Of a stretch of 64,000 bases of DNA, positions 1 to 64,000 are shown piece by piece. The translations under genes and the position numbers were made by a program. The stretch comes from an uncultured Thermoplasmata archaeon. GTDB lineage: Archaea; Thermoplasmatota; Thermoplasmata; Halarchaeoplasmatales; Halarchaeoplasmataceae. Numbering within the stretch: the stretch's first letter is position 1; every line of letters starts with the position of its first letter. The notes under the pieces are model-generated. The model was not told where the DNA came from. It saw only the letters and a list, made by a program, of their open reading frames with translations, and searched no databases. The stretch is from assembly GCA_964585175.1 (NCBI GenBank), contig CAZPCW010000002.1:5535-69534 (forward strand), read 5' to 3'.

Positions 1-129
1 CGATCCGGCCCAACCCGGTTCTATCTCTAGATCCCTGTATTCCATAAGATCTCTACCGTCGATCCTTTTTTCTTCTTGAAGAAGTCTGTGAAGATAATCC
101 TTAGTTATGTTTGACAATATCTCTTTCAT
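1..129 (-). CDS. rrp42: Exosome complex subunit Rrp42, N-terminal fragment (gene runs off the window start)
   Basis: The reverse-complement ATG at 129..127 gives [40 protein letters not shown]... (RNase PH-like). It lies immediately downstream of rrp41 with a 1–4 nt overlap. This is the canonical rrp4-rrp41-rrp42 order. Confidence 0.75.
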
Positions 130-905
130 TGTTCCACCTCCTCCTTGACATCTTCGATTTCATCCTCGTCTAGATCGGTCGAGTATCGTTCTCTCAATGC
201 TTCTCTCTGTTTTTGGTAAATCTCTTCACACGCATCGATGGATAACTCCATCGCTTCTTCATATTCCTCTACGGTCAAGTTCCCGTCCATCTGGAGAAGA
301 CACAATTCCTCCGTACTTGGTATATATCCGATCGGAACGTCAGCCTGACCGTAATTATCTTCGTTCTTTCCGAGATCTAACACGACCTGATCTTCTATCT
401 TACCGGAAGCGCATGATGCGACCATGTCTGACATCGGTATCCCCGCGTCAGCTAATGCCACCGAAGCGGCGGTCAGACCTCCACATCTTGTTCCAGCACT
501 GGCGTTCAATACCTCTATGAATACATCGATCACGGCGCGAGGATATTTTTCAGTGAAAACCACCTTTTCTAACGCTTCAGATATGAGTTTGCTTATCTCG
601 GTAGATCTTCTGTCGGGACCCGGTTTTTTCCTATCGGGAACGGAAAAAGCCGCCATATTGTACCGGGCTCTGACCACGGCTTTAGTGGTCTCCTGAGCAT
701 GCCTAGGATGCATCTCTCGGGGACCATAAACAGCGGCCATTATCTTGTTCTTACCCCATTCTATATATGCGGATCCGTCAGCCCTCTTGAGAAGACCTGC
801 TTCAATATTTATATCTCTTAATTCATCAAAATCTCTACCATCTTGTCTTTTTCCATCTTCAATCAATTCAATATCCTTGTTACTTCCCATAATTATTACC
901 TCCAA
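126..905 (-). CDS. rrp41: Exosome complex exonuclease Rrp41 (RNase PH family)
   Basis: 259 aa. DGRxxDELR and [23 protein letters not shown] motifs are typical of archaeal Rrp41. It sits in the exosome operon context. Confidence 0.9.
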
Positions 906-929
906 AAATCATGTAGCTTGAATAATCAC

Positions 930-1619
930 CTATTCAAAGTCCTTATCGGTATTTTCTTCTAAAAATGCTTTCACAGCGTCGGTGAGTCCGACTGCCTGAG
1001 CATTCTCTTCGATCATCTTAATGGCCTTAACAGCTAGATACTGACCTTCGAGATCTCCGTCGATCCATATCCTACCATTCTGACCAACAAATATCTTGCA
1101 GTCAGTGTATTTCTTCAGCATCGAGATCATCGACCCGCCTCTACCGATAACTCTAGGTACCTGTGAAGGCGGTATCTCCATGATCTGTCCTTCGCTCAAT
1201 TTTTTCAAACCTTCTTCGTCCATCGTGATCTGCATGTTGTTCTGTTCATCTACACTGGTTATCTTGACCAGTACCGCGTCACCAACCTCTATGTAACTAG
1301 CGGTGTCGCCGTAATCAACCATCCAAGGCACGTCGTTCACGTGTAATACCGCCAGCGAAGGAGCGTTCACGTCGACCATCCAAAAGGACGATTCAAGATC
1401 GGTAACCGTGCCGATCACCTTTTCGCCTTCTTTAGGTTCAAACCTGCCGCTTTGGGCAGCAACGTTAACATATCCAGATCTTACTCTTTTCACTCCTAAT
1501 CTTGACGCGTGTATCTCTCCATCTTTCTTGAACATACCTCTACCTGGTTTCAAATCTTCATCGGAAACCGTATCGCCGGGCAGAAGTAATTTTCTCTCAA
1601 CATCTTCTTCATCACTCAT
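930..1619 (-). CDS. rrp4: Exosome complex RNA-binding subunit Rrp4 (S1 + KH domains)
   Basis: 229 aa. An S1-like region is followed by a KH motif (VIGRGGSMISML). It is located between the SBDS gene and rrp41. Confidence 0.85.
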   Translation of the reverse strand: MSDEEDVERKLLLPGDTVSDEDLKPGRGMFKKDGEIHASRLGVKRVRSGYVNVAAQSGRFEPKEGEKVIGTVTDLESSFWMVDVNAPSLAVLHVNDVPWMVDYGDTASYIEVGDAVLVKITSVDEQNNMQITMDEEGLKKLSEGQIMEIPPSQVPRVIGRGGSMISMLKKYTDCKIFVGQNGRIWIDGDLEGQYLAVKAIKMIEENAQAVGLTDAVKAFLEENTDKDFE

Positions 1620-1660
1620 AAATCATACACCTCTTAAAATTATTATAAAATTCCATACTA

Positions 1661-2389
1661 TCAATCAATCTCCTCGATCTCTGCTTCTCCTTTTGTCATG
1701 TCATTGACAGTCTCATAAAACTTATCTTGAACGCCGGCGGGTATCTTGATTATAGCCTGCCATCTTCCGTCGTTCAACCACTCTTCATCTTCTATAGTGC
1801 CCATATTTTTGAGACGACCATATATCTTACCCTGCAGATTCCCTCTGATAGTCAAAGCGAACTTTTTCTTTTCAAAACTTATCGGGATCAATTCTCTTAT
1901 CTCATCTACAACGTCGTCCATCTGTTTACTAACCGGTTTGAAAGGATCGATATGCACGTTGGCCTCGGACATAGCGTTCTCTATTCTTTTCGGAGGGTGA
2001 GGGGTTCCCATCTGGGGGTTATACGAATTCCTCGCTATCCTGTCAACTATCTCCTTTCTCTTCTGTTCCTGTCTTTTTTTCCGCTGTTCAGTTGTAAGTT
2101 GTACTTCACCGTCTTCCAATATCGTTTTGGTAACCTCTTCGATGTCAGTATCTTCGAAAACCCTTTCTATCATGTGGGTCGGTGCTTCTTTACCCTTCGT
2201 AGCGTCGGTGAATACCTTCTCTGCCGGCATATTCTCCAGCAGATCTACCTTTTCACCGGTTCTAAACTTTTCGACAGCATCGGGTTCTATGAGCACCTCG
2301 AAGCTTTCACCGTGAGACTGCAATCTACCTATGACATAATCGTCGAGAAGGGTTTTTGTGTGTTCCTTTTGATAGTCTTTCTTTCCCAA
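1661..2389 (-). CDS. sdo1: Ribosome maturation protein SBDS homolog
   Basis: 242 aa. It has the conserved position between psmA and rrp4 in the archaeal proteasome–exosome superoperon. Size and acidic C-terminal domain fit SBDS. Confidence 0.75.
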   Translation of the reverse strand: MGKKDYQKEHTKTLLDDYVIGRLQSHGESFEVLIEPDAVEKFRTGEKVDLLENMPAEKVFTDATKGKEAPTHMIERVFEDTDIEEVTKTILEDGEVQLTTEQRKKRQEQKRKEIVDRIARNSYNPQMGTPHPPKRIENAMSEANVHIDPFKPVSKQMDDVVDEIRELIPISFEKKKFALTIRGNLQGKIYGRLKNMGTIEDEEWLNDGRWQAIIKIPAGVQDKFYETVNDMTKGEAEIEEID

Positions 2390-2405
2390 AAGATTTTCCT
2401 CCTAA

Positions 2406-3116
2406 TCATACCGAAGAGAGATATTCTTCGATCTCGTCCAAGTCCAATTTTCTAAAGTTCTCTTCTTCAGTTATCGTTCCTATATCCAAGGACCTACTCT
2501 CAAGAGTGTCTTCAGAAGCCCTTTTGAGACCTCTGAGAGATAACTCTATAGCCTCATCTAAACTCATATCTTTTTCGTACTCCTGGTTGAAGACTTCCTG
2601 AACTTCGTCCCTGTTGCTACCTATACTAACGGCCTTGTAAGCCATGTTCGCTCCGCTCGGGTCCGTCTCATAAAGATGTGTTCCATGTTCATCTATACCC
2701 GCTACAAGCAGAGCCGTTCCAAAGGGACGAACACCCCCATATTGAGTATACGTCTGTTTATAGTCGGAAACTTTCTTAACTAAACTTTTGACATCGATCC
2801 TTTCATTGTAGGAAACTCGATTAACTTGAGCCGACATCCTGGCATAATCGACCAAGATCCTGGAGTCCGCAACCAAACCAGAAGTTGCTATACCTATTTT
2901 TTTGTCTATCTTGTATATCTTCTCGATCGACTTCGGCTCAACTAATTTGGTCGGTACGTCTTTGTCTACGACTAAAGCTACACCGTCTTCTACTTTCACG
3001 CCTACCGTAGTGGTGCCTCTGCTCACTGCTTCTCTAGCGTATTCTACCTGGAAAAGGCGACCGTCCGGCGAGAAGACCGTTATTCCTCGATCATAGCCCA
3101 TTTGGCCTGGTTTCAT
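2406..3116 (-). CDS. psmA: Proteasome subunit alpha
   Basis: 236 aa. The N-terminus YDRGITVFSPDGRLFQVEYAREAV is the hallmark 20S alpha-subunit motif. Confidence 0.92.
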   Translation of the reverse strand: MKPGQMGYDRGITVFSPDGRLFQVEYAREAVSRGTTTVGVKVEDGVALVVDKDVPTKLVEPKSIEKIYKIDKKIGIATSGLVADSRILVDYARMSAQVNRVSYNERIDVKSLVKKVSDYKQTYTQYGGVRPFGTALLVAGIDEHGTHLYETDPSGANMAYKAVSIGSNRDEVQEVFNQEYEKDMSLDEAIELSLRGLKRASEDTLESRSLDIGTITEEENFRKLDLDEIEEYLSSV

Positions 3117-3565
3117 TCTCTTTCACCAACCGACATAATATACAATGTGGTTATAAACCTTACCCTGTGCGGATGATTATATTCTTGATGAAAAATTATT
3201 TTCTAAATGGGGACTGGCTTCGGTCTGAAAAAATGTATAAAAAGTAAAGAGGGAGGGAAGGGGGGAGGTTATCATAATAGGATGATAGTGTGATACCCTC
3301 TTACTCCCTGCTAAGAAAAAATAGGGAGGGAGGGTGACTATCGTGAGGGGTGATGCTTTTTGACCTTTGTACACTTGTACTATTATGCAAAGGTGTATTT
3401 ATATGTTTCGATGATCTACCTCTATAAACCGTTGATATCGAAGCTTGCTAGGCACCCTACGCTCATTTTGTAGATTGGAAACTTTTTCTATTAATTAAAA
3501 TCTTCGATTCTACCGATCTCTCAACACCACTAGGTCCCATAAATTAAATATCTGCCCATCATTGA

Positions 3566-4177
3566 TTGAAAAGTATGTTCGATAAAGAAGATGGTGAAAG
3601 CGCGGTAGAACTGGCCCGCGAGGCCATCGAATCCGCCGTGAAAGGAAGTGAAATGTCGGATATGGATCATCCGGATAAGTTCGAGAAAAAGATGGGGGCG
3701 TTCGTAACGATCAACAAGTATCCATCTGAGGACTTGAGAGGCTGTATCGGGTATCCAGAACCGGTTCACGAGTTGAAAGATGCTATCGTCAAAGGAGCAC
3801 AAAATGCTACCGACGATCCGCGATTTCCTTCTCTAAGGGAAGACGAACTAGACTCCATCGTAGTTGAAGTCAGTCTGTTAACTCCTCCAGAGAAAATGAA
3901 ATATGACGATCCTTCCGAGTTACCTGAAAAAGTGAAATGCGGAAAGCACGGATTGATCGTTTCTAAAGGTATGAGAAAGGGTTTACTTCTGCCCCAAGTT
4001 CCCGTAGACCAGGGATGGGACGAGGAGCAATTCTTGGATCACACGTGTAGAAAAGCCGGTCTTCCTCCAAGCGAATGGAAAAAAGGGAATTGTGAGATAG
4101 AATACTTCGAAGGTATGATATTCGCGGAAGAAGAACCCCACGGAAAAGTAAAGAAAAGGGAAATCCATGATAATTAA
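3566..4177 (+). CDS. AMMECR1 domain protein
   Basis: 203 aa. The CIGYP motif and overall pattern are typical of the AMMECR1/AMMECR1-like family. Confidence 0.7.
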   Translation: MKSMFDKEDGESAVELAREAIESAVKGSEMSDMDHPDKFEKKMGAFVTINKYPSEDLRGCIGYPEPVHELKDAIVKGAQNATDDPRFPSLREDELDSIVVEVSLLTPPEKMKYDDPSELPEKVKCGKHGLIVSKGMRKGLLLPQVPVDQGWDEEQFLDHTCRKAGLPPSEWKKGNCEIEYFEGMIFAEEEPHGKVKKREIHDN

Positions 4178-5417
4178 AGGTAGCACATACATCGACGGGA
4201 ATTACGAAGTCTGTTACATCGGTATTGAGAACGGAAAAATAGATTTTGTAAAGAAAAGCCATACGACCACGCAAGAGGTCAAGAAGTTAGACGGTGTGAT
4301 ACTCCCGGCGGGAATAGATATGCACGTCCATTTTCGAGAACCAGGTATGACAGAAAAAGAGGATTTCTATCACGGCTCGAAAAGCGCCGCGTGTGGAGGA
4401 ATCACCACAGTTATGGACATGCCAAACACCGATCCGCCTACCGACAGTAAGGCAAGGCTCAAGGAAAAGATAAAGATAGGTGAAAGCAGATCCGCAATCG
4501 ATTTCGGATTGTACGGATTGTTGAGCGAAGAAGTCGAGGAGATGGCGGAATACACGGATTTCTTCAAAGTTTTTATGGCCCCCTCAACGGAAAGCCAGAG
4601 ACTCGAAGAAGAAAAATTGAAGGAACTTCTGAAAAGAGCTTATTCCAAAGATCTAAAAGTCGCTTTCCACTGCGAGAAAAAAAGTGAGTTTGGCGACTCA
4701 GGTAAAAACCTAAAAGAACATAATAAATCTAGACCTCTGAAGAGCGAATTGAAAGCTATAGATAAATTGAAAGATATGCCCCAAGGAGACAAATACGTAT
4801 GTCATCTGACCTCAAAAGAAAGTTTAGACAAAGTCAACGATAACGGTTTCCTAGCCGAGGTAACGCCTCATCACTTATTTTTGAGCGAAGAAATCTTTAT
4901 AGGATCCTTCGGCAAAGTCAATCCTCCACTGAGAAACAGGTCAGAGAAATTCAAGATATGGGAGGCTTTCGAGCGAGGAGAATTCGACTTTTTAGCGAGT
5001 GATCACGCGCCTCACAAAGAGGAAGAAAAGTCGGATTTCGAAAACGCTCCTTCCGGTGTCCCGGGAGTAGAAACACTTTACCCGCTACTTTTGAATTCAG
5101 TATCTAGAGGGAAAATAGACCTCTCTACCGTCGTGGAAGCGGTATCTCAAAATCCCGCCAAAAGGTTAGGTCTTAAGCGAGGTAAGATCGAAGAAGGTTA
5201 CGACGCGGAACTGATCAACATCGATTTCAGGGATACCGAGAAGATCGATATCGAAAACCTTCATTACAAATGTGAATGGAGTCCTTTCGAGGGTTTTCAG
5301 GGAGTATTCCCTAAAAACGTAATATCCGGTGGAGAGTTTATTGTAGAGGACAATGAATTTACGGGAGCAAAGGGTAGAGGAGAGTATATAGGAAAATCAA
5401 ATGAGTTTAAAGATTAG
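4167..5417 (+). CDS. pyrC: Dihydroorotase (cyclic amidohydrolase)
   Basis: 416 aa. The DMHVHFREPG metal-binding motif and a downstream ASDHAPH motif are present. Confidence 0.85.
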   Translation: MIIKGSTYIDGNYEVCYIGIENGKIDFVKKSHTTTQEVKKLDGVILPAGIDMHVHFREPGMTEKEDFYHGSKSAACGGITTVMDMPNTDPPTDSKARLKEKIKIGESRSAIDFGLYGLLSEEVEEMAEYTDFFKVFMAPSTESQRLEEEKLKELLKRAYSKDLKVAFHCEKKSEFGDSGKNLKEHNKSRPLKSELKAIDKLKDMPQGDKYVCHLTSKESLDKVNDNGFLAEVTPHHLFLSEEIFIGSFGKVNPPLRNRSEKFKIWEAFERGEFDFLASDHAPHKEEEKSDFENAPSGVPGVETLYPLLLNSVSRGKIDLSTVVEAVSQNPAKRLGLKRGKIEEGYDAELINIDFRDTEKIDIENLHYKCEWSPFEGFQGVFPKNVISGGEFIVEDNEFTGAKGRGEYIGKSNEFKD

Positions 5418-5429
5418 GAGAGTGTTAAA

Positions 5430-6410
5430 TTGGAAAAAGGTACGTATGTAGAAAACTTGATTGAAGGCGATGAAGTGAAAGACAGGTTCGCCGTGAAAGA
5501 AAAAACGCCCCCTAGGGAATATTCTAGCGGATGGTACTTCAGACTCATAGTCGGTGACAAAACCGGTAAAATACCTCTTGTTTATTGGGGTGGTCACGAA
5601 AAAAAATTCGTCCAGAAACTTTACGAGAGTTTTAAGCCCGGTGACGTGGTCGAGGTTAATGGGATCGTAGGTTCATATAAAGGAGAGATACAGATATCGA
5701 TCAGTGAAGATGAACTGCACGGCATCGACAAAGCTAGAGAGGGAGATTACGATCCTGAAAAATTCGTAGCCGCCAGCGAAAGAGATATCGACGAGATGTT
5801 CTCTGAACTGCTAAGACTAGCCCGAACCATCGACGACGATAACCTATACGAATTAGTCTCTTCTTTCTTGAAGGACGAGGAGTTCGTCGAGGATTTCAAG
5901 AGCGCACCTTACAGCAAAAGATACAATCATAATTACATAGGAGGTCTGTTAGAGCATACCTTGGTCGAGAGTCAGTTGGCGGATAGTATCGCAAATCTGT
6001 ATAACGAATTGGACCGGGACCTTCTTTTAGCTTCGGCCATAGTGCACGACTTTGGAAAGATCAAAGAATACCGCACCGAAACCTCTATAGAATTGACCAG
6101 CGAAGCGCAGCTTGTAGGCCACACGGTGTTATGCGAGAGGATGATCAAGGATCGTATAAACGAGATGACTGAATTTCCTGATGACCTAGCCTTAAAATTG
6201 TCCCATATTGTGCTCTCACACCACGGAGATTACGAATGGGGCAGTCCTAGAAGCCCGAGACTAGAAGAAGCGGTCGCTCTCCATCATATAGACCTGTTAG
6301 TGGTTAGGATGAGCGGTTTCATACAAGCTAAAGGTGAAATGGAAGCCGAGGATGAAGAGATGATCTATGTCTCTAAAGAGGGTGTGCAGAGACCGATATT
6401 CAATAGGTAG
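5430..6410 (+). CDS. OB-fold + HD-domain phosphohydrolase (YhaM-like 3'-5' exoribonuclease family)
   Basis: 326 aa. An N-terminal OB-like region is followed by an HD domain (LLEHTL..., AIVHDFGK, LSHHGDYEWGSP). Confidence 0.6.
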   Translation: MEKGTYVENLIEGDEVKDRFAVKEKTPPREYSSGWYFRLIVGDKTGKIPLVYWGGHEKKFVQKLYESFKPGDVVEVNGIVGSYKGEIQISISEDELHGIDKAREGDYDPEKFVAASERDIDEMFSELLRLARTIDDDNLYELVSSFLKDEEFVEDFKSAPYSKRYNHNYIGGLLEHTLVESQLADSIANLYNELDRDLLLASAIVHDFGKIKEYRTETSIELTSEAQLVGHTVLCERMIKDRINEMTEFPDDLALKLSHIVLSHHGDYEWGSPRSPRLEEAVALHHIDLLVVRMSGFIQAKGEMEAEDEEMIYVSKEGVQRPIFNR

Positions 6411-6441
6411 TCATTCCTACGGAATCTAATCTGCCAATTTT

Positions 6442-9291
6442 CTATTTTCTTTTCCATCTTTTGAAGGCTTTGAGTATTTCGTGTCCCGATAGGAATATTC
6501 CAGCGCCGAGGAGAACTTGTGTCCATCCCTGTACTCCTATTGAAGCGAACTCCAGGAAATCGCTGATGTACGGTCCGTAAACTCCTATGAATACCAGCCC
6601 AATGGAAGCGAGTATCGAATAGACTATTATCTTATTAGAGATGATGTTCCTGCTAAATATCGACTCATATTCGTATCTTCTAGACAGAATATTCACAAAT
6701 TGACAATATGCTATTGTAAGATAGCTTATCGTGGTTGCTTTAGCGTAATCTAGACCATGAATTGTATTCTTTATTTTTTCCACCTGAAGAGTCATCGGAA
6801 CACCATTTCTTACTAAGTAAACCCAGAAGTTGCCCACGGCTAAACCACCTATCAGGAGTGCAAAGAATACAACTTCTGTAGAAGTGTACCTATTCAGGAT
6901 ATGTTCATCTTTATCTCTAGGTGGCGAACGCATCATAGCTTCGGTCGGAGGATCATAAGTCAAAAATGTGAGCGGCATTATCTCCGCTAAAAGATCTATA
7001 GCTAGTATCTGAATGACCAATATAGGTATGGCCCAAGGACCCCACCCTAGTAAACCTATAGCCGCTAATCCCGCTAAAACGGTGGCGAGTTCAGCGCCAT
7101 TAGTGGTCATGGAGGCCAAAACGGTTTTTCTTAGATTGTTGTATATCGTTCTGCCCTCTCTTACGGCCTCTACCAAGGTGGGAAAGCTATCATCCAAAAG
7201 TACAAGTTCCGAAGCCTCCTTAGCTACGTCCGTTCCTTTCTGACCCATAGCAACTCCGATATGAGCCCTCTTTAGTGCCGGAGCGTCGTTGACACCGTCT
7301 CCAGTGACCGCCACTATCTGATCCTCATCTTCGAGCAATTTGACGATCCTGAGTTTATCTTCGGGATCTACTCTAGAAAAGATCATCGAATCTTTTCCTT
7401 TCATCATATCTTTTAGCTCTTCGTCACTTACATCCCTCATCTCCTTCCCTGTCAATACCTGTGGTTCTTCATCTTCGAAAAGGCCTATCTCCTCTCCCAC
7501 CGCTCTAGCGGTTATGGCGTGATCCCCGGTCATTATGAACGTGCGTATGTGTGCGTCATGGCAGCTCTCTACAGCTTCTTTTACTCCTTCTTTTGGCGGA
7601 TCGATCATACCGGCTAGGCCCAAAAAGATGACGTCTTTCTCGACCTCTTCCTGTACGTAATCCTCACCTTTTTTCTCCAGCGGCCTGTAAGCCATGGCTA
7701 GAACTCTCATCGCTTTTTCGGAATATTTTTCGTTCAGCTCTCTTATCCTTTCCTTATCTTCTTCGGTTATCTCTTCTACCTCTCCGTCCCTGTAGATGTA
7801 CTTACTTATAGAGAGGATGCTGTCAGTAGCGCCCTTCATCGCGAGGACTCTCATACCTTCAGTATCGCCTTCGAAGGCTTCCTTAACTTCCTCATCTTCA
7901 TAGGGTTCTCCTATATCTCTAACTGAACTCATACGTTTTCTTTCCGAATCGAAGGGGAACTCGACTATTTCGGGGTTCTCTTCGTCTTCTCTTTCATGAC
8001 GAGTGCCCAACTTCGTCGACATGGTTACTAGGGCGGCCTCGGTAGGATCGCCGACCGCATACCAACTATCGTGCTCATCGTCGGGCTCATGAATTTCCGC
8101 TGTAGACGACATCGTCGCGGCGTCCATGAATATTTCTAGTTCGTCTATCTCTTCTTCAGATAGTTCGTTCTCGTTTTCATCCAAGATAGTCCCTTCGGGT
8201 TCGTATCCTAAGCCGGTCAAACTGTACTCATCGCCGTCGAACCATATATTTTTCACGGTCATCTCGTTTTTAGTCAAGGTGCCGGTCTTATCGGTACATA
8301 TAACTGTAGTGGAGCCTAGAGTCTCGACGGAAGAGAGGTTCTTTACTACCGCGTTCTCTTCCGCTAATCTATTACTGCCGGTGGAAAGAGCCACGGTCAC
8401 CTGAGCGGGCAAAGCCTGCGGCACCGAAGAAACAGATATCCCAACGGCGTAGATCAAGCTTACGGTGAGACCAAGACCCTGCCATAGAGCTACGAAAAAC
8501 AAAGCTGTACTGAGGACCACGACTATAGAGGTGAGATTTTTCGCAAGAAGATCCAGCTCTCGCTGTAAAGGCGATTTTAACTCTCCCGCCTCTTCGGTCA
8601 TATCGGCTATCTTACCCATCTCGGTATCCATACCGGTCGCTACAACGACACCGGTAGCGTTCCCAGTTGCTACTGTGGTTCCAACGTATGCCATGTTGTC
8701 TCTATCCGCAAGGGTCACATCCTCAGCTATAGCATTAGTCTGTTTTTCCTGAGGCATAGATTCCCCAGTAAGAGAAAAATCGTTAGTTTTGAGATTGAAC
8801 GACTTAATAACTCTCATATCGGCGGGAATTTTGTCGCCCTCCTCGACTTTTAATATGTCTCCAGGAACGATCTCCGCCTGATCTATCTCTTTCCATTCCC
8901 CGTTTTGCTTGACTTGAGCGGGAGATTTGATTAAAGATTTCAATTTCTTAATGATCTGTTTAGCCTTATATTTCTGCACGAAACCTATGACAGCGTTGAT
9001 AAAAACGATGATGAACATCGCCGCCGCGCTTTTCAGACTCGAAGGATCATCTTTATAGAAACCCAAAAAGAGAGATACTATACCCGCGACTATCAAGACC
9101 AAAACCAAAAGCTCTTTGAACTGAGATAAGAAGAGCAATAATTTAGGTGTCTGGGCTTTGCCTCTAAGTTCATTTTTCCCATATTTGTCCAGCCTTTCCT
9201 CCGCCTTCTCTTTCGAAAGACCATCATCTGAAGTATCTAAGTCTTCTAGGGTCTCCTCTACCGTCTTTTTATAATAATCTTTTTCAGGCAT
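6442..9291 (-). CDS. Cation-transporting P-type ATPase (P2-type, Ca2+/Na+-K+-like)
   Basis: 949 aa. The ICTDKTGTLT phosphorylation motif, TGDGVNDAPALK hinge, TGES actuator motif and multiple TM helices are present. Confidence 0.9.
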   Translation of the reverse strand: MPEKDYYKKTVEETLEDLDTSDDGLSKEKAEERLDKYGKNELRGKAQTPKLLLFLSQFKELLVLVLIVAGIVSLFLGFYKDDPSSLKSAAAMFIIVFINAVIGFVQKYKAKQIIKKLKSLIKSPAQVKQNGEWKEIDQAEIVPGDILKVEEGDKIPADMRVIKSFNLKTNDFSLTGESMPQEKQTNAIAEDVTLADRDNMAYVGTTVATGNATGVVVATGMDTEMGKIADMTEEAGELKSPLQRELDLLAKNLTSIVVVLSTALFFVALWQGLGLTVSLIYAVGISVSSVPQALPAQVTVALSTGSNRLAEENAVVKNLSSVETLGSTTVICTDKTGTLTKNEMTVKNIWFDGDEYSLTGLGYEPEGTILDENENELSEEEIDELEIFMDAATMSSTAEIHEPDDEHDSWYAVGDPTEAALVTMSTKLGTRHEREDEENPEIVEFPFDSERKRMSSVRDIGEPYEDEEVKEAFEGDTEGMRVLAMKGATDSILSISKYIYRDGEVEEITEEDKERIRELNEKYSEKAMRVLAMAYRPLEKKGEDYVQEEVEKDVIFLGLAGMIDPPKEGVKEAVESCHDAHIRTFIMTGDHAITARAVGEEIGLFEDEEPQVLTGKEMRDVSDEELKDMMKGKDSMIFSRVDPEDKLRIVKLLEDEDQIVAVTGDGVNDAPALKRAHIGVAMGQKGTDVAKEASELVLLDDSFPTLVEAVREGRTIYNNLRKTVLASMTTNGAELATVLAGLAAIGLLGWGPWAIPILVIQILAIDLLAEIMPLTFLTYDPPTEAMMRSPPRDKDEHILNRYTSTEVVFFALLIGGLAVGNFWVYLVRNGVPMTLQVEKIKNTIHGLDYAKATTISYLTIAYCQFVNILSRRYEYESIFSRNIISNKIIVYSILASIGLVFIGVYGPYISDFLEFASIGVQGWTQVLLGAGIFLSGHEILKAFKRWKRK

Positions 9292-9381
9292 TCAGTATTT
9301 CTCCAAAGGCTAATCACGGAATTTGGTTTTATATTTTTTTGTTATTTTGATGACTTAAGGATCAACTCGATGAGCAAGCGG

Positions 9382-10155
9382 CTATTCATCCTCTCTAGAT
9401 ATTTCGAACCCGCAGGCTTCGATGATCTCTTTCTGGTCCTCGAGGTCATCGTACCACTGGCCCCATTTACGGGAAATATGTTCTGTCCAGCTGTAATCCT
9501 CGTAAGTATATTCTTCCTCTTTATCCTGTAGAGGTATTTTGGCGTCTAGTTTTCGATAGTAGTCCTCTTCTAGATAACCCTCGTCCATCTCCTCCATAGC
9601 TTTTTCAAAATCTTCATCAGATAAGTCGGGATACTCATCTTCAAACATCATAAAATCGAGCGGATATCTCGGTCTTGTCGGAGGATCCTCAGCAGGATAT
9701 CCAATGACTAATTGAACCAAGGGCATGACCTTGTCCGGAAGATCATACTTCTCTTTTAAGCTCGGCGCGGTCCTCAGTGGAGAACCCAGGTAGCAAGTAC
9801 CTAGTCCCATACTTTCAGCCGCGGCAACCATATTTTGAGCCATGTAGGCCGCGTCCTGTATTCCGAACATAAGAAGAGTCAGGTCGTTAGTCACCATCTC
9901 CCAATCTCTCTTTTCCATTACCTTTTCCATCCTATGAGCGTCTACACATATAGTGAATAATACCGGCGCATCGAAAGGAATCTTCTCTTTGTCCCTCTCA
10001 AGTATCACGCTGTACAGTTGAGATACAAAAGGAGCCTGCCTTCCAGCCTTCACTATCTTCTCTACCTCCTCGTCGGAGAGATCCTTATCTTCATATTCTC
10101 TGATAGAGCTGTGACTCATCAGATTTTCTATAGTCTGGTTCTCCATATCAAACAC
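9382..10155 (-). CDS. Nitroreductase-family protein with acidic C-terminal extension
   Basis: 257 aa. The N-terminal ~170 aa fit the NADH-oxidase/nitroreductase fold pattern (SIREY..., GLGTCYLG). The C-terminal ~80 aa are very acidic. Confidence 0.55.
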   Translation of the reverse strand: MFDMENQTIENLMSHSSIREYEDKDLSDEEVEKIVKAGRQAPFVSQLYSVILERDKEKIPFDAPVLFTICVDAHRMEKVMEKRDWEMVTNDLTLLMFGIQDAAYMAQNMVAAAESMGLGTCYLGSPLRTAPSLKEKYDLPDKVMPLVQLVIGYPAEDPPTRPRYPLDFMMFEDEYPDLSDEDFEKAMEEMDEGYLEEDYYRKLDAKIPLQDKEEEYTYEDYSWTEHISRKWGQWYDDLEDQKEIIEACGFEISREDE

Positions 10156-10266
10156 CGAGACATGATTTTAGGAGAACTATTTCAACTTATTGTTTAAAAC
10201 AAATGCATCTAGAGACTAACCTTTAATACCACAAGTTATTAATAGATTCTCAGAGAGGTAGAGTCA

Positions 10267-10680
10267 ATGGCTGAGACAAGTTGCCCAAACTGTGGGTCTA
10301 CTATCCCTAGCGATTCCGAAGAATGTCCTGAATGTGGAGAGAAAATAGAAGAGCAGGAGACAGTAGAAAAAGTAATGAAAACTTTGGATATGATCGATGA
10401 GGAGACCTACGAGATAAGAGAAGGGGACTCAGATTCTATTCTCAATACTATCAAGGAGCTGGGGGCCAAAAGTAAAGAGGAAGAGCTCGCCCGGAGAATA
10501 AAATCCGAAGAAGAAATGCAGGGAGGGAGCAAGGGGGAAGAAGGTGATGACTCACTCGAGCAGAGCTCTGAGGAAGAAAAGGAAGAAGAGATAATCGTAT
10601 ATGAATGTCCCATCTGTGGAAGCGAAGTGAGCGAGAACGATGAAGAGTGCCCCGAGTGTGGAGCTATCTTCGAGGAGTGA
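10267..10680 (+). CDS. Double zinc-ribbon protein with acidic linker
   Basis: 137 aa. CPNCGS...CPECG sits at the N-terminus and CPICGS...CPECG at the C-terminus. They are separated by an E/D/K-rich low-complexity region. Confidence 0.6.
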   Translation: MAETSCPNCGSTIPSDSEECPECGEKIEEQETVEKVMKTLDMIDEETYEIREGDSDSILNTIKELGAKSKEEELARRIKSEEEMQGGSKGEEGDDSLEQSSEEEKEEEIIVYECPICGSEVSENDEECPECGAIFEE

Positions 10681-10716
10681 AAATTTTTAATATTTTATCC
10701 CCTCTTCTCATCAATT

Positions 10717-11898
10717 ATGTTCGAAACAAGAGTCTTGAGTGATCTGAGTAAAAAAGAAGTTGAACGATTGCTGATAGAGATGGGGTGTGATGAAAAGGGG
10801 GTAGAGATAATGGCCCCCAAATCAGACGTTCTTCTAGTGTATGCGAAAAATCTAGATCCAAGAGCAGCCAATATAGTAAAACAGGAATTTTTATCATCGG
10901 GTGGAGAGGCCGCGGTTCCCTGGGAAGCTTTGGATCTGTCGGGAGATAAAAGCGATATCCTGATGATGGGTACCCAGGTACATTACGAAAGGGTAAAAGA
11001 AAAACTGAAAGACCAGCCTTTCGATCTTTCCGTTTTGGCGGACGAGATAGATGAATCGATAAAACATCATTATTCTAAAGCTTCATTACCTTGGGATCAC
11101 GATGGATGCGAAGTCATGGGTATATTGAATGTCACTCCCGATTCTTTTTACGACGGAGGGGAACATAATCAGGTCGATGAAGCGGTAGAAGAAGGGATCA
11201 AGATGGCTGAAAACGGTGCCGATATAATAGATATCGGCGGCGAAAGCACCAGACCCGGAAGCGACAGGATATCAGTCGAGGAAGAACTCGAGAGGATCGT
11301 ACCCGTGATAGAGAAACTCACGGAAGAAATTGAGGCCCCCATCTCCGTTGATACCTACAAGCCTAAAGTTGCGGAAAAGGCCGTGAAAGCCGGCGCATCG
11401 ATAGTGAATGACGTTTTTGGATTGAGGAGAGATGGGATGGCCGAAAAAATTGCAGAGCTAGACGTACCTGTCATAATCATGCACATGCAGGGAAAGCCCA
11501 AGGATATGCAGGACGGTCCTCAGTACGAAGACGTTATCGGAGATATCTCTTCTTTCTTTTTGGAGAGAGCGGAATTCGCTAAAGAGAAGGGCGTTAAAGA
11601 AGAGAACATAATGATCGATCCCGGTATAGGTTTCGGAAAGAAGCTGGAGCATAATCTAGAGATAATCGATCGTTTAGACGAGTTCACTTCACTGGGATAT
11701 CCGGTATTGTTAGGTGCCTCACGAAAAAGTTTCCTCGGTCAAATCTTGGATAAACCGGCAGAAGAACGGTTGTTTGGTTCCTTAGCCGTCGCCGCTGCAG
11801 GTGTGGATAAGGGAGCGTCTATTTTGAGAGTCCACGATGTGGAGGAAACTATAGACGTTGTGGGCACGATAGAGAGTATAAATAGTTACTATAAGTGA
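10717..11898 (+). CDS. folP: Dihydropteroate synthase-family protein with ~120-aa N-terminal extra domain
   Basis: 393 aa. The C-terminal ~270 aa carry the pterin-binding DHPS signature (ILNVTPDSFYDGG, DIGGESTRPG, GIGFGK). The N-terminal domain was not recognised. Confidence 0.8.
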   Translation: MFETRVLSDLSKKEVERLLIEMGCDEKGVEIMAPKSDVLLVYAKNLDPRAANIVKQEFLSSGGEAAVPWEALDLSGDKSDILMMGTQVHYERVKEKLKDQPFDLSVLADEIDESIKHHYSKASLPWDHDGCEVMGILNVTPDSFYDGGEHNQVDEAVEEGIKMAENGADIIDIGGESTRPGSDRISVEEELERIVPVIEKLTEEIEAPISVDTYKPKVAEKAVKAGASIVNDVFGLRRDGMAEKIAELDVPVIIMHMQGKPKDMQDGPQYEDVIGDISSFFLERAEFAKEKGVKEENIMIDPGIGFGKKLEHNLEIIDRLDEFTSLGYPVLLGASRKSFLGQILDKPAEERLFGSLAVAAAGVDKGASILRVHDVEETIDVVGTIESINSYYK

Positions 11899-12020
11899 AA
11901 AACTAGAATCTCATTAACATGGTAGACAGGACAAATCCATTTATATCCGGTCATCTATAGCTTGATTTGATACAATAAAACCGCCGTTTCGGCGGAAAAA
12001 TAGACTTTGACGTGATATAG

Positions 12021-12560
12021 ATGCTGACCTTGGTCTTGGCAGATTGTGAGATAGAAGTTAGCCCCGATAAGATAGATAGCTATGATTTTAGACCGGACAT
12101 GGTCCACTATCCTCTTTTACTGACCCAAGATTCCGGTTTAGCTGAAGAGAGAGAGCTGAGAACTATAGTTCATACCAGAGACGATAAAATTTTTCAATTC
12201 GAAGCCGACGGCGAGATCCCAGATTCGTTAGAAAAGTTCAAGAAGTTGTTGTTGAATGTTGACCAGGGAAACGCTCCTCAAGGCATCCGTAAATTGGACA
12301 ATAGTCTTTTCGAGGTTTTAGACGAACAGTTCGGTGAAAAGATAGTAATGACTCCTAAAGGCAAAAGGGCCGATCCTACAGATATGTTTTCCCGAACGGA
12401 AGATTATATCGTCGTAGTCGGAGGGTTCAGTAGCGGTGACTTCAAATCGCCGGTATACCGCTGGAGCGATAAAAAAATTTCAGTCTCAGAGAGAAAGATG
12501 AAACCTTGGTCAGTGACCGCAGAAGTCCTAGTAGGCTACAGATACTGTTCACTCGAATAG
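12021..12560 (+). CDS. nep1: Ribosomal RNA small-subunit methyltransferase Nep1/Emg1 (SPOUT)
   Basis: 179 aa. Resemblance to archaeal Nep1 from memory: N-terminal LVLADCEIEV, VVVGGFSSGDF (vs IIGGFPYGKL) and C-terminal WSVTAEVLVGYRYCSL. Confidence 0.6.
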   Translation: MLTLVLADCEIEVSPDKIDSYDFRPDMVHYPLLLTQDSGLAEERELRTIVHTRDDKIFQFEADGEIPDSLEKFKKLLLNVDQGNAPQGIRKLDNSLFEVLDEQFGEKIVMTPKGKRADPTDMFSRTEDYIVVVGGFSSGDFKSPVYRWSDKKISVSERKMKPWSVTAEVLVGYRYCSLE

Positions 12561-13409
12561 CTTCGCCACATTACTGTCGAAAGGTACGTCCATGGAATCA
12601 GAAACGGGTCTGCACTTGCTTCTAGTCAAGAATGCTATAGGGGAGTAACTGGTCTCGGAAAAAGCTTCCCAGTTGGCCATGCCCTTCGCTATGATAAGAT
12701 CGGAATCCTCGAGCTTTTTTCTCAAATTATCAGAGATCAGATCGAAGTTTACACCGACAGCGTAGCCTCCCGTTGTTGTTAGTTCATCAGCTATTTTATC
12801 TATATCTAGTTCTAAAGCTTCTGACATAGTGGCGTCGGTCAGGATGGGTTCACCTTTAACGACCACCATCAAGTCGATATCATACTCTTTCAACTTTTCG
12901 AGCAGTATAGTATCGAAAACTATCTCTCCGGCGTTGTCAGTGAAGAAAACTATTTCATCTCCGTTTTCGAGAATATTTTCGATGCGGTCGGTGTCATCAT
13001 ACCCTAGACCTTCTTCTACGATAGACTCGAATTCGTCGAGTAGATATTCCGGAGAACCTATATCGTCCCTATAACCGAAATCCATAACGTTGCCGGCTAT
13101 AGCTACTAGAAAAGCCTCTTTCAGACCGCCATCCCTGACTATCTTTTCAGCTTTGGGAAGCAATGTTTCTGCGGTTTCGTTGCTCTCCTTCTTCATCTCA
13201 GAATAGGGATCGTCGGTGCCGAGTATATCATAGACCTCTCGGTGAACTTTTGTGGCGACTTCCGCTGAGACCGCACCGTCTTCAAAATGTTCCTCAAGTA
13301 TGGAAAGCGCTCGATCTATGACTTCTCTTTCTTTGTCCTCATCGACGAGTTTAGATTCGAATCGGCAACGCTTCAAAAGACAGGGAACGCACTCGGGCTG
13401 TATTTCCAA
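12549..13409 (-). CDS. DUF89/ARMT1-like damage-control phosphatase family protein
   Basis: 286 aa. The N-terminal CVPCLLKR motif, IAGNVMDFG, and the overall pattern fit Pfam DUF89. Confidence 0.6.
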   Translation of the reverse strand: MEIQPECVPCLLKRCRFESKLVDEDKEREVIDRALSILEEHFEDGAVSAEVATKVHREVYDILGTDDPYSEMKKESNETAETLLPKAEKIVRDGGLKEAFLVAIAGNVMDFGYRDDIGSPEYLLDEFESIVEEGLGYDDTDRIENILENGDEIVFFTDNAGEIVFDTILLEKLKEYDIDLMVVVKGEPILTDATMSEALELDIDKIADELTTTGGYAVGVNFDLISDNLRKKLEDSDLIIAKGMANWEAFSETSYSPIAFLTRSKCRPVSDSMDVPFDSNVAKLFE

Positions 13410-13736
13410 TTATAATTCCCCGCTGGCCAACTTTTCGTTAATCTCTTCCGAATTAAGATGACCTTCTACAGTGATGTCCACACTGTCTTCGTCAAGCCCA
13501 TCCATTCCCGCAAGACTCTTTTTTATCTTGACCGCGAGTTGGACTCCCATAGGACAGAAAGGACTGCTAGGAGTGAACGTAAGACTGACCTTATCTTCTC
13601 CTGCTTCTAAATCTGATACCAAACCCATAGAATAAACATCCGTACCTGTCTCGGGATCCATCACCGTTTTTAGCCTTTCCACGACTTCTTCTTTTTCTGG
13701 CATGGTTATGACCTCAATATATCCTTTAGTGTACAA
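13410..13736 (-). CDS. DUF59/MIP18-family Fe–S assembly protein (SufT-like)
   Basis: 108 aa. VVERLKTVMDPETGTDVYSMGLV...PFCPMG is the characteristic DUF59 signature with its conserved Cys. Confidence 0.7.
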   Translation of the reverse strand: MYTKGYIEVITMPEKEEVVERLKTVMDPETGTDVYSMGLVSDLEAGEDKVSLTFTPSSPFCPMGVQLAVKIKKSLAGMDGLDEDSVDITVEGHLNSEEINEKLASGEL

Positions 13737-13826
13737 GCAAGAATAAAAGACGTATATAAATAACGGGGTTATTATCCCTAAAATTGAACCGAAGTTTTTA
13801 TTAATTATCTACTAGAATCAACTCAT

Positions 13827-14714
13827 ATGAGCGGTTCAACCGATGTTCAAAGTCAATTGGCAGAAAAGCGCTTCAAATTGACTAGAGTGGGAGTTACGGG
13901 TGTAAAAAAACCCATCGTGGTCAAGAGGCCCTGGGGAAAAGTAACGCTCAATGCAACTATAGATATATATGTGGACTTGCCGTCGGATCAGAAAGGTTCT
14001 CACATGTCTAGAAACGTTGAAGTGACTGGAGAAATCGTCGATAAGACGGTGAGAGAACCGGTAGAGGGTCTAGAGAACCTTGCATCTCACATGTGCGATA
14101 TTCTGCTGGAAAAGCATGAATACGCTTCTTATTCTGAAGTCGATATAAAGGGAGATTATTTTTTAGAAAAAAAGTCACCAAAGGGAAGAACCAGTCTAGA
14201 GAATTACCAGATAAGAGCTAAAGCTGAAGGCAAGAGAGACGATAAAACCAGGAAATACATCGGAGTAAAAGTAGTCGGACTCAACACTTGCCCGTGTGCT
14301 ATGGAAGGTGTTCGAGAGAAATTCAAAGAGAAATACGACTCGGTAAGCGACGAGTTGGATGAGATGCCAGTCATTACTCATAACCAGAGGAACGAATCCA
14401 CGGTTATGGTTGAGGTGCCGCAGGGAAAAGAAGTGGAAGTAAATGATCTGATCGGCCTAGTAGAAGATTCGCTCTCTTCACCGACCCACGAGATCCTAAA
14501 AAGAGAGGATGAAGCCGAGGTCGTGATGCAGGCGCACGAGAATCCAAAATTCGTAGAAGACGTAGTAAGAGAGATCCTATCCAAGATATTGGAGAGATAC
14601 GATGATTTCCCAGACTCCACTCACGTAGAAGTCAAAAGTGAGAGCGAAGAATCCATCCATAAGCACAACGCTCTAGCGGAGAGAGTGACGACCTTCGGAA
14701 AATTGAGAGAGTGA
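13827..14714 (+). CDS. mptA: GTP cyclohydrolase MptA (FolE2/type IV family)
   Basis: 295 aa. GVTGV, the GSHMSR motif, and NTCPCA are typical of FolE2/MptA. Confidence 0.8.
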   Translation: MSGSTDVQSQLAEKRFKLTRVGVTGVKKPIVVKRPWGKVTLNATIDIYVDLPSDQKGSHMSRNVEVTGEIVDKTVREPVEGLENLASHMCDILLEKHEYASYSEVDIKGDYFLEKKSPKGRTSLENYQIRAKAEGKRDDKTRKYIGVKVVGLNTCPCAMEGVREKFKEKYDSVSDELDEMPVITHNQRNESTVMVEVPQGKEVEVNDLIGLVEDSLSSPTHEILKREDEAEVVMQAHENPKFVEDVVREILSKILERYDDFPDSTHVEVKSESEESIHKHNALAERVTTFGKLRE

Positions 14715-14715
14715 T

Positions 14716-15429
14716 CTATTTTCTCGCTCTCAATTCGTATATCGCGCCGGACTCGACTTTTCTATCTTCCGTAGAATCCATTATATCTCCCAGCTCTTTC
14801 TTCAATGATTTCTGGAGCTGATCCGACTCTATTTCGTCTATCTTTTCTTTAATCAATGTTTCGTGCTCTCTTAGCAGATCCGGAGGCCAAGGGACGGGTT
14901 CCAATAAGTTGAAAGTCTCAATATTTTGAAAATCTAAAGATTCGAGCTCTTTCTCTAGAACCTCAGGATGGAACTCTTCAAGATGACCCTCGCCGAGTAG
15001 CTCGGCGACCGCATTCTCTAATCTCCAAAGTTCGATATGTGATCGATCTAGAGGAGCCGAAGAGCTTTCCTCTTTGAATGGGTAGTAGTCAATTATTATC
15101 AAGACCCCTTTCTCTTTAAGGATCCTTTCAAATTCACGGAAAACCGAGGTTATTATGATATCTTTATTTTCAGAGAGAGCACTGACTAAAAAATTACAGA
15201 CAATATAATCAAAACTTTTGGGATTTAAAGATTTCAAATCGGATAGATCTGCTCTCAAAAATTGTGCAGTTTCTGTCTGCTCACGACACTCTTTCAAGTA
15301 TTCCTTATCGATATCGATTGAAAGGACGTCCGCGTCATTCTTTTCAAGGTATTTTGTCATACCGCAGGCGCCCGTACCCGCATCGAGAATTTTTTTACCT
15401 TCTAGGTCTATGCCTTTTAGTTTCTCCAT
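14716..15429 (-). CDS. Class I SAM-dependent methyltransferase
   Basis: 237 aa. A glycine-rich SAM motif ILDAGTGACG is followed by an acidic-loop D(I/L)D. Confidence 0.7.
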   Translation of the reverse strand: MEKLKGIDLEGKKILDAGTGACGMTKYLEKNDADVLSIDIDKEYLKECREQTETAQFLRADLSDLKSLNPKSFDYIVCNFLVSALSENKDIIITSVFREFERILKEKGVLIIIDYYPFKEESSSAPLDRSHIELWRLENAVAELLGEGHLEEFHPEVLEKELESLDFQNIETFNLLEPVPWPPDLLREHETLIKEKIDEIESDQLQKSLKKELGDIMDSTEDRKVESGAIYELRARK

Positions 15430-15574
15430 ATTTAGATATCCAACCGAGATGATTTTAATAATTTCCCCATAATTAAGCAGATATTATCTTGAATATAGCC
15501 ATTTTAACCATAACTCTTATATCTCAATCCCATTATTTGCATACAGATTAAGATTTAATTTCAAGGGGATTATC

Positions 15575-16312
15575 ATGTTAAACGCTGAAATCAAGTCAGA
15601 TGTGTTAAAAGAGTTGGTCGAGATAGTCGGAACTATTGTGGACGAAGTGAAGATCAATCTCGACGAGGACGGATTATCTTTGAAAGCTGTAGACCCCGCT
15701 CACGTAGCTATGGTAGACTTGAGCTTAGATAGCGATGGGTTCGAAAGTTTCGAGGCGGAACAGACTGAGTTGGGCATCAACCTGAATAAAGTAGAGAAAT
15801 TTCTCAAATTGTCGGGTTCCGGAGATATGATCTATCTCAGTCATGACGAAGAGGATAATAGGTTGAATATGGAAGTTAACAATATTACTCAAAAGATGCC
15901 TCTGCTCGATACCGCCGGGATGACGGATCCCAACGTTCCAAGTTTGGACCTTCCCATAAGCATGAGGATAAAAGGTGAACACCTCTTGAACGGCGTTAAA
16001 GCCTCCGAAAATATTTCCGATCATATCTCTATCACCGCAAATCCAGACGGTTTCGAGATATTTTCTGAAGAGGATGAAAACTCGGTTAAGATGTCTCTGG
16101 GTGAAGATGACCTAGAAGAATTGACGGCGAACGAAGAGGTCAAATCACTTTTCGCGCTAGATTATTTCTCGGACATGGTTAAGTGCGTTTCGAAAAATGC
16201 CATGTTGGACATAGAATTGGGTGCGGATTACCCGATCAAGATACAGTTCGGTTTCGCCGAGGGCAGCGGAAACGTGAGGTATCTTTTAGCACCGAGGATA
16301 GAAAGTAGCTAG
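15575..16312 (+). CDS. pcn: DNA polymerase sliding clamp PCNA
   Basis: 245 aa. Size, two-domain periodicity and N-terminal pattern are typical of archaeal PCNA. Confidence 0.8.
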   Translation: MLNAEIKSDVLKELVEIVGTIVDEVKINLDEDGLSLKAVDPAHVAMVDLSLDSDGFESFEAEQTELGINLNKVEKFLKLSGSGDMIYLSHDEEDNRLNMEVNNITQKMPLLDTAGMTDPNVPSLDLPISMRIKGEHLLNGVKASENISDHISITANPDGFEIFSEEDENSVKMSLGEDDLEELTANEEVKSLFALDYFSDMVKCVSKNAMLDIELGADYPIKIQFGFAEGSGNVRYLLAPRIESS

Positions 16313-16438
16313 ATTGAAAACCTCCTAAGAACTTTTTCTCTTTTTTTAATCCTGTATTTTCCATTAATTTAACCTTCTTAAATTATTTTATAGGTTTATT
16401 ATGCAAAAAATAAAAATAGTTCGGAGAGATTATATGAT

Positions 16439-16891
16439 TTGATGGAGATATACGGTATAGCTCTGATAGCGGCAGGAATAATATTGTTCGTACTCGAAGC
16501 TACAGATCCTGGATTCTTTATCGCTATTCCGGGAGGGGTTTTAGTTACCTTGGGATTTATCGCTTTAGCTTTTCCGGGATTATTGTTCACTGTTTGGACA
16601 CCCCTTGCTGTAGCGATAGTTGTTCTACCGCTAATGTTTCTTTCGATGAGGTATTATCAGTACATATCTCCTCCGTCGAAACCGACTACTACTATGACCA
16701 CCTCCTTAAGGGATCAAAAGGGTCAGGTGGTCAAGAAGGTACATCCGGATAATATCAGTGGGAAAGTAAAGGTCAATAACGAATTATGGAGCGCAACGGC
16801 CGACGAGGAGATAGAAGAAGGAGAAAAAGTCGTGATAACCGAGGCAAAAGGCGTACACTTGGTTGTTAAAAGAACAGAAAAAAGAAATTAA
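16439..16891 (+). CDS. NfeD-family membrane protein (OB-fold C-terminus)
   Basis: 150 aa. N-terminal TM helices precede a C-terminal soluble β-domain. It is immediately upstream of an SPFH/stomatin gene, the conserved NfeD–stomatin pairing. Confidence 0.75.
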   Translation: MMEIYGIALIAAGIILFVLEATDPGFFIAIPGGVLVTLGFIALAFPGLLFTVWTPLAVAIVVLPLMFLSMRYYQYISPPSKPTTTMTTSLRDQKGQVVKKVHPDNISGKVKVNNELWSATADEEIEEGEKVVITEAKGVHLVVKRTEKRN

Positions 16892-16921
16892 AAAAATAGA
16901 AAAATTTGATATGGTGAAAAT

Positions 16922-18157
16922 ATGTTAGAAGCTTTGGGATTGCAGGTAGCTGGAGGATCGATTGGATGGATAGTGGCATTGGTGATAATCGTTATCATCT
17001 TTGCCGTCGTCGCGGGTAGAACCGCTTTTTGGATCATCCAACCGTATGAACAGGGTATATGGATAGTACTTGGTAACTTCAGAAGGACATTGGAACCGGG
17101 TGTCAATATCGTTCATCCGTTCATCTCCAACGTTATCAAGATAGATCTTCGTACTCAAGTACTAGACGTCCCCAGACAGGAAGTGATCACTAAGGACAAT
17201 TCGCCGACTAACGTCGACGCTATAATCTATATCAAGGTGGTAGACGTCGAGAAAGCCTACTTTGAAGTGACAAACTACAAAGCCGCGACGATCAACCTTG
17301 CCCAGACGACGTTGAGATCGGTAATAGGTGATATGGAACTGGACGAGATACTTTACAATAGGGAAAGGATCAACACCCATTTGAGAGAAGTGTTAGATGA
17401 GGCTACTGATGCATGGGGAGTCAGAGTAGAATCGGTAGAGATCAGAGAAGTTGATCCAGTTGCTCAAGTGAAGGATGCGATGGAAGAACAGACCGCGGCG
17501 GAAAGAGAAAGAAGAGCCGCTATATTGAGAGCTGACGGTAAAAAACGTTCGGCGATCTTAGAAGCTGAAGGTAACAGGAGATCCAAGATACTTAACGCGG
17601 AAGGTAAGAGACAGAGTAGAATACTGAACGCCGAAGGTACGAGGATGAAAAAGATATTGGAAGCACAGGGTGAAGGCCAGCGCTTAAGAGTTCTTTCTCT
17701 CGGCGCGAATACGTTGGACGAGAAGGCATTGACTTATCTCTCTCTAGACACTCTCAAGAACATGTCCGACGGAGAAGCTACGAAGATACTCTTCCCATTC
17801 GAAGTCACCAAATTGATGGAAGGCGCTTCGAATTACCTAGGTGCCTCAAGACAAGTACCGAGTAGAGAGCCCACCGATATAGATTCACTAGAAGACATAG
17901 TCGGTAAAGCCGATGATATCTTAGGAGAGATACCTGGAAGGTCAGAGATGAAAGAGAAGATAGACCAGATTGAGAAGAAAGTCAAGGAAGAAGGAGACAA
18001 GGATAGGAAGGAAGTCAAAAAAGAGGCCGAAAAAGACGCTAAAGAAGTGCTTGAAGATGTCAAGGGAGAACTCGGAGAAGACGAAATTGAAGAGACAGAA
18101 ATAGAAGATACCGACGTCGGAACTTGGAGAGAAGAAGACAAGGAAGAAGAAGAGTAA
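16922..18157 (+). CDS. SPFH/band-7 (stomatin/prohibitin-family) protein with repetitive charged C-terminal tail
   Basis: 411 aa. An N-terminal TM is followed by an SPFH domain. There is an 11-aa AEG-x-R-x-S-x-IL repeat ×5 and a K/E-rich tail. Confidence 0.85.
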   Translation: MLEALGLQVAGGSIGWIVALVIIVIIFAVVAGRTAFWIIQPYEQGIWIVLGNFRRTLEPGVNIVHPFISNVIKIDLRTQVLDVPRQEVITKDNSPTNVDAIIYIKVVDVEKAYFEVTNYKAATINLAQTTLRSVIGDMELDEILYNRERINTHLREVLDEATDAWGVRVESVEIREVDPVAQVKDAMEEQTAAERERRAAILRADGKKRSAILEAEGNRRSKILNAEGKRQSRILNAEGTRMKKILEAQGEGQRLRVLSLGANTLDEKALTYLSLDTLKNMSDGEATKILFPFEVTKLMEGASNYLGASRQVPSREPTDIDSLEDIVGKADDILGEIPGRSEMKEKIDQIEKKVKEEGDKDRKEVKKEAEKDAKEVLEDVKGELGEDEIEETEIEDTDVGTWREEDKEEEE

Positions 18158-18176
18158 AACCTTATCATTCCAAAAA

Positions 18177-18196
18177 CCATTTTTCTTTTTTTAATC
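18177..18196 (+). terminator. Oligo-T archaeal terminator candidate downstream of stomatin gene
   Basis: TTTTTCTTTTTTTAAT lies immediately after the stop at 18157. Confidence 0.3.
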
Positions 18197-18362
18197 TCTT
18201 TGAAAATGATGATCGATAAAATTGAGTTCCAATGATGATAGAGTACATAAACAAAAGCGGACGAGCGGTATGAGCGGTATACTCAAAACGGGTGAATTTT
18301 ACCTTGAAAATCGGGAAAAAGTAAATTATGGTGGAAAACAAATGCAGTTAAGTGGATAATCG

Positions 18363-18794
18363 ATGGTCGAAGAAGCAAAAAATTCATCAAAAATCACGAT
18401 AAAAGGTAAAGAATTATCCAAAAAGACGATAGAGATCTTGATGGGAGAAAAAGGTGCGGAGGAACTGAAAGAGGAATGGCTCCCTGTCGCACAAGCCATC
18501 GAGAGACCCGACGAGCTACCGTTCCTGGTTTCAAAGATATTGGAATTAGAAAAAACTAAAGAATTGAGAAAGGCACTTTTGAGAGTGCAGATAAACGCCC
18601 AATTGAAGAGAGATCAAGATCTCAACTTTTATAAAAAACAGCTTTTCGCCGCCACAACCATCGAGATACTGCTTTACAAGAGACTAAGATTGAAGTCTAG
18701 AGCGAAAAGAAAGAAGAAAACTGAAGAAAAGGAAGAATCGGGTAAAACCCCAGAAGAAAAAGAGATGGGTGATGATGGGGATCAATCTTCTTGA
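18363..18794 (+). CDS. Hypothetical charged protein
   Basis: 143 aa ORF with coding-like composition. No motif was recognised. Confidence 0.4.
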   Translation: MVEEAKNSSKITIKGKELSKKTIEILMGEKGAEELKEEWLPVAQAIERPDELPFLVSKILELEKTKELRKALLRVQINAQLKRDQDLNFYKKQLFAATTIEILLYKRLRLKSRAKRKKKTEEKEESGKTPEEKEMGDDGDQSS

Positions 18795-20131
18795 TCCACA
18801 ATCTCTTCGACGATCTCCGCCGACCTGCCCACGTATTCTTCGGGATCGAATACGATCTCTAGCTCTTTTTCACTAGTGGCTTCCATGACCTCTTCTTTCT
18901 CAGATAGGACCTCCTTAAGTGGTTTCTCTTCAGCTCTAGCTTTCATCGAGGATTCTCGCATTATCTCGTGGGCTTCCTGTCTGCTCATTCCCTTTTCGGT
19001 CAGATGGATCATAGCCGCTTCCGCCATGACCAGGCCGTCGCTCATCTCTATATTTTCCATCATATTCTCTGGGAAAACTTCGAGGTTCCTGAACAATGTT
19101 TCACTCTTGCTCAATATGTCATCTAAAAGTACGAGAACATGAGCTACAGTGATCCTCTCCGAAGATGAGTTGGTCAGATCTCGTTCGTGCCACAAGATGT
19201 TGTTCTGATAGGTAGGCGTTACGAAACCTCTGAGAGTTTTAGCCAAACCGCATATGTTTTCGGCTAGAATAGGATTCTTTTTATGGGCCATGGTAGAACT
19301 TCCTACCTGTTTTTCCGTCTCGAAAGATTCCGCCGCCTCCATTATTTCGGGTCGCTGAAGATTTCGAACCTCTAGTGAAAACTTCTGAAGTGAAGCTGAA
19401 ACGTTTGCGGCTAATGATACGAGTTCCGCGTACCTGTCTCTGCCCACTATTTGGCCGGTAGCTTTGTCTACATTCAATCCTAGATCATCCATCACCAGCT
19501 GCTGGATATCTTCCGCGTCATCACCGAAAGCGGCTCCGGTACCGACTGCACCGCTCATCTTCCCGACAAGAACTCTGTCTTTTGCTTCTTCCAACCTCTC
19601 TATATGCCTCTGAATCTCGGAAGCGTAGACCGCCATCTTCAATCCGAATGTCATCGGTATAGCGTGCTGACCGTGAGTCCTACCTATCATGACTGTATCT
19701 TTATGCTCTTTAGCTCTCTCGGAGAGCGTAGAATTCAATTCTCGAAGATCTTTCTCTAATATTCCTATGGCTTCTTTGAGCTGTAAAGCCATGCCGGTAT
19801 CTATTATGTCGTTGGAGGTAGCTCCTAGGTGGATGTATTTTTCCGCATCACCGCAGTGTCTTCCGAGGACCTTCACGAGGGCCATGATGTCGTGCTTAGT
19901 TTCCTCTTTTTCGACCCTCTCGACTTCTTCCCAGTCGACGATCTCGGTCGTAGCGTTCTCGGTGATCGTTTCGGCAGATTCTTCGGGCACGTTTCCAAGT
20001 TTTGAATGCGCTCTAGCCAATGCCGCTTCAACTTTCAACAGCTTATCCGTTTTGTTTTCTTTACTGAAAACAGACTTCATCTCCTTTCTACCGTAACGAT
20101 AGTCTAACGGGCAAACCAGCATATATCTCAC
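18782..20131 (-). CDS. purB: Adenylosuccinate lyase
   Basis: 449 aa. N-terminal LDYRYGRKEMK, the fumarate-lyase signature GSSxMxxKxN (GSSTMAHKKNP) and overall length fit. Confidence 0.9.
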   Translation of the reverse strand: MRYMLVCPLDYRYGRKEMKSVFSKENKTDKLLKVEAALARAHSKLGNVPEESAETITENATTEIVDWEEVERVEKEETKHDIMALVKVLGRHCGDAEKYIHLGATSNDIIDTGMALQLKEAIGILEKDLRELNSTLSERAKEHKDTVMIGRTHGQHAIPMTFGLKMAVYASEIQRHIERLEEAKDRVLVGKMSGAVGTGAAFGDDAEDIQQLVMDDLGLNVDKATGQIVGRDRYAELVSLAANVSASLQKFSLEVRNLQRPEIMEAAESFETEKQVGSSTMAHKKNPILAENICGLAKTLRGFVTPTYQNNILWHERDLTNSSSERITVAHVLVLLDDILSKSETLFRNLEVFPENMMENIEMSDGLVMAEAAMIHLTEKGMSRQEAHEIMRESSMKARAEEKPLKEVLSEKEEVMEATSEKELEIVFDPEEYVGRSAEIVEEIVDQED

Positions 20132-21147
20132 TACTCTATTCCCATGGATTTGTTGGTCCTTTGTATACTTTTCTTAGGATATTCTTCCAATCCGGTCATC
20201 GCACGGATCGCGTCTATATTTTCGGGGACGATATCGCTTTCCTGGTGTATGGCCTGATAATAATACAATGTAGAGTCTTCAACTTTAATAGCATCGTCCC
20301 AAACTGCGATCTCGTTCAGGTCTCCTCTGGAATTGCTCCTATCCCTGGCGAATTCCATGACTTTCGCGGTGGTATCGACGCCCTGAGAGGCTTTGAAGAA
20401 TTTCACACGCGGTGTCTCCTCCCAAATATCGATGACCTCGTCGGTATCGATATCCTCTTCGAGTTCCACAATATTGCTGTGAAGATGCATAATCGTCGTG
20501 GGTACCTTTACAGCTGTAGTATGAATATTTATCTCCGGAACCACGCTCTGTACATCGGGACCGTGATGAGATGGTATATCTAAGACCGGATTTATCGAAT
20601 TGATAGGACCTCTCGATGTATCCCAGGGATCGGCCCCTCTTCTGATCATAACCGCTTTGCAGTCCTCTATACCGATATCACGGTAAAGCGGATATAGCGT
20701 CCTAAGCAGACCAGTAGTATTGCAAGACACAACTCTCAAGTAATCCGCCCCTAAAGCATCCTCGTAATTAGCTAAGGAATTGAATGACAACCCGGTGAGT
20801 TCGTGATCTTCGCCACCTTGCCATATGGCTTTTACCCCGGCTTCCTCATAAACGGATTTATAACCGGACCTTTTCGGTGTGCCGTCTATTATTATCTCGG
20901 CTTCGTCGAGAAGGTCTTCGAGCATACCCTCTATAGGGATATCCTTTTCTTCAAAACCATCCAAGTACTTATCTGAAGATGCATAGAAGGGATAGCCCTT
21001 CTCTACAGCCATCTCGGCTTCGTAAGTGGGACTCCTCTTCGCAACGCCGACCAACTCCATATCGTTCTGCTGATCTACCGCGTCGGCGACTCTCTTCCCG
21101 ACGGTTCCATAACCATTTACTCCTACTTTTACGGTCATTCCATCCAC
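20131..21147 (-). CDS. gap: Glyceraldehyde-3-phosphate dehydrogenase, archaeal type II
   Basis: 338 aa. VGVNGYGTVGKRVADAV at the N-terminus and the SCNTTGL active-site Cys motif are present. Confidence 0.9.
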   Translation of the reverse strand: MDGMTVKVGVNGYGTVGKRVADAVDQQNDMELVGVAKRSPTYEAEMAVEKGYPFYASSDKYLDGFEEKDIPIEGMLEDLLDEAEIIIDGTPKRSGYKSVYEEAGVKAIWQGGEDHELTGLSFNSLANYEDALGADYLRVVSCNTTGLLRTLYPLYRDIGIEDCKAVMIRRGADPWDTSRGPINSINPVLDIPSHHGPDVQSVVPEINIHTTAVKVPTTIMHLHSNIVELEEDIDTDEVIDIWEETPRVKFFKASQGVDTTAKVMEFARDRSNSRGDLNEIAVWDDAIKVEDSTLYYYQAIHQESDIVPENIDAIRAMTGLEEYPKKSIQRTNKSMGIE

Positions 21148-21214
21148 CGTTTAAGGTAAAAGAATAAAATATTAAGTAGATTTCGGTTTTGTTTATCTTA
21201 ATAGGCAAATTTTT

Positions 21215-21550
21215 TTAAAGATGTTCGTTCAACTTGCCCTTGATTTCCTCCTTAGGCAGCGCACCTATCATCTTATCTACTGCTTCACCGTCTTTGAATA
21301 TAGCCATAGTGGGTATGGAAGACACTCCAAATTCAGAAGGTTTCTCGTTATTTTCATCGACATCCATCTTACCGAAAGCTACATCTCCCTGCATCTCTTC
21401 GGCCAGCTCTTCGATTATGGGTTCTAATCTTTTGCATGGACCGCACCATTCGGCCCAAAAGTCGACCAGCGCCACGTCGTGTTCTTCAACGAACTCTCCA
21501 AAACTATCATCCGTTACCTTTACGGGTTCTGAAGGCCATTTTTCACTCAT
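21215..21550 (-). CDS. trx: Thioredoxin
   Basis: 111 aa with the WCGPCK active site. Confidence 0.9.
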   Translation of the reverse strand: MSEKWPSEPVKVTDDSFGEFVEEHDVALVDFWAEWCGPCKRLEPIIEELAEEMQGDVAFGKMDVDENNEKPSEFGVSSIPTMAIFKDGEAVDKMIGALPKEEIKGKLNEHL

Positions 21551-21711
21551 ATTTTCACATCCTAATATCCAATCTAAGATGAGTTACTGAAAGTATAATT
21601 AGTTTGGGGTTTCGGTTCTAGATAATTCTCAGGGATGCATATCAAGAGGTGCGGGTCTTAAAACGGTCCAGAAAAAGAAAGACATATCGGCATATATGGA
21701 TAAAAAAACTA

Positions 21712-22752
21712 TTACTCTATCTTATATCTCAAAATCGCTCCTACTCCGCCTAAGGCTTCCAATTTCTCTCCGCCCTCGTGAGTGCTGCTTATCACTATAA
21801 CTTCGCCTCCGAGTTCCTCCGTTTTCTGCATCAATTTCTCACCTTCTTCTTCTCTAACCTTCGTATCTAGAATCAGGAGAGTATCGACGGCCCCGATTTT
21901 AACGGCTTTTTCTACATTTTTAGGTCCGTAGGAATAGGCGCCTTCGCTCTTGATCTCTCTCAGCAGTTCTTCTACCTTTTCAGTCTCATAAGACATCCTC
22001 TGTCCATCTAGCGTCTCTCTTTCACGCCCCTTCTTCAGAACTTCGTGAACTCCTGTCAGGCCTCCTTCACCCGCCGGAACGACCTCTGCGTGCTCTACCA
22101 GGTCGGAATGGTGACGTTTGCAGTATTCGAAAAAATCTTCTTTCGTGAATCCGGGACCCAACATGACTAGAGGTTCACCTGGATCTATTATAGTTTCTAA
22201 TTTCTCAACTATCATCTCGAAAAAGTCCTCTCTAGTCATCTCTTCAGAATCGTACATCTTCCCTCCCCGGTTCGGTTTTAGCGTGGCCATCTCTTTAACG
22301 CCGTACTGCCTCATTATCGCTATGGTAGCTTCGTCTTCTTCCAGCGCTACAAAGGTTATAAGGGGTTCCTCGCTTCGTTCGACAGCTTCCTGCAGCCTAT
22401 CGAGTTCGTGGTCCTTCCATTCCTTTATGATCGTTAATTCGTCACCGTCTGTAAGATTCAACGTGTGATAGGAACCGTGGTCCTGTGGCCCCTCGATTAT
22501 TACTCCCAAAACTCTCAATCTGTCGGTAAATTCGTGAAATTCTATCTTCTCTACCTCGATGTCCAACCTCATCTTCTTCTTCTCGCCTCTCTCCGAACGT
22601 ATCTTGTCCCGTTTTGTTTCCTCCCTCCTGAAAGTGATAGCCGAGACCACGTCGCCCGGATTCAGAACATTTTTAAGATGCCAAAGATCATCCAAATTAT
22701 CGATGCGGATCTTTATTTTCCCTTCTCTTTTATCCTGATGAATTATTTTCAT
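21712..22752 (-). CDS. pelA: Pelota/Dom34 mRNA surveillance protein
   Basis: 346 aa. The three-domain eRF1-like pattern is present, with an N-terminal K(I)xIxxDNLDDLWHL typical of Pelota. Confidence 0.8.
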   Translation of the reverse strand: MKIIHQDKREGKIKIRIDNLDDLWHLKNVLNPGDVVSAITFRREETKRDKIRSERGEKKKMRLDIEVEKIEFHEFTDRLRVLGVIIEGPQDHGSYHTLNLTDGDELTIIKEWKDHELDRLQEAVERSEEPLITFVALEEDEATIAIMRQYGVKEMATLKPNRGGKMYDSEEMTREDFFEMIVEKLETIIDPGEPLVMLGPGFTKEDFFEYCKRHHSDLVEHAEVVPAGEGGLTGVHEVLKKGRERETLDGQRMSYETEKVEELLREIKSEGAYSYGPKNVEKAVKIGAVDTLLILDTKVREEEGEKLMQKTEELGGEVIVISSTHEGGEKLEALGGVGAILRYKIE

Positions 22753-22877
22753 CGCTTACAGTTAGAAACGTTACCTTAATAAGACCTGTCCCTGAAAGAG
22801 GCATTTTGTTCAAAACTCGAACTCAATCGAGATAGATACCCTAAAAAAATATTAAAGGAGGACCTCATCCACCTCCG

Positions 22878-23363
22878 ATGAATCGGATAGAATATTTTGC
22901 CTACGGTAGCAATCTGAATACTGATCAGTTGAAAGAGAGAGGCGTCTCGATAAAAAGTTCACAGAAAGTAAAACTGCCGGAGTGGAATCTCGCTTTCACG
23001 ATTTATTCCGATTCCTGGGGTGGTGGAGTAGGAGATATCCTGCCGAGTAAAGATGAGATAGTCGAAGGAGTGGTGTACCGGATAGACAGAGAATCCGTTA
23101 GGCAGCTGGATCATTACGAAGGAAGAAATCTGAAGGATGATATGGAAGTGGGGATGTACAGGAAACAGTATATACCGGTCAAGATGGAAGATGGATGGAG
23201 AACCGTTCTGACCTACGTGGTAAATCGTTCTATCGAGCATAAGTTGAAAGTCAATCTTAAACCTTCAGAGGAATACATGGACACTATAATCTCCGGAGCG
23301 AGAGAACACGAACTCAGCGACCATTATATCGAAAAGCTGAAGAATATCGAATGTAAAGAGTGA
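22878..23363 (+). CDS. Gamma-glutamyl cyclotransferase / AIG2-like family protein
   Basis: 161 aa. N-terminal YFAYGSNL and the downstream YRID/EG pattern fit GGCT. Confidence 0.7.
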   Translation: MNRIEYFAYGSNLNTDQLKERGVSIKSSQKVKLPEWNLAFTIYSDSWGGGVGDILPSKDEIVEGVVYRIDRESVRQLDHYEGRNLKDDMEVGMYRKQYIPVKMEDGWRTVLTYVVNRSIEHKLKVNLKPSEEYMDTIISGAREHELSDHYIEKLKNIECKE

Positions 23364-23419
23364 TCTGATTTTTCTTTCATAAACCAAAAATTCTAATTTT
23401 ACGAGTGCGATAAATCCAT

Positions 23420-24280
23420 ATGAGCATTCTCTGCGTGGATATTGGTGCAACTAAAGTTTTAGTGGGTATTCTAGACGGAGATTTCAAGAGCAAAAAGCGG
23501 TACGATTCCAGATACTTTTTGGATAATCTAGAAAGTGAATCGGATCTATTGAAAAATGAAAACGATATCGATAGAGTCCTCATAGCCACCGCCGGTCCTT
23601 TGGACAGAGAAAAGGGCTTGATCTATCCTCCGAACCTTCCGGATGAAAAAATCCAGATATTGAAACCGTTTGAAAACAACTTCGGCGATGTCACGATAAT
23701 GAACGACTGTCACGCCGGAGTCGTCGGAGAATACGAGTATGGAAACGTCTCCACGAAAAATCTTCTATATATCACTTTAAGCACTGGTATAGGAGCCGGA
23801 GCCGTAATAGACGGCTCATTGATGAAAGGAGAAACTTACAATTTCGCCGAGGTGGGCCACATCAAACTAGATGATGTAGGTAGATGCGGATGCGGCGGAA
23901 CCGGCCACTGGGAAGCTCTCTGTGGAGGCAAAAATCTCCCTAAGATGGTGAAAGAGATAGTAGATAAAGACATCGATAGTGCGGAGGAACTTTTCAAGAG
24001 ATACAGAGATGGCGATCAAGAACTACAACCTGTCATAGACAAGATCTTAGAATACAACGTCACAGCTCTGATCGATCTTATACACGTCTACGATCCGGGA
24101 CATATCTCGATAGGCGGCTCTATAGGATTAAATCAGTTCGATCTTATCGTCGAGAGAGGTATAGAAAAAATAAAGAAAAGGACTCTCTACCAGACCCCTA
24201 CGATCGAAAAAAGTGATTTGGGTAACGAAGTAGTCCTTCAAGGATTAAAAGCTGTATGGAAGGAAAACTATGATCTGTAG
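23420..24280 (+). CDS. ROK-family sugar kinase (glucokinase-like)
   Basis: 286 aa. N-terminal ILCVDIGATK(V) and the ROK zinc motif GHIKLDDVGRCGCGGTGHWEALCGG are present. Confidence 0.8.
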   Translation: MSILCVDIGATKVLVGILDGDFKSKKRYDSRYFLDNLESESDLLKNENDIDRVLIATAGPLDREKGLIYPPNLPDEKIQILKPFENNFGDVTIMNDCHAGVVGEYEYGNVSTKNLLYITLSTGIGAGAVIDGSLMKGETYNFAEVGHIKLDDVGRCGCGGTGHWEALCGGKNLPKMVKEIVDKDIDSAEELFKRYRDGDQELQPVIDKILEYNVTALIDLIHVYDPGHISIGGSIGLNQFDLIVERGIEKIKKRTLYQTPTIEKSDLGNEVVLQGLKAVWKENYDL

Positions 24281-24341
24281 ATTTTTTAGTCAAAAATGAG
24301 TATAAAAATTCCTTAAATCAACAAATAGTCATCTAATCAAA

Positions 24342-24575
24342 TCAGTCTTTCAATACACTATTTAATTGACTCACTCTCTCAAAACATTCCTCTATTTCAT
24401 CGTCTTCAACGTATTTTTTGGCCTTGTTAACACAATTCAAAAATAATTCCTCTTTATTCTCCGCTTTTTGGACGCATGATTGGGCCGTAACCGTTTCTTT
24501 ATCCAACATTGAGGAAAACCTACAGTAATATGCATACACGTGCAGACGTACATAAAGTTTTTGTTTAAATTTCAA
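24342..24575 (-). CDS. Hypothetical small protein
   Basis: 77 aa ORF that is Cys-containing. No motif was recognised. Confidence 0.25.
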   Translation of the reverse strand: MKFKQKLYVRLHVYAYYCRFSSMLDKETVTAQSCVQKAENKEELFLNCVNKAKKYVEDDEIEECFERVSQLNSVLKD

Positions 24576-24623
24576 ACAAATTTTTTGAGTACATATTATA
24601 TCACATTCAAAGTTGATCCAGTA

Positions 24624-24920
24624 TCAAAATCTGGTTAAGATCACTTCCTCTCTCTTTCGAAGATGACCCCCCCCATCGTATTCGATTTTGAAAACTCTAT
24701 GGTAAGGGATATGACCTTCACTGAACTTTATGAAAGACCGATTCAATTCTTCGACTTCCTTCCCGTCCATGATCCTAAAATCTCCGGGTGCGCCGCGATG
24801 GACATAATATATATCCGCTTTCTCCAGCGATCTTTTATATCTCCATTTCAGCTCGTTGAGTATATCTCTAGGGGTCTCCATGTTACAACATATGAAAGTT
24901 AAGGATAAAAGATTATCCAA
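24624..24920 (-). CDS. Small conserved archaeal protein (possibly UPF0248/DUF504-like)
   Basis: 98 aa. The probable true start is the internal METPRDIL. YYVHRG...HIPYHRVFKIEY recalls the small DUF504 family, but this is a weak memory-based call. Confidence 0.35.
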   Translation of the reverse strand: MDNLLSLTFICCNMETPRDILNELKWRYKRSLEKADIYYVHRGAPGDFRIMDGKEVEELNRSFIKFSEGHIPYHRVFKIEYDGGGHLRKREEVILTRF

Positions 24921-24983
24921 AATCGACCTGAGATATAGAGAAAATAACCCAAAAAAGTAAAAATATGAAGAAGATATCGAGCC

Positions 24984-25754
24984 ATGGCAGAAAAAATAAA
25001 ATGGGGAGAGATGAACCGATGGGAACTTGACCAGAGATCAGAAATGGTCGATACGGCGATCCTCCCGGTAGGAAGTCTCGAACAGCACGGACCGCATCTT
25101 CCACTTGATACGGACTCTTACGATGCGGGATATCTGGTAGAAAAAGCGGTGGAAGAACTCGACTCTGCAAAACCACCCATCCTGCCGACGATTCCTTACG
25201 GAGTGAGCGATCACCACATGTCCTTTCCGGGGACAGTCACGCTAAGCTCGGATACCGTTGAAGATATGGTGGTCGAGATAGGTAGATCCGTACTTCAGCA
25301 CGGTTTTTTCAAACTTTACATCTATAACGGCCACGGCGGTAACGACTCGGCGCTGAAAACAGCGGCGAGAAAATTGAAGAAAGAAACTGGCATGGCGGTT
25401 TTCGTCGATTCTTTCGAGAGTGTGTATCTAGAAAAAGAAAAAATCGTAGAAAGCGCTAACGACGTACATGCCGGAGAATTCGAGACGTCACTTGTACTCG
25501 CCAATAGAGAGGAAAAAGTGGACGAAAGGACGATACCCAAAAAAGAATATGATTTCCCCGACGAAAAGATGGAATTCGATCACGAACCTGAATTTTTCTA
25601 TTCCTGGCACACTCACGATCTAACTGAAACCGGTGTTATAGGTGATGCGTCGAAAGCTAGTAAAGAAAAGGGAGAAAAATTATGGGATGCTTCGATACAA
25701 AAAGTGAAGAATAGATTGGAGACCGTGATGGAAGTATCTCATCAATTCAAATAA
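24984..25754 (+). CDS. Creatininase-family amidohydrolase (ArfB/MptB-like)
   Basis: 256 aa. LPVGSLEQHGPHLPLDTD is the hallmark creatininase-fold metal-binding motif. Confidence 0.75.
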   Translation: MAEKIKWGEMNRWELDQRSEMVDTAILPVGSLEQHGPHLPLDTDSYDAGYLVEKAVEELDSAKPPILPTIPYGVSDHHMSFPGTVTLSSDTVEDMVVEIGRSVLQHGFFKLYIYNGHGGNDSALKTAARKLKKETGMAVFVDSFESVYLEKEKIVESANDVHAGEFETSLVLANREEKVDERTIPKKEYDFPDEKMEFDHEPEFFYSWHTHDLTETGVIGDASKASKEKGEKLWDASIQKVKNRLETVMEVSHQFK

Positions 25755-25773
25755 AAAGGATGTAGGTCTACTC

Positions 25774-26316
25774 ATGTTAGATCCCGTTGTAGCGATAATT
25801 GCCTTCATCCCGGCCATGATCGCAAATTCTTTAGCCGTTGTATTCGGTGGAGGACCACCTATAGATCAAGGTGAAAGTTGGAAAGGTAAGAGAATATTAG
25901 GCGACGGGAAAACGTGGCGAGGCCTTTTCGGAGGGGGTGTATCCGCCGGGATCGTGGGAATCATTCTTTACTTCGTTTTGGAACCTTTCCTTTCGCTGTA
26001 TCCTTCTTCTCTAAAAGCTGTTGTAATAGTTTTCTCACTATCTTTCGGAGCGCTCTTTGGAGATATAGCGGCCAGCTTTATCAAAAGAAGAAAAAACATC
26101 TCTCGAGGGGGCAGATCGCCTCTCATGGATAAATACGATTTTATAATCGGGGCTTTTCTATTAGCTGGGATAGTGAATCCCAGATGGTTTTACAGAGTCT
26201 TTTTTGAAGGGAGCGGTTGGCTCGGTACGTTAATTATAATAGTCGGTGTACCTTTCTTACACCGCGCGGTTAACATAATCGGATATAAATTAGATATGAA
26301 AGATGAACCATGGTGA
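25774..26316 (+). CDS. carS: CDP-archaeol synthase (DUF46)
   Basis: 180 aa polytopic membrane protein. AMIANSLAVVFGGG...DGKTWRG is typical of archaeal CarS. Confidence 0.75.
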   Translation: MLDPVVAIIAFIPAMIANSLAVVFGGGPPIDQGESWKGKRILGDGKTWRGLFGGGVSAGIVGIILYFVLEPFLSLYPSSLKAVVIVFSLSFGALFGDIAASFIKRRKNISRGGRSPLMDKYDFIIGAFLLAGIVNPRWFYRVFFEGSGWLGTLIIIVGVPFLHRAVNIIGYKLDMKDEPW

Positions 26317-26828
26317 ATAAGATGTTGAAGGAAATGTTAGAAGATTGTGGAGCGATCAAGTACGGTGAATTTACCCTCACCTCCGGGAAGAAAAGTAATT
26401 ATTACGTGGACATAAAACTTGCCAGTACTCGGCCTAAAATACTTGAGAAGATCGCCTCAGAGATGGCAGAAAAAGTCGAGGGGGACAAGATAGCGGGTAT
26501 GGAGCTCGGGGCTGTTCCGCTTGCCTCCGCTCTCTCGTTAGAAACTGGATTGCCTTTCTTGATGGTCAGGAAGAAAAGCAAAGGTCACGGTACCGGAGAA
26601 AGGATAGAAGGAACCCTAGAAGAAGGGGATACAGTGACGGTGGTCGAGGATGTTACCACAACCGGAGGCTCTGCAGTCGAAACGGTGAAAGTGCTGAGAG
26701 AAGCCGGAGCCGAAGTCGACAAAGTTCTAGTCGTGGTGGACAGAAAAGAGGGTTCGGAAGAGAAACTTAACGAGGTCGATGTGGATCTGATCCCACTGGT
26801 GACCGCAGACGAATTGGTTCAAAAGTGA
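26310..26828 (+). CDS. pyrE: Orotate phosphoribosyltransferase
   Basis: 172 aa. KYGEFTLTSGKKSNYYVD and the PRPP-binding VVEDVTTTGGS motif are present. Confidence 0.88.
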   Translation: MVNKMLKEMLEDCGAIKYGEFTLTSGKKSNYYVDIKLASTRPKILEKIASEMAEKVEGDKIAGMELGAVPLASALSLETGLPFLMVRKKSKGHGTGERIEGTLEEGDTVTVVEDVTTTGGSAVETVKVLREAGAEVDKVLVVVDRKEGSEEKLNEVDVDLIPLVTADELVQK

Positions 26829-27587
26829 TCACGGAAATTCTTTTTTTCTGAAAAGGAAAGCTCCAGCGGTTAAAAGGACAGCTGTAACTAAGACTAAGAC
26901 TTCAAACGATAAGACAAGCTCGGAGGCATCATAATAAGCAGCAGCGGGGCCGTAAGAGACCCATTCTTTTTCTATACTTCTCAAGTAGTGCCTTATCGAC
27001 AACAGCTTGATATTGCCGGGTAAAGTCCCGATAAAACCTTCCCAGACGAAGATATAAAAAAGACCGAAGTAGATAGCTCTTCTGATAAGAACACTAACGA
27101 AGAAGAAAAGAGAAGAGTAAACAAAACATCCTATCGTGGTTAGGATACCTATGTTTAAATAGATGTGTAAAGCATCGGAATCTATGCTCGTTAGTCCAAA
27201 ATACGTGAAAGATCCAGAGGTGACTATGAGCCACATGGAAAATATCGATACTAGAACTGTAGAAATATAGAACGCAAGAAAAATCTTTACTCTACTGAGT
27301 GGGGAGGCCAAAACTTGAGTTATGCTCTTGTCGTCTATCTCATCTCTAAGTACAGAAGACCCAAATATCATCGTGACAATCGGTAGGAAAAATGAGATCA
27401 CAAGTATATCTAAGATCGTACTCCCCAGTTCCAACCTATCTATATCCTGAGTTGTAGAGTAACCCATCACTGCCGAAACGAATATCATCAGGCAGATAAC
27501 CAGCAAGAACTTTCGATTAAAAACGGTTTTTTGGATCAAGTTTTTGACCAGTACGAATAGAGCTGAAAGGCTTTCCTGTCTTCTCAT
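26829..27587 (-). CDS. ABC-2 type transporter permease
   Basis: 252 aa with 6 predicted TM helices. It is operonic and overlapping with the upstream ATPase. Confidence 0.7.
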   Translation of the reverse strand: MRRQESLSALFVLVKNLIQKTVFNRKFLLVICLMIFVSAVMGYSTTQDIDRLELGSTILDILVISFFLPIVTMIFGSSVLRDEIDDKSITQVLASPLSRVKIFLAFYISTVLVSIFSMWLIVTSGSFTYFGLTSIDSDALHIYLNIGILTTIGCFVYSSLFFFVSVLIRRAIYFGLFYIFVWEGFIGTLPGNIKLLSIRHYLRSIEKEWVSYGPAAAYYDASELVLSFEVLVLVTAVLLTAGAFLFRKKEFP

Positions 27588-28522
27588 CTTTCATCACCTA
27601 CCAGATAGTCGAAAACGGCCTGTAGGTCGTCATCTCTACTGTACATCTCAAAAACTTCAATTTCTGATTCATTTATCATCGAAGATACCTCGCTGAAAAA
27701 ATCCCTCGGTTCCTGGGTCTCTATAACCAACCTTCTCCTGTTATCCTCAAAACCGACCGAAACCACGTAATCTCGTTCCAATAATCGCTTTGCCAAACCC
27801 AATTTATTTTCCCCCTCGATCACTACCTGATGCGGGTGTTCGTCCATCAGATCTCTGATCTCCGTGATTTCTCCTGAAGCAAGTACGGTTCCCTTATAGA
27901 TCAACACTATTTTATCAGTCATCCTTTCGATTTCGCTGAGCACGTGAGAGCTGACCAATACATTGTGACCTCTTTTCTCAGCTAGGTCCCCGATCACCCC
28001 TATCAGATCCTTGCGGGTCTTTGGGTCAGCTCCACTCAGAGGTTCATCTAGAAACAAGAGATCTGGATCGTGTATCAGTGCCCCAGCCAATTTGAGCCGC
28101 TGTCTCATGCCTTTACTGTATTCTTTTATTTCTCTTTCCACAAAATCTTCAGCGTTCACTCGACGAACTGTTCTTTTGATTTTCTTTTTCAGCTCTTTTC
28201 CTTTGATGCCGTGTAGTTTTCCAACATACCTTAAAAAGTGGATACCGTCGGAATAATCTGACAAACTGTCGTAATCGGGACAAAAACCGATCTTTTCCAT
28301 CAGGTGTTTATTTTGCCAGGGATCTTCCCCCATGACAAATATATCCCCTTTGTTCGGTTTTATCATGCCCATGGCGAGCTTGAAAAAGGTGCTTTTCCCC
28401 GCACCGTTAGGACCAACGATGCCAGTGATACCCTCGCTGATCTCCAGGTTCAAATCGTTTAACCCGATGACCTCTCCATACCATTTAGATAGATCTTCGG
28501 CGTTGACAATCGGACCGCTCAT
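27584..28522 (-). CDS. ABC transporter ATP-binding protein
   Basis: 312 aa. Walker A GPNGAGKST, the signature LSGG(A) variant and Walker B LLFLDEP are present. Confidence 0.88.
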   Translation of the reverse strand: MSGPIVNAEDLSKWYGEVIGLNDLNLEISEGITGIVGPNGAGKSTFFKLAMGMIKPNKGDIFVMGEDPWQNKHLMEKIGFCPDYDSLSDYSDGIHFLRYVGKLHGIKGKELKKKIKRTVRRVNAEDFVEREIKEYSKGMRQRLKLAGALIHDPDLLFLDEPLSGADPKTRKDLIGVIGDLAEKRGHNVLVSSHVLSEIERMTDKIVLIYKGTVLASGEITEIRDLMDEHPHQVVIEGENKLGLAKRLLERDYVVSVGFEDNRRRLVIETQEPRDFFSEVSSMINESEIEVFEMYSRDDDLQAVFDYLVGDER

Positions 28523-29373
28523 TTTTTCACCCGTTTACGACTTACCCTGTAGAACAGTCCAACCAGTGGAGCGAGAACGAGCAGGATAACGGCACTATAA
28601 AAAAGAGCGGAGTCGATATCCGCGGGAAGGGTGAATCCATAGATCAACTTCAAAGAATAGGAGAGTAGATTAGAAGGAGAAACGAGTTTCCAATTAGAGT
28701 GAAAGTCTGCAAATAACTGACTGATGATGGTTAGTACGAAGAAACTCATGAAGGTTCCCACACCAGAATACGATTTTCTTTTAGTAAGCGAAGAAAGTAA
28801 GAGAGCGTATGGAAGAAATATGAAAGAAGTAAAAAACCCGGCGATCACGGTCGATCCCAAGACCTCTAGACTATCGGCGTATACAGAACCGGTCTGCGTG
28901 GCAATCACCGATAAGCAGTAAATCACCGGGGGTAAGAGACAAAATAGTGTCATAACGCCCAAAGCCGCGCCGAACTTTCCTGTAATATAATCCCTGACTT
29001 TTACCGGTCTAGAGAAATAGAGGACCAAAGAATTATCCTTGATATCCTTAGAGATCAAATCTGAAGAGACTACCGCGGCGAATAAAATAGTAAATATAAA
29101 AAATATCATGCTGTCAAGGTATCCTCCAAGGAGCATACCTTCGCCCTTCACCATCATCTCCGCAGTCAACTTTTCAGTCGGTAACAAAAACGAAGATAAT
29201 ATCGGAAATAGATGAACCACGAAAGAGCCTAAAATGAGTAAAACCCAGATAGATTTAGATTTTAATTTTTTTCTAAACGTTTTTTCCAGTATAATGAAAA
29301 ATCTTTTCCCCTTCAACAGATTTTCCTCTTTAGAAAGATCAGAACTTAAGGAATCAAGTTCCAGATTCATCAC
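28519..29373 (-). CDS. ABC-2 type transporter permease
   Basis: 284 aa polytopic membrane protein. It is operonic with the flanking ATPases. Confidence 0.7.
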   Translation of the reverse strand: MMNLELDSLSSDLSKEENLLKGKRFFIILEKTFRKKLKSKSIWVLLILGSFVVHLFPILSSFLLPTEKLTAEMMVKGEGMLLGGYLDSMIFFIFTILFAAVVSSDLISKDIKDNSLVLYFSRPVKVRDYITGKFGAALGVMTLFCLLPPVIYCLSVIATQTGSVYADSLEVLGSTVIAGFFTSFIFLPYALLLSSLTKRKSYSGVGTFMSFFVLTIISQLFADFHSNWKLVSPSNLLSYSLKLIYGFTLPADIDSALFYSAVILLVLAPLVGLFYRVSRKRVKK

Positions 29374-30343
29374 CCCCAGAAAAAGACTCGAGGAAAAAAT
29401 CTTCCAAAGTCATGAAATCTGGTCTCAGGTATCGAATTTGGATATTACTCTTTTCGGCTATTTTGAATATTTTCTCGGTTTTATCCACATCTCTTACTAC
29501 TGCAGTGAGTTTGTCTTTTTTTCCTCTTGTTTTTACGATGTCAAAATTTTTCTCTAATTCATTTTTGAATCTTTTCAGCTTGTCTTCAGAAGCTCTTGTT
29601 TCTATCTTATATCTTCCGTCCTCTGACCCCATTAGGTCATCGATTGGACCGCTCCTCACCTTTTTACCATCGTTTATTATTACCACGTTCTCCCCCACCT
29701 CTTCGACTTCGTGAAGGATATGAGAAGAGATGAGAACCGTTTTGTTTGAACTAGCGATCTCTTCTATCAGCTCGAGCATTTCATTTTTTCCGTCTGGGTC
29801 CATACCGTTCGTCGGTTCATCAAGGAGAATCAGATCGGGATCGTGGACGATCGCTTGTGCGAGCTTAACTCTCTGTTTCATCCCTGTAGAATAGGAGGAG
29901 ATCTTCCTATACCTTTCCTCGCCGAGACTTACAAAATCCAAAATCTTATGAGCTCTCTGTAGAGAATCATCTTCAGTAAGCCCCGAAAGCCGGCCCATAT
30001 AAGAAACCAGTTCGAATCCTTTCATATCATCAATAAGACATTCGGATTCGGGCATATAACCGATATTCTGATTGGTTTTCACCGATTTCAATTCGATCTC
30101 CTTATCCTCGAATACGATCTTTCCATTCTCTGGTTGGATTTGACCCAGAAGGGTCTTTATAAAGGTGGTTTTACCCGCCCCGTTGGGGCCGAGTAGACCG
30201 GTTATCCCCTCGGGTATTCTCGCAGAAAATGAATCAAGTGCGATAGTAGAGCCGTATCTCACGAGTAGATCCTGAGCGTGGACCTTCGTTTTTTTACTCC
30301 GATTTGAAGAATCTTCGTCATGCATTCTCGATCTTGTGATCAA
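29354..30343 (-). CDS. ABC transporter ATP-binding protein
   Basis: 329 aa. Walker A GPNGAGKTT, the signature YSTGMKQR-like region and Walker B ILLDEP are present. Confidence 0.88.
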   Translation of the reverse strand: MITRSRMHDEDSSNRSKKTKVHAQDLLVRYGSTIALDSFSARIPEGITGLLGPNGAGKTTFIKTLLGQIQPENGKIVFEDKEIELKSVKTNQNIGYMPESECLIDDMKGFELVSYMGRLSGLTEDDSLQRAHKILDFVSLGEERYRKISSYSTGMKQRVKLAQAIVHDPDLILLDEPTNGMDPDGKNEMLELIEEIASSNKTVLISSHILHEVEEVGENVVIINDGKKVRSGPIDDLMGSEDGRYKIETRASEDKLKRFKNELEKNFDIVKTRGKKDKLTAVVRDVDKTEKIFKIAEKSNIQIRYLRPDFMTLEDFFLESFSGGDESGT

Positions 30344-31946
30344 ATATCTGCCTCAAGTATTTCATCGGAACGCTTCCCGCATAGAGTATGATGTCGTGGA
30401 AGAATCTCTCGGTGAAATCGTCTCCCATCCTTTCTTTGACCTCTTCTTTCAACTCTTTGATCATCTTTTTCCCTAAGAGATAGCTGAGCTGATATGCAGG
30501 GTTTTGAGTGTATCTTCTAACTTCTTTTTCCGCGTCCTTCTCGTCCATACCGACGTTATCCACCATGAATTCCACGGCCTCGTCGAAGGACATCTTACCC
30601 GTACTGAGCTTTACATCGACTATTATCCGGGCGGCTCTCCAAACGATATCTTTCGACTGGATCAATCTGGCTTCCGGAGTGTCATCAAAACCGTGCTCTT
30701 TCATCATCTCCTCGCAGTAATGAGCCCATCCCTCTACAGTCTCAACGGCGTTTGAGAATATTCGGAACACGTCATCATTTTCTACTGAAGCCGAAGTCTG
30801 TAGATGATGTCCGGGATATCCTTCATGTACAGTAGTATTTCTCACATCCCAGTAGGAGTAATTATTCAATCTATCTTCGTTTTCAGGTGGGGTCACCATG
30901 TAGAGACCTTTTTTGATTTCGTCGAATTTGGCGGGAGGAAGATAAGCTGCGAAGGGTATGATATTTCTCATATATTCGGGTGTCTCCGTGACTTCTATCT
31001 CCTCTTTATCCGGGATAGTTGCCAGATCGTTCTCTAAGATGAACTCCTTGGCGTCTTCAAGCCCTTCTTCGTACCACTCCAAGGCGTCCTCGAAACTGTC
31101 AGGGACTTCGGATTCAACTTCATTTATAACTTCTTCTACCTCTTTTTCAGGGTCTATCTTTTCGGCGTATTTTTCCATGTCAGCCTTTGATTCTTTCAAC
31201 AATTTTTCTCCGATCTCTAGTACTTCTTCCCCTTCATAACCTATCTCTCTTTTATCGAGCAGTTCCTCGAATTTTTCTTCACCAATAGCGTAATCGTTAT
31301 CGGCGTTGACTTTTAGATCCTTCAACCATTTGACGTATTCGTCCAACGCTTCGTCAGCTTCGTCTATGGCATCGCTGATTTCGCTCAACTGGTCCTCGTC
31401 ATAACCTTCCTTTTTCGCCAGCATCTGCACGAGCTTGAAAAGCATCGGTAACTGTTCCGCGGATTCGATGGCCATATCGATCCACAATTCGACCGGATCA
31501 TCTATCCTCGATCTTTCATCCTCGATAATATCAGGTATTTCTTTTATCCTTGAAACAATATCATCTAATCTTTCTTCGAGAGGGGCGAACTCTCTTTTCA
31601 GGAGAGGGAAAATGGAGGAACCTATGATATTGGGTGCCTGTGGAGCTCTTTCCCAATGCTTTAGTCTTTCCAAGTTGAACAACCGGAGTTCAAATATATG
31701 CACACCTAATTTTTTTGCCAACCGGTTCTCTCTGCTCAGTTCCTCGTCGTCAAAAGCCTCTAATTCTTCCAACCAATCTTTCATCATCTGTATATCTTCA
31801 GTATACTTTTCTCTGGTAAAGTCAGGTAATTGATCATCATATTCGTGTTTGCCCAGATGAGTCGCCATTATAGGATTTCTCTCTAAAAATGTATCAAATA
31901 CCTCTTCCTCAAACTCTTCGAATTTTTCGTCAGCACGTTCTGTCAT
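30318..31946 (-). CDS. DUF885-family protein (putative metallopeptidase-like)
   Basis: 542 aa. The HEGYPGHHLQ motif is characteristic of DUF885. The protein is extremely acidic. Confidence 0.65.
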   Translation of the reverse strand: MTERADEKFEEFEEEVFDTFLERNPIMATHLGKHEYDDQLPDFTREKYTEDIQMMKDWLEELEAFDDEELSRENRLAKKLGVHIFELRLFNLERLKHWERAPQAPNIIGSSIFPLLKREFAPLEERLDDIVSRIKEIPDIIEDERSRIDDPVELWIDMAIESAEQLPMLFKLVQMLAKKEGYDEDQLSEISDAIDEADEALDEYVKWLKDLKVNADNDYAIGEEKFEELLDKREIGYEGEEVLEIGEKLLKESKADMEKYAEKIDPEKEVEEVINEVESEVPDSFEDALEWYEEGLEDAKEFILENDLATIPDKEEIEVTETPEYMRNIIPFAAYLPPAKFDEIKKGLYMVTPPENEDRLNNYSYWDVRNTTVHEGYPGHHLQTSASVENDDVFRIFSNAVETVEGWAHYCEEMMKEHGFDDTPEARLIQSKDIVWRAARIIVDVKLSTGKMSFDEAVEFMVDNVGMDEKDAEKEVRRYTQNPAYQLSYLLGKKMIKELKEEVKERMGDDFTERFFHDIILYAGSVPMKYLRQIFDHKIENA

Positions 31947-32133
31947 ATTTGCCCGTCCTTTGCATCTTGGCGAAAAAACCTACTGATATTTAATATCTGC
32001 TCTTTCAGCCTGAATAAATGATCTTTAAAGGTCGGAAATCGGAGTCTAGTGAAGAACAAAAAGATTTCACTATTCCCCATAAAGGTTATAACGGGTTTAT
32101 TCCATTCCTTTTGGTTGAAGGAAGTGAATAATC

Positions 32134-32370
32134 ATGTCAAATATTAAAGATGTCGACGTTCATGGAGAAACTTGTCCAGTACCTTTAGTTGAGACCAGAA
32201 AGGCGATACGGAAAGCCTCACCGGGCGAGATAATAGAGGTGTCCGGCGATCATCCCGAGTCAAAAGAAGAAATTCCCATGGCTGTCGATGAGCTTGGATT
32301 GGAACTCCTAGATATGAAAGAGGAGGGGAAAAAATGGAAGATAAGGATAAAAATACCGGAGGAGGATTGA
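32134..32370 (+). CDS. tusA: TusA-like sulfurtransferase
   Basis: 78 aa. The GETCPVP (CPxP) active-site motif appears near the N-terminus at the typical position. Confidence 0.8.
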   Translation: MSNIKDVDVHGETCPVPLVETRKAIRKASPGEIIEVSGDHPESKEEIPMAVDELGLELLDMKEEGKKWKIRIKIPEED

Positions 32371-32371
32371 T

Positions 32372-32797
32372 TTGTCTGAACAAGAAAAGGCCACCTTGAT
32401 CATCCACAGCGGTGAATTCGACAAGATATACAGTGCCTTGATACTCGGAACCGGAGCGCTTTCGATGGGAATGGAAGTATCGATGTACTTCACTTTCTGG
32501 GGGTTGGAGAGGCTGAAAAAGGACAGTCTAGATAAAGGACCGATGTCCAGGATGAATTATTTCGGCATGGGTAAATGGATGATGAAGAGAAAATTGGAAG
32601 AGTCGAACGTTCGGGAGCTCGACGACTTGCTTGAAGATTTCAACGAGTTGGGCGGTAAAATTTTAGCCTGTGATATGACCATGGATATAATGGGGATAGA
32701 CAAAGAAGATTTAAGAGATGAAGTCATAACCGATTACTGTGCAGTCGGTACGTATATTAAGGAAGCTAAAGAATCAGATGTTACGCTCTTCATATAG
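32372..32797 (+). CDS. DsrE/DsrF-like family protein
   Basis: 141 aa. N-terminal TLIIHSG, the conserved Cys in ILACDMTM and the C-terminal ...TLFI fit the DsrE/YchN fold family. It is adjacent to tusA. Confidence 0.6.
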   Translation: MSEQEKATLIIHSGEFDKIYSALILGTGALSMGMEVSMYFTFWGLERLKKDSLDKGPMSRMNYFGMGKWMMKRKLEESNVRELDDLLEDFNELGGKILACDMTMDIMGIDKEDLRDEVITDYCAVGTYIKEAKESDVTLFI

Positions 32798-33988
32798 GTG
32801 ATAAAGATGCAGGATGAAATAATATATATGGATAACTCGGCCAGCTCAGAACTGGACGAAGAAGTATTCGAGGCGATGAAACCTTACATGTTGGATAATT
32901 ATGCGGTCGCGACTTCAGATTTCGCATACAGCATGGGTGTAGAGGCGAAAGAAGCGCTAAACGCCGCGAGGGAGACTATCGCTAACGAGTTGAATGCATC
33001 AGAAGAAGAGTTCATATTCACTTCTTGTGCGACGGAATCCAGCAATCTAGCGCTTAAAGGTGTGACTGAAGAACTTTCTGAAGAGGGAGATCATATAATA
33101 ATCTCAGATATCGAGGATTTTCCCGTGCTAAAAACGGCTCAGAAACTGGAAAAAAACGGCTTCGATGTTACCTATTTAGACGTGGACGAAAAAGGCTTTG
33201 TAGACCTAGAGCAGTTGAAAAACGCGATCGATGAAGACACCATTCTAGTTTCTATACAGCACGGAAACCAGGAGATAGGGACTCTTCAGGACATAGAGAA
33301 GATAGCCGAGATATGCGATGAAAACGATGTCGTTTATCACACCGACGCGACACATACATTCGGTAGAGTTCCGATAGATGTGAGCGAGGTCCCGGTAGAC
33401 CTTATCACCGTTTCGGCCCATACGATACACGGTCCGAGAGGTATCGGCGGTCTTTATATCAGGGAAGGCACACCTATCGAAAAACAGATGGAAGGTGGTT
33501 TTCAGGAAAACAACATGAGAGCCGGGGTGGAAAATATACCCGGTGCGGTCGGCTTCGCTAAAGCCGTAGAACTGATCGACGAGGAAGAAAATAAGAGATT
33601 GGAAAAGCTGAGAGACAAGTTGATCGAAGGTATGAAGGAAGAGATCTCTGATGTAATCCTCAACGGACCTGAAGATAAAAGAACGCCTCAAAACGCTAAC
33701 CTGACTTTTCACTATGTCGAGGGCGAATCTATCACATTACATCTAGACATGAGAGGTATCGCGGTCAGTACCGGCTCGGCGTGTTTCAGCAAGTCCCTAG
33801 AAGCGAGCCATGTTATATTGGGTATAGGAGGCGATCACGAGAGAGCTCACGGCTCGATAAGATTCACTTTAGGAAGGTTCAATGATGAAGATCAAGTTGA
33901 AGAAGTGGTCGAGGCCACTTCGGATATCATACAAAATCTGAGAGATATAAGCCCGTTGGGCGAAGAAAAAGATGAAGAGGAGGAATGA
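32798..33988 (+). CDS. iscS: IscS/NifS-like class V aminotransferase lacking the PLP-binding lysine (Cys-loop retained)
   Basis: 396 aa. ATESSNLALKG, DATHTFG and STGSACFS (persulfide Cys loop) are present. The canonical S-x-H-K PLP-lysine motif reads TVSAHTIHGPRG (K→T). The GTG start is as given in the track; an alternative ATG lies at 32807. Confidence 0.8.
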   Translation: MIKMQDEIIYMDNSASSELDEEVFEAMKPYMLDNYAVATSDFAYSMGVEAKEALNAARETIANELNASEEEFIFTSCATESSNLALKGVTEELSEEGDHIIISDIEDFPVLKTAQKLEKNGFDVTYLDVDEKGFVDLEQLKNAIDEDTILVSIQHGNQEIGTLQDIEKIAEICDENDVVYHTDATHTFGRVPIDVSEVPVDLITVSAHTIHGPRGIGGLYIREGTPIEKQMEGGFQENNMRAGVENIPGAVGFAKAVELIDEEENKRLEKLRDKLIEGMKEEISDVILNGPEDKRTPQNANLTFHYVEGESITLHLDMRGIAVSTGSACFSKSLEASHVILGIGGDHERAHGSIRFTLGRFNDEDQVEEVVEATSDIIQNLRDISPLGEEKDEEEE

Positions 33989-34629
33989 TTATGGATAATG
34001 CGCCGTATACTGAAAAGGTTATCGAATACTTTCAAAATCCCAAGAACGTTGGAACGATAGAGGATCCGGACGGTTACGCTAAAGAAGGTAGCCCGGCCTG
34101 TGGAGACATGGTGGAACTGTTCTTGAGAGTAGATGAAGATACCCAAGAGATCAAAGATGTTAAGTTCAAATCCTACGGATGCGCTTCGAATATAGCGACC
34201 GGTTCAATAATAACCGAGATGGCGAAAGGTAGTACTATAGAAGAGGCTAAAGAGATCACTTGGCAGGAAGCGGCCGATGAACTCGGCGGTTTACCGGACC
34301 TAAAGACACACTGTTCCGTTTTAGCCGTAGACGCCCTCAGGGAAGCTATCAGGAATTTCGAGGAGAGGCACGGAATCGGAGAAGAGCAGAAGGAAACCAC
34401 TGCTGAAGTGGTGAAGGAACGGTTAAAACATGTGATGAATCCTATGACCGGCGTTGATGTGATAGAAACTGATCTGATACACGATATCGAAGTCGAGGAC
34501 GGAAAGATATCGATCGAAGTCGATCTGGAAGAGGATCATCAATTCGCTTCCGCCGTGAAAGAGGACATAAAGGAAAAATTGGAGCCCAGATGGGATGTCG
34601 AAGAAGTAATCGTTCACTTCAACGAATAG
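33985..34629 (+). CDS. iscU: IscU scaffold fused to C-terminal DUF59/MIP18-like domain
   Basis: 214 aa. The IscU domain carries the three conserved Cys (PACGD, YGCASN, THCSV). The C-terminal ~80 aa (VVKERLKHVMNPMTGVDVIETDL...) parallel the standalone DUF59 protein at 13410–13736. Confidence 0.8.
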   Translation: MIMDNAPYTEKVIEYFQNPKNVGTIEDPDGYAKEGSPACGDMVELFLRVDEDTQEIKDVKFKSYGCASNIATGSIITEMAKGSTIEEAKEITWQEAADELGGLPDLKTHCSVLAVDALREAIRNFEERHGIGEEQKETTAEVVKERLKHVMNPMTGVDVIETDLIHDIEVEDGKISIEVDLEEDHQFASAVKEDIKEKLEPRWDVEEVIVHFNE

Positions 34630-34646
34630 TTTTTAGAGGTCTTATA

Positions 34647-35360
34647 ATGGAGACCAACAGGTTGAAAAGGATCTTCAGGAAATACGCCAACGACAAGCTT
34701 CCGGAGGAAGCGGTTCTAGAAAAGTGTAAAGATGCAGAGCCCATGGAGATGTGGCACGCCAGGTTGTCTCTGATGATGGACGGAAACATCACTGAATCAC
34801 AAGCTAAACCCCTGGCGGATATAATAAATCGACTTACTAGAGGACGAACTAACATGTTGAAAGACCTTCCAACAAAGCATCCTCTAAGGATTTTTTTGAT
34901 GGAGCACAGGCAGATGGAAAAACTGTTTAGGATGTTGGAAAACCTGGAGATAAACGAATACGAAGAGATATCCTCAGAAGTGGAAGAACAGCTGAAAGAT
35001 ATAACAGAGAAAATGATGGAGATAGAAAAACACGAGACGAGAGAGGAAAAAAATCTGCTGCCGCGACTCGTCGAACTGAGTGAGAACAAAAAAGGCGTGG
35101 CCGGGATGGTAAAGCTGATAAAAATACGCCATTCACAGCTGATGAGGGATATAGTGAAATTAAGAAACCTCTCGTTAGAGGAGAAAGAAAATAGTGAAAT
35201 GATAGTGAAAAATAGGGACGAGCTTCTCTATTCGATGAGAGACCACAATTTCAAAGAGAACAGGATACTCTATCCTTTGGCTCTAGAAATCATAGAGGAC
35301 TGGGACGAAATAAAAGAAGAGAATGAGCAAATAGGATACATCAACTCTGAGATGGTGTGA
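34647..35360 (+). CDS. DUF438 + hemerythrin-like (HHE cation-binding) domain protein, paralog 1
   Basis: 237 aa from the ATG at 34647. The HPLRIFLMEH...EKHETREEKNLLPRL pattern fits the hemerythrin HHE domain. The C-terminal ENRILYPLALEIIEDW is shared with paralog 2. Confidence 0.55.
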   Translation: METNRLKRIFRKYANDKLPEEAVLEKCKDAEPMEMWHARLSLMMDGNITESQAKPLADIINRLTRGRTNMLKDLPTKHPLRIFLMEHRQMEKLFRMLENLEINEYEEISSEVEEQLKDITEKMMEIEKHETREEKNLLPRLVELSENKKGVAGMVKLIKIRHSQLMRDIVKLRNLSLEEKENSEMIVKNRDELLYSMRDHNFKENRILYPLALEIIEDWDEIKEENEQIGYINSEMV

Positions 35361-35367
35361 TGATTAT

Positions 35368-35586
35368 ATGACTTCGATCAGCATAGATCAAAACGGATGC
35401 ATAAGTTGTGGCATGTGCAGCACCCTCTGCCCGGAGGTGTTCGTGATGGACGAAAATGGTGTTGCACAGGTGAAAGTCGAATATCGAGGAAATAATCCTT
35501 CCGAGGGGGATCCCCCTGCAGATATAGGATGTGTAAAAGACGCGGTAGAAAGCTGTCCGGTAGATGTAATCACAGCGGAAGATTAG
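35368..35586 (+). CDS. Small single-cluster [4Fe-4S]/[3Fe-4S] ferredoxin
   Basis: 72 aa. It has the CISCGMCSTLCP ... CP cysteine pattern. Confidence 0.75.
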   Translation: MTSISIDQNGCISCGMCSTLCPEVFVMDENGVAQVKVEYRGNNPSEGDPPADIGCVKDAVESCPVDVITAED

Positions 35587-35601
35587 AAGGACGCGATATG
35601 C

Positions 35602-36297
35602 ATGGATGTGGAAAAAGTATCCGAGATACTGAAGGATATCTATTTGGAAAAAATCAGCAAAGAAGAAGGAATAGAAAAGCTGAAAAACGCTACCCCCATC
35701 GATCTGACTTCAGCCGAACTTCGTCTGATAAGCGAAGGTATGGATGGGTTGGAGATAGAAGAGATAAGCCAGATATACGACGAGATAATAGACGACCAGA
35801 CCAGTAAATTACTGAAAACGCTTGGTGAGAACCATCCTATTAAGAGGATGATCCTAGAGCACAAAGAGATCAGCGATTTTTTGGAAAATCTACTTGGTTT
35901 TTCGAGCAAAATAAGAACCAAAAAATACGAAGAAATGATGGATCAGTTCGACAACTTCCGAGATAATCTAAAACTTATACAATTCCATGAAAAGCGAGAG
36001 GAGGAAATCTTTTTCCCGGAGCTCGCGGATAAAGGTTTCGAAAAAAGGATAGAGATACTTGAAAAAGAACATCGCTATATCGATGAATATATAGACCAGA
36101 TGGATGAATTCTTGCAGAATTTAGAAAAAAACGAATTGGAAGCTCTAAAATCTATCGAGGAAATAATCTATACATTGAATTTTCACATGTTTATAGAAAA
36201 CAATCTTCTTTATCCTCTAGCGTTAGAAGAGATAGATGAGTGGGGAGATTTGAAAAAGAAAAGTGAAGATATGGGGTATATCGATTTGGAGTCCTAG
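35602..36297 (+). CDS. DUF438 + hemerythrin-like (HHE) domain protein, paralog 2
   Basis: 231 aa. NHPIKRMILEHKE...FHEKREEEIFFPEL and C-terminal ENNLLYPLALEEIDEW are present. It is clearly paralogous to 34647–35360. Confidence 0.55.
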   Translation: MDVEKVSEILKDIYLEKISKEEGIEKLKNATPIDLTSAELRLISEGMDGLEIEEISQIYDEIIDDQTSKLLKTLGENHPIKRMILEHKEISDFLENLLGFSSKIRTKKYEEMMDQFDNFRDNLKLIQFHEKREEEIFFPELADKGFEKRIEILEKEHRYIDEYIDQMDEFLQNLEKNELEALKSIEEIIYTLNFHMFIENNLLYPLALEEIDEWGDLKKKSEDMGYIDLES

Positions 36298-36305
36298 TTC
36301 ACATT

Positions 36306-37301
36306 TTAATAGCCTCTTTCAACGTCCACGATGTTGACTTCTTCTCCCTCAGATAGAGATTCTAAGATTTCAGCTAGATTTTTTATCCTGTACTTGCCCC
36401 TTTCCTTGATCTGAGTGGCACGGTGAGGGCTAAAAATCACGTTTTCGAATTCGTCTAGACGATAATTTGAAGGAAAAGTTTCAGTTCTAGCTTCTTTATC
36501 AGGAGGATAATTCCACCAAACGTCTATCCCTGCACCTTCGACTTCTCCGGATTTTAACGCCTCGTAAAGAGCTTCCTCGTCGATGACCGGGCCTCGGCCC
36601 ACGTTGACTATATGCACGCCTTCCTTCATCTGCTCGAACTCTTCGAAACTTAGATACCCTCTAGTTTCATCTGTCTCCGGCAGCGTGGAAACTATGAAGT
36701 CCGCTTCACTCAACTGTTCGGGTAGATGTTCGTTAGTTTTTAGTTCGTTGACCAGTTCACTTTTACCAGGAGTTCGCTTCACAGCGTTAACTTCCATGTT
36801 GAATGCGTTTCCCATCCTCGCGATCTCTTTTCCTATCTCACCAAAACCGAGGATGAGCAGCGTTTTATCTCTCAATCCTTTGCCCGTTCCGTCTTCGTAT
36901 CTAGGGGTCCAGTCGCCTTCTTTCATCTTGTCGTGGATCGGTACGAGTTTCTTAGCGCTAGCAAGAAGTAGAGAGAAAGCGTGTTCCGCCACCATCCAGT
37001 AGTTGAAATGAGAATTGATCACTTTGATATCTGGAAAATCTCGCAGTTTTTCTTTGTCGGAATGCGGTAGTCCCACAAAGGGAACGATATAGTATTTCAG
37101 ATTCTCAGCGTTCTCCAGGAACTCTCTCGATATCCGAGAACCTATGACCGCATCGAAACGGTCCGCTTCATCGATCATCTCTTCTTCTTGGTCTGCAGTG
37201 ACCTCCACAACTTCGATATCTGGAGAAACGAGGTCCGATAACGTTTCCTCTTCCTTCTCGTCAAAGAGGCTCTTGAATGGATCTAGATGAAGGACTTTCA
37301 T
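36306..37301 (-). CDS. D-isomer-specific 2-hydroxyacid dehydrogenase (NAD-binding)
   Basis: 331 aa. The Rossmann GFGEIGKEIA motif and a catalytic R/E/H pattern (SPHRA) are present. Confidence 0.8.
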   Translation of the reverse strand: MKVLHLDPFKSLFDEKEEETLSDLVSPDIEVVEVTADQEEEMIDEADRFDAVIGSRISREFLENAENLKYYIVPFVGLPHSDKEKLRDFPDIKVINSHFNYWMVAEHAFSLLLASAKKLVPIHDKMKEGDWTPRYEDGTGKGLRDKTLLILGFGEIGKEIARMGNAFNMEVNAVKRTPGKSELVNELKTNEHLPEQLSEADFIVSTLPETDETRGYLSFEEFEQMKEGVHIVNVGRGPVIDEEALYEALKSGEVEGAGIDVWWNYPPDKEARTETFPSNYRLDEFENVIFSPHRATQIKERGKYRIKNLAEILESLSEGEEVNIVDVERGY

Positions 37302-37440
37302 ATCTATGCACCTGGTATAAGAAGGATTTCTTGAGGTCTAAAACGTTTCCCCTTAGATATTGAACCTAAGAGGATGAAAACTAACTATTATAACATATGA
37401 ACAGTGTTTCAGGTAAACTTATATCAACTCTTCGCGTTAT

Positions 37441-38523
37441 TTGATTTGTAGGAAAAAGATGAAGATATTGGTATTAGGAGCCGGTGGTGTAGGAAAAGCT
37501 GTCGTTCACGAGCTTTATAGAGATCACGAAGTGTCGGTCGGAGATATCGATAGCGGAAATCTGAAGAAGCTGGAAGATAAGGCCGATACTTTCATTTTGG
37601 ATATAAAGAAAGAAGAAGAAGTGCTTTCTAAGATGGAGAAGCACGATATCGTCATCGGAGCCCTTCCTGGTGAATTCGGCTATCGAACGGTAGATGCCGC
37701 TATAGAATCAGGAACGGACATCGTTGACGTTTCCTTCATGCCTGAAGATCCACTAAAGCTCAGATCGAAAGCTGAAGAAAATGACGTGACAGCAGTGGTC
37801 GACGCCGGTTTCGGACCAGGCATGAGCAACGTTTTGATGGGTAGGATAGCCGAGGAGATTGATCGTATAGATTACGGGATTATACGTATAGGAGGTCTCC
37901 CTAAAGATCCAAAACCTCCTCTATACTACAAGTCAACTTGGTCCACTCAGGACCTGATAGAAGAATATACTCGCGAAGCGAGGATGAAACGTGACAGCGA
38001 GGTGATCAAACTCGACCCTCTAAACGAGATAAATGAGGTCAAGATCAGAGAACGAGAGTTCGAAGAGTTCTACAGCGACGGACTGCGAACGCTGCTAGAC
38101 ACTATAGACGCGGAAACTCTCGAGGAGACGACGCTTCGCTGGGAAGGTCACTTAGAGAAGATGAAAGTTCTTCGAGAGTTGGGTTTCTTCAAGGAGGAAA
38201 ATGTAAAAGATACGTTGGAAGTCATCACACCACACATGAAATACGAGAGCGACGATTTCTCGATCATGGATATACATGTGGAAGGAAAGAATGACGGGAA
38301 GGATACGGATATCAACTACTTCTTCTACGACGAGGCCGATGACACTTTTTCTTCCATGTCTAGATCGACCGGATTTACTACCGCTATCATGGCTCGATTG
38401 ATGAACCAGAAAGATCTTCCAAGCGGGGTTCTTCCGCCGGAAAGACTCGGGAGAAAAGAAGAATATTTCGATTTCATAGTGGAAAGGATCAGAGACAAGG
38501 GCATAAAGATAGAAAGATATTGA
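37441..38523 (+). CDS. Saccharopine dehydrogenase-like NAD(P)-binding oxidoreductase
   Basis: 360 aa. The probable start is MKILVLGAGGVGKAV at 37459. The N-terminal Rossmann fold and length fit the Sacchrp_dh family. Confidence 0.65.
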   Translation: MICRKKMKILVLGAGGVGKAVVHELYRDHEVSVGDIDSGNLKKLEDKADTFILDIKKEEEVLSKMEKHDIVIGALPGEFGYRTVDAAIESGTDIVDVSFMPEDPLKLRSKAEENDVTAVVDAGFGPGMSNVLMGRIAEEIDRIDYGIIRIGGLPKDPKPPLYYKSTWSTQDLIEEYTREARMKRDSEVIKLDPLNEINEVKIREREFEEFYSDGLRTLLDTIDAETLEETTLRWEGHLEKMKVLRELGFFKEENVKDTLEVITPHMKYESDDFSIMDIHVEGKNDGKDTDINYFFYDEADDTFSSMSRSTGFTTAIMARLMNQKDLPSGVLPPERLGRKEEYFDFIVERIRDKGIKIERY

Positions 38524-38550
38524 ACGGGTTAAGATTGTTCAAATCCAAAA

Positions 38551-38769
38551 TCACTCCTCGGTCACCATGATTTCAGCACCTTTAACGACAGATACTTCCT
38601 TATCTCTAGCAAACTTTCTTATCTCTTTGATCAGTTTTAAGTAAAGAGAATATCCTTTCTTCCCGTCGATTTTCTCACTTAGAACTCTAGAAAGAGCTTC
38701 GTAAAACTGCTCGTCATCTCTCTTCTCATCTAAAGCTCTCTTTACTATCTTTTTCCCTTTTTCGTCCAT
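38551..38769 (-). CDS. Hypothetical small basic protein
   Basis: 72 aa ORF with no recognisable motif. Confidence 0.3.
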   Translation of the reverse strand: MDEKGKKIVKRALDEKRDDEQFYEALSRVLSEKIDGKKGYSLYLKLIKEIRKFARDKEVSVVKGAEIMVTEE

Positions 38770-39080
38770 GATATCGTTATCTCCCGCGGCATATCCGGGA
38801 AATCCGTCTACTAATCATACTTTTGAACAGTAAAGTATATTTGGGAAGTCCTATAATCGAAATGCTGCGAGATGACGATACGGGTAATCGCCGGGGAATA
38901 AGATATGCCTCGTTCCCTCCCACTTTATATGCTCAAAAACCTTTCGCTCCTAAGGCGGGTAATCGTCGGAAGCAAAGCTTCTGACTTACCCTCATCATTC
39001 ATTCGCATTCATGACTGCGGGTTACGCGGAAAAGATTTCCACTAACCCGCAAGTTTTCGCTCGTGAATTCGCCTCAACTC

Positions 39081-39165
39081 GCGGGAGTAGCCGAGCTAGG
39101 CCAAAGGCGCTAGACTCAAGATCTAGTCCTACAGGGGTCCGAGGGTTCAAATCCCTCCTCCCGCA
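39081..39165 (+). tRNA. tRNA-Leu (anticodon CAA)
   Basis: The cloverleaf was folded by hand. The acceptor GCGGGAG pairs with CTCCCGC, plus discriminator A. The anticodon stem is CTAGA/TCTAG with loop CTCAAGA (CAA). The long variable arm is typical of Leu. The T-arm is GAGGG-TTCAAAT-CCCTC. No CCA is encoded. Confidence 0.8.
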
Positions 39166-39213
39166 CTCTGTTCTCCATTTCACACCTAACTGTTTTATAC
39201 CACAATCTTCACC

Positions 39214-40434
39214 TTGAAGCAGATGCTTGATCTCTTAGGAATATTCGTGGGCTTTGCGGTTCTAGCCGTCTTGATCTTCATCAGGATAGATTTCGGTAAG
39301 GCCGTAATGGTCGCTACAGCCGTTCTTCTGGTCCTTTCCAACCCCTCAATTCAAGGGCTAAATTGGATACTTGAGATATCTAGAGAGTATGAAACTCTAC
39401 GGCTGATCGCCATAATCACACAGATAGCTTTTCTCGGATACCTATACAAGGACTCCGACCAGGTCAGGAGGATGATCAAAGAATTACGAGCCGCCTTACC
39501 AGATCGAAGGATGGTAATAGGTTCGATACCCGCTCTGTTCGGCCTGATGCCGATGCCCGGCGGAGCTTTAGTTTCAGCGCCGATGATAGACGACGAGGGC
39601 GACAAACTAGACCTCAACGGTACTGAAAAGACATTTTTGAACTGGTGGTTCAGACATATCTGGTTTACAGTGTATCCACTTTCTTTAGGTCTGATCTTCG
39701 CCTCGACTTTATCGGGTGTAAATCTCTACAAGATAGCTGTCTTCAACATCCCCATATTTGCGGCACAGCTCGTGATCGGCGGCTTTTGGGGTCTGAAAAA
39801 GATCGATGTCAAGAACCATGTAAAGTCCAATATGAACCCTTTACTTCTGATCTACGAAATACTTCCCATAATAATAGCTATCTCACTAAATATCGTTCTA
39901 GGACTACCGTTTTACGTCACTCTTTTCCTAGCGATAATAGTGATCTTCTTCCAGAACAGGGAAAAGTACACGCCTAGAGCGCTCCCGTCCAAGTTCAAAG
40001 AAGGCTTCTCGTTCGATCTTTTACTAGCGGCTTATGGCATAATGCTTTTCAAAGGCATAATAGAACGAGTCGGAGCTCTCGGACCCTTCGTTCAGACACT
40101 TCAATCTCACATACCTCTTTTGATCGTGGTGATCGTAGGAGCGTTCATCATCGGGAGCCTTTTCGGCCACCTCCCCGGAGCTATCGGAGTGGGTTTTCCC
40201 GTCCTTCTCCCTCTACTACCGGTGATAAATGTGAGGACGGTCGGTTTACTCTTCCTTTTCCTTTTCTTGGGCTACTACACTTCACCCATACATCTCTGCA
40301 TAATACTGACTGTAGAATATTTTAAAATAGATTTAAAGAGTTTTTATCGGAGAATGTTCAAACCATTCTCCTTGCTTTTGGCTTCGATCGTACTCTGGCT
40401 GTTGATTAGTGGAGCTTTTTTCTTTTTCGTGTAA
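39214..40434 (+). CDS. Polytopic integral membrane protein (transporter-like, DUF401-like?)
   Basis: 406 aa with about 10–12 hydrophobic helices. The family could not be assigned from sequence alone. Confidence 0.6.
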   Translation: MKQMLDLLGIFVGFAVLAVLIFIRIDFGKAVMVATAVLLVLSNPSIQGLNWILEISREYETLRLIAIITQIAFLGYLYKDSDQVRRMIKELRAALPDRRMVIGSIPALFGLMPMPGGALVSAPMIDDEGDKLDLNGTEKTFLNWWFRHIWFTVYPLSLGLIFASTLSGVNLYKIAVFNIPIFAAQLVIGGFWGLKKIDVKNHVKSNMNPLLLIYEILPIIIAISLNIVLGLPFYVTLFLAIIVIFFQNREKYTPRALPSKFKEGFSFDLLLAAYGIMLFKGIIERVGALGPFVQTLQSHIPLLIVVIVGAFIIGSLFGHLPGAIGVGFPVLLPLLPVINVRTVGLLFLFLFLGYYTSPIHLCIILTVEYFKIDLKSFYRRMFKPFSLLLASIVLWLLISGAFFFFV

Positions 40435-40438
40435 AACC

Positions 40439-41641
40439 TCAGTCATCCATCGCCTCTTCTAGTTTTTCACTCAGTATTGGTATGACTTCGTGCAGATCAC
40501 CGACTATTCCGAAGTCCGCAACATCGAATATATCGGCGTCCGGATCGTCGTTTATAGCTATGATGTAATCGGAATCCTTGATACCCACCTTGTGCTGTAT
40601 CGCTCCGGAAACACCAGACACTATATACAGCTTTGGCGAAATGGTCTTTCCGCTCTGACCTACCTGCTTCGATTTCGGCAACACGTCCTCTTCGACTATC
40701 GGTCTACTGCATCCAACCGTACCGTCCAGTTTCTCAGCTAGTTCTTCCAAGATCTCGAAATCTTCTCTGTTCGTCCCGACGCCTCGTCCACCGCAGACTA
40801 CGGTGTCAGCTTCTTCGACCGGTATCTCTCCGGTCTCTTCAGGTTCCATCACTTCTATCACTTCTGTTCTTATAGCTTCTTCGCCGACCTCTACCTCTTC
40901 CTCGATAAGTTCGTATTCGCTGTCGTGATCCGGCTCGAGAGGACTCATGACGTGCGGCCTTACAGTAGCCATTTGTGGTCTAGAATTAGTACAAACGATG
41001 TCGGCCATGACGTTACCTCCAAAAGCGGGCCTGATCTGCATCAGCACTTCTCTGCCTTCTACTTCCTCGATACCTAGGTCTGTACAGTCCGCCGTAAGAC
41101 CGAGTCCCATCCTGCCCGCAACAGAAGGAGCTAGATCTCTTCCTAAGTGGGTCGCTCCGTAGAGGAATATGTTAGGCTTGTATTCGGAGATCAAAGTCGT
41201 TATAGCGGTAGTATAAGCCTCAGTAGAATAATCCTCGAACACTTCGTCTTCGACGACATAGACTTTCTCTGCACCATAAGCGCTCAGTTCTTCGGGAAGT
41301 CCTTCAACATCTTCACCTATCAAGACCGCGCAGAGTTCTTCCCCCAACTCGTCGGCCAATTCTCTTCCCTTTCCGAGAAGCTGGGGGCCTGTAGGCTTCA
41401 ATTCATTGCCCTGCGACTCAGCGTACACCCAAACGCCTTCGTACTCTGAGAAGTCCTTGTCTTGACTCATATCTATGACCGGCTCGATTGCGTCGACCGG
41501 ACAGGCGGAAACGCACGCACCACAAGATATGCAGTCGCCCACTAGTTTGGCTACACCGTCTTCCATGGCCAGAACGTCGACCGGACACACTTTCAAGCAC
41601 TTTTCACAGCCTGTACAAGTTTTCTCGTCTATCTCTATCAT
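40439..41641 (-). CDS. etfA: Electron transfer flavoprotein alpha subunit with N-terminal 2×[4Fe-4S] ferredoxin domain (FixB-type)
   Basis: 400 aa. The N-terminus has CTGCEKCLKVCP and CISCGACVSACP. The C-terminus has the ETF-alpha FAD-binding pattern (IVSGVSGAIQH). Confidence 0.85.
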   Translation of the reverse strand: MIEIDEKTCTGCEKCLKVCPVDVLAMEDGVAKLVGDCISCGACVSACPVDAIEPVIDMSQDKDFSEYEGVWVYAESQGNELKPTGPQLLGKGRELADELGEELCAVLIGEDVEGLPEELSAYGAEKVYVVEDEVFEDYSTEAYTTAITTLISEYKPNIFLYGATHLGRDLAPSVAGRMGLGLTADCTDLGIEEVEGREVLMQIRPAFGGNVMADIVCTNSRPQMATVRPHVMSPLEPDHDSEYELIEEEVEVGEEAIRTEVIEVMEPEETGEIPVEEADTVVCGGRGVGTNREDFEILEELAEKLDGTVGCSRPIVEEDVLPKSKQVGQSGKTISPKLYIVSGVSGAIQHKVGIKDSDYIIAINDDPDADIFDVADFGIVGDLHEVIPILSEKLEEAMDD

Positions 41642-42438
41642 AGTATCCCCTCCTCGTCTAAGAAATCGATCAATTGTTGAACCGACTTCTCGGGTTCTTC
41701 TTCGACTTTTATGCCTTCACCTTTCGGAGGCGGAGAGTACGTGTCTATTACTACGCTTTCGGAACCGTCGAGTCCGTACTCGTCGTTCTCACCGCCAATA
41801 TCTTCAATGGCCCATTCTTCCGTGGGCTTCTTTTTCGCTTTCATTATTTCTCTTACATTCGGTATCTTAGGTTCGAATCCCGGTTTCGGCATGCAGGCGA
41901 TCAGGACAGGCAGTTCCGACCTGATCTTCACATGTCCTTCGTCGGTTTCTTTCTTACATATGATATATTCTTCATCGGTATCTAAATCATTGACTTCAGA
42001 AACATAAGTCAATTGGGGAAGTCCCTGATGTGCAGCGACCTCTGGACCGACCTGAGCAGTATTACCGTCAGACGCTTCCTGACCAGCAAAGATCAAATCA
42101 ACGTCATCTATCTGCTTCAAGGCTCTGCCGAGAGTGACCGCAGTAGCCCACGTGTCCGCTCCGGCGAACTCGCTGTCGGTGAGCAAAATAGCTCTATCCG
42201 CACCGATAGCTTTACACTTGTTCAAAGCTTCCTCCGCCTGTGGAGGTCCCATCGTCATCGCTATTATCTCGACCTCTTCGTCGACTTCTTCCTTAAGGTC
42301 AACGGCTAAATTCAAAGCGAACTCGTCGAAAGAATTGAGGGTTGAAGGGACCCCGTCTCTGATGATGGTCCCGGTCTCCTCGTCCACTTCGACTTCGGTA
42401 GTATCCGGAACCTGCTTGACCAAAACCACGAATTTCAC
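41638..42438 (-). CDS. etfB: Electron transfer flavoprotein beta subunit (FixA-type)
   Basis: 266 aa. The N-terminus MKFVVLVKQVPDT is typical of ETF-beta. It overlaps etfA by 4 nt. Confidence 0.85.
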   Translation of the reverse strand: MKFVVLVKQVPDTTEVEVDEETGTIIRDGVPSTLNSFDEFALNLAVDLKEEVDEEVEIIAMTMGPPQAEEALNKCKAIGADRAILLTDSEFAGADTWATAVTLGRALKQIDDVDLIFAGQEASDGNTAQVGPEVAAHQGLPQLTYVSEVNDLDTDEEYIICKKETDEGHVKIRSELPVLIACMPKPGFEPKIPNVREIMKAKKKPTEEWAIEDIGGENDEYGLDGSESVVIDTYSPPPKGEGIKVEEEPEKSVQQLIDFLDEEGIL

Positions 42439-42446
42439 GGGATCAC

Positions 42447-43730
42447 CTATTTGTAAGGTATGTAGTCGTCACCTAGAGTCTCTCTAGCTATGACTATCTT
42501 TTGTATGTTAGCTCCGCCCTCTGCTCCTACACAGTAGGACATCACACCTCTCCAGGCGGTCTCGAATATGTATTCGGAGCTGTAACCGGCAGCGCCCAAC
42601 CAGTGCATCGCATCGTCAGCGGTATCTTTAGCTAGATGAGGGATCTTGTACTTGATCATAGAGATCCATTTTGCGATCTCTGTAGGACTGTATGTCTGAG
42701 CTTTGCCGCTCTTTTCCTTCCAGCCTTCTTCGTCATATCGGGTGTCCTGCATCTCTGCTACTCTATTTATCATGAGATCACTCGCTTCCATCTCGGTGTA
42801 TCTTTCCACGAAGGGGAACTGTATGCCTTCGTACTTAGCAAGAGGATTACCGAAGGTTTCTCTTTCCTTGATATAATCCGCGGCTTCTTCTAGGATACGC
42901 CTGGTGACTCCCACGGCACTAGCTCCTATCATGATTCTTGCGTTATCGAAGCCTTCCATCGTGTAGTAGAAACCTTTTCCCTGCTCTCCGAGCATGTATT
43001 CTTCTGGTATCCTAACATCGTTCATCTTGAATCCAGAAGTCGAAAGCGATCCTCTTCCTGCGTCATCGTAAGGTTCCTGAGGTTCCAAGCCATCCGAGTC
43101 GATAGGAACGAAGAACGCGGTCATGTTTTTGTGGGGAGCTCCTTCTACCTGAGGGCCGGTTCTGACGTTTACCCAATATCCCCCGCCCATTCTTTTACAC
43201 TCTTCGACTCCGCTGATGAAAGTTTTCTCGCCGTTGAGCACCCACTCGTCGCCGTCTTTCTCCGCTGTAGATTCGAAACCGGCGACGTCCGAACCGCCTT
43301 TGGGTTCGGTGGTAGCGATCCCAACGAATTTATCTCCTTGAATAGCGGGTTTTACGAATTTTTCTCTCACTTCTTCATTACAGTATCTGTTGATCGTGAA
43401 TCCCCATCCCGTCTCTACCGCCATAAAACCCGCCGCGGTAGCGATACTGGGATCAATATAACCTATCTGGTCCGCTATGGCGATTTGATCTTTCCAAGAA
43501 AGCCCCATACCGCCGTGTTCTTCAGGAACGGTGCCCATGATGACTCCTAGGTCCGCTAACCCTTCCACTATATCTTCAGGGAAGGGGTGTCCTTCTCTAT
43601 TTATTTTAATCACGCGCTCTAGAGGAAATTCTCTTTCCGCCCAATCTGTAATACTCTCTTTGAATAACTTCTGCTCCTCGGTAAGTCCTCTATCATCTGA
43701 AAGATCTGTCCTAGCCATTTTTTCCACCAT
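42447..43730 (-). CDS. Acyl-CoA dehydrogenase
   Basis: 427 aa. The ACAD three-domain pattern and a C-terminal catalytic region are present. It is adjacent to etfBA. Confidence 0.8.
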   Translation of the reverse strand: MVEKMARTDLSDDRGLTEEQKLFKESITDWAEREFPLERVIKINREGHPFPEDIVEGLADLGVIMGTVPEEHGGMGLSWKDQIAIADQIGYIDPSIATAAGFMAVETGWGFTINRYCNEEVREKFVKPAIQGDKFVGIATTEPKGGSDVAGFESTAEKDGDEWVLNGEKTFISGVEECKRMGGGYWVNVRTGPQVEGAPHKNMTAFFVPIDSDGLEPQEPYDDAGRGSLSTSGFKMNDVRIPEEYMLGEQGKGFYYTMEGFDNARIMIGASAVGVTRRILEEAADYIKERETFGNPLAKYEGIQFPFVERYTEMEASDLMINRVAEMQDTRYDEEGWKEKSGKAQTYSPTEIAKWISMIKYKIPHLAKDTADDAMHWLGAAGYSSEYIFETAWRGVMSYCVGAEGGANIQKIVIARETLGDDYIPYK

Positions 43731-43847
43731 GTAATATTTATACTTCTAGGTTTGGAATAATTATACAATATTAGAACTTTTCCATAGACACCTGTCTAAA
43801 GGGTTTGAAAGATAGGTCGAAAAAACGTTTTAGAGAAAATCGCCTTT

Positions 43848-44930
43848 CTACTCTTTCCAATCTTCATAGATAGATTTGAACGCGTCGAGTTTTCTTTCAG
43901 GTATAGGTTCCCATCCTCTAGCGTCGCTGTTCTCCGCTAAAAACGATTTTTCTCCCGACATCCCTCTTGATAGCATATTCAGTCTTTTGTTGTCCTCGTC
44001 CTCTCTCCATATATCCAAACTCTTGTCGGGCGCCCAGCTGGAAGTTCTGAGATAAGTTTTTCTGTCCTTTTTATACAGTTCACTTGGAAGAACTATATCC
44101 GAATCTACCTTAGAGATCAACTTTTTCAGTCTTTCTATCTTCAATTCCTTTCCACCCAATTTTCTGTGGCCCAAAAATTCTATATCCATGCCGTAAAGCA
44201 TCAACTCGTCTTTACCGTCGATCCAGTTCGCGACTTTATCGACGCTAATCAAGGGAAGATCGGCCAAAGCCATCATCACCGCATTGTTTATCGCTATCCA
44301 AACGGGTACCGCGTCGATCTCTTCCACTCCTTCGACGGCCAATTTGCCCGAAAAGGATTTCTTAACGGCTTTCTTCAGCTCCCTCAAGCCTAACAGATAA
44401 TTGATGAACCTTATACCTTCACCTCTCTGAGCTTTGTGTAGATGGGGTGTCAGCGGTTCGATTTCAGCGAGCGCAGTATTATCTATCTCCGAAAACAAGA
44501 CCGCCTCACCATCCACATACACTTCGTCGTAATCTTCTTCTTTCAGAATTCCCGGTAAAATCGGATCGTATCCAAGTTCCGGAAGCCAGAAACCCTCCGT
44601 TTCTACACCGAATACTTCCTTTTTCTTCTTCTTGTCTTTCCTCACCTGTGCTGCTACTCTATCCAAATCCAGCAAAGGTAAAATAGCGTGGGTGTAGGAA
44701 GTGCCGGTCAGCTCTATAAGTCCTTCCTCGATACCTCTTTTTATCTTATCTATCAAGTTCTCAGGAAGGAACTGCAGTGAATATCCGGTTATATTCAGGG
44801 CGAATTTCACCCTGTTTTTCAATAAAAAATCGAGGGTGGGCACGTAAGAATTTTCTATTATCTCCGGTATCTCAGATTTAGAAAGTTCTGCGTACTGTAA
44901 ATTTCCGTGAAAAATAAAAGAATATGACAC
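43848..44930 (-). CDS. Glycoside hydrolase, probable GH57 family (possible α-galactosidase)
   Basis: 360 aa. Assignment is based on size and the context (it heads the galK–galT operon). The weak N-terminal pattern is FIFHGNLQY. Pyrococcus GalA-type GH57 α-galactosidases are about 360 aa. Confidence 0.4.
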   Translation of the reverse strand: MSYSFIFHGNLQYAELSKSEIPEIIENSYVPTLDFLLKNRVKFALNITGYSLQFLPENLIDKIKRGIEEGLIELTGTSYTHAILPLLDLDRVAAQVRKDKKKKKEVFGVETEGFWLPELGYDPILPGILKEEDYDEVYVDGEAVLFSEIDNTALAEIEPLTPHLHKAQRGEGIRFINYLLGLRELKKAVKKSFSGKLAVEGVEEIDAVPVWIAINNAVMMALADLPLISVDKVANWIDGKDELMLYGMDIEFLGHRKLGGKELKIERLKKLISKVDSDIVLPSELYKKDRKTYLRTSSWAPDKSLDIWREDEDNKRLNMLSRGMSGEKSFLAENSDARGWEPIPERKLDAFKSIYEDWKE

Positions 44931-44940
44931 TTTTTCACCT

Positions 44941-46014
44941 TCAGATCGTTCTTATCCCCTTAGAGGACTCAACTACATGATATTCGGCACTTTCGTGTGA
45001 AAAATTTTCCATATACTCATCGAACACTTTTTCCGCAAAATTCTCAGCACCTTCACCTTTCCACAAAGCTATAGCTGCACCGCCCCAGCCGGCTCCGGTC
45101 AATCTCGCTCCCAGAGCGCCGTTTTCGTTCGAGCGGTCAACTATAAAATCTAGCTCTTCACAGCTGGCCTCGTAGTTTTCGGCTATATCTTCATGGGCTT
45201 TATTCGATATTTCACCGACTCGCTCTAGATCGCTTTCCATCAACGCCTCTTTCGTACTTAGAACTCTCCGGTTCTCTCTCACGACATATCCAAGCCTTTT
45301 TTTCTCTAGTTCTGTCAGGCCCTCCAATTCTCCGGGATCGATATCTTTAGACTTCTCTTTCCCTACCGATTCCATCGCCTTTTCCACCGTCTCTCTCCTC
45401 TGGTTGTACTCTGAAGATTTCAGTTCTCTCTCCACCCCGGTATGGAAAACTATCAGTTTCAGTTTCTCTGGAAAATCAACGTATTCATATTCAAGAATAT
45501 CGGTATCCAGGAAAAGCGCTTTTCCTTCTTCACTCAACGAGATACTGAACTGATCCATGATGCCGCAGGAAACTCCGACATACTCGTTCTCGACCCTTTG
45601 GCAGAGCAGCGCCATCTCTTTTTTAGACAGGTCAAGACCATACAGTTCATTTAGCAGATACATGACCGCGAGTTCAAAACTCGCCGATGCACTTAAACCA
45701 GAACCTATCGGAAGATCACCTTCGAATTTCGCTTTGATCCCTCCAACATCATAACCCTCTTCCTGAAGAATAGAATAAACTCCTCTGATGTGATCCGCCC
45801 AATCATCCTCTTTTTCCAGCTCGTCGACATCGAACTTTTTCCTCTGGTTGAAAGCTTTGGAGTAGACATCGACAGAACCCTTCTTTCTCCCTTCGATAGT
45901 CGTACCGAGATCTATAGCTAAGGGCATCACGTATCCTCCGGTATAATCCGTATGTTCGCCTATCAGGTTAACTCTTCCCGGAGATCTTATCTTCATCATC
46001 ATTTTCCACCTCAT
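44941..46014 (-). CDS. galK: Galactokinase (GHMP kinase)
   Basis: 357 aa. The N-terminal signature RSPGRVNLIGEHTDYTGGYV and the GHMP motif PIGSGLSASAS are present. Confidence 0.9.
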   Translation of the reverse strand: MRWKMMMKIRSPGRVNLIGEHTDYTGGYVMPLAIDLGTTIEGRKKGSVDVYSKAFNQRKKFDVDELEKEDDWADHIRGVYSILQEEGYDVGGIKAKFEGDLPIGSGLSASASFELAVMYLLNELYGLDLSKKEMALLCQRVENEYVGVSCGIMDQFSISLSEEGKALFLDTDILEYEYVDFPEKLKLIVFHTGVERELKSSEYNQRRETVEKAMESVGKEKSKDIDPGELEGLTELEKKRLGYVVRENRRVLSTKEALMESDLERVGEISNKAHEDIAENYEASCEELDFIVDRSNENGALGARLTGAGWGGAAIALWKGEGAENFAEKVFDEYMENFSHESAEYHVVESSKGIRTI

Positions 46015-47057
46015 ATATATTCATCTTCATCTATTTCTTCGATGTCTACCTCTCTCAATTCTTCCGCTTTTCCTTCTGCAAGCGAATTATTTATGTAAGT
46101 TCCCGCTCCTATCTCGCTTCCCGCCAGGTGCTTGAGTTTATTTTCCGTCCTGTAAGGCGGATAGAACTCGATGTGAAAGTGCGAATACTCTTCTGCACCT
46201 TCTACAGTGGGTTTCTGATGCATCGCCATAACGTATGGAAATTCAAAGTCGAAAAGTCCGTCATACCTCATCAAGAGCTCTTTCAATATCTGCGCTAGAT
46301 CTTTCTCCTCCTTCTCTCCGAAACTCGATATCGAAGGGATGTGCTCGTTCGCATACACATGCACCTCGTAGGTATATCGCGCATAAAACGGTATGAAGGC
46401 GGTGAATGAATCGTTCTTCGCGACTATCCTTTCTTCTTCGCTTCTCTCTTTTTCTAGCACTCTGCAGAAAAGACATTCGTTTTCTTTTTCAAGGTACTCT
46501 TCACTAGACTCCAATTCCCTCTCTATCATCGGAGGGACGAAGGGATAAGCGTATATCTGTCCGTGCGGATGTTCCAATGTAACGCCGACTTCTTCACCTT
46601 TATTTTCAAATATGAAGACGTAATCCACAAAATCTTCGCTTCCCAACTCTTCGTATCTGTCCTTCCACACCTTCACCAGCTTGAGGAATTTTCTGACGGG
46701 TTTTTCCGACATGACTCCATCGTGCTCCGGTGTAAAGAGCACTACTTCGCACAGACCTTCCGCTTTTTTTACTTGATAAAGCTCACTCGAAATCACCTGG
46801 GGAGTTGGCGGATCATCGGTAAGTGAAGGAAATCTGTTCTTAACTACGGCGATATCGAAATCTCGAGTTAGGTCTTTTTGAAAGTCGGGATCTTCCTCCG
46901 GACAGAACGGACAGTAATCTTTGGGTGGTTTATGTGTTCTACCCTGACGGTGGGTGGCAGTGATTATGTACTCTTTTTGAAATGGGTCCCATCTCAACTC
47001 TGACAGGTTACGCACGCTCCTCGCTTTGCTGATCTCCTTCGCTCTCGTCGAACTCAT
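46011..47057 (-). CDS. galT: Galactose-1-phosphate uridylyltransferase
   Basis: 348 aa. CPFCPE zinc-site Cys and the HPHGQIYAYPFVPP HxHxQ active site are present. It overlaps galK by 4 nt. Confidence 0.85.
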   Translation of the reverse strand: MSSTRAKEISKARSVRNLSELRWDPFQKEYIITATHRQGRTHKPPKDYCPFCPEEDPDFQKDLTRDFDIAVVKNRFPSLTDDPPTPQVISSELYQVKKAEGLCEVVLFTPEHDGVMSEKPVRKFLKLVKVWKDRYEELGSEDFVDYVFIFENKGEEVGVTLEHPHGQIYAYPFVPPMIERELESSEEYLEKENECLFCRVLEKERSEEERIVAKNDSFTAFIPFYARYTYEVHVYANEHIPSISSFGEKEEKDLAQILKELLMRYDGLFDFEFPYVMAMHQKPTVEGAEEYSHFHIEFYPPYRTENKLKHLAGSEIGAGTYINNSLAEGKAEELREVDIEEIDEDEYI

Positions 47058-47247
47058 AGTAGATCACGTATATCCCGTCCTCTTTTTCTTCACGGTTCTT
47101 CCTAATCTTCATCTTTTTACCCGCTTTTTGACGCTTTTAGAATTTTATCTCGTTGTCGTATCTGATCAGGGGACTAAACGCTCACTGATGAACAAACAAT
47201 GGTCGTTAAAAGATAAATTTTTCGAACGATAGAGAGAACACAATCAC

Positions 47248-47254
47248 TATATAA
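47248..47254 (+). promoter_or_regulatory. Putative archaeal TATA box for the GH1 gene
   Basis: TATATAA lies 26 nt upstream of the ATG at 47280. This fits a BRE/TATA-driven leaderless transcript. It sits in a divergent intergenic region shared with galT. Confidence 0.35.
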
Positions 47255-47279
47255 GTTCTACATAATTCTCTTACCGAAC

Positions 47280-48533
47280 ATGATCGACTTTTCTGATTTT
47301 ATCTTCGGCACCGCCACCGCATCTCACCAGATAGAAGGCAACAATAAAAACAACGAGTGGTGGGAGGCGGAACAAAAGGGCGAACTTCCTTACAAATCCG
47401 GCAGGGCCTGTGATCACTGGGAGAGATACGAAGAGGATATACAGCTCATGGACGATCTCGGCTATGATGCTTATAGATTCTCCCTTGAATGGAGCAGGAT
47501 ATTTCCAAAGCAAGGAAAACTGAATAAAAGCGCCTTAAAGAGATATCAGAATATCATCAATCTACTCAACGAGAAAGAGATAACCCCTATGGTCACGCTT
47601 CACCACTTCACTAATCCCCAATGGTTCATGGATAAAGGAGGTTTTGCCAAAGATGAAAATCTTTGTCACTGGAAGAGATACGTAAAGACTATAGTTGAGG
47701 AAATCTCGGGTGTCGATCTTTTCGGGACGATAAACGAGCCTATGGTCTATGTTATGACCTCTTATATGGACGGGGAATGGCCTCCGTTTGAAAACTCTGT
47801 TCTCAAGGCGGGAAGAGTCGAGAAAAACCTTCTCAGAGCCCACGCCGCCGCTTACAAATATTTGAAAAAACTCGATAAAACTGTAGGGATCGTTAAACAT
47901 TATCCCTACATCAGACCGGAGAGCAAGAAGAAAAGAGACGTTAAAGCGGCCGAGAAAGCTGACGCGCTCTTCAACTGGAATTTTATGGACGCTATATGGA
48001 GCGGCGATCTGAAAACACCCTTGAGGTCATATCAGGTCCCAAAGAGCGATGCCGACTTTATAGGCCTGAATTATTACACAATCCACAAAGCCGCCCACTC
48101 GTGGAACCCTCTAAAGCTTTTTCTAGATACCGAGGAGGCGGACATCGGGGACAGAAAGACTTTGATGGACTGGTCGGTTTATCCCGAAGGTATTTACAAA
48201 GGCATAAAACATTTTCAGAGAAGATACGATAAGCCGATCTACGTTACGGAGAACGGTATAGCCACGGAAGACGACGAGTGGAGAATAGAGTACATACTGA
48301 AACATCTCATGCAGATACACAAAGCTAGGGAAGATGGATACGACGTTAGAGGTTACATGTACTGGTCTTTGATGGATAACTTCGAGTGGGCAGAGGGATT
48401 CGAACCGAGATTTGGATTGATAGAGGTCGATTTCGATGATTTCGATAGAAAAGTCAGGGATAGCGCGAAAGTCTACAGAAAGATCGCCGAAAAAAAAGGC
48501 ATCACTCAGGAAATTCTAGACAGATATACCTGA
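47280..48533 (+). CDS. GH1-family β-glycosidase (β-glucosidase/β-galactosidase)
   Basis: 417 aa. The N-terminal FIFGTATASHQIEG, acid/base TINEP and nucleophile YVTENG motifs are present. Confidence 0.9.
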   Translation: MIDFSDFIFGTATASHQIEGNNKNNEWWEAEQKGELPYKSGRACDHWERYEEDIQLMDDLGYDAYRFSLEWSRIFPKQGKLNKSALKRYQNIINLLNEKEITPMVTLHHFTNPQWFMDKGGFAKDENLCHWKRYVKTIVEEISGVDLFGTINEPMVYVMTSYMDGEWPPFENSVLKAGRVEKNLLRAHAAAYKYLKKLDKTVGIVKHYPYIRPESKKKRDVKAAEKADALFNWNFMDAIWSGDLKTPLRSYQVPKSDADFIGLNYYTIHKAAHSWNPLKLFLDTEEADIGDRKTLMDWSVYPEGIYKGIKHFQRRYDKPIYVTENGIATEDDEWRIEYILKHLMQIHKAREDGYDVRGYMYWSLMDNFEWAEGFEPRFGLIEVDFDDFDRKVRDSAKVYRKIAEKKGITQEILDRYT

Positions 48534-48548
48534 TCTCATAACTTTTGT

Positions 48549-49898
48549 TTATAACTCTTCGGCTCTTTTTTCTAAAGTCTCCTTTATCTGTTCTCTATCA
48601 TCGGGGTACTGCTTTCTAAGCCAGATCCAGATGAGAGAAGAGGGCAGCCAGAAGAGAGCTCCTACCAACATAGCATTTTGGTACGCCATAGGTTTTACGT
48701 AACCTAAGCCTTTCAATAAACCTACCACTGAACCTGCAAACCACGGACCCACAGCCATACCGGAATTGTTCAATATGTTGAAGACCCCGAAGACAGTCCC
48801 TCTGTCCTCGGGAAGATTGACTTGAGAAACTACCGCCGGAACGTTGGGTCCCGCAAATGTTATCAGCTGCATGAAAAGAAGTGAGTAGATGATCAAGACT
48901 ATCCAATGTATCATGTCTAAACTGCTGGGGAAGGGATACAATATCAACGCTATAGATGCCAACATACCTATGAACATCGCTACACCGACCAGCATCGCTC
49001 TACCCCCTCTTATCCTCTTTTCGAAGTGATCTCCTAGATAACCGCCGACGAGCGAACCTATAACGGTCGAAACTCCTATAATCATCAGTACGAAGGTAGC
49101 GGTCATCTTCCCCATACCTCTCGTTACCATGAGAAATGAAACAAGCCAGTAAGTCAGTATCCCCCAGGGGATCATGCCTAGAATCCCCTGAATGAATATC
49201 AAAATATTCGTATGTGTTTTGAACGACTTCTTTACTGTTTTCATATCAATCCTATAATCGTACTCCGCACCTTCTTCCAGTGAGCTCTTCAGTTCCTTCT
49301 CACCTTCACCTCTCTTGGGTTCGACCAGTACCAGATAGAAAATAGGAGCCAGGATGAAATTAGGGAGAGACACGATTATGAACGGTATTCGCCAGGAGGC
49401 TATCAAGCCCGCAAAGCTCATGCCCACCAAAGAACCCATGCCCAGCGCGACCTGAATGTAACCGAATCCTTTACCCCTTTTCTCTTCGTCGTATATATCC
49501 GAGATCAAGGAATAACCAATGGGTATGAGAGAACCGACTCCAATCCCCGTGAATATCCTTATGAGGAATAACTGCGGATAGCTTTGAACGTAAGCCGTGA
49601 GGAAACACGGTATCTCACCAAGGAGCACACCTACCAGGAGCAGTTTTTTTCTTTCCTTGATATCCGATAGGAAGCCCCAGATAGCGGTTACTATGACACT
49701 AGAAACAACGAATATAGTAGAGACAAGGCCCATCCTTGCTTCGTTTATACCGAATTCGGTCATGATTTGCTGGTAGTTCGGAGGCAGGAGGTACTGATCG
49801 GCTACCAGCAAAGTAGCCATCAACACTAAAAGGAAAACTGCGATCTTGTTCCTCAACTCTTTGTTTTTCTCCCCTGTATCCATCAATGCCAGATCCAT
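48549..49898 (-). CDS. MFS transporter
   Basis: 449 aa with 12 predicted TM helices. An MFS loop-2/3-like motif is present. Confidence 0.8.
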   Translation of the reverse strand: MDLALMDTGEKNKELRNKIAVFLLVLMATLLVADQYLLPPNYQQIMTEFGINEARMGLVSTIFVVSSVIVTAIWGFLSDIKERKKLLLVGVLLGEIPCFLTAYVQSYPQLFLIRIFTGIGVGSLIPIGYSLISDIYDEEKRGKGFGYIQVALGMGSLVGMSFAGLIASWRIPFIIVSLPNFILAPIFYLVLVEPKRGEGEKELKSSLEEGAEYDYRIDMKTVKKSFKTHTNILIFIQGILGMIPWGILTYWLVSFLMVTRGMGKMTATFVLMIIGVSTVIGSLVGGYLGDHFEKRIRGGRAMLVGVAMFIGMLASIALILYPFPSSLDMIHWIVLIIYSLLFMQLITFAGPNVPAVVSQVNLPEDRGTVFGVFNILNNSGMAVGPWFAGSVVGLLKGLGYVKPMAYQNAMLVGALFWLPSSLIWIWLRKQYPDDREQIKETLEKRAEEL

Positions 49899-49997
49899 TC
49901 ACCTCAAAAATTCGTCATCCATATCTCTGTTGGAACAAAAATCATGGAATATATAAAACTTGCATCTCTTTAAGACATGAGCTTGAGTCTCCCGAGG

Positions 49998-50690
49998 TCA
50001 AGCTAGTAAATACGGTATGATCGAATATCTCGTGAATAGGACAGCGGAGATGTCCACGATCAGATGGATGATCGCTACCTGCAGCATGCTCTTAGTTTTC
50101 CTGTAAATGAAGATATATCCAACCGCTATCACCATCTGACCAGCAGAATATATCTGAGAAATAGGAAACACATTCTGGGATTCAAAAAGGAATCTTCCCC
50201 AGAAAAGAGCATGTATCATGCCAATAAAAACCACATAAAAAACAAAACCTATACTAAGCGAGAGATACTTACTCGTTCTTTTTTTGAAATAATTAGTGAA
50301 GGAATCGAAAACGTATAACCATGATAGCTGCTCCATGAAAGCGTTGATGGGAGCCCATATCAAGAGTGTCAATACGAATCCAACAAGATGGAAATCTTCA
50401 ACCGGCTCGTAGAGCTTGTAGCCTAGGACCAGCCTCGCGCCCTCGATAGCAAGCAAAGATAGAAAGATGAAATTCCAAAAATTGTCCGGGATCCTGTAAT
50501 CTAAAGTCCCTTTCCTCCACTTCACAACCCCTACACAGAATATGCCGTAATATATTATCAGAGGTAGTAGGGCTCCAGTTAGCTTGAAAAGATAAAAACC
50601 TATTGTAGGTAACCCGAATACTGTCAATAGAGCTAAAAGGAGATCGAGCTTTTTTGACTTGAAATCACCGCCGAAATTTTTCTCATCCAT
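49998..50690 (-). CDS. Polytopic membrane protein (possibly CPBP/Abi-like)
   Basis: 230 aa. It is hydrophobic. The family call is weak. Confidence 0.35.
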   Translation of the reverse strand: MDEKNFGGDFKSKKLDLLLALLTVFGLPTIGFYLFKLTGALLPLIIYYGIFCVGVVKWRKGTLDYRIPDNFWNFIFLSLLAIEGARLVLGYKLYEPVEDFHLVGFVLTLLIWAPINAFMEQLSWLYVFDSFTNYFKKRTSKYLSLSIGFVFYVVFIGMIHALFWGRFLFESQNVFPISQIYSAGQMVIAVGYIFIYRKTKSMLQVAIIHLIVDISAVLFTRYSIIPYLLA

Positions 50691-50763
50691 GTTTAATTAA
50701 CTGAAAGATTACTGTCCTCCCGATTTTTAATTTTGTCGGTATTTTATTGATATATTCTAAAAA

Positions 50764-52212
50764 ATGCGGATTTTCTTCCATCGTAACGTAAGGTTTAAAT
50801 TAGTTTTAAACCCTGTACTGACGGGTAAAATCATGAGCAAAGGAGTACTTGTAGTTTCATATGGAGCCAGAGCCGCCTCGATGGTAGATCTTTTTGAGAG
50901 AAGCGAACATGACGTTGATCTTTTCATAGTGGATAAACAAAAGAATCCATTCAATGTAGAGAGGGCTGAAGAACACATGGTAGATCCGAGTCTATCTGTA
51001 GATAATATAGTCAAATTTGCGAAAGAGCACGAGGACAGGATAGACTTTGGAATAGTCGGACCGGAAGATCCGATAATAGGCGGCGTGAGAGACGAAGTCG
51101 AAGAAAAGACCTCTATATCGATGATATGCCCCACCGCTGAATTCGCAATAGAAAAAAGCAAAGTGAGGCAGAGAAAGTTGATGGAAGAAGTGGCTCCCGA
51201 GATGAATCCCGAATTCAAGATTTTCGATCCAGATGAATTTTCTTCTAAAGCCGAGGTTAAAGAAGCTGTTTACGACTATCTAGATCAAATAGGAAACGAA
51301 GTCGCGATCAAACCCAATACACCAGCGGCGGGTAAAGGTGTAGGTGTCTGGGGAGATCATTTCACCTCTAGAGAGAAGTTATTCGAAGAATTTTTCTATC
51401 CTAACTTCACAGATGGTAAAGTCCTCATCGAAAGAAAAGTAGAAGGGGAGGAGTTCAGCCTACAGTTCATCTCCGACGGCGAGCATCTGATAAAAACTCC
51501 CGCAGTGAGAGATTACAAGCGCGCCTTTGAAGGAGAAGAGGGGCCCAACACCGGAGGTATGGGTTCTTACAAAGCCGAAGGTGACATACTGCCGTTCATG
51601 GGCGAAAGCGATTGGGAAAAAGCTCTGAAAACAGGAGAGAAGTTACACGAAGTGTTGAAAAAAGAAGGTGATGAAGAAGATTTGAGAGGCTTCCCGCTCT
51701 ACATGGCATATGTCTGTTCATCTGACGGGATAAAGATGTTCGAGATCAACAGCAGACCTGGAGATCCAGAGATCATGAATATACTACCGATCTTAAAAGA
51801 AGACTTCGTAGAAGTCTGCCATAAGATATTAGAGGGCGAACTAACTTCTCTAGAATTCGAAGATAGAGCCACTGTCCTGACTTACAAGGTACCATGGGAT
51901 TACGGTAAAGACGAAGAATATGAAGGAGATAAAAAGATCGATCTTTCAGCTGCCAAGGAGATGGAAGAAGACCACAGCGATAACCTGAGGATATATCCCG
52001 CCGCACTAGAGATGGAAAACGGCGATTACTACGCACAAAGCTCCAGAACGATAGGTCTTGTCGGAATAGACGAAACTATAGAAAAGGCGAGATCTATTTC
52101 ACAAGAAGCTGTAGAAAAGATAAAGGGGGCAGATCTCCGATACAGGAGCGATATCGCCTCTGAAGACCATATACAAAAAAGTAAAGACCATATGGCCGAG
52201 CTGAGAAAATAG
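50764..52212 (+). CDS. purD: PurD-family ATP-grasp ligase (phosphoribosylamine–glycine ligase-like) with divergent N-terminal loop
   Basis: The likely start is MSKGVLVV at 50833. VGPEDP, AIKPNTPAAGKGVGVW, DGEH, GPNTGGMGSY and EINSRPGDPE parallel PurD motifs. The canonical N-terminal GSGGREHA is replaced by SYGARAAS. Confidence 0.65.
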   Translation: MRIFFHRNVRFKLVLNPVLTGKIMSKGVLVVSYGARAASMVDLFERSEHDVDLFIVDKQKNPFNVERAEEHMVDPSLSVDNIVKFAKEHEDRIDFGIVGPEDPIIGGVRDEVEEKTSISMICPTAEFAIEKSKVRQRKLMEEVAPEMNPEFKIFDPDEFSSKAEVKEAVYDYLDQIGNEVAIKPNTPAAGKGVGVWGDHFTSREKLFEEFFYPNFTDGKVLIERKVEGEEFSLQFISDGEHLIKTPAVRDYKRAFEGEEGPNTGGMGSYKAEGDILPFMGESDWEKALKTGEKLHEVLKKEGDEEDLRGFPLYMAYVCSSDGIKMFEINSRPGDPEIMNILPILKEDFVEVCHKILEGELTSLEFEDRATVLTYKVPWDYGKDEEYEGDKKIDLSAAKEMEEDHSDNLRIYPAALEMENGDYYAQSSRTIGLVGIDETIEKARSISQEAVEKIKGADLRYRSDIASEDHIQKSKDHMAELRK

Positions 52213-52248
52213 AACATCGGCCACAAAAACATCTTTCTCTCTTCTAAA

Positions 52249-53049
52249 TCAATCTCTCGACCATACCATGTGATCCACTGGTTTTTCCCCCTCTCCGATA
52301 TCTAGACCGTTTTTTATAGTGTCGTCGATGAACTTCTTAGCCGTTTTGACCGATTCTACTACGGACTTTCCTTTTGCGAGATTAGCGGCGATTGCTGAAG
52401 AGAAGGTGCAGCCGGTGCCGTGCTTGTGAGAAGTGAATTTTTCGCCGTAGATCTCTTTAAAATCGTTTCCGTCATAAAATACATCTACAACTTTATCACC
52501 CGCATCCCCGGCTTTCACCACGATGTTATCGGCACCCATCTCATACAACTTAATACCTGTTTCCTTCATATCTTCTACTGTCTCTATTCTCTCACCTGTC
52601 AGCTTTTCCCCTTCTCTAATATTGGGAGTGATCACCATGGACCGATGTACAATCTCGTCGATATACTTTTCGACCGCTGCATCTTTTATCAACTGATCTC
52701 CGGATTTGGTGACCATCACCGGATCGACAACTACCTCGAGCTCCCATTCATCTATCTTTCTTGCGACTGTTTCTATTATGTCCGAGTTAGATAGCATTCC
52801 TGTTTTTACAGAATCGACGGATATATCGTCTAAAACCGCATTGGTTTGCTCCCCTACAACGTCAGAAGGAATATCGTGCACCGCTCTTACTTCTCTAGTG
52901 TTCTGTGCTGTAACTGAAGTAACTACTGCGGTACCATAGACGTCGAATGCAGAAAAAGTCTTCAGATCGGCCTCTATACCCGCTCCCCCACCAGAGTCGG
53001 AACCGGCTATGGTCAGCGCGACCGGTACTTTCTTCATATTTTTCCTCAC
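52249..53049 (-). CDS. thiD: Hydroxymethylpyrimidine/phosphomethylpyrimidine kinase
   Basis: 266 aa. N-terminal [21 protein letters not shown] and the C-terminal [16 protein letters not shown] are present. Confidence 0.88.
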
Positions 53050-54410
53050 TTTTTCTTATGAAGGCGCCATCTGCCTATGAAAAGGTCGATTTCGCCGTTC
53101 TGCTCACCGACTTCGAACCGCACTTTGTTCTTTTCTCCGTTACCGTCCAAGTAATAGAAATTGAAGTCTTCAATATCCTTCCTTTCCGGTATCAATATAA
53201 CTTGTTCACTTTCCAACCTCTCCTTCACAGTCAATTTCAGCAGACCTGCTTCTTTCTCTATTTCCATCTCTTTTATTCCTCTGTATGACTCATAAGTACC
53301 GGTTAATTTCTCCAACCTTTCCTTTCTTTTGAAGTACGTTAGTTCATCGCCATCCTCGCCTTTCACGGTTTTGATGATCCATTTCCCGGCTTCCTCAAAA
53401 GAACCGCTCGGTATCGTGTTGGCAGCTATAGCCACACCTATATCACCGACGAAGCCTATGAATCCTCCGCTGACAGCGATAGAACCGCTGTGACCTATGA
53501 ATTTCTCACCGTCTAACTCTTTGACCATCCAGCCGTATCCGTAGTCGCTAGTTTCTCTTTTGATGTGAGCGGTATGCATCTTTTCCAACAGTTCTGGATC
53601 TACTAACTGTTTTCCGTCAAACTCACCCTTATTCATATTCATGATCAAGTAATTCGCCAGTTCGTCTGCCGAACTCAGCAGACCTCCTCCGGGATGGCCT
53701 ATCTCCCTGAGAGGATACGATGTTTCTTCGGGTCCGTCTTCCCCCATGAAATAAGGTGTCATCATGTCTCCTTCGTCTTCATCATAATCGAATCTCGATC
53801 TCTCCATCTCTAGCGGTTCAAAGATCTCGTCCTCTATAAATTGAGGATAGGATTTTCCGCTCACTTCTTCTATTATCTGACCTAGTAGAGCATAACCTGA
53901 ATTGAAGTAGAAAAATTCCTCACCCGGCTCGTCCGCCATTTCACCCTTAGCGCCGTTAAGATGAGTATAGAAATCATCAAGATCAGCGAGAGGGAGACCT
54001 CTTTCGTCCATATCTATCAATCTATCGATCAGGGCTTCGCTGACGCCCAATGAAGGCATACCGGAGGAATGCGTCAACAGATTGTGAATCTTTACCTGCT
54101 TATCCCAATCTACCGGCACGTATTCCGTGATATCATCATCTATCTCGATATCTCCTCTCTCTACAAGCATCATTATCGCCAAAGCCGTGAAGGACTTTGT
54201 CACAGAGGCCATGCCATATAATGTTCTTGGAGTTGCAGGAATATTATTTTCTAGATTCTTAGCACCGAACCCCTTCTCATATTTTTTCTCGTCCCCCTCG
54301 ACTACAGCGATGCTCATACCGGGAACCTTGTTTTCAGTCATCCATTCAGCTACAAAATCTTCTATCTTCTCCTTGAGCTCTACTCCAAATTCATCCTTCT
54401 CTTTAACCAT
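53046..54410 (-). CDS. Serine hydrolase, β-lactamase/PBP family
   Basis: 454 aa. The S-x-x-K active-site motif is ASVTKSF. The length and C-terminal β-domain fit class C-like esterases. Confidence 0.75.
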
Positions 54411-54555
54411 CTAGGCTCCACCTCGGTTTATAACATTTTGTACTCTTTTGTGTCTTTTACTAGTTGTGGAGCTCGTAACTTAGTTCAAAAAGTTACGAGT
54501 TCCACTATAATTTTGTATGAAGACAAAAGTAAATAGTTTTTCGGAGATTCATTAA

Positions 54556-55014
54556 TTAAAGATATCTAACCATCTTATAACCTGCTTCTCCATTAGTATA
54601 AAAATCATCTAATCTAGAGACCATCTGAAATCCTCTTCTTTTATAAAAGTTTATAGTTCTCTGATTGCCCACTCGCACCTCTAAGGTGATTTTATTAGCT
54701 CCGGAGGAAGAGCTCACCTCTATAAAATTTTCCAAAAGATTACTACCAATGCCCTGATTCCTATAGAAGGGATGTACCGCGAGCATCAAGACCCTGGCTG
54801 TTTTCGCATCCTCCTTCATCCCACAGATGAAACCGGTCACCTCACCGCTCATCTCGTGTACTAAAAAACCATCCCTCCAAAATTTATGGATCGATATGTA
54901 TAACTCTCTAGTGTATTCCTCTTTCAGAGATATATCCGCGATACGCTCGACTTTCTCTAGATCTTCTCTGTTAAATCTTCTTATTATAGCCATCTCTTTA
55001 CGGGAAACATACAA
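54556..55014 (-). CDS. GNAT-family N-acetyltransferase
   Basis: 152 aa. It carries the acetyl-CoA-binding motif RNQGIGSNL. Confidence 0.8.
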   Translation of the reverse strand: MYVSRKEMAIIRRFNREDLEKVERIADISLKEEYTRELYISIHKFWRDGFLVHEMSGEVTGFICGMKEDAKTARVLMLAVHPFYRNQGIGSNLLENFIEVSSSSGANKITLEVRVGNQRTINFYKRRGFQMVSRLDDFYTNGEAGYKMVRYL

Positions 55015-55100
55015 TAGAGATGATATTTATACTCGGGGATTGTTTATAGATACACATTGAGAATCATCGAAAATTCTAATCATCTAGATAAATCATTTAA

Positions 55101-55108
55101 TTTAAATA
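55101..55108 (+). promoter_or_regulatory. Putative TATA box upstream of metG
   Basis: TTTAAATA lies about 22 nt upstream of the ATG at 55131. Confidence 0.3.
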
Positions 55109-55130
55109 TCGAAAGATTCTTCACTTAACC

Positions 55131-57326
55131 ATGAGCAAAATATTAATTGGTGTCGCATGGCCTTACGCCAACGGTCCGATACATATAGGCCAAGTGGGTG
55201 GATGCTACCTTCCTCCAGACATATTTAGACGCTACCACGATATGAATGGAGATGAGGTACTGATGGTATCAGGTTCCGATCAGCACGGTACTCCGGTAAC
55301 TGTTACGGCGGAAGAGGAAGGTCTGTCACCGAAAGAGACTGCCGAGAAATACCACAGGATCAATTCTAAAGCTTTAAACGATCTAAATGTTGATTTTTCT
55401 CTCTTCACTTATACTATGAATGAAACACATAAGAGAGTTGTTAGAGATATATTCAAAACATTGTATGAAAAGGACCACATATACTTAGATTCGATGGAAA
55501 CCTTTTATTGTCCCAACTGCGAGCGATCGCTTCCAGATAGATATGTTATAGGTACCTGTCCTGAGTGTGGACAAGAGGATGTGAAAGGTGATCAATGTGA
55601 CGAGTGCGGCACACTTTTGGATCCTGAGGAGCTTCTCGACCCCAAGTGTAAACACTGTGGAGAGGAACCTGAGTTAAGAGAAAGCGAACACTTCTTTTTG
55701 AAACTTTCAAACTTCCAGCAGGTGCTTAAAGATTATTTGAAGGATAAAGATCACTGGAAAAACAATGTATTAAATTTCACACAGAGCTGGCTAGATGAAG
55801 GACTTGAAGACCGTCCTATCTCTAGAGATATGGATTGGGGGATCTCGGTTCCTATAGAAGGTTATGAAGATAAGAAAATATACGTGTGGTTTGAAGCGGT
55901 GATAGGATACCTATCTACATCGATCAAATGGTCGGAAGAAACCGACGGAGATTGGACAAAATTTTGGAAAAATCCGAACGCGAAGCATTACTACTTCTTA
56001 GCGAAGGACAATATCCCGTTCCACACGATCATATGGCCCTCAATACTACTGGGATATGACAGTGATCTGAATCTACCCTACGACGTTCCAGCGAATCAAT
56101 ACATGAGACTTGGAGGAGAACAATTCTCCACTTCTAGAGGAACTATAGTTTCTCTACCGGATCTACTGGATGATTTCAATAGCGATGCCGTCCGGTATTA
56201 TATCACAACCATCATGCCGGAAACTAAAGATACGAATTTTGATTGGGGAGAGTTCGAGGATAAAATAAATTCTGAACTCGTTGGTAATCTAGGTAATTTC
56301 ATACACCGGGTTCTTTCATTCACCTACTCCAATTTTGGAAAAGTTCCGGAACACGACGATCTAGATAAGAGGGATAAAGAGATATTGGAAAAGATCGAAA
56401 AGAAAACTGAAGCTATCGGAAAAGATATTGAAAACTGTAAATTCAAAGAGGGGCTCAAGAAGATACTGGAGCTCTCAAGGACGGGAAACAAATACTTCAA
56501 CGACAAGGCCCCGTGGGAGGACTTACCTGAAGATGAAAGGTCTGCCGCTACGACTCTAAATATCTCTCTAAGGTTAGTAAAGGCTCTCTGTATAACCGCC
56601 GCTCCTTACCTACCCAAAAGCATGGACACTCTCTGGGATTACCTTTCAAAAGAAAAATCTAGCGTGCATGACAAAGCGTGGAAGGAAGCTTTGAATCCTC
56701 TAGAACCGGGAACTGATTTAGAAGAACCGGAACCTCTCTACGACACTATCGATCTAGACGAGATGAGGGAAGGGTCAGAGCTTGTAGATTCTATGGAAAG
56801 ATTAGATCTTAGAGTAGGAAAGATAAATAAAGTAAAGGAACATCCTAACGCTGATAAACTATACGTAACTCGAGTTGATATAGGTGAAGAACAGAGAACT
56901 TTGGTCGCTGGACTTAGACCTTATTACGATAAATCGGAGATGGAAGGTAAAAAAATAGTCGTAGTCGCGAATCTAGAAGCTGCTGAATTAAGAGGTATCA
57001 AATCAGAAGGTATGATGCTGGCCGCTCAGGAAGATGAAACGGTCTCTCTGCTTCAGCCGGAAAGTGAAGTAGGCGAGAACATTGAAAAATCCAGTAAAGG
57101 CGCAGAAAAGATCTCATTCGACGATTTTCAGGAATTAGAGTTCAAAACCGTCGGATGGCAGAACGGGAATATAATAGCGGAAAAAGAGCTCGAAGCTATA
57201 GATGGTGAAGAATTTGAAGAGACTGGTGTAGCGCTGATCGATGAAAACAGTGCCCTTTTACTGAAAGACAGTAAAGGTGTAGTGAAATTAGATAAGGAGA
57301 TATCACCAGATAGCGAAGTAATGTGA
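55131..57326 (+). CDS. metG: Methionine–tRNA ligase with C-terminal EMAP/tRNA-binding domain
   Basis: 731 aa. There is a HIGH-like PYANGPIHIGQVGG motif, a zinc knuckle CPNCERS...CPECG, a KMSKS-like FSTSRG motif, and a C-terminal OB-fold (Myf). Confidence 0.92.
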   Translation: MSKILIGVAWPYANGPIHIGQVGGCYLPPDIFRRYHDMNGDEVLMVSGSDQHGTPVTVTAEEEGLSPKETAEKYHRINSKALNDLNVDFSLFTYTMNETHKRVVRDIFKTLYEKDHIYLDSMETFYCPNCERSLPDRYVIGTCPECGQEDVKGDQCDECGTLLDPEELLDPKCKHCGEEPELRESEHFFLKLSNFQQVLKDYLKDKDHWKNNVLNFTQSWLDEGLEDRPISRDMDWGISVPIEGYEDKKIYVWFEAVIGYLSTSIKWSEETDGDWTKFWKNPNAKHYYFLAKDNIPFHTIIWPSILLGYDSDLNLPYDVPANQYMRLGGEQFSTSRGTIVSLPDLLDDFNSDAVRYYITTIMPETKDTNFDWGEFEDKINSELVGNLGNFIHRVLSFTYSNFGKVPEHDDLDKRDKEILEKIEKKTEAIGKDIENCKFKEGLKKILELSRTGNKYFNDKAPWEDLPEDERSAATTLNISLRLVKALCITAAPYLPKSMDTLWDYLSKEKSSVHDKAWKEALNPLEPGTDLEEPEPLYDTIDLDEMREGSELVDSMERLDLRVGKINKVKEHPNADKLYVTRVDIGEEQRTLVAGLRPYYDKSEMEGKKIVVVANLEAAELRGIKSEGMMLAAQEDETVSLLQPESEVGENIEKSSKGAEKISFDDFQELEFKTVGWQNGNIIAEKELEAIDGEEFEETGVALIDENSALLLKDSKGVVKLDKEISPDSEVM

Positions 57327-57488
57327 TTTCCTCTTAGGGAATGTATTTTGGACTCCCCAACATATAATTACCTCTATCGCAATTTTAGTAGTAACAAAAT
57401 AGAATGTTCTTCTATTAAAAAAAGAAAAAGACTTTTTATTTCCTGATTTCCAGGATTACTTTTAACTGTTATCAATGTTTTTTCCCTA

Positions 57489-58301
57489 TTACCACGGCCT
57501 TCTGCTCTTCCTCTTTCTCTGCCTATAGAGAAGGAATACTACAAAGCTAACGGCTATAACTGCAACTATAACTCCTGCATAGAGCATAGTATTTGTCTCA
57601 CCTTCTACGTGGAATGTGCGATCCATGACCCGGTCTTGTTTATTGAAACTATCGGGATCGTTATCGGTTCCATAATCCACCCAGACTTTTAGATCATGCT
57701 CTCCTGAAGATAAACCTTCTTTAGACCACTTGAAAGTTACCTTTCTCTGTTCCCCAGGCTTCAAATCCTCTACCATGACAGTGCTCTTCTTATCGCCGTC
57801 TATGAACAATCCCAATTCCATCTTCTTGATAGTGATGTTGGTCGGATTATTTATGGGGACCGTGGTTACTTCAGGTTCCTCTACTTCGATCCTGTACTGT
57901 TTCTCCGTATATGAGACGCTTCCGTTCTTACCACAATATGCCGTTAAATTCAGATATCCTTTTCCTTCCTCGTGTACAGTAACATTCACCGTGTACACAT
58001 TAGTCGTAGAGGTTCCGATGCTCTGAGGTTCAACGGTCGCGTCCATAGTCGATTCGGTTTTAAGAGTCCAATTGTCAGCTCTCTCAGCATCTACAAGATC
58101 GTCACCGACTTGGAACACACCTTTTATCTCTACTTCGTAATTCTCGGTTTCATTGACAAATAACTTATCCGGACCGTCGACTGATATATTAATACGGCTG
58201 TCTTCTTGCGCAGCTTCAGATATCTGGAAAGCGGACATCCCGCTTCCTATCATCATCAAGATCACTATTATGGCCAAAAAGGCCGGTTTTTTCCACTTCA
58301 T
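57489..58301 (-). CDS. Membrane-anchored surface protein with Ig-like/CARDB-like domains
   Basis: Likely start MKWKKPAFLAIIV at 58301, which overlaps the AglB stop by 1 nt. An N-terminal signal/TM is followed by a β-rich ectodomain. The C-terminal TM is followed by an RKRKSRR tail. Confidence 0.65.
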   Translation of the reverse strand: MKWKKPAFLAIIVILMMIGSGMSAFQISEAAQEDSRINISVDGPDKLFVNETENYEVEIKGVFQVGDDLVDAERADNWTLKTESTMDATVEPQSIGTSTTNVYTVNVTVHEEGKGYLNLTAYCGKNGSVSYTEKQYRIEVEEPEVTTVPINNPTNITIKKMELGLFIDGDKKSTVMVEDLKPGEQRKVTFKWSKEGLSSGEHDLKVWVDYGTDNDPDSFNKQDRVMDRTFHVEGETNTMLYAGVIVAVIAVSFVVFLLYRQRKRKSRRPW

Positions 58302-61300
58302 CAGAGCCACCTCTTTTTCCTCATAACGTAAAGTGCCGCTATCGAAACTAGTAATATTATGCCAGCCCATTGCCAGTTCGACAACGTGAAGGGTTCTTCT
58401 TCTAAAGCGAGTTCATCCGTAGTAAATTCAACTTTTTCCGGATCACCAGTGAGTTCAGGTAGAGATGTCGTGAATTCTTCAGTATCAGTAACTTCCTCGT
58501 CTCCTTCAGAAACAGCCATCAACTCGACCGTGACGTCTCTTTTGGAATTCGGAGTTGTAGAGCGCAGCTTGACTTCGAACGCATTCTGTTCTTGTTTAGC
58601 GATCTCCTTAGTATCTTGAGCTAAGGTTATATTCCAACCCCAGTTCTTCAACTCTTCTTCGTTGACCACTTCCAATCTATAATTGTGGGCGCCATTCCCT
58701 TTATTTTTGACATCTACAGAATATGTGAACTCTCCTTCACCATATTCCTTAGAACGGATTCCTGATAAAAGATCGACCTTATATATCGGTTTGACGTTTA
58801 TCGGGAGCGTTTTTTCTTCTTTTTCTTCTAAATTGGGTGAATCGACCATCATTTTTATTGAATCGTCTTCACTAGCATTTTCTCCAACTTGGACGGTTAC
58901 TTTGATCTGCTTTTTCTCTGTTGGTCCCAAAGAAACGGTCTCAGGTTCAAAATCCACTTCCCATTCAGAATTCGAGACTGAGAATTCATATTCATCTTGG
59001 GTATTACCGGCGTTAGTGATCTCAGCGGTGAACTCGATAGTTTCGCCCTGCGATACCGTTTTCTCTTCTAGTTCACTTATTTTTACTTCGAAGTTTTTGA
59101 CTTTCTTCAATTCTATCGTTCTTTCTTCGTCGTGCTGTATATCCAAAGTATTAGAATACTTGAAGTTGGTAGACCCATAATCCATCTCCCTAGTTTCCTG
59201 AGCGTCTATAGAGTACCTGCCCTTCGGCAATAGAATACGGAAAGAACCGTTTTCATCTGTCTCAAATTGTCTGTTAGCGATCTCCTTCCTAATATTTAGA
59301 TCAGTCTCTACACCTTCACCGCGTAACTTCACTTCACCAGAGAAAATTATGCCTTCTTCCAAAGATATATCATGAGTGTGATCCTCGGCGGGCATCTTGA
59401 ATGTATCGAAATAGGAGTAAGTTTCGCCCATCGACTGGTGAGATATGTAGACAGTGTATTGTCCTTGTATCACCTGATCTAGATGATATTCACCTTCTTC
59501 ATCCGTCTGTACTGTAAACTCATCCTCCTCAGACTTTATACTAATCTCTACATTTTTTACCGGTGATCCTCCAAGCATTACCTTGCCTTTTAGAGTTGAA
59601 TTCAGTACATATCTTTCCAATTCTAGCGGCATTGATATCGGCGTGTCTCGCTCTTCAGAAAGATGATATCGGACATCTCTTTCTACTCCGTTGATCTCTT
59701 CCTCGGTAACATAGTCGACCTTAATCCTGTAATTTCCAGCGGTCACGTTGATATTCAACTCTCCGTCCGGCCCACTTAAAGTTCGAAGGGTGTAATCGGT
59801 ATCTAGGTTTTCAAAGGAAACTGGCATTCCCTGTTGATTTAAGCCTGTAATGTCAGCATTCACTGAATAGGTATCCTCTAGCGAAAGATCCATGGATGTG
59901 GACATATTTTCTTTCACAGCCAATCTCTTCTGCACGGCACGAGTTCCTTCTGGGTTAACAGCCCGTACCGAATAAGTTCCTGGTATGAGATAAGTTGAGA
60001 AAGTTCCATCAGCCGAAATAGTTCTATTTTCAGGACCCTGGAAATAAATATCAGCTTCAGAGGACAATTCACCTTTCACTTTCGTCTTATATATTGCCCT
60101 GAGATCTTTAGTCACGCCTTGTTCTCCGGGTTCGATCGACAATGAGTCGGAGACTTCATACCTTATTTCGTCCTCCATCAAGGAATAGTTACTGACGATT
60201 TCGTATTTTCCAGGCTGAAGTTCAACACGGTAACTACCGTCGGCCGCTTCTATCTCTTTACTAACGGCTCCATCGGCCAAAGGTTTGAATTCCAGTTTTA
60301 GTGTTTCTACTAATTCCCTATCGAAATCGATATTTCCTTCAACAGTGATATTTTTAGCATCTAGGTGAATATCCATATCTTTTTCTTGGTCGAGTTGAGA
60401 AGGATTTATAGTCAAATAACGGTCATGATATCCTTCTTTTTTGACTGTGAGAGTGCAGTCCTTTTCAGGAAGATATAAACTATAATTTCCATCTACATTT
60501 GTAGCGGTACTGAACTCATGTCCACCACAGCTAATTTGGATATCCGTGTAGAGTCCTTCACCATCTCTATCAGAGTTGAACAGGTTTCTTTTGACTTTGC
60601 CTTGAACCTTGTACCCCTTCGATGGATCAAGATTTAGTTCTACATCCCTATTCAAATTGATCTGCTCTGAGAAGTAAAGATCCTCGCCTTGTCCTGGGAA
60701 GGTTGATTCTTTCCAACCGTAAACGTCGTATTGGCCTCCCGGTAGATGGGTCTTAAATCTTCCTTCTGAATTAGTTGTGATATAATGCTCCCCACCATTT
60801 TTACCTTTAACGAATATTTCGGCTTTTTCAACGCTAGAACCATCATAAATCACTTCACCGGTCAATTTGTAAGCCTGGTCAAACTTCCCAGTGTATTCTG
60901 TATCTGAAGTTAACAAGATGTCGTCCAAGGTCGCGTAAACCTCTTCCCCCTCCCTGTTAATACCATAGATCTGGTATTTTCCTTCTGGCAATTTTATATC
61001 AAATTCACCATTTTCACCTGTCTTTACCATCCTGTCATAATTCTTAGCCAGTATCGAAAGTCTTTGATTAGAGATCTCTTTTCCTTCCTTTGTTACTTCT
61101 CCCTTCAATCGGTGAGCTTTAACTATCTCGATATCTTTATTGACGCTTCCAGTCTCGTTTATCTCAAGATCCGAAGGCCCATATCGAAGGGTGTATCCGT
61201 CGTCATCGATATTTAAGGTGTATTCGCCGAACGAGAGATCTGAAAATTCATACTCATCTGTCTCTCCTATTCTGATTTTCTCATCTTCCTCTTTTCCTTC

Positions 61301-64000
61301 TAAGGAGAGCTTGAATTCCTCTTTCTCTAGCCCCTCTCCATAAGTTATATTACCTCTTATCTTACCGACTGATACGGGTAGGTCCTTAGAAGATTGTTCT
61401 CCGGGTTTCACGACTTGATTTTTCAAATCGGCGCTTCCTGGAATAGAGCTCTCGATAGAATAATTTCCAGGAGCAATCTTCGAAAATTCGTAAGTACCAT
61501 TTTCGATGGACGATGTATACTCGATGTCGGACTTTTTACTTTCTATGACTACCTCGCCAGTACCAGAATAAAGAGTGTCGTTTGATTTATCATATTCCCC
61601 GTTATCGGCTCGATCTAAGAATACTTTTCCCGACATCTGACCTAATTCGACTTCAAAATCGTTCAGCAGTTTATAATCCATTCGACCATCTCCGTCTCTA
61701 TCAACGGGCTTTCTCAACGCTTGTTCCTTGGTGATGTTATACTGTTCATTGTCGAGTACGATTTCTTCCCTTCCGACCAATTTCTGTTGATTGCCCCCTG
61801 TTGAAACCAATACTGTCATGTTACCTTCAGGAAGAACAACTCTATAGTTACCTCCTTCATCTGTAATCGTTGAGTCATGGCGCGTTCCACGCCCGTCAGT
61901 AGTATCGACAACAGTAACCCTAGCATTCGGTATTGGCTCACCAGTTTCCGTTTTCACTTGTCCTTTCAAGACAGCCCCGTCGTAATATTTCAAGAATACG
62001 ACTCCTTGTCGCATATAGCTTCGAGCCGAGTCATCGACCGTAACGTTTTCATTGTCTTTTTGTTCAACACCCTTGTCATAATAATTGATCGCCTCCCTTG
62101 ACCCAGTGTGGTTTCTCACTTCATCTCGAGGATATGGATAATAGTAGGCTGTTTTATACACATCTTTGAAATGTGTGAGATTCCAACTAGGCATCGGTTT
62201 AAGTGATTGTCTCGTTCTTCTCCCGGATAAGCCAGGGATTCCTTTTTCTCCCCGGCCAACTTCATGCTTGCTATATCCTGCAAATGTCCTGTATAGAGCG
62301 GAGTTGAAAAACATCGATTTATATTTTATCTTCTGATCAACGATCCTAGCATCTTCTGGAACATTATCGGGGTCGTCATAACTCTGTCCTGCAGAATCGA
62401 TGAATTCGTAAGTGAAAAAGTCTTCCGGAACTCTGCCGCGACCGAAATCTTTCATACGATGTCCTGAAAGGAAAGCCGGGGCATGGAAGATACCCGTCCG
62501 TTGAGCTGATGTCGGGAACAGCCTTGAATCGACCGCTAAATATCCCATACGGTTTTCAAGTCTATCATATCCAGAATTATAACTTACATCTCTATAAAGT
62601 GAAGAAAGGGTCTCCAGGTCCTCTTCAGATAGAGTACCCATGACCATCGCCCACATTACATTTTTATTACCGATATCGTCAGCTCTGGGATGATATTTAT
62701 CGGGATTCGATAGGACTTCGTTTTTATATTCGCCTGAATTCTGGTAAATATCTTCTAGTTTTTGGGTTTTCTCTTTCCCTAAATGATCCACTAGTATGGC
62801 TTGAACTTTGCCTTCAAATTGACCCTCTTCATTATAGGGCAACTGCAACTGTCTACCTATCATCAAACCAATTATCTCTGATTCGTTTTGCGCCATCAGA
62901 ACATTACCAGTGAATCTATAACCGTGCTGAAAGTTGTCAGCAACCGTAGGATGGTCTCCTCTGTTCATCGCCTGAAATCCATAGTCCCACCAGCTCACAA
63001 ATGCAGGCCTTTCTTTAGGCGGCAGTTGATTATCCTGTTGGCTGAACCAATCCCAAGCCGCTGGCCAATAATCGGTTGGCCTGTCTAGACTAGGTCCGAA
63101 AGCTCCAAGGTAATGGAGTTCTTGTTCAGGATTATGATCTTTAGCTTTCAAAGGTTCAGGTAGAGTATCGTAGATCTGTTCATTATACTTTGACTTCTCC
63201 TGATATGGGGTGGCCGAATCGATAACGTACATTGCGTTCGGAGTGAGGATCAGAAACACGACGAACAATGTGACCAAAACATGTTTGATTTTCACACCTT
63301 CTCGTATTCCCCTTATAACGTTGCCTCTGTGGCTTGTAAAACTCCTTGCGAACTCTTCGAATTTCGCTTTATCGAAAATCAAAGCCACTACCCATCCAGA
63401 AGTCAGGGCAAACGCCGGTGATGCATTATATATGAACCTGGTAGCCGTAGTCGCCATATAAATCGCAAATACCATCCAAACTAACACAAACAAGAATGAA
63501 CGACGCCAGGTTTTCTTCAAGTGCCAACCGGCCAATGGTAGTGCTATAAAGGATAGGAAAAATGTTGTGATTCCCGTAGCTAGAACTAAACGACTGAATG
63601 AAGGTGCTTGAGCCTCAGCGATAGTCGAATACAATTTATTCTGGATGAAATACTGAGAAGCGGCCTGCGTGATCACATCAGGGCCTAGAGTGAAAAAGAG
63701 TACGCCTGCGATCGCGAGTATGGAAAAAGTCAACACCCATGGAAGGTCTCTAGTGACTGAGAAATATACTCCAAGACCGAAGGATCCCAAGAATATAACA
63801 AAGGGGATCTGGAAATATCTACCTAGCGGCCATTGGATCAATGTAGTGAATTTTTCTAATGCTCCGGCTGGCGTTTTTCCATACCAAGGTAAAGCCACCA
63901 AGAATACGAGCATTATCATTACAAATATAGATATAGTGATCCCGAGGGAATCTTCACCTCTAAATTTATCTATAACTAACTGAACCAAAAAGTACACTAA
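58301..64000 (-). CDS. aglB: AglB/STT3 oligosaccharyltransferase fused to ~1,200-aa C-terminal array of CarboxypepD_reg-like domains; N-terminus truncated by window edge
   Basis: More than 1,898 aa. Multi-TM helices precede the WWDYG catalytic motif (ERPAFVSWWDYGFQA). About 10 tandemly repeated β-sandwich units of ~90 aa follow (G-x-V…NG-x-Y-x…L/PEG-x-Y pattern). The protein ends with a C-terminal TM plus RKKRWL. Only about 7 TMs precede WWDYG, so the true start lies beyond 64000. Confidence 0.8.
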   Translation of the reverse strand, partial: LVYFLVQLVIDKFRGEDSLGITISIFVMIMLVFLVALPWYGKTPAGALEKFTTLIQWPLGRYFQIPFVIFLGSFGLGVYFSVTRDLPWVLTFSILAIAGVLFFTLGPDVITQAASQYFIQNKLYSTIAEAQAPSFSRLVLATGITTFFLSFIALPLAGWHLKKTWRRSFLFVLVWMVFAIYMATTATRFIYNASPAFALTSGWVVALIFDKAKFEEFARSFTSHRGNVIRGIREGVKIKHVLVTLFVVFLILTPNAMYVIDSATPYQEKSKYNEQIYDTLPEPLKAKDHNPEQELHYLGAFGPSLDRPTDYWPAAWDWFSQQDNQLPPKERPAFVSWWDYGFQAMNRGDHPTVADNFQHGYRFTGNVLMAQNESEIIGLMIGRQLQLPYNEEGQFEGKVQAILVDHLGKEKTQKLEDIYQNSGEYKNEVLSNPDKYHPRADDIGNKNVMWAMVMGTLSEEDLETLSSLYRDVSYNSGYDRLENRMGYLAVDSRLFPTSAQRTGIFHAPAFLSGHRMKDFGRGRVPEDFFTYEFIDSAGQSYDDPDNVPEDARIVDQKIKYKSMFFNSALYRTFAGYSKHEVGRGEKGIPGLSGRRTRQSLKPMPSWNLTHFKDVYKTAYYYPYPRDEVRNHTGSREAINYYDKGVEQKDNENVTVDDSARSYMRQGVVFLKYYDGAVLKGQVKTETGEPIPNARVTVVDTTDGRGTRHDSTITDEGGNYRVVLPEGNMTVLVSTGGNQQKLVGREEIVLDNEQYNITKEQALRKPVDRDGDGRMDYKLLNDFEVELGQMSGKVFLDRADNGEYDKSNDTLYSGTGEVVIESKKSDIEYTSSIENGTYEFSKIAPGNYSIESSIPGSADLKNQVVKPGEQSSKDLPVSVGKIRGNITYGEGLEKEEFKLSLEGKEEDEKIRIGETDEYEFSDLSFGEYTLNIDDDGYTLRYGPSDLEINETGSVNKDIEIVKAHRLKGEVTKEGKEISNQRLSILAKNYDRMVKTGENGEFDIKLPEGKYQIYGINREGEEVYATLDDILLTSDTEYTGKFDQAYKLTGEVIYDGSSVEKAEIFVKGKNGGEHYITTNSEGRFKTHLPGGQYDVYGWKESTFPGQGEDLYFSEQINLNRDVELNLDPSKGYKVQGKVKRNLFNSDRDGEGLYTDIQISCGGHEFSTATNVDGNYSLYLPEKDCTLTVKKEGYHDRYLTINPSQLDQEKDMDIHLDAKNITVEGNIDFDRELVETLKLEFKPLADGAVSKEIEAADGSYRVELQPGKYEIVSNYSLMEDEIRYEVSDSLSIEPGEQGVTKDLRAIYKTKVKGELSSEADIYFQGPENRTISADGTFSTYLIPGTYSVRAVNPEGTRAVQKRLAVKENMSTSMDLSLEDTYSVNADITGLNQQGMPVSFENLDTDYTLRTLSGPDGELNINVTAGNYRIKVDYVTEEEINGVERDVRYHLSEERDTPISMPLELERYVLNSTLKGKVMLGGSPVKNVEISIKSEEDEFTVQTDEEGEYHLDQVIQGQYTVYISHQSMGETYSYFDTFKMPAEDHTHDISLEEGIIFSGEVKLRGEGVETDLNIRKEIANRQFETDENGSFRILLPKGRYSIDAQETREMDYGSTNFKYSNTLDIQHDEERTIELKKVKNFEVKISELEEKTVSQGETIEFTAEITNAGNTQDEYEFSVSNSEWEVDFEPETVSLGPTEKKQIKVTVQVGENASEDDSIKMMVDSPNLEEKEEKTLPINVKPIYKVDLLSGIRSKEYGEGEFTYSVDVKNKGNGAHNYRLEVVNEEELKNWGWNITLAQDTKEIAKQEQNAFEVKLRSTTPNSKRDVTVELMAVSEGDEEVTDTEEFTTSLPELTGDPEKVEFTTDELALEEEPFTLSNWQWAGIILLVSIAALYVMRKKRWL

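Follow-up and report, generated by a model that had tools for sequence, protein, structure and literature searches.

A conserved TusA–DsrE2B-like–IscS–IscU::DUF59 gene module with a lysine-less IscS, a candidate for persulfide-fed Fe–S cluster assembly in Archaea and Bacteria

A four-gene module encoding TusA-type and DsrE2B-like sulfur carriers, an IscS-like protein whose PLP lysine is replaced by threonine, and an IscU::DUF59 fusion is found with unchanged gene order and strand in 69 of 80 genomes, archaeal and bacterial. In the window analyzed here (64,000 nucleotides from an uncultured archaeon of the Halarchaeoplasmataceae, Thermoplasmata), it is followed by a hemerythrin–ferredoxin–hemerythrin tail. 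As judged from sequence, the core and the isc1 cluster of Methanosarcina acetivorans (MA0807–MA0810) are orthologous, and the module has been illustrated once in the literature, its function never studied. We favor, with a probability of roughly 55%, the reading that the core is a minimal, PLP-independent ISC/MIS variant that would be fed by a TusA/DsrE persulfide relay rather than by cysteine.

Seven closely spaced, co-directional open reading frames (ORFs) lie at positions 32134-36297 on the + strand, as an earlier note on this DNA had claimed from the ORF listing. A putative archaeal promoter and ribosome-binding region, read from the sequence upstream of tusA (32080..32133, + strand), includes a TATA-like, A/T-rich candidate promoter element, TAAAGGTTATAA (32080-32091, + strand), and GGAAGTGA (32120-32127, + strand). 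The 1–4 nt overlaps previously described between genes arose because longest-ORF starts had been taken; with the Shine-Dalgarno-supported starts that are also used in public records (IscS 32807, IscU 33991, and Hr1 34647), the genes do not overlap and are separated, in order, by 1, 9, 2, 17, 7, and 15 nt. Pfam searches of the seven ORFs upheld every domain call of the earlier note except DUF438, which stayed below threshold.

Both carriers proposed in that note, a TusA with a CPxP motif and a DsrE-like Cys protein, are supported by Pfam matches and by conserved cysteines. The TusA-type protein (32134..32370, + strand, 78 aa) scores 76 bits against Pfam TusA (1.9e-21; gathering score 28.6) and carries Cys14 in a CPVP motif, invariant in 75 orthologues; in the NCBIfam profile search it fell below the TusA and YedF equivalog cut-offs. 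The DsrE2B-like protein (32372..32797, + strand, 141 aa) matches Pfam DrsE_2 at 131 bits (6e-38; gathering score 25) and has a single conserved Cys100, present in 99% of 74 orthologues. Its best solved relatives are 2QS7 (1.8e-21), which is DsrE2B of Saccharolobus solfataricus (PMC11094781), and 3PNX.

The third gene (32798..33988, + strand, longest ORF 396 aa) encodes an IscS/NifS-like protein of MisS type, with a likely true start at 32807 (393 aa) according to a GGTGAT Shine-Dalgarno sequence and public gene calls. It matches Aminotran_5 at 240 bits (4e-71) and solved IscS structures over their full length (E about 1e-98). Alignment places Thr209 at the position of the PLP lysine (SAHTIHGPRG vs SAHKMYGPKG in a canonical solved desulfurase), confirming the earlier description of an IscS that lacks this residue, and three further PLP-site changes accompany the substitution: His104→Asp, Gln183→His, and Thr243→Val/Leu/Ile (E. 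coli numbering). Across 81 family sequences T209, H186, H208, D183, C329, R355, and N157 are invariant and Asp107 is near-invariant; Cys329 of the catalytic loop and the phosphate-binding residues T79, S206, and H208 are still in place. Having lost the Schiff-base lysine along with three more PLP contacts, the Thr-type protein should be unable to desulfurate cysteine. It might still bind cofactor, by analogy with the Archaeoglobus fulgidus IscS, which binds PMP without the lysine (PMC8918507). M. acetivorans IscS1, when expressed alone, formed inclusion bodies (PMC7585200).

The fourth gene (33985..34629, + strand, longest ORF 214 aa; likely true start 33991, 212 aa) bears out the proposed IscU–DUF59 fusion, with NifU_N (146 bits, 8e-43) and FeS_assembly_P/DUF59 (43 bits, 4e-11) in a single protein. 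The cluster ligands of the IscU domain (C39, C66, H109, and C110) are at least 97% conserved among orthologues, arguing for an Fe–S scaffold function, and the C-terminal DUF59 domain has alanine at the canonical Cys site together with a conserved DHQF motif.

The core occurs in Thermoplasmata, Hadarchaeota, Methanosarcinales, Heimdallarchaeota, Halanaerobiales, Chloroflexota, Atribacteria, and others, whose members here are strict anaerobes of sulfidic or hypersaline sediments, at 55–95% identity (60-98% for the IscS-like protein). Methanosarcina loci share the gene order, and their IscS and IscU::DUF59 proteins are 65-68% and 59-63% identical to those encoded in the window. Five of the 11 incomplete loci are interrupted by contig ends; the other six lack TusA and/or DsrE though the contig has room (L005, L006, L013, L024, L026, and L063). 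No further neighbor gene is conserved across taxa among the 80 loci, and this, together with the fixed order and strand, argues that the four genes function together. The suggestion that all seven genes form one conserved unit therefore stands for the first four only, the tail being limited to some Thermoplasmata. In some hosts the module is not the sole Fe–S route, since a canonical IscS–IscU is also present (e.g. in the genome of locus L072); M. acetivorans likewise carries isc2 and isc3 (PMC7585200).

TusA and a DsrE-type gene also lie upstream of a second, separately substituted IscS clade, the Lys→Asp proteins resembling that of A. fulgidus, which is a new observation. These Asp-type proteins and the Thr-type form separate groups in a rough tree, and the gene order at Asp-type loci, with Pfam-confirmed carriers, is TusA–DsrE–IscS–IscU, as in the Thr-type core. 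Within a metagenome sample, TusA accompanied 7-8 and a DsrE-type gene 8-9 of 12 Asp-type proteins (7 and 8 at the stricter threshold of E ≤ 1e-4), whereas neither was found within 2.5 kb of 71 canonical Lys-type proteins. Fisher tests of Asp- versus Lys-type proteins at E ≤ 1e-4 gave p=1.9e-7 for TusA and 1.3e-8 for the DsrE-type gene, values that ignore shared ancestry and have about 2-4 independent lineages, not dozens, behind them. Among representative proteins, TusA adjoins IscS in 5 of 7 other Lys-less cases versus 0 of 3 Lys-containing controls; no TusA lies near the Lys-less P0137 and P0210, the latter having in its place a SufS-like gene with the lysine. The association of both carriers with two Lys-less clades and with none of the 71 Lys-type proteins lends comparative support to the earlier suggestion of relay-fed rather than PLP/cysteine-driven sulfur. 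Ferredoxin genes recur beside the core in Thermoplasmata and Heimdall loci and beside one Asp-type IscS, and one Asp-type IscU carries, as a fusion, a pyridine-nucleotide disulfide reductase domain; such partners point to an electron requirement, consistent with sulfur supplied as persulfide (S0) and not as free sulfide.

The relay reading builds on the retention of the IscS fold, the Cys329 loop, and the adjacent IscU gene despite loss of the lysine. TusA (Cys14) and the DsrE2B-like protein (Cys100) would take up sulfane sulfur, possibly from polysulfide, thiosulfate, oxidized sulfide, or another desulfurase, and would pass persulfide to Cys329 of IscS, from which sulfur would reach the IscU domain as the site of cluster building; the fused DUF59 domain may then aid cluster transfer to client proteins. 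We infer this direction of flow on the assumption that sulfur moves from TusA/DsrE to IscS, the E. coli direction being IscS to TusA. Precedents exist for its parts: E. coli IscS docks both TusA and IscU (PMC2854127), and the inactive Lys-less IscS of A. fulgidus contributes one of its cysteines as a ligand of the IscU-bound [2Fe-2S] cluster, in a system whose sulfur source has been called an open question (PMC8918507).

The three tail genes are a lineage-specific addition in some Thermoplasmata: hemerythrin genes accompany the core at just 5 of the 80 loci, each from Thermoplasmata, and the complete hemerythrin–ferredoxin–hemerythrin arrangement is restricted to some halophilic members. Hr1 (34647..35360, + strand, 237 aa, from the public start; longest ORF 34590-35360) and Hr2 (35602..36297, + strand, 231 aa) are HHE hemerythrin-like proteins of di-iron type that match Pfam Hemerythrin at 39.6 bits (8.8e-10) and 61.4 bits (1.6e-16), against a gathering score of 25.3. 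They are paralogues at 28% identity with common His/Glu ligand columns, so that this part of the earlier "paralogous DUF438/hemerythrin" description stands, whereas the DUF438 part does not: Hr2 reaches 18.6 bits against a threshold of 25, and the Pfam search returned no DUF438 match in Hr1. H78, E86, H87, H129, E133, H157, H195, and E199 are invariant in Hr2, whose AlphaFold2 model (pLDDT 88.6) is all-helical, with an N-terminal, weakly DUF438-like helical part preceding a four-helix bundle; its best match in both fold and sequence is 3CAX, Pyrococcus furiosus PF0695. Between the two, as previously proposed, gene order and a Fer4_15 match (59 bits, 7e-16; Fer4_13 1.5e-13) place a small single-cluster, [4Fe-4S]-type ferredoxin (35368..35586, + strand, 72 aa) with Cys at 11, 14, 17, 21, 55, and 63. 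Public gene calls cut this ferredoxin to 46 aa, losing the CxxCxxC motif. As to roles, we infer that the ferredoxin probably provides electrons for reducing persulfide sulfur to sulfide, and that Hr1 and Hr2 are probably iron donors or buffers, or give protection from oxygen.

Free sulfide from the habitat could instead be the sulfur source, with the Lys-less IscS only stabilizing IscU and lending one Cys ligand, and with TusA and the DsrE2-like protein in another role, such as regulating IscS–IscU by binding competition or buffering reactive sulfane sulfur. This follows the published A. fulgidus model, in which sulfide was proposed as the source (PMC8918507), and suits strictly anaerobic hosts of sulfidic or hypersaline sediments; sulfide is usable by minimal SUF/SMS systems (PMC13066941), and in E. 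coli, IscS binding is contested between TusA and IscU, which affects IscS activity (PMC11302665). We nevertheless hold it to be rather unlikely, as it leaves unexplained the fixed TusA–DsrE order in two Lys-less clades and its absence beside 71 Lys-type relatives, the invariant Cys of each carrier, and the repeated presence of ferredoxin and reductase partners, for which a free-sulfide supply would have no need. More doubtful still is a sulfur-trafficking hub in which the relay and the IscS-like protein serve tRNA thiolation, molybdenum cofactor, or thiamine pathways, while IscU::DUF59 merely supplies clusters for thio-cofactor enzymes. TusA is best known from tRNA 2-thiouridine and Moco synthesis via IscS (PMC2854127), and the weak NCBIfam matches of the TusA-type protein are to YedF and TusA, but the 80 loci show no conserved neighbor for tRNA thiolation, MoaD/ThiS, or Moco, and the one partner that never varies is IscU, whose cluster ligands are all present and which is joined to an Fe–S maturation domain.

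We likewise consider it improbable that the module serves mainly to repair or rebuild clusters damaged by oxidative or nitrosative stress, or to detoxify polysulfide, with the hemerythrin-like proteins as O2/NO sensors, much as the earlier note had suggested for O2, NO, or iron, or as RIC/YtfE-like iron donors. Their conserved di-iron ligand pattern, low-scoring matches of Hr2 to YtfE/RIC (NCBIfam 1.2e-4; PDB profile 2e-4), and the proposal that DsrE4-type proteins detoxify reactive sulfur (PMC11094781) would fit such a role; yet Hr1 and Hr2 fail the curated NCBIfam RIC/YtfE thresholds (21.6 vs 254 bits), the best structural match is the uncharacterized PF0695 rather than YtfE, and proteins found in so few loci cannot define the core function. 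Chance adjacency, or a decaying IscS paralogue, is already refuted by the conservation data. Although Deere et al. raised possible non-functionality of IscS1 (PMC7585200), the replacement residues are invariant in an IscS conserved across two domains, the order of the first four genes is constant in 69 of 80 genomes, and proteomics of M. acetivorans has detected IscS1 (PMC7585200).

The persulfide-fed reading can be set against several known systems. In M. acetivorans, isc1 (MA0806–MA0811) comprises IscU1 (MA0807), IscS1 (MA0808), a "DrsE superfamily" protein (MA0809), and a "SirA-like" protein (MA0810) (PMC7585200). It shares the orthologous core, including an IscS1 that has the same STGSACFS loop motif as our IscS and is without PLP residues such as the lysine, and an enlarged 24 kDa IscU1 (PMC7585200); unlike our locus, it has no hemerythrin/ferredoxin tail and is flanked by Methanosarcina-specific neighbors, a HIT protein and small membrane proteins. 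The earlier statement that the combination is not a described operon therefore fails for the four-gene core, which Deere et al. 2020 drew in a supplementary figure, noting the missing IscS1 lysine, but holds insofar as they left its neighbors uncharacterized as "genes of unknown function" (PMC7585200); isc1 itself is uncharacterized, and that paper neither proposes a sulfur relay nor reports the wide distribution. The A. fulgidus IscS–IscU pair (PDB 4HVK, 4EB5, and 4R5F) offers the second-best solved relative of our IscS (E 4e-98), likewise a type I IscS that lacks the lysine; it is inactive as a desulfurase and retains a loop Cys, which ligates a [2Fe-2S] cluster on IscU, and its Asp-type relatives have TusA and DsrE upstream in the same order. 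It differs in its PLP-site positions (H-D-A-N-D vs D-D-H-H-T in the Thr-type), in keeping the ring-stacking His and binding PMP, and in an IscU without DUF59.

RIC/YtfE and PF0695 (5FNN and 3CAX) resemble Hr1 and Hr2 in their hemerythrin-like four-helix bundle with His/Glu di-iron ligands, but Hr1 and Hr2 lie far below the RIC family cut-offs with no ScdA_N domain detected by Pfam or NCBIfam, and PF0695 has an extra C-terminal region. The Rhd–TusA–DsrE2 and TusA–DsrE3 relays of sulfur oxidizers (Allochromatium vinosum, Metallosphaera cuprina, and sHdr systems; PMC11094781) also pair TusA with one-Cys carriers of the DsrE family from adjacent genes; they feed dissimilatory oxidation through DsrC or sHdr, whereas the core has IscS and IscU as fixed neighbors, no conserved rhodanese, and hosts that are not sulfur oxidizers. 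E. coli IscS–TusA and IscS–IscU (3LVJ and 3LVL; PMC2854127) comprise the same three protein families with known mutual docking, but there a PLP-active IscS makes the persulfide and passes it to TusA, the reverse of the flow proposed here. The MIS system (MisS/MisU; Garcia et al., as outlined in PMC13066941) is alike in having a two-gene IscS-like and IscU-like core that lacks HscAB, IscA, and IscR, and likewise occurs in anaerobic archaea and bacteria. MisS is described in the same source as a cysteine desulfurase, whereas the Thr-type module lacks the PLP lysine, has two sulfur carriers as fixed partners, and carries a scaffold fused to DUF59.

The interval 32134–36297 of the window is filled by seven plus-strand ORFs, which Pfam assigns in order to TusA, DrsE_2, Aminotran_5, NifU_N with FeS_assembly_P/DUF59, Hemerythrin, Fer4_15, and Hemerythrin. 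The seven-gene array described in an earlier note on this DNA is thus confirmed, while the interpretation placed on it is, overall, partly supported. Both genes that flank the island are on the minus strand: one for DUF885 (30318–31946), which is divergent, and one for a 2-hydroxyacid dehydrogenase (36306–37301), which is convergent. The gene overlaps previously claimed are not real: with Shine-Dalgarno-supported starts, which are also those of the public gene calls, the genes are tightly packed, with gaps of 1, 9, 2, 17, 7, and 15 nt. Because the public calls begin the IscS-like protein at Met4 of its 396-aa ORF, an exact look-up of that ORF returned no match. The second hemerythrin-like protein (Hr2) is identical in two metagenome-assembled genomes (GCA_905333815.1 and GCA_905333305.1). 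Relatedness is closest to hypersaline Thermoplasmata; among IscS homologues, the nearest are named Natronoplasma (order Halarchaeoplasmatales), and others belong to Great Salt Lake MAGs.

A sigma-70 promoter and terminator scan, which is inapplicable to an archaeon, gave no enrichment of promoter-like sites (7 vs 8.3 in shuffles) and a weak excess of terminator-like sites (7 vs 3.8 ± 2.2). An Rfam search around the island gave a single RNA gene, a tRNA-Leu(CAA) (39081-39166, plus strand). Elsewhere in the window, genes for an acyl-CoA dehydrogenase, EtfB, and EtfA lie in a row (40439-43730, minus strand); this EtfA carries an N-terminal two-[4Fe-4S] ferredoxin domain, and the set resembles an ETF system with a fused ferredoxin. 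Another ORF (58301-64000, minus strand) is very long, at least 1899 aa, and runs past the window end.

The third gene encodes a protein of class-V aminotransferase fold (Aminotran_5, 240 bits, 4e-71) that matches solved IscS structures along its whole length (E about 1e-98, residues 5-391) and scores under every NCBIfam equivalog cut-off (451 bits vs 530.75 for NifS). It reads SAH-T-IHGP where canonical enzymes have SAH-K-xYGP, so that Thr209 stands in place of the Schiff-base lysine (Lys206 in E. coli). Residue numbers and roles in E. coli IscS are those established from its structure, mapped here through the aligned canonical homologues. On this mapping, the ring-stacking His104 is replaced by Asp107, and the PLP contacts Gln183 and Thr243 by His186 and Val244. 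Thr76, Asn155, Asp180, Ser203, and His205 (PLP and substrate contacts) are kept, as are the catalytic-loop Cys328 (Cys329, in the motif STGSACFS) and the substrate-binding Arg354 (Arg355).

Thr209, His186, His208, Asp183, Cys329, and Arg355 are invariant across 81 family members, which marks the lysine-less state as strongly selected and not decayed. With 60-98% identity across two domains, the family shows very strong selection still maintaining a PLP enzyme fold whose cofactor chemistry is predicted to be lost. Loss of the lysine is predicted to abolish the internal aldimine, and with it desulfurase activity, in this Thr-type IscS. The protein might still hold the cofactor non-covalently, by analogy with the PMP of Archaeoglobus fulgidus IscS; another possibility is that the former PLP pocket (Asp107 with the invariant Asp183, His186, His208, and His211) has been re-used for a metal, e.g. 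iron. Among the best 120 database matches (65–92% identity), the lysine is replaced by Thr in 109 and by Pro in one; the motif search found no match in the other 10, and the lysine is absent wherever the motif is readable. Clustering at 50% reduces the Thr family to essentially one representative (65% identity), the next relatives lying at 47–50%.

TusA matches its Pfam family at 76 bits (vs 28.6; 1.9e-21), with Cys14, in a CPVP version of the CPxP motif, invariant among orthologues, and scores 33-47 bits against the E. coli TusA/YedF/YeeD equivalogs of NCBIfam (cut-offs 78-147). The DsrE2-like protein matches DrsE_2 (PF13686; 131 bits vs 25, 6e-38), and its Cys100, 99% conserved, aligns with a Cys of 2QS7 and 3PNX; the NCBIfam equivalog SulfCarrDsrE2, of sulfur-oxidiser type, is reached at only 71.5 bits vs 210 and over the C-terminal half only. 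The scaffold is of IscU type (NifU_N, 146 bits, 8e-43) with C39, D41, C66, H109, and C110 present, the Cys/His ligands being conserved at 97% or more, and its gene adjoins an IscS-like gene in at least 73 of 80 loci retrieved from other genomes. In locus L112 (1252-2787), an intein that contains a LAGLIDADG homing endonuclease splits the IscU gene (NifU_N in two parts, Intein_splicing, LAGLIDADG_3).

The FeS_assembly_P/DUF59 domain fused to IscU (43.3 bits vs 23.5, 4e-11) lacks the canonical Cys of the "CP" motif: alignment with a stand-alone DUF59 of the same window places Ala there, and a conserved DHQF motif replaces the Cys motif. An accessory role in Fe–S protein maturation has been shown for SufT, a DUF59-family protein (PMC4982691). 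The stand-alone DUF59/FeS_assembly_P protein (108 aa; 13410-13736, minus strand) has the canonical FCP motif, and its gene lies beside one for an ARMT1-like damage-control phosphatase (12549-13409, minus strand) and a divergent FolE2 GTP cyclohydrolase gene (13827-14714). The genome thus carries both a Cys-type DUF59 and a Cys-less, IscU-fused one.

A scan of one genome per species yielded 532 candidate relatives, and 80 loci were retrieved and analyzed by ORF calling and BLAST. TusA, DsrE2-like, IscS(Thr), and IscU::DUF59 occur in the same order and on the same strand in 69 of them; of the 11 incomplete loci, contig ends truncate five, and six are real exceptions. Two Anaerolineae loci (L013 and L063) are the sole ones with a Thr-type IscS alone, TusA, DsrE, and IscU::DUF59 being absent within 5-8 kb. 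Module hosts include Thermoplasmata, Hadarchaeota, Methanosarcinales, Heimdallarchaeota, and Halanaerobiales, as well as Dehalococcoidia and other Chloroflexota, Atribacteria, Syntrophaceae, and Thermotogae. Mean IscS identity is 68% between archaea and bacteria vs 72% within archaea, with similar values for the other three proteins, and archaeal and bacterial clades are interleaved in a rough tree. Identity across domains that almost equals identity within archaea, together with this interleaving, suggests that the entire block moved between domains, an apparent case of cross-domain transfer of a whole cofactor-assembly module.

Clustering of all flanking ORFs in the 80 loci revealed no fifth conserved partner, including rhodanese or an active desulfurase. 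Recurrent neighbours are taxon-specific, e.g. a HIT protein, DUF5518, and a PQ-loop protein in Methanosarcina. In Halanaerobiales, a 593-aa Pyr_redox_2–DoxD fusion flanks the module in six loci (e.g. L053, 9196-10977, minus strand), and a radical SAM gene lies directly upstream of tusA in six loci (e.g. L021, 6392-7327, plus strand). Some hosts carry a canonical IscS–IscU elsewhere. A Dehalococcoidales locus (L072) has a canonical IscS (SAHK)–IscU pair at 11218-12832 (minus strand), ~2 kb downstream of the Thr-type module and on the opposite strand, so the canonical and Thr-type systems coexist there.

The conserved order holds for the first four genes and not for the tail: of the 80 other loci, just five, all Thermoplasmata, have hemerythrin-like genes after IscU, and the complete seven-gene order recurs in L001 (92% identical). 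A ferredoxin gene lies downstream of the module in seven loci, which belong to Thermoplasmata and Heimdallarchaeota. The ferredoxin of the window contains six Cys (11, 14, 17, 21, 55, and 63), typical of small single-cluster ferredoxins, and its 72-aa ORF matches Fer4_15 over the full length (7e-16). Public calls (window 35368-35586; L081, 5845-5985) cut the ferredoxin to 46 aa, with the CxxCxxC gone and no Pfam match, which is likely an annotation error in the deposited MAGs.

Both hemerythrin-like proteins exceed the Pfam threshold for Hemerythrin HHE (Hr1, the first, 8.8e-10; Hr2, 1.6e-16), and the predicted di-iron ligands H78, E86/H87, H129, E133, H157, H195, and E199 (Hr2 numbering) are invariant. 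In the AlphaFold2 model of Hr2 (pLDDT 88.6), four long helices come after a small helical part at the N-terminus; its top fold matches are 3CAX and 2P0N, and the uncharacterised Pyrococcus furiosus PF0695 (3CAX) is its best match by both sequence and fold. Membership of the RIC/YtfE group was rejected: YtfE/RIC matches Hr2 weakly in sequence and fold searches, Hr2 scores far under the curated family cut-offs (21.6 bits vs 254 and 19.6 vs 204.7), the fold search leads to PF0695 and not to YtfE, Hr1 has no match in the RIC families, and Pfam found no ScdA_N domain. DUF438 (PF04282) reaches 18.6 bits in Hr2 against a gathering score of 25 and has no match in Hr1; one distant homologue (P0128) carries it. 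Word-based homologue searches for the two hemerythrins gave 3 and 8 matches. These proteins could plausibly donate iron, buffer it, or guard against oxygen.

Lysine loss extends beyond the Thr family. The residue is absent in 21 of the 150 nearest 50%-identity representatives, replaced by T, L, D, S, M, Q, P, A, or R in at least three groups of a rough tree. We compared the neighbourhoods of seven lysine-less representatives outside the Thr family with those of three lysine-containing controls. The lysine-less ones read IscS–IscU::DUF59–TusA (P0133, Leu), Fdx–TusA–IscS (P0135, Asp), IscS–IscU–TusA (P0146, Leu, and P0149, Thr), and IscS–TusA (P0183, Thr); P0137 (Leu) has no TusA, nor has P0210 (Asp), in which a SufS-like gene with the lysine follows IscU. 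TusA lies beside none of the three controls.

A metagenome scan seeded with the Asp-type group, which is A. fulgidus-like, returned 83 IscS-like proteins. The 71 canonical ones (H-D-Q-H-K at the PLP-site positions) have neither TusA nor a DsrE-type gene within 2.5 kb in any case, whereas among the 12 of Asp type (H-D-A-N-D) TusA is present in 7–8 and a DsrE-type gene in 8–9, in the order TusA–DsrE–IscS–IscU, with misses mostly at contig ends. Pfam confirmed the TusA and DsrE/DrsE_2 calls in the Asp-type loci. One-sided Fisher tests on the counts at E ≤ 1e-4 (7 for TusA, 8 for DsrE) gave p=1.9e-7 and p=1.3e-8, respectively, values that ignore shared ancestry, genuinely independent lineages being few. 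Even so, TusA/DsrE are common to two clades that differ in the replacement residue, and are missing beside the lysine-containing relatives of these clades.

In L085, the Leu-type IscS has another Aminotran_5 gene upstream of it that resembled a partner desulfurase; judged by sequence motif alone, it reads as a SerC-type aminotransferase and was rejected as a partner. In L088, a creatininase-family gene (6212-7045) lies between the Leu-type lysine-less IscS and its IscU; the window also has a creatininase-family gene (24984-25754), ~7 kb from the island, a parallel that is probably coincidence.

The best-supported reading of the island is a minimal ISC/MIS machine with relay-delivered sulfur. 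Judged by its sequences, the system is of the ISC/MIS kind, yet lacks the PLP lysine that defines a cysteine desulfurase. TusA and/or the DsrE2-like protein would bring persulfide to Cys329 of the IscS-like protein, from which the sulfur would pass on to IscU. Persulfide (S0) input needs reduction, and so fits the recurring electron-donor partners better than free sulfide does. A ferredoxin accompanies the module in the window and at other loci, and another lies beside an Asp-type IscS. In one Asp-type cluster (L109, 5169-6503), a complete pyridine-nucleotide disulfide oxidoreductase domain is joined to IscU (NifU_N + Pyr_redox_2, 444 aa), with a partial version of the fusion in L106; the domain joined to IscU in L109 may serve as a built-in electron donor.

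The chief rival is the idea published for A. fulgidus, which confines IscS to the roles of structural partner and Cys ligand and derives the sulfur from free sulfide; this leaves the fixed TusA/DsrE partnership unexplained. Service in other thio-cofactor pathways is less likely, as nothing else is conserved around the core, and the same point weighs, together with the rarity of the hemerythrins, against a less likely role of the core in stress repair. Taken at its widest, relay delivery from TusA through a DsrE-type carrier to lysine-less IscS and IscU would be a distinct Fe–S route without PLP or cysteine, general to all "inactive" IscS including that of A. fulgidus; it would have passed en bloc between anaerobic archaea and bacteria and would allow clusters to be built from environmental sulfane sulfur or sulfide. 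We hold this general form tentatively, at a probability of roughly one in three.

The sulfur source for Fe–S clusters in strict anaerobes is an open question, especially where IscS is catalytically dead, and for A. fulgidus it has been stated explicitly as such (PMC8918507). The window locus and several hundred candidate relatives, 80 of them examined, point to a testable answer, in which a lysine-less IscS and its scaffold would be permanently coupled to a persulfide relay through TusA/DsrE. For the "inactive" IscS systems, the association of lysine loss with TusA/DsrE offers a testable answer of this kind. Since one host, Methanosarcina acetivorans, is genetically tractable and isc2 and suf mutants exist, the relay idea is directly testable.

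The closest described counterpart is the isc1 cluster of M. acetivorans (MA0807–MA0810; Deere et al. 2020, PMC7585200). Its IscS1 (MA0808) has the loop STGSACFS and is without several PLP-binding residues, the lysine among them, its IscU1 (MA0807) is enlarged at 24 kDa, and the supplementary legend labels MA0809 a "DrsE superfamily protein" and MA0810 "SirA-like"; the cluster was left unstudied because IscS1 was insoluble (PMC7585200). A later paper of the same field names IscSU1–3 merely in passing, and a 2026 review rates MIS the least studied system. Beyond that legend, searches of the non-subscription literature found no description or interpretation of TusA–DsrE–IscS(no Lys)–IscU. The suggestion that this was not a described operon is accordingly right in that the arrangement was never studied or interpreted, and wrong in that the core had already been drawn for Methanosarcina. 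New here are the module's breadth across both domains, its fixed architecture of four genes, and, in two clades, the association of lysine loss with TusA/DsrE.

The window core has the isc1 order, TusA(SirA-like)–DrsE–IscS(no Lys, STGSACFS)–IscU, as do about 30 Methanosarcinales loci (59-68% identity), and sequence comparison identifies the isc1 cluster as its orthologue. The window protein was excluded from the A. fulgidus Asp-type clade: its signature is D-D-H-H-T vs H-D-A-N-D, and Asp-type representatives (P0135, P0210, P0241, and others) group apart from it in a neighbour-joining tree. The A. fulgidus-type inactive IscS replaces the lysine with Asp and retains the stacking residue His104, whereas the window protein replaces the lysine with Thr and His104 with Asp.

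Follow-up and report, generated by a model that had tools for sequence, protein, structure and literature searches.

The window, i.e., the whole 64-kb stretch of archaeal DNA that was analyzed, contains an operon in which iscS*, a gene for a homologue of the cysteine desulfurase IscS, is preceded by genes for two putative sulfur carriers, TusA and DsrE2, and followed by a gene for an IscU-type scaffold (Table 1). Within this cassette, start and stop codons abut or overlap. iscS* encodes a full-length IscS/NifS-type protein of 396 residues, a stretch of which reads DLITVSAHTIHGPRGIGG in translation; it starts with a GTG codon that abuts the dsrE2 stop codon, and its own stop overlaps the start of the iscU gene. 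The Pfam match spans residues 9–369, and HMMER matches to solved structures in the PDB reach 3e-99. The AF2 model (pTM 0.80) resembles NFS1, IscS and A. fulgidus IscS, with Foldseek TM scores of 0.80–0.83; its Cys-loop region (residues 310–351) has low confidence, and the model does not inform on the pocket. Full-length sequence homology and the fold place the protein among the type I cysteine desulfurases of the class V aminotransferase family. It scored below the cut-offs of all NCBIfam desulfurase models, NifS, IscS and NF002806 among them (451 vs. 530.75, 403.5 vs. 548, 385 vs. 643 and 277.9 vs. 304).

Table 1. Genes of the iscS* operon and diagnostic codons of iscS*, in window coordinates. 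E. coli IscS residues are given where a pocket position is compared.
Feature	Position	Strand	Evidence or conservation
tusA, 78-aa TusA/SirA-type sulfur carrier, CPxP motif (Cys14)	32134..32370	+	Pfam PF01206, 1.9e-21, 76 bits vs. cut-off 28.6
dsrE2, 141-aa soluble DsrE2B-like sulfurtransferase (Cys100)	32372..32797	+	Pfam PF13686 DrsE_2, 6e-38, 130.7 bits
iscS* (MisS1/IscS1-type), type I cysteine-desulfurase fold without PLP lysine	32798..33988	+	Pfam PF00266, 4e-71
Val37 codon, replaces Asn35	32906..32908	+	V in 118/120 homologues vs. N in 126/128 Lys-type representatives
Asp107 codon GAT, at PLP-stacking His position (E. coli H104)	33116..33118	+	D in 115/120, N in 5/120 best homologues; H in 128/128 Lys-type representatives
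Gln158 codon, replaces Asn155	33269..33271	+	Q in 120/120 homologues vs. N in 123/128 Lys-type representatives
His186 codon, replaces Gln183	33353..33355	+	H in 119/120 homologues vs. Q in 124/128 Lys-type representatives
Thr209 codon ACG, at PLP Schiff-base Lys position (E. coli K206)	33422..33424	+	T in 119/120 best homologues, P in 1
Val244 codon, replaces Thr243	33527..33529	+	V/L/I in clade vs. T in 125/129 Lys-type representatives
Cys329 codon TGT, persulfide-loop Cys kept, motif STGSACFSKS	33782..33784	+	C in 120/120 homologues and 87/87 loci
iscU::DUF59, IscU scaffold domain with C-terminal FeS_assembly_P (DUF59/SufT-like) domain	33985..34629	+	Pfam PF01592, 8e-43; PF01883, 4e-11
Hemerythrin-like protein 1, clade-specific operon extension	34647..35360	+	Pfam PF01814, 7e-10
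Small single-cluster [4Fe-4S]-type ferredoxin	35368..35586	+	Pfam PF13459, 7e-16; PF13370
Hemerythrin-like protein 2, weak DUF438-like N-terminus, faint YtfE/RIC similarity	35602..36297	+	Pfam PF01814, 1.6e-16

The tusA stop codon lies 1 nt before the dsrE2 start. Cys14 of TusA is invariant in 72/72 cassette homologues. The window protein fell below the cut-offs of the NCBIfam TusA, YedF and YeeD models and does not count as an equivalog of any of these three E. coli proteins. A role in selenium metabolism was considered and rejected: the best NCBIfam match of TusA, YedF, reached only 47 of the 79 bits required by its cut-off, and neither YedE nor SelD was among the neighbors. The nearest solved relative of DsrE2 is 2qs7 (1.8e-21), an archaeal DsrE2B (PMC11094781). 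Its Cys100 is invariant in all 72 homologues, and Cys123 is present in 46 of the 72. With 71.5 bits against the NCBIfam equivalog “sulfur carrier protein DsrE2” (cut-off 210), the window protein is, judging by sequence, related to, yet distinct from, the DsrE2 of sulfur oxidizers. Neither Dsr nor sHdr sulfur-oxidation genes were found in the host window.

The nearest solved relatives of the IscU::DUF59 protein are the IscUs of Methanothrix (7c8m) and A. fulgidus (4eb5_C). All 80 homologues have C39, C66, H109 and C110, and at least 90% conserve the ACGD motif that contains D41. The scaffold ligand set of three cluster cysteines, Asp and His is complete in the window protein, and the LPPVK chaperone motif reads LPDLK. 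Beyond iscU, the listed ORF for hemerythrin-like protein 1 starts at 34590, but the ATG at 34647 is the likelier start because it avoids an overlap with iscU. The two hemerythrin-like proteins are 27% identical; for the second, the DUF438 match (0.0018) is below cut-off and the NCBIfam YtfE/RIC match (1e-4) far below. We rejected this extension as part of the core cassette, since hemerythrin-like genes were seen in only three other loci, all close relatives of the window (L001, L002 and L097, where the gene for the first protein also follows iscU) and ferredoxin matches likewise only in L001, L029 and L064, in the last of these directly downstream of iscU. Neither a second desulfurase nor SufBC was found in the 64-kb window.

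The initial annotation held that the Schiff-base lysine of IscS is replaced by Thr, that the PLP-stacking His is replaced as well, and that the persulfide loop STGSAC is kept. All three observations stood. HMMER alignments with solved desulfurases were ungapped and of high confidence, with 45–50% identity around the motif. They place Thr209 on the Schiff-base Lys of 9wep (SAHKMYGPKG) and of 4r5f (SSNKIYGPKG), the latter being the D199K mutant of A. fulgidus IscS, and Asp107 on the stacking His (EIEHHSIL, VEHMSVI). MAFFT alignment gave the same correspondence (K206 to T209, H104 to D107 and C328 to C329) with an E. coli IscS sequence whose motifs agree with Fig. S2 of PMC7585200. The stacking position is occupied by Asp or Asn in 120/120 homologues. 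Only the position of the ACG codon had to be corrected, from 33409–33411 to 33422–33424, still inside the range first noted (33380–33440).

The lysine, present in 129/129 Lys-type representatives, is thus lost together with five further near-invariant pocket residues (N35V, H104D, N155Q, Q183H, K206T and T243V/L/I). The initial annotation had not named the changes at N35, N155, Q183 and T243. We take N35, N155, Q183 and T243' to be PLP or substrate contacts, as in the structures of E. coli IscS and T. maritima NifS; T243 is presumably a ligand of the PLP phosphate contributed by the partner subunit. Retained in IscS* are T76, D180, S203 and H205 (T79, D183, S206 and H208 in its own numbering) and R354. 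Of these, D180 is presumably the ligand of the pyridine nitrogen, T76, S203 and H205 the ligands of the PLP phosphate, and Arg354 the residue that binds the substrate carboxylate. With the first four in place, IscS* may still bind PLP non-covalently, or PMP or another phosphorylated ligand. We infer that IscS* is a paralogue of the type I cysteine desulfurase IscS/MisS that does not depend on PLP and for which the formation of persulfide from L-cysteine would no longer be possible.

The altered pocket might have been put to a new use, with Asp107, Gln158, His186, His208 and Thr209 binding a metal (Fe2+, for instance), sulfide or polysulfide, or, non-covalently, a phosphorylated cofactor, and with a new catalytic or iron-donor activity as the outcome. 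The replacement residues are 96–100% conserved, the changes are concentrated in the pocket, where 5 of the 9 strict clade-specific positions of the whole protein fall, and the four cofactor ligands named above are retained. The clade is also uniform, whereas other Lys-less lineages are varied, more like decay. We nevertheless consider a re-tooled pocket improbable: about 40% of all columns in the clade are at least 95% conserved, as is usual for positions in a buried core, none of the known motifs for binding metal or sulfide was recognized, and position 244 (E. coli T243) drifts between V, L and I within the clade, as expected of a relaxed site. The conserved replacement residues are as compatible with a dead pocket as with a re-purposed one and argue only weakly either way. 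The most conserved stretch of the clade is residues 300–360, around Cys329.

We also weighed whether IscS* could still be a desulfurase that depends on PLP, with some other lysine in place of the lost one, or whether the Thr could reflect a sequencing error or a decaying pseudogene; none of these is credible to any appreciable degree. Asp183, Thr79, Ser206 and His208 would suit an active enzyme, and Lys229 is invariant in the clade. This lysine aligns with E. coli Ala228, outside the pocket motifs, which we take to lie on a strand at the surface, away from the pocket. A register shift, one of two ways named in the initial annotation in which its reading could fail, was ruled out at the level of sequence by the lack of gaps in the alignments to solved structures, and five additional PLP or substrate contacts are gone. 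The other, an error at the ACG codon, is contradicted by the related loci. Across 83 of them, the site is encoded by ACC (39), ACA (18), ACG (15) and ACT (11); since all four Thr codons are used, Thr at this position is maintained by selection. The ORF is intact, and its closest homologues (the best 120) are 65–92% identical and come from Thermoplasmatota, MSBL1, Kor-, Heimdall-, Thor- and Aenigmatarchaeota. Error and pseudogene were therefore both ruled out, and iscS* is, by the measure of this conservation, under strong purifying selection.

The gene order tusA–dsrE2–iscS*–iscU::DUF59 is complete in 55 of the 59 metagenome loci with enough flanking sequence, and the cassette is spread over many archaeal phyla; the remaining four loci have no adjacent dsrE2. 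The same cassette recurs in six genomic contexts that are unrelated and differ completely in their flanks, on methanogen, Heimdall-, Kor- and Thermoplasmata contigs. The earlier idea that TusA and DsrE, encoded upstream, go together with iscS* gained strong support from this synteny. The survey of Lys-less IscS and tusA/dsrE neighbors that had been proposed along with it gave a clear contrast: neither TusA nor DsrE2 was found near Lys-bearing control genes (0/7 loci, including the two nearest Lys-type relatives), and these loci have a short IscU without DUF59. The profile scan of genome contigs used a single protein as query; its relevant loci were L001 and L002, and its Lys-type matches were reused as the controls. 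The cassette directly follows sufC–sufB in one methanogen lineage (L011/L012). No other loci have this arrangement, and a general link between the cassette and sufBC was rejected.

Among the 150 nearest representatives at 50% identity, 21 lack the lysine, and the loop Cys is present in all 20 of the Lys-less ones that cover the site. This shows that loss of the PLP lysine is recurrent among IscS homologues. In the other, independently Lys-less lineages, TusA is adjacent in three of five and absent from the neighborhood in two. IscS* itself carries the signature of the “T/D clade” (the IscS1/MisS1, MA0808 subfamily), i.e., V37, D107, Q158, H186, T209 and the STGSACFS loop, and is apparently orthologous to Methanosarcina acetivorans IscS1 (MA0808). 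The two proteins share the motifs YAVATS, EDFPVL, NQEIG, ATH, SAHTIHGPRG, RAGV and STGSACFS, and are ~66% identical as measured on a machine-read sequence. The isc1 cluster of M. acetivorans, MA0810–MA0807, has the same order of genes, encoding a SirA-like protein (TusA), a DsrE-superfamily protein, IscS1 and a 24-kDa IscU1. The hosts differ in phylum and habitat, one being a heterotrophic, soda-lake-type relative of the Thermoplasmata and the other a methanogen, and the surroundings differ as well: the window operon continues with hemerythrin, ferredoxin and hemerythrin genes, while the M. acetivorans cluster is accompanied by a histidine-triad gene and one for a hypothetical protein.

The absence of the lysine from M. 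acetivorans IscS1 was already described by Deere et al. in 2020 (PMC7585200). There, the neighbors of IscS1 were called “genes of unknown function” and were not tied to the missing lysine, and the recombinant protein formed inclusion bodies. The near-invariant cassette, the contrast with the Lys-type controls, and the invariant carrier cysteines and IscU ligands were not found in the literature that we searched. That search covered MA0808, IscS1 and TusA+DsrE+IscU and returned no functional study of the cassette. The work in which Garcia and colleagues reportedly defined the MIS and SMS systems in 2022 was outside its scope.

The one characterized IscS without the lysine is that of A. fulgidus, to which the initial annotation had likened the window protein. 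A. fulgidus IscS is reported to be inactive, and one of its cysteines to ligate the [2Fe-2S] cluster that IscU carries (PMC7585200, PMC13066941, bioRxiv 2024.03.20.586028). As a functional precedent the likeness stood: A. fulgidus IscS2 (AF0564), which forms an (IscS–IscU)2 complex (PDB 4eb5, 4eb7 and 4hvk), is among the best matches of IscS* in both sequence (4e-98) and fold (TM 0.80–0.82), and the two share the type I fold, the absence of the Schiff-base Lys, the loop Cys and the adjacent IscU gene. Close kinship did not stand. The A. fulgidus type has K to D, H205 to N, Q183 to A and T243 to S and keeps H104, N35 and N155, whereas IscS* has K to T, H104 to D, N35 to V, N155 to Q and Q183 to H and keeps H205. 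The nearest sequences of both proteins, ranked by identity only, are Lys-type. Since the substitution patterns differ and the nearest relatives are Lys-type, the lysine was apparently lost independently in the two; they appear to be separate lineages, and the likeness functional. A. fulgidus IscU, unlike that of the window, has no DUF59 fusion. A representative of the A. fulgidus type from metagenomes (P0127) also has TusA, immediately upstream, and no DsrE2 was found at this locus.

IscS* could accordingly be a scaffold in the manner of A. fulgidus, docking IscU and lending Cys329 as a ligand, with free sulfide as the source of sulfur and with TusA and DsrE2 serving to buffer or detoxify reactive sulfur, or in regulation. 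This is the model published for the characterized protein, the loop Cys and the IscU ligands are conserved, and many of the hosts come from sulfidic, anoxic habitats (soda-lake and marine sediments), as their contig names suggest. It does not account for a TusA and a DsrE2 with invariant cysteines that are locked to iscS* in 55/59 loci and absent from Lys-type loci. In addition, an E. coli Fe-S mutant was not restored by A. fulgidus iscS2U2 on its own, not even when Na2S was supplied, which suggests that the two-protein version is incomplete (bioRxiv 2024.03.20.586028). Taken together, a pure scaffold seems to us unlikely, if worth keeping in mind.

Canonical IscS, NFS1, NifS and MisS share with IscS* the fold, the dimer-type architecture, the mobile Cys loop, Arg354 and an IscU gene directly downstream; unlike IscS*, they have the Schiff-base Lys and the stacking His along with four other pocket residues, and there is no TusA or DsrE2 in the Lys-type control loci. 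In E. coli, IscS makes a persulfide and gives sulfur to TusA for tRNA thiolation. The E. coli IscS–TusA complex (PDB 3lvj), which documents the direct pairing of these two proteins, is among the fold matches of IscS*, and the window, too, has a TusA with a CPxP Cys. Sulfur oxidizers have DsrE/TusA relays (Dahl laboratory; Liu et al. 2014) in which sulfur is exchanged between DsrE-type proteins and TusA, and the DsrE2B-like protein of the window has a conserved Cys.

The reading that we favor, with a probability of roughly 0.6, is that IscS* is a PLP-free adaptor whose loop Cys relays sulfane sulfur from TusA and DsrE2 to IscU in a cysteine-independent Fe-S assembly module. The four proteins made from the one operon would form this module, with IscS* at its center. 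TusA (via Cys14) and DsrE2 (via Cys100) would carry sulfane sulfur drawn from an inorganic or low-molecular-weight pool, e.g., polysulfide, thiosulfate or oxidized sulfide, and would pass it to Cys329 on the mobile loop of the IscS* dimer. From Cys329, the sulfur would move to the IscU domain docked on IscS*, where Cys329 would probably also act, for a time, as the fourth ligand of the forming cluster, and the fused DUF59 domain would help to hand the cluster over. In this organism, the two downstream hemerythrin-like, presumably di-iron, proteins and the ferredoxin may supply iron and the electrons for the reduction of S0 to S2−. The relay is consistent with the altered pocket and the strong purifying selection, with the conserved gene order, with the invariant TusA Cys14, DsrE2 Cys100 and IscU ligands, with the absence of TusA and DsrE2 from the Lys-type control loci and the TusA next to three of the five other Lys-less lineages, with the loop Cys kept in Lys-less representatives, with the sufC–sufB genes beside the cassette in one methanogen lineage, and with the A. 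fulgidus and E. coli IscS–TusA precedents. Against it, the retained cofactor ligands would still suit PLP or a similar ligand, the flow needed here, from TusA and DsrE2 to IscS*, is opposite to the characterized flow from IscS to TusA in E. coli, four of the 59 loci have no dsrE2, and two other Lys-less lineages have no TusA.

TusA is best known from the pathways to tRNA 2-thiouridine and Moco. The cassette might by that token deliver sulfur for a purpose other than Fe-S clusters, such as tRNA thiolation, molybdopterin or another thio-cofactor, with IscU::DUF59 as a sulfur acceptor like SufU; there is precedent in SufU for IscU-fold proteins turning into sulfurtransferases (PMC13066941). The IscU domain, however, keeps its Cys/Asp/Cys/His/Cys set, and its NCBIfam scores for TIGR03419 NifU_clost (154.7 bits) and IscU (121.4) are far above that for SufU (65). 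An Fe-S assembly domain, DUF59, is fused to it, the cassette neighbors sufCB in one lineage, and no tRNA-modifying or Moco genes were linked to it in any locus inspected. A destination outside Fe-S assembly is therefore very improbable.

By what route strict anaerobes, methanogens and other archaea in particular, bring sulfur into Fe-S clusters without a cysteine desulfurase has been a standing question since the finding that Methanococcus maripaludis takes its sulfur from sulfide and not from cysteine (summarized in PMC10500019). In M. acetivorans, both copies of SufBC can be deleted with the Fe-S content kept, and deletion of IscS2U2 causes only a cysteine-specific defect (PMC10500019); a sulfide-compatible route thus still has to be assigned. 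For Lys-less homologues of IscS, the annotation “cysteine desulfurase” is misleading. More speculatively, and with considerable reserve, the cassette may be the long-sought cysteine-independent Fe-S route of anaerobic archaea (methanogens, Asgard archaea and Thermoplasmatota), running on inorganic or sulfane sulfur and with the IscS* pocket re-tooled for ligand binding or catalysis, for example of iron or sulfide. Widespread in archaea, and joining putative sulfur carriers, a cysteine-blind adaptor and a scaffold, it would be a concrete candidate for the sulfide-compatible route, one that is directly testable through its presence as MA0807–MA0810 in the genetically tractable M. acetivorans.

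The third gene of a tightly packed operon, in which neighboring stop and start codons abut or overlap (see table), encodes a full-length class V aminotransferase fold of the IscS/NifS type (PF00266 match, 4e-71, residues 9–369), denoted IscS*. The stretch 33380–33440 is translated as ...VDLITVSAHTIHGPRG.... HMMER alignments to solved desulfurases placed Thr209, without gaps, on the Schiff-base lysine (SAHKMYGPKG in 9wep; SSNKIYGPKG in 4r5f, the D199K mutant of Archaeoglobus fulgidus IscS) and Asp107 opposite the histidine that stacks on PLP (EIEHHSIL, VEHMSVI). A MAFFT alignment to E. coli IscS, with motifs matching those shown in Fig. S2 of PMC7585200, paired K206 with T209, H104 with D107 and C328 with C329. 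The initial annotation had proposed the loss of both residues and the retention of the persulfide Cys loop, and all three hold; a shifted register, which it had raised as an objection, is not seen in these alignments. The ACG codon of Thr209, which it had put at 33409–33411, lies at 33422–33424, within the same stretch. None of the NCBIfam desulfurase models reached its curated cut-off for IscS*. The AlphaFold2 model (pLDDT 76.9, pTM 0.80) is of low confidence around the Cys loop but has the IscS/NFS1 fold, with Foldseek TM-scores of 0.80–0.83 against NFS1 and the IscS proteins of E. coli and A. fulgidus. Judged by its sequence, IscS* appears to lack the features that define a working cysteine desulfurase, and an annotation to that effect should be avoided.

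Coordinates of features in the window and at related loci (iscS*, lysine-less iscS; cassette, tusA-dsrE2-iscS*-iscU::DUF59)
Sequence	Feature	Position	Strand	Remarks
Window	Short match to IscU::DUF59 protein	13581–13685	−	tblastn; 35 aa, 49% identity, E=4e-5
Window	Creatininase-family gene	24984–25754		Unlinked to cassette
Window	tusA	32134–32370	+	PF01206, CPxP motif
Window	dsrE2	32372–32797	+	PF13686; best solved relative 2qs7
Window	iscS*	32798–33988	+	396 aa, GTG start
Window	iscU::DUF59	33985–34629	+	IscU fused to DUF59/FeS_assembly_P domain
Window	Hemerythrin-like gene, small single-cluster ferredoxin, second hemerythrin-like gene	34647–36297	+	Extension of operon; hemerythrin-like paralogues 27% identical
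Window	Acyl-CoA dehydrogenase, EtfB, EtfA	40439–43730	−	EtfA with N-terminal 2x[4Fe-4S] ferredoxin domain
Window	Very long ORF	58301–63997	−	At least 1,898 aa; at right-hand edge (listed end 63997)
L011/L012	sufC-sufB, then cassette	2892–7945		Six consecutive Fe-S-related genes; hcgC, hcgF, mtrH on contig
L020	iscS*, creatininase-family gene, short iscU	4548–7499		P0129 lineage, K to L
L074	tusA-iscS*-iscU::DUF59	3584–8323		No adjacent dsrE2
L098	tusA-iscS*-iscU::DUF59	3570–8482		No adjacent dsrE2

A search of 5.8 billion proteins (E<=1e-20) gave 7,916 matches, of which the best 120, 65–92% identical to IscS*, were compared. They come from MAGs of Thermoplasmatota (including 'Ca. Natronoplasma'), MSBL1, Kor-, Heimdall-, Thor- and Aenigmatarchaeota. 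The lysine site is Thr in 119 and Pro in one, the histidine site is Asp in 115 and Asn in five, and the loop cysteine is present in all 120. Across 83 related loci all four threonine codons are used (ACC 39, ACA 18, ACG 15, ACT 11), which indicates that the threonine is held by selection. Together with the conservation among homologues, this rules out a sequencing error or gene decay at Thr209; taken together, the rival readings of a rescue lysine, a sequencing error or a pseudogene are extremely improbable. In an exhaustive search of 50%-identity representatives, only two stand for the entire clade; below them the score falls steeply (541 bits, then 449 and 389). The clade is tight and distinct. 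Its most conserved part is residues 300–360 around Cys329 (mean top-residue frequency 0.93–0.96 vs. 0.79 overall).

The substitutions extend through the cofactor pocket. Comparison of the 120 clade members with 128–129 Lys-bearing representatives (E. coli numbering) showed N35 (N in 126 Lys-type sequences) replaced by V in 118/120, H104 (H in 128) by D in 115/120, N155 (N in 123) by Q in 120/120, Q183 (Q in 124–125) by H in 119/120, K206 (K in all) by T in 119/120 and T243 (T in 125) by V, L or I, while T76, D180, S203, H205, C328 and R354 are kept. Over the whole protein only nine positions are strictly clade-specific, and five of these are pocket residues. By this comparison, the whole pocket is remodeled in concert. 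With residue roles taken from structures of IscS (E. coli) and NifS (T. maritima), four PLP ligands are kept. The substituted residues also show strong conservation, and both points leave room for a pocket re-purposed for a new ligand or activity. We consider such re-purposing quite improbable, although the same points weaken the case for a PLP-free sulfur relay.

The order TusA–DrsE_2–Aminotran_5–NifU_N+FeS_assembly_P was found in 6/6 unrelated contexts with entirely different flanks: contigs from a methanogen (with hcg and mtr genes, and sufC-sufB directly upstream), a Heimdallarchaeota, a Korarchaeota and a peat metagenome, a MAG labelled only 'bacterium', and a Thermoplasmata MAG. The latter is the closest contig, its IscS* counterpart being 92% identical. 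The sufC-sufB neighbors were seen only in the L011/L012 methanogen lineage. A metagenome scan with the clade alignment gave at least 544 relatives; among the best 80, the full cassette was present in the same order at 55 of the 59 loci with enough flank, and all analyzed loci had T at the lysine site and C at the cysteine site. In the other four, dsrE2 was not adjacent, which weakens the relay reading; L074 and L098 show a rearrangement, with a second tusA-dsrE2 pair in the same orientation ≈2.5 kb further downstream. Profile HMMs detected neither TusA nor DsrE2 at seven Lys-bearing loci, including the two nearest Lys-type representatives, and IscU at these loci is short and without DUF59; among the loci compared, the cassette goes with the Lys-less form alone. 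Among cassette homologues, TusA Cys14 and DsrE2 Cys100 are invariant (72/72 each), as are IscU C39, C66, H109 and C110 (80/80), with the ACGD motif and D41 kept in at least 90%. A target other than Fe-S clusters is very improbable.

Among the nearest 150 representatives at 50% identity (P0121–P0270), 21 are without the PLP lysine, which is replaced by T, L, S, D, M, P, Q, A or R, with further pocket loss varying by lineage; the loop cysteine is kept in 20/20 that cover the site. Since the nearest neighbors of most are Lys-type sequences, several independent losses are suggested, and 'pseudo-desulfurases' seem to have arisen repeatedly. TusA is adjacent in three of five other Lys-less lineages looked up (iscS-iscU::DUF59-tusA in P0125, iscS-iscU-tusA in P0141, tusA-iscS in the A. 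fulgidus-type P0127); it was not found beside the other two, one of which is on a 2.4-kb contig. By lineage, TusA adjacency is 4/6 for Lys-less vs. 0/7 for Lys-type (Fisher exact p ≈ 0.02, a hand calculation on a small sample), and lysine loss thus tends to travel with TusA. In the P0129 lineage (L020), a 148-aa ORF without a Pfam match lies upstream in TusA's place.

A. fulgidus IscS likewise lacks the lysine (Asp199); it is reported to have no desulfurase activity, and in the (IscS–IscU)2 structure its Cys ligates a [2Fe-2S] cluster (PMC7585200, PMC13066941, bioRxiv 2024.03.20.586028). The initial annotation had likened IscS* to this protein; the two may well be functionally alike, but IscS* appears to differ in lineage; it is a member of the IscS1/MA0808 subfamily. 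The printed Methanosarcina acetivorans IscS1 has identical motifs and about 66% identity (PMC7585200), making the window gene its apparent orthologue. Deere et al. had already pointed out that IscS1 is without the lysine; their supplement lists the neighbors MA0810 (SirA-like), MA0809 (DsrE superfamily) and MA0807 (IscU1, 24 kDa) and gives the function of these genes as unknown (PMC7585200); 2qs7 is classed as archaeal DsrE2B (PMC11094781). In the literature searched, no paper was found that ties the missing lysine to TusA/DsrE2 genes or studies the cassette. In M. voltae, adjacent DsrE-family (D7DUT0) and SirA-family (D7DUT1) proteins are expressed, and the same study assigns methanogens that lack a gene for the cysteine desulfurase SufS to the ancestral class I lineage (PMC9431491). 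An IscS* partner may therefore be dispensable for a TusA–DsrE pair.

The best-supported reading, with a probability of about 0.6, is that IscS* is a PLP-free adaptor relaying sulfane sulfur from TusA/DsrE2 via Cys329 to IscU. The invariant cysteines of TusA and DsrE2 would carry the sulfur and hand it to Cys329 on the mobile loop, which would supply the IscU domain and probably also serve as a transient cluster ligand; the fused DUF59 domain may aid onward transfer. In E. coli, sulfur moves from IscS to TusA, opposite to the flow proposed here, which weakens this reading. Two outside findings favor it. An E. coli Fe-S mutant given only A. fulgidus iscS2U2 was not rescued, even in the presence of Na2S (bioRxiv 2024.03.20.586028), which suggests that the two-protein unit may be incomplete; and in M. 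acetivorans, neither SufBC nor IscS2U2 explains sulfide-dependent Fe-S synthesis (PMC10500019). That IscS* is a scaffold and nothing more, with sulfur entering as free sulfide, is unlikely. The non-catalytic, sulfur-accepting role first suggested for IscS* is supported by the conserved linkage to TusA/DsrE2, as far as genes and sequences can indicate.

In the window's lineage, the hemerythrin-like proteins and ferredoxin could plausibly act as iron and electron donors for the cassette. L001 shares this extension, and L002 and L097 have a hemerythrin-like gene 3' of iscU. In the second protein, the N-terminus resembles DUF438 at a sub-threshold score, and a faint resemblance to YtfE/RIC is far below cut-off. 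The mechanical ORF of the first starts at ATG 34590, within the iscU 3' end; ATG 34647 (METNRLKR...) is the likelier start because it avoids the overlap. The 13581–13685 match may be another small DUF59-like ORF. No second desulfurase or SufBC was found within the 64-kb window. Elsewhere it encodes CDP-archaeol synthase, an eRF1-like protein, glycosidases of families GH1 and GH57, Leloir-pathway genes, and acyl-CoA dehydrogenase with EtfAB, a gene content that suggests a sugar-fermenting archaeon. The arrangement of the Etf genes, with the ferredoxin domain on EtfA, is typical of anaerobes' electron-bifurcating Etf complexes.

IscS* is set apart by its conserved four-gene cassette and concerted pocket remodeling, and the putative sulfur-relay cassette gives anaerobic archaea a candidate route, open to testing, by which Fe-S clusters would be assembled independently of cysteine.

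Follow-up and report, generated by a model that had tools for sequence, protein, structure and literature searches.

Organization of the locus

The window, a 64,000-nucleotide stretch of DNA from a salt-adapted Thermoplasmata archaeon, ends within a minus-strand gene for AglB that is followed directly downstream by a partner gene (Table 1). The AglB is a single polypeptide of ~2,165 aa comprising, in order, an STT3 multi-TM core, an external domain carrying the WWDYG motif, 13 β-sandwiches, a second TM helix, and a short basic tail. Translation of positions 58301–64000 on the minus strand yields one unbroken frame with no start codon within the window. Comparison with an orthologue (L001; 75% identical, 2,168 aa), in which WWDYG lies 266 residues deeper in the protein, places ~266 N-terminal residues beyond the window edge and gives a whole gene of ~2,165 codons, in agreement with a first-pass annotation that had described the gene as truncated.

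The AglB gene is flanked by aminoacyl-tRNA synthetase genes, and from this context the giant AglB is best read as the housekeeping oligosaccharyltransferase (OST) of the lineage. The ATG of the partner gene overlaps the TGA of AglB in a TGATG stop/start overlap; the two genes are co-transcribed and, judging from the overlap, probably translationally coupled. The partner gene, which the first-pass annotation had not noted, is present in 42 of 80 related loci.

Table 1. Features of the AglB locus. Positions refer to the window; residues are numbered from the window edge.
Feature	Position	Strand	Remarks
Giant AglB ORF	58301..64000	-	1,899 sense codons + stop; 5′ end cut by window edge
STT3 multi-TM core, C-terminal part	63206..64000	-	Residues 1–265; final TM helix 240–260; TIGR04154, 3WAJ profile, model helices, Foldseek
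EL5 TIXE motif (TIAEAQ)	63608..63625	-	TIAE at residues 126–129; aligns to TIAE of AfAglB-L (3WAJ)
External catalytic globular domain	61991..63205	-	Residues 266–670; holds WWDYG and a large helical insertion
WWDYG catalytic motif	62978..62992	-	Residues 337–341; invariant in 39 sequences
VDSRLFP segment	62513..62533	-	Family-conserved, at the expected place of a DK-type motif; not canonical DxxK
Stalk domain D1 (CarboxypepD_reg)	61721..61990	-	Pfam, iterative profile, conservation, model, Foldseek
DRDGDGRMD loop joining D1 and D2	61676..61702	-	Putative calcium-binding loop by appearance
Stalk domains D2–D11	59126..61657	-	Diverged CarboxypepD_reg/SdrD_B-like β-sandwiches
Stalk domains D12–D13	58496..59125	-	CARDB/FixG_C/NPCBM_assoc-like Ig domains; choice-of-anchor T match under cutoff
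C-terminal TM helix WAGIILLVSIAALYVM + basic tail RKKRWL	58304..58369	-	
Partner gene, 270 aa	57489..58301	-	Signal peptide, CARDB domain, C-terminal TM, basic tail

The enzyme part

By homology, residues 1–670 of the window protein are an AglB/STT3 oligosaccharyltransferase (GT66), as first annotated. In particular, TIGR04154 matches at E = 2.5e-28 (profile positions 220–575), a family profile matches A. fulgidus AglB-L (3WAJ) at 2e-25 over residues 4–470 with GGxDxxYH, TxAE, and WWDYG aligned, and a structural model of residues 1–760 (pLDDT 85.6, pTM 0.84) has 3WAK as its top Foldseek match (7e-12), plus 7E9S, followed by STT3A, Stt3, and PglB. The TIGR04154 score of 98.9 bits does not reach the curated cutoff of 450; at the sequence level, the window AglB is related to, yet in another AglB subfamily than, the archaeosortase-A-associated OST of that model.

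The window covers the C-terminal half of the AglB TM domain. The EL1 catalytic Asp motif falls outside it; the L001 orthologue reads GGGADSYYNAR at this place, and GGSDSFYH, the consensus of the family, aligns with GGNDPWYY of AfAglB-L. Within the window, the EL5 motif lies in STIAEAQAP (residues 125–133), of which T, E, A, and P never vary in the family alignment. The DK motif of the Ser/Thr pocket, DxxKxxx(M/I), as defined previously (PMC3703281), is not recognisable in canonical form in the window AglB, and variant motifs are assignable only with a structure (PMC3703281). A nearly invariant, family-specific VDSRLFPxS follows a strand at the expected place of the DK motif in the alignment and model.

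The stalk and the C-terminal anchor

Residues 671–1865 form a stalk of ~11 diverged CarboxypepD_reg-like and 2 CARDB/FixG_C-like domains. The fusion of the enzyme to a long CarboxypepD_reg-type β-sandwich array, as annotated, is borne out by three approaches, with the earlier count of about 10 repeats revised to ~11 + 2. Specifically, the Pfam search that had been suggested finds multiple copies of CarboxypepD_reg (PF13620) at a score exceeding the gathering threshold (E = 3e-58; 194.5 bits, cutoff 32.3; 8 separate stretches), with CarbopepD_reg_2 at 1.2e-29 and FixG_C/CARDB-like Ig domains close to the C-terminus; 10 repeat instances emerge from an iterative profile search; and an AlphaFold model of residues 671–1870 is all-β with ~92 strands, consistent with ~13 sandwich domains. 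The stalk model has a pTM of 0.38, and its inter-domain geometry is unreliable, so that the arch shape and height discussed below are estimates. In Foldseek, the stalk matches generic multi-Ig proteins. D1 is conserved to the same degree as the enzyme and is modelled with high confidence beside the catalytic domain. No DNA-level tandem repeat is present in the stalk region, and domain-versus-domain matches within the stalk are confined to short stretches, mostly of ~20–47% identity, indicating that the repeats are old and the array fixed. The translation ends in the TM helix followed by RKKRWL that had been noted at first pass.

The stalk in the window contains 17 N-glycosylation sequons, where shuffling predicts 9.2 (p about 0.007), and in homologues the density is 3.1 sequons per 100 aa in the stalk versus 0.83 in the catalytic part. 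The arch, rich in sequons, is probably one of the enzyme's own substrates.

Conservation across Thermoplasmata

Archaeal AglB is usually regarded as a single-subunit enzyme of ~600–1,000 aa, with studied examples coming from a handful of lineages. The earlier description of the window AglB as unusual holds in that it is far longer than the characterised A. fulgidus AglBs (591–868 aa; PMC3703281), but not within the class Thermoplasmata, where the giant fused AglB is the norm. In particular, the suggested comparison of AglB lengths in related genomes reveals an intact single-ORF orthologue of 2,100–2,260 aa in 63 of 80 Thermoplasmata species genomes. We found no published description of this fused build. 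The orthologue-bearing species come from soils, sediments, rumen, and vents, and the 2,200-aa form is used, among others, by many soil lineages and by vent Aciduliprofundum and Methanomassiliicoccales MAGs, one of the latter from rumen. At E ≤ 1e-30, 85 clusters match in a library of 1.84 billion proteins; in most of the full-length matches, the protein has 2,100–2,400 aa and the stalk runs from ~residue 930–1160 onward.

Class-wide, the domains keep their number and order, and the protein its total length. The stalk is collinear among orthologues (gaps 0–8%), with a mean identity to the query of 0.11–0.24 over D2–D13 versus about 0.36 in the catalytic part; the junction motif YYDGA..G.V....G.P is in frame and kept in 19 of 19 aligned orthologues; and nearly all orthologues have a C-terminal TM helix with a W/R-rich tail. 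A whole archaeal class uses a ~2,200-aa AglB with a fixed 13-domain stalk, a second anchor, and a dedicated partner gene.

Shorter Thermoplasmatota AglBs, of 1,100–1,170 aa (such as P0078 and P0092), 1,386 aa (P0339), and 1,425 aa (cultured Acidiplasma sp., P0329), resemble the window protein in having CarboxypepD_reg directly after STT3 and homologous first stalk domains. They differ in having ~2–5 stalk domains, as estimated from length, and their catalytic regions are 24–31% identical to that of the window protein. The forms of 1,100–1,390 aa have no C-terminal anchor, whereas the Acidiplasma protein has a C-terminal TM helix and basic tail.

Comparison with known systems

The window AglB shares with AfAglB-L (3WAJ/3WAK/7E9S) and other long AglBs, such as Pyrococcus AglB-L, the STT3-type core, TIXE, WWDYG, and the external catalytic domain; the EL1 Asp motif is likewise present in L001, and extra β-rich peripheral units follow the central core in both. 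Differences include length (868 aa for AfAglB-L, about 2,165 aa here) and number of units (1–2 peripheral units, 13 β-sandwich domains here), and, on the side of the window AglB, a second, C-terminal anchor, a conserved, coupled partner, a large helical insertion following WWDYG, and the lack of a canonical DK motif.

Ribophorin I/II and OST48/Wbp1 are type-I membrane proteins that have lumenal β-sandwich domains and single TM helices packed around STT3. The partner shares the overall topology of these eukaryotic OST subunits (signal peptide, ectodomain, TM helix, basic tail); no sequence similarity between the partner and eukaryotic OST accessory subunits was detected, and Pfam gives only CARDB.

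Outside the OSTs, NOMO of the eukaryotic BOS complex is likewise a long "beads-on-a-string" Ig-like rod on the exoplasmic side of the membrane. The Pfam model NOMO_5th cross-matches the stalk at 42.7 bits, with no single stretch passing, NOMO1-like_9th matches at 3e-4, and BaTIE is among the top structural matches for both the stalk and NOMO. NOMO differs in being a eukaryotic protein of its own that has no catalytic domain, and we know of no functional link of NOMO to an OST fusion. Orthology was rejected, the cross-matches being to single domains and the stalk being fused to an enzyme; the likeness appears to be one of shared fold. NOMO, a transmembrane protein of the ER, has a TM and a cytosolic segment, and insertion experiments point to its setting a membrane-to-membrane distance (PMC8327139). 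NOMO1 is a precedent for a spacer built of such domains.

Tandem β-sandwich domains of similar fold also occur in the Gram-positive proteins BaTIE, SdrD (B repeats), and Cna-B pilins. These are sortase-anchored at one end and have ligand-binding tips, whereas the window AglB has both ends in the membrane and an enzyme at one of them.

Possible functions of the stalk

We favour, with a probability of about 0.5, a reading in which the stalk is a fixed-length glycosylated arch, anchored at both ends, that serves as a surface scaffold or spacer on a housekeeping OST. Because the STT3 C-terminal domain faces outward, residues 266–1865 would all be outside the cell, and the last helix would return the chain to the membrane; the stalk would be a closed arch held at both ends and measuring roughly 30–60 nm along its contour, rather than a free fibre. 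The enzyme part would move lipid-linked glycans onto N-x-S/T sites of secreted proteins, as any AglB, and the arch would act on the cell surface as a glycosylated, fixed-length scaffold or spacer in organisms that are mostly without an S-layer, which is absent in the relatives M. alvi and Cuniculiplasma. The tethering or S-layer-like role proposed at first pass is likewise putative. The C-terminal helix and the partner helix may pack on the membrane domain of the enzyme. If true, this scaffold or spacer role would help to explain the protective surface of Thermoplasmata without an S-layer. Double anchoring is not required in every fused form, since the AglBs of 1,100–1,390 aa have stalk domains and no second anchor.

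Alternatively, the stalk may be an enzyme accessory and not an envelope element, with the arch and the CARDB partner holding or selecting nascent substrates or glycans by the active site, so that one chain does the job of the lumenal β-sandwich subunits of eukaryotic OST, or of NOMO at the translocon. The enzyme-like conservation and confident placement of D1, the peripheral units P1 and P2 already present in known long AglBs (PMC3703281), the conserved coupled partner gene, which hints at a multi-subunit OST, and the cross-matches of the stalk to Pfam NOMO and EMC7 β-sandwich models are in keeping with such a role, and the anchorless shorter Thermoplasmatota AglBs with 2–5 such domains suggest that an enzyme-linked role came first. 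However, the low identity over D2–D13 gives weak support for specific binding surfaces, Pfam searches of AglB and the partner reveal no significant lectin or carbohydrate-binding family, and an active site at the membrane surface is reachable with far fewer than 13 domains. We hold an accessory role to be possible, if rather unlikely; if true, stalk and partner would provide a prokaryotic parallel to the multi-subunit OST of eukaryotes. Unlikely, too, is a bolder reading, in which AglB and its coupled CARDB partner would be a multi-component prokaryotic OST holo-complex and the self-glycosylated 13-domain arch the principal scaffold of the envelope, or a glycocalyx "ruler", in Thermoplasmata without wall and S-layer; glycosylation enzyme and major surface glycoprotein would then be one molecule.

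That the stalk is an adhesin for particles, hosts, or neighbouring cells, incidentally borne by AglB, is improbable. Tandem Ig-like arrays of CarboxypepD_reg, SdrD_B, and Cna-B type are characteristic of surface adhesins, and BaTIE, streptococcal pilins, and SdrD are among the Foldseek matches; but the stalk has membrane anchors at both ends and no distinct tip domain, its domain number and order are fixed across soil, sediment, rumen, and vent species, and its gene context is housekeeping. Moreover, the repeats of adhesins usually differ in number and stem from recent duplications, whereas the stalk repeats are old.

Instead of anchoring the protein permanently, the C-terminal helix could be a sorting signal that is processed. 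Specifically, helix and basic tail would be an archaeosortase/exosortase-type signal whose cleavage leaves the end of the stalk lipid-modified or released, which we judge very improbable. The layout is tripartite (Pro-rich motif, TM helix, Arg-rich tail), the tail YRWWRTRRWxRR is strikingly conserved in most orthologues, the partner protein is laid out similarly, and the window tail weakly matches LPXTG_anchor (16.7 bits) and Loki-CTERM (15.7 bits, cutoff 19.9). These matches are, however, marginal and composition-driven; no curated sorting-domain model (PGF-CTERM, LPXTG, Loki-CTERM, and similar) gives an accepted match for the AglB tail, no CTERM model matches two other tails tested (one orthologue C-terminus, one partner), no sortase gene is seen in the window or L001, and the TIGR04154 score likewise argues against it.

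An assembly or frameshift artefact joining AglB to a surface protein, raised at first pass together with the possibility of two separate genes in homologues, is effectively refuted: the region is split in a few related assemblies (871 + 1,332 aa in L082; 846 + 1,031 + 201 + 96 aa in L081) and some "stalk-only" proteins occur in protein libraries, but these split or "stalk-only" genes begin inside the catalytic ectodomain, with split points that vary, and have no signal peptide, identifying them as broken genes; the split loci retain the total length and the downstream partner gene, the junction motif is conserved in frame, and the single intact ORFs come from independent species genomes.

Natural variation in stalk length (about 1,100, 1,390, 1,425, and 2,200 aa) offers a series of ready-made deletion variants, and the cultured genus Acidiplasma holds the double-anchored 1,425-aa intermediate, making both the scaffold or spacer role and the accessory role testable.

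The gene encodes a true AglB

Translation of the AglB gene runs through 1,899 sense codons in one open frame, with GC content and skews even across it. The frame has a stop codon and no start codon within the window, bearing out the truncation by the window edge reported in the first-pass annotation; relative to the orthologue L001 (75% identical, 2,168 aa), ~266 residues are missing. In particular, the first catalytic Asp motif is present in the orthologue and absent from the window protein because the window cuts the gene.

Coordinates of the giant AglB gene, its partner gene, and other features in the window and in two related loci
Feature	Sequence	Coordinates	Strand	Content
AglB gene	window	58301-64000	-	enzyme part, stalk, C-terminal anchor
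AglB stop codon	window	58301-58303	-	
DRDGDGRMD loop	window	61676-61702	-	between stalk domains D1 and D2
Partner gene	window	57489-58301	-	ATG overlaps AglB stop as TGATG
Sugar-utilization cluster	window	43848-49898		GH57 glycosidase, galactokinase, galactose-1-phosphate uridylyltransferase, GH1 beta-glycosidase, MFS transporter
ETF/acyl-CoA dehydrogenase row	window	40439-43730	-	ETF alpha-ferredoxin fusion, putative ETF beta ORF (by eye) in between, acyl-CoA dehydrogenase
Thioredoxin gene	L081	15312-15635	+	107 aa; directly 3′ of CARDB partner gene
DNA polymerase II large subunit (DP2) fragment	L001	51-1238	+	LAGLIDADG_3 match

The identification of the enzyme part as AglB, first proposed from the sequence, holds, and the WWDYG motif is located at residues 337–341. 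The NCBIfam model for archaeal STT3 (TIGR04154) matches at 2.5e-28 over profile positions 220–575, with a score far under the subfamily cutoff, and a profile of 19 orthologues matches Archaeoglobus fulgidus AglB-L (3WAJ, 5GMY) at ~2e-25. In the profile alignment, the family sequences GGSDSxYH, TVAEAQAP, and WWDYG correspond to GGNDPWYY, TIAE, and WWDYG of AfAglB-L. A single-sequence search of solved structures reached only the short AfAglB-S C-terminal domains; 3WAJ came up only with the family profile. The AlphaFold model of residues 1–760 (pLDDT 85.6, pTM 0.84) has AfAglB-L (3WAK, 7E9S) as its best Foldseek match, with human STT3A, yeast Stt3, and PglB next. No canonical DK motif is recognizable, and a nearly invariant VDSRLFPxS occupies the site where it is expected; variant DK motifs are impossible to assign without a structure (PMC3703281). 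Of the features that define the AglB/STT3 family, the window protein shows STT3 homology and the TIXE and WWDYG motifs, and its identity as an enzyme is ordinary.

The fusion of AglB to a long stalk is conserved

Scanning a single genome for each species yielded 554 relatives, from which the best 80 loci were kept. By record title, all but one of these best 80 are from Thermoplasmata or related archaea, including metagenome-assembled genomes (MAGs) labelled Methanomassiliicoccales, Aciduliprofundum, and Ca. Lutacidiplasma. One intact ORF of 2,100–2,260 aa, with ~1,600 residues beyond WWDYG, is present in 63 of the 80; the remaining loci are mostly cut by a contig end or interrupted by an internal frameshift. 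The fusion junction is a conserved in-frame motif among orthologues, and alignment of the full-length proteins shows a collinear stalk, with gaps of 0–8% per domain and a mean identity to the query of 0.11–0.24 in D2–D13, vs ~0.36 in the enzyme part. When the stalk was run exhaustively with HMMER against 1.84 billion representative proteins, 85 clusters matched at E ≤ 1e-30, and the full-length matches mostly form one collinear stretch from residue ~930–1160 of proteins of 2,100–2,400 aa. Queried alone in a word-index search, the stalk retrieved one relative only, because its sequence diverges fast, and the exhaustive search was needed.

The intact ORFs, the conserved in-frame junction, and the HMMER clusters together make it exceedingly improbable that an assembly artefact joined two genes, which the first-pass annotation had left as a possibility, and show that the fusion is no rarity among Thermoplasmata-type loci. 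Homologues in the form of two separate genes are apparent only: L082 (871 + 1,332 aa) and L081 (four pieces) look split, and several proteins from protein libraries (P0123, P0134, P0159, P0170, and others) look like stalk-only genes. The stalk-only proteins have their N-termini within the conserved catalytic ectodomain and carry no signal peptide, and we therefore read them, together with the split loci, as probable broken genes. Two protein search lists stop at ~1.75x the query length (longest 1,170 and 1,719 aa), which we take to be a limit of the search tool and not biology, since the loci and HMMER give proteins of 2,100–2,400 aa.

Across the phylum, stalks come in a series of lengths. AglBs of 1,100–1,170 aa have stalk domains and no anchor; these are followed by 1,386-aa forms without the anchor, a 1,425-aa Acidiplasma AglB with the anchor, and the 2,200-aa forms.

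The stalk is an array of old beta-sandwich domains

Pfam models match the stalk as CarboxypepD_reg (E 3e-58, in eight stretches), CarbopepD_reg_2 (1.2e-29), SdrD_B, and several further beta-sandwich models, with FixG_C/CARDB/NPCBM_assoc-like Ig domains close to the C-terminus. The earlier count of about 10 repeats agrees with the 10 instances found by an iterative profile search and falls short of the AlphaFold model of residues 671–1870 (pLDDT 72.7, all beta, ~92 strands), which fits ~13 predicted sandwich domains: 11 CarboxypepD_reg-like and 2 CARDB/FixG_C-like. The repeats are old: the stalk region has no DNA-level tandem repeat and its domains match one another over short stretches only, mostly at ~20–47% identity. 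Foldseek matches of the stalk model in the PDB were confined to generic multi-Ig proteins such as HYDIN, BaTIE, alpha-2-macroglobulin MG domains, and pilins, at TM-scores close to 0.1.

The first domain, D1, equals the catalytic domain in conservation, adjoins it in the model at high confidence, and may correspond to the peripheral P1/P2 units found in known long AglBs. The loop after D1 adjoins the SdrD_B-type matches, keeps its D...G..D pattern in relatives, and looks like a putative calcium-binding loop. The window protein stalk has 17 sequons, vs 9.2 expected by shuffling (p about 0.007), and homologue stalks have 3.1 sequons per 100 aa, vs 0.83 in their catalytic parts. Homologue stalks, many from soil MAGs, contain only ~4% acidic and 3% basic residues.

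A doubly anchored stalk as a possible scaffold

The protein combines an AglB core and external catalytic domain with a fixed array of 13 predicted domains and a second TM helix, and is coupled to a membrane partner. Since the STT3 C-terminal domain lies outside the cell in the known topology, the entire stalk would be extracellular, and the last helix would bring the chain back into the membrane, forming an arch fixed at both ends. From published dimensions (four Ig domains of BaTIE, 19 nm; NOMO1 rod, about 27 nm; PMC8327139), the stalk contour would be ~30–60 nm, and the arch height therefore at most ~15–30 nm. NOMO resembles the window protein in build, but the window protein is not a NOMO family member.

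A structural role is favoured by the fixed domain number with drifting sequence, the double anchoring, the sequon enrichment, and the housekeeping genes that surround AglB. We infer, with a probability of roughly 0.5, that the stalk acts as a glycosylated spacer or scaffold at the surface of cells mostly without S-layers. That it assists the enzyme as an accessory or as a platform for handling substrates is a tentative second reading, and an adhesin is unlikely.

As first described, the window protein closes with the TM helix WAGIILLVSIAALYVM and, at the extreme C-terminus, RKKRWL, and nearly all orthologues end in a TM helix and a Trp/Arg-rich tail, commonly YRWWRTRRWxRR. Across dozens of species (loci L010–L080), YRWWRTRRW(T/V)RR is nearly invariant although the preceding stalk is poorly conserved, which suggests that the predicted cytoplasmic tail makes a specific cytoplasmic or lipid interaction. 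That this C-terminus is instead a cleaved sorting signal is unlikely: known sorting-signal models give no convincing match to the tail, and the scanned parts of the window and L001 contain no sortase gene.

A full-text literature search found no paper on AglB fused to CarboxypepD_reg domains or on a giant Thermoplasmata AglB, and public annotation names these proteins 'STT3 domain-containing' or 'carboxypeptidase regulatory-like domain-containing'. The enzyme identity is unremarkable; the conserved giant, doubly anchored build and the partner gene are undescribed and testable.

Partner gene and neighbourhood

The partner gene encodes a 270-aa protein that carries a signal peptide and a CARDB domain (4.5e-9) and ends in a TM helix with a basic tail. 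Its homologues lie directly downstream of AglB in 42 of the best 80 of 554 loci, and the protein may represent a partner subunit of AglB not described before. Between the partner and the AglB C-terminal module, hhalign aligned only 37 columns (90% probability), which does not establish them as paralogues. The thioredoxin encoded next to the partner gene in L081 has a weak OST3_OST6 Pfam match; OST3/OST6 are thioredoxin-like subunits of the eukaryotic OST.

No glycosylation gene cluster is present near AglB in the scanned window parts or L001, where the neighbours are housekeeping and sugar-catabolism genes. The sugar-utilization cluster points to a probable heterotroph using sugars, and the ETF/acyl-CoA dehydrogenase row looks like a candidate electron-transfer module. 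The LAGLIDADG_3 match in the L001 DP2 fragment may mark an intein. The window proteome is strongly acidic (median pI 4.76, Asp+Glu 16–26%, 21 ORFs sampled), a composition that suggests a salt-adapted Thermoplasmata lineage.
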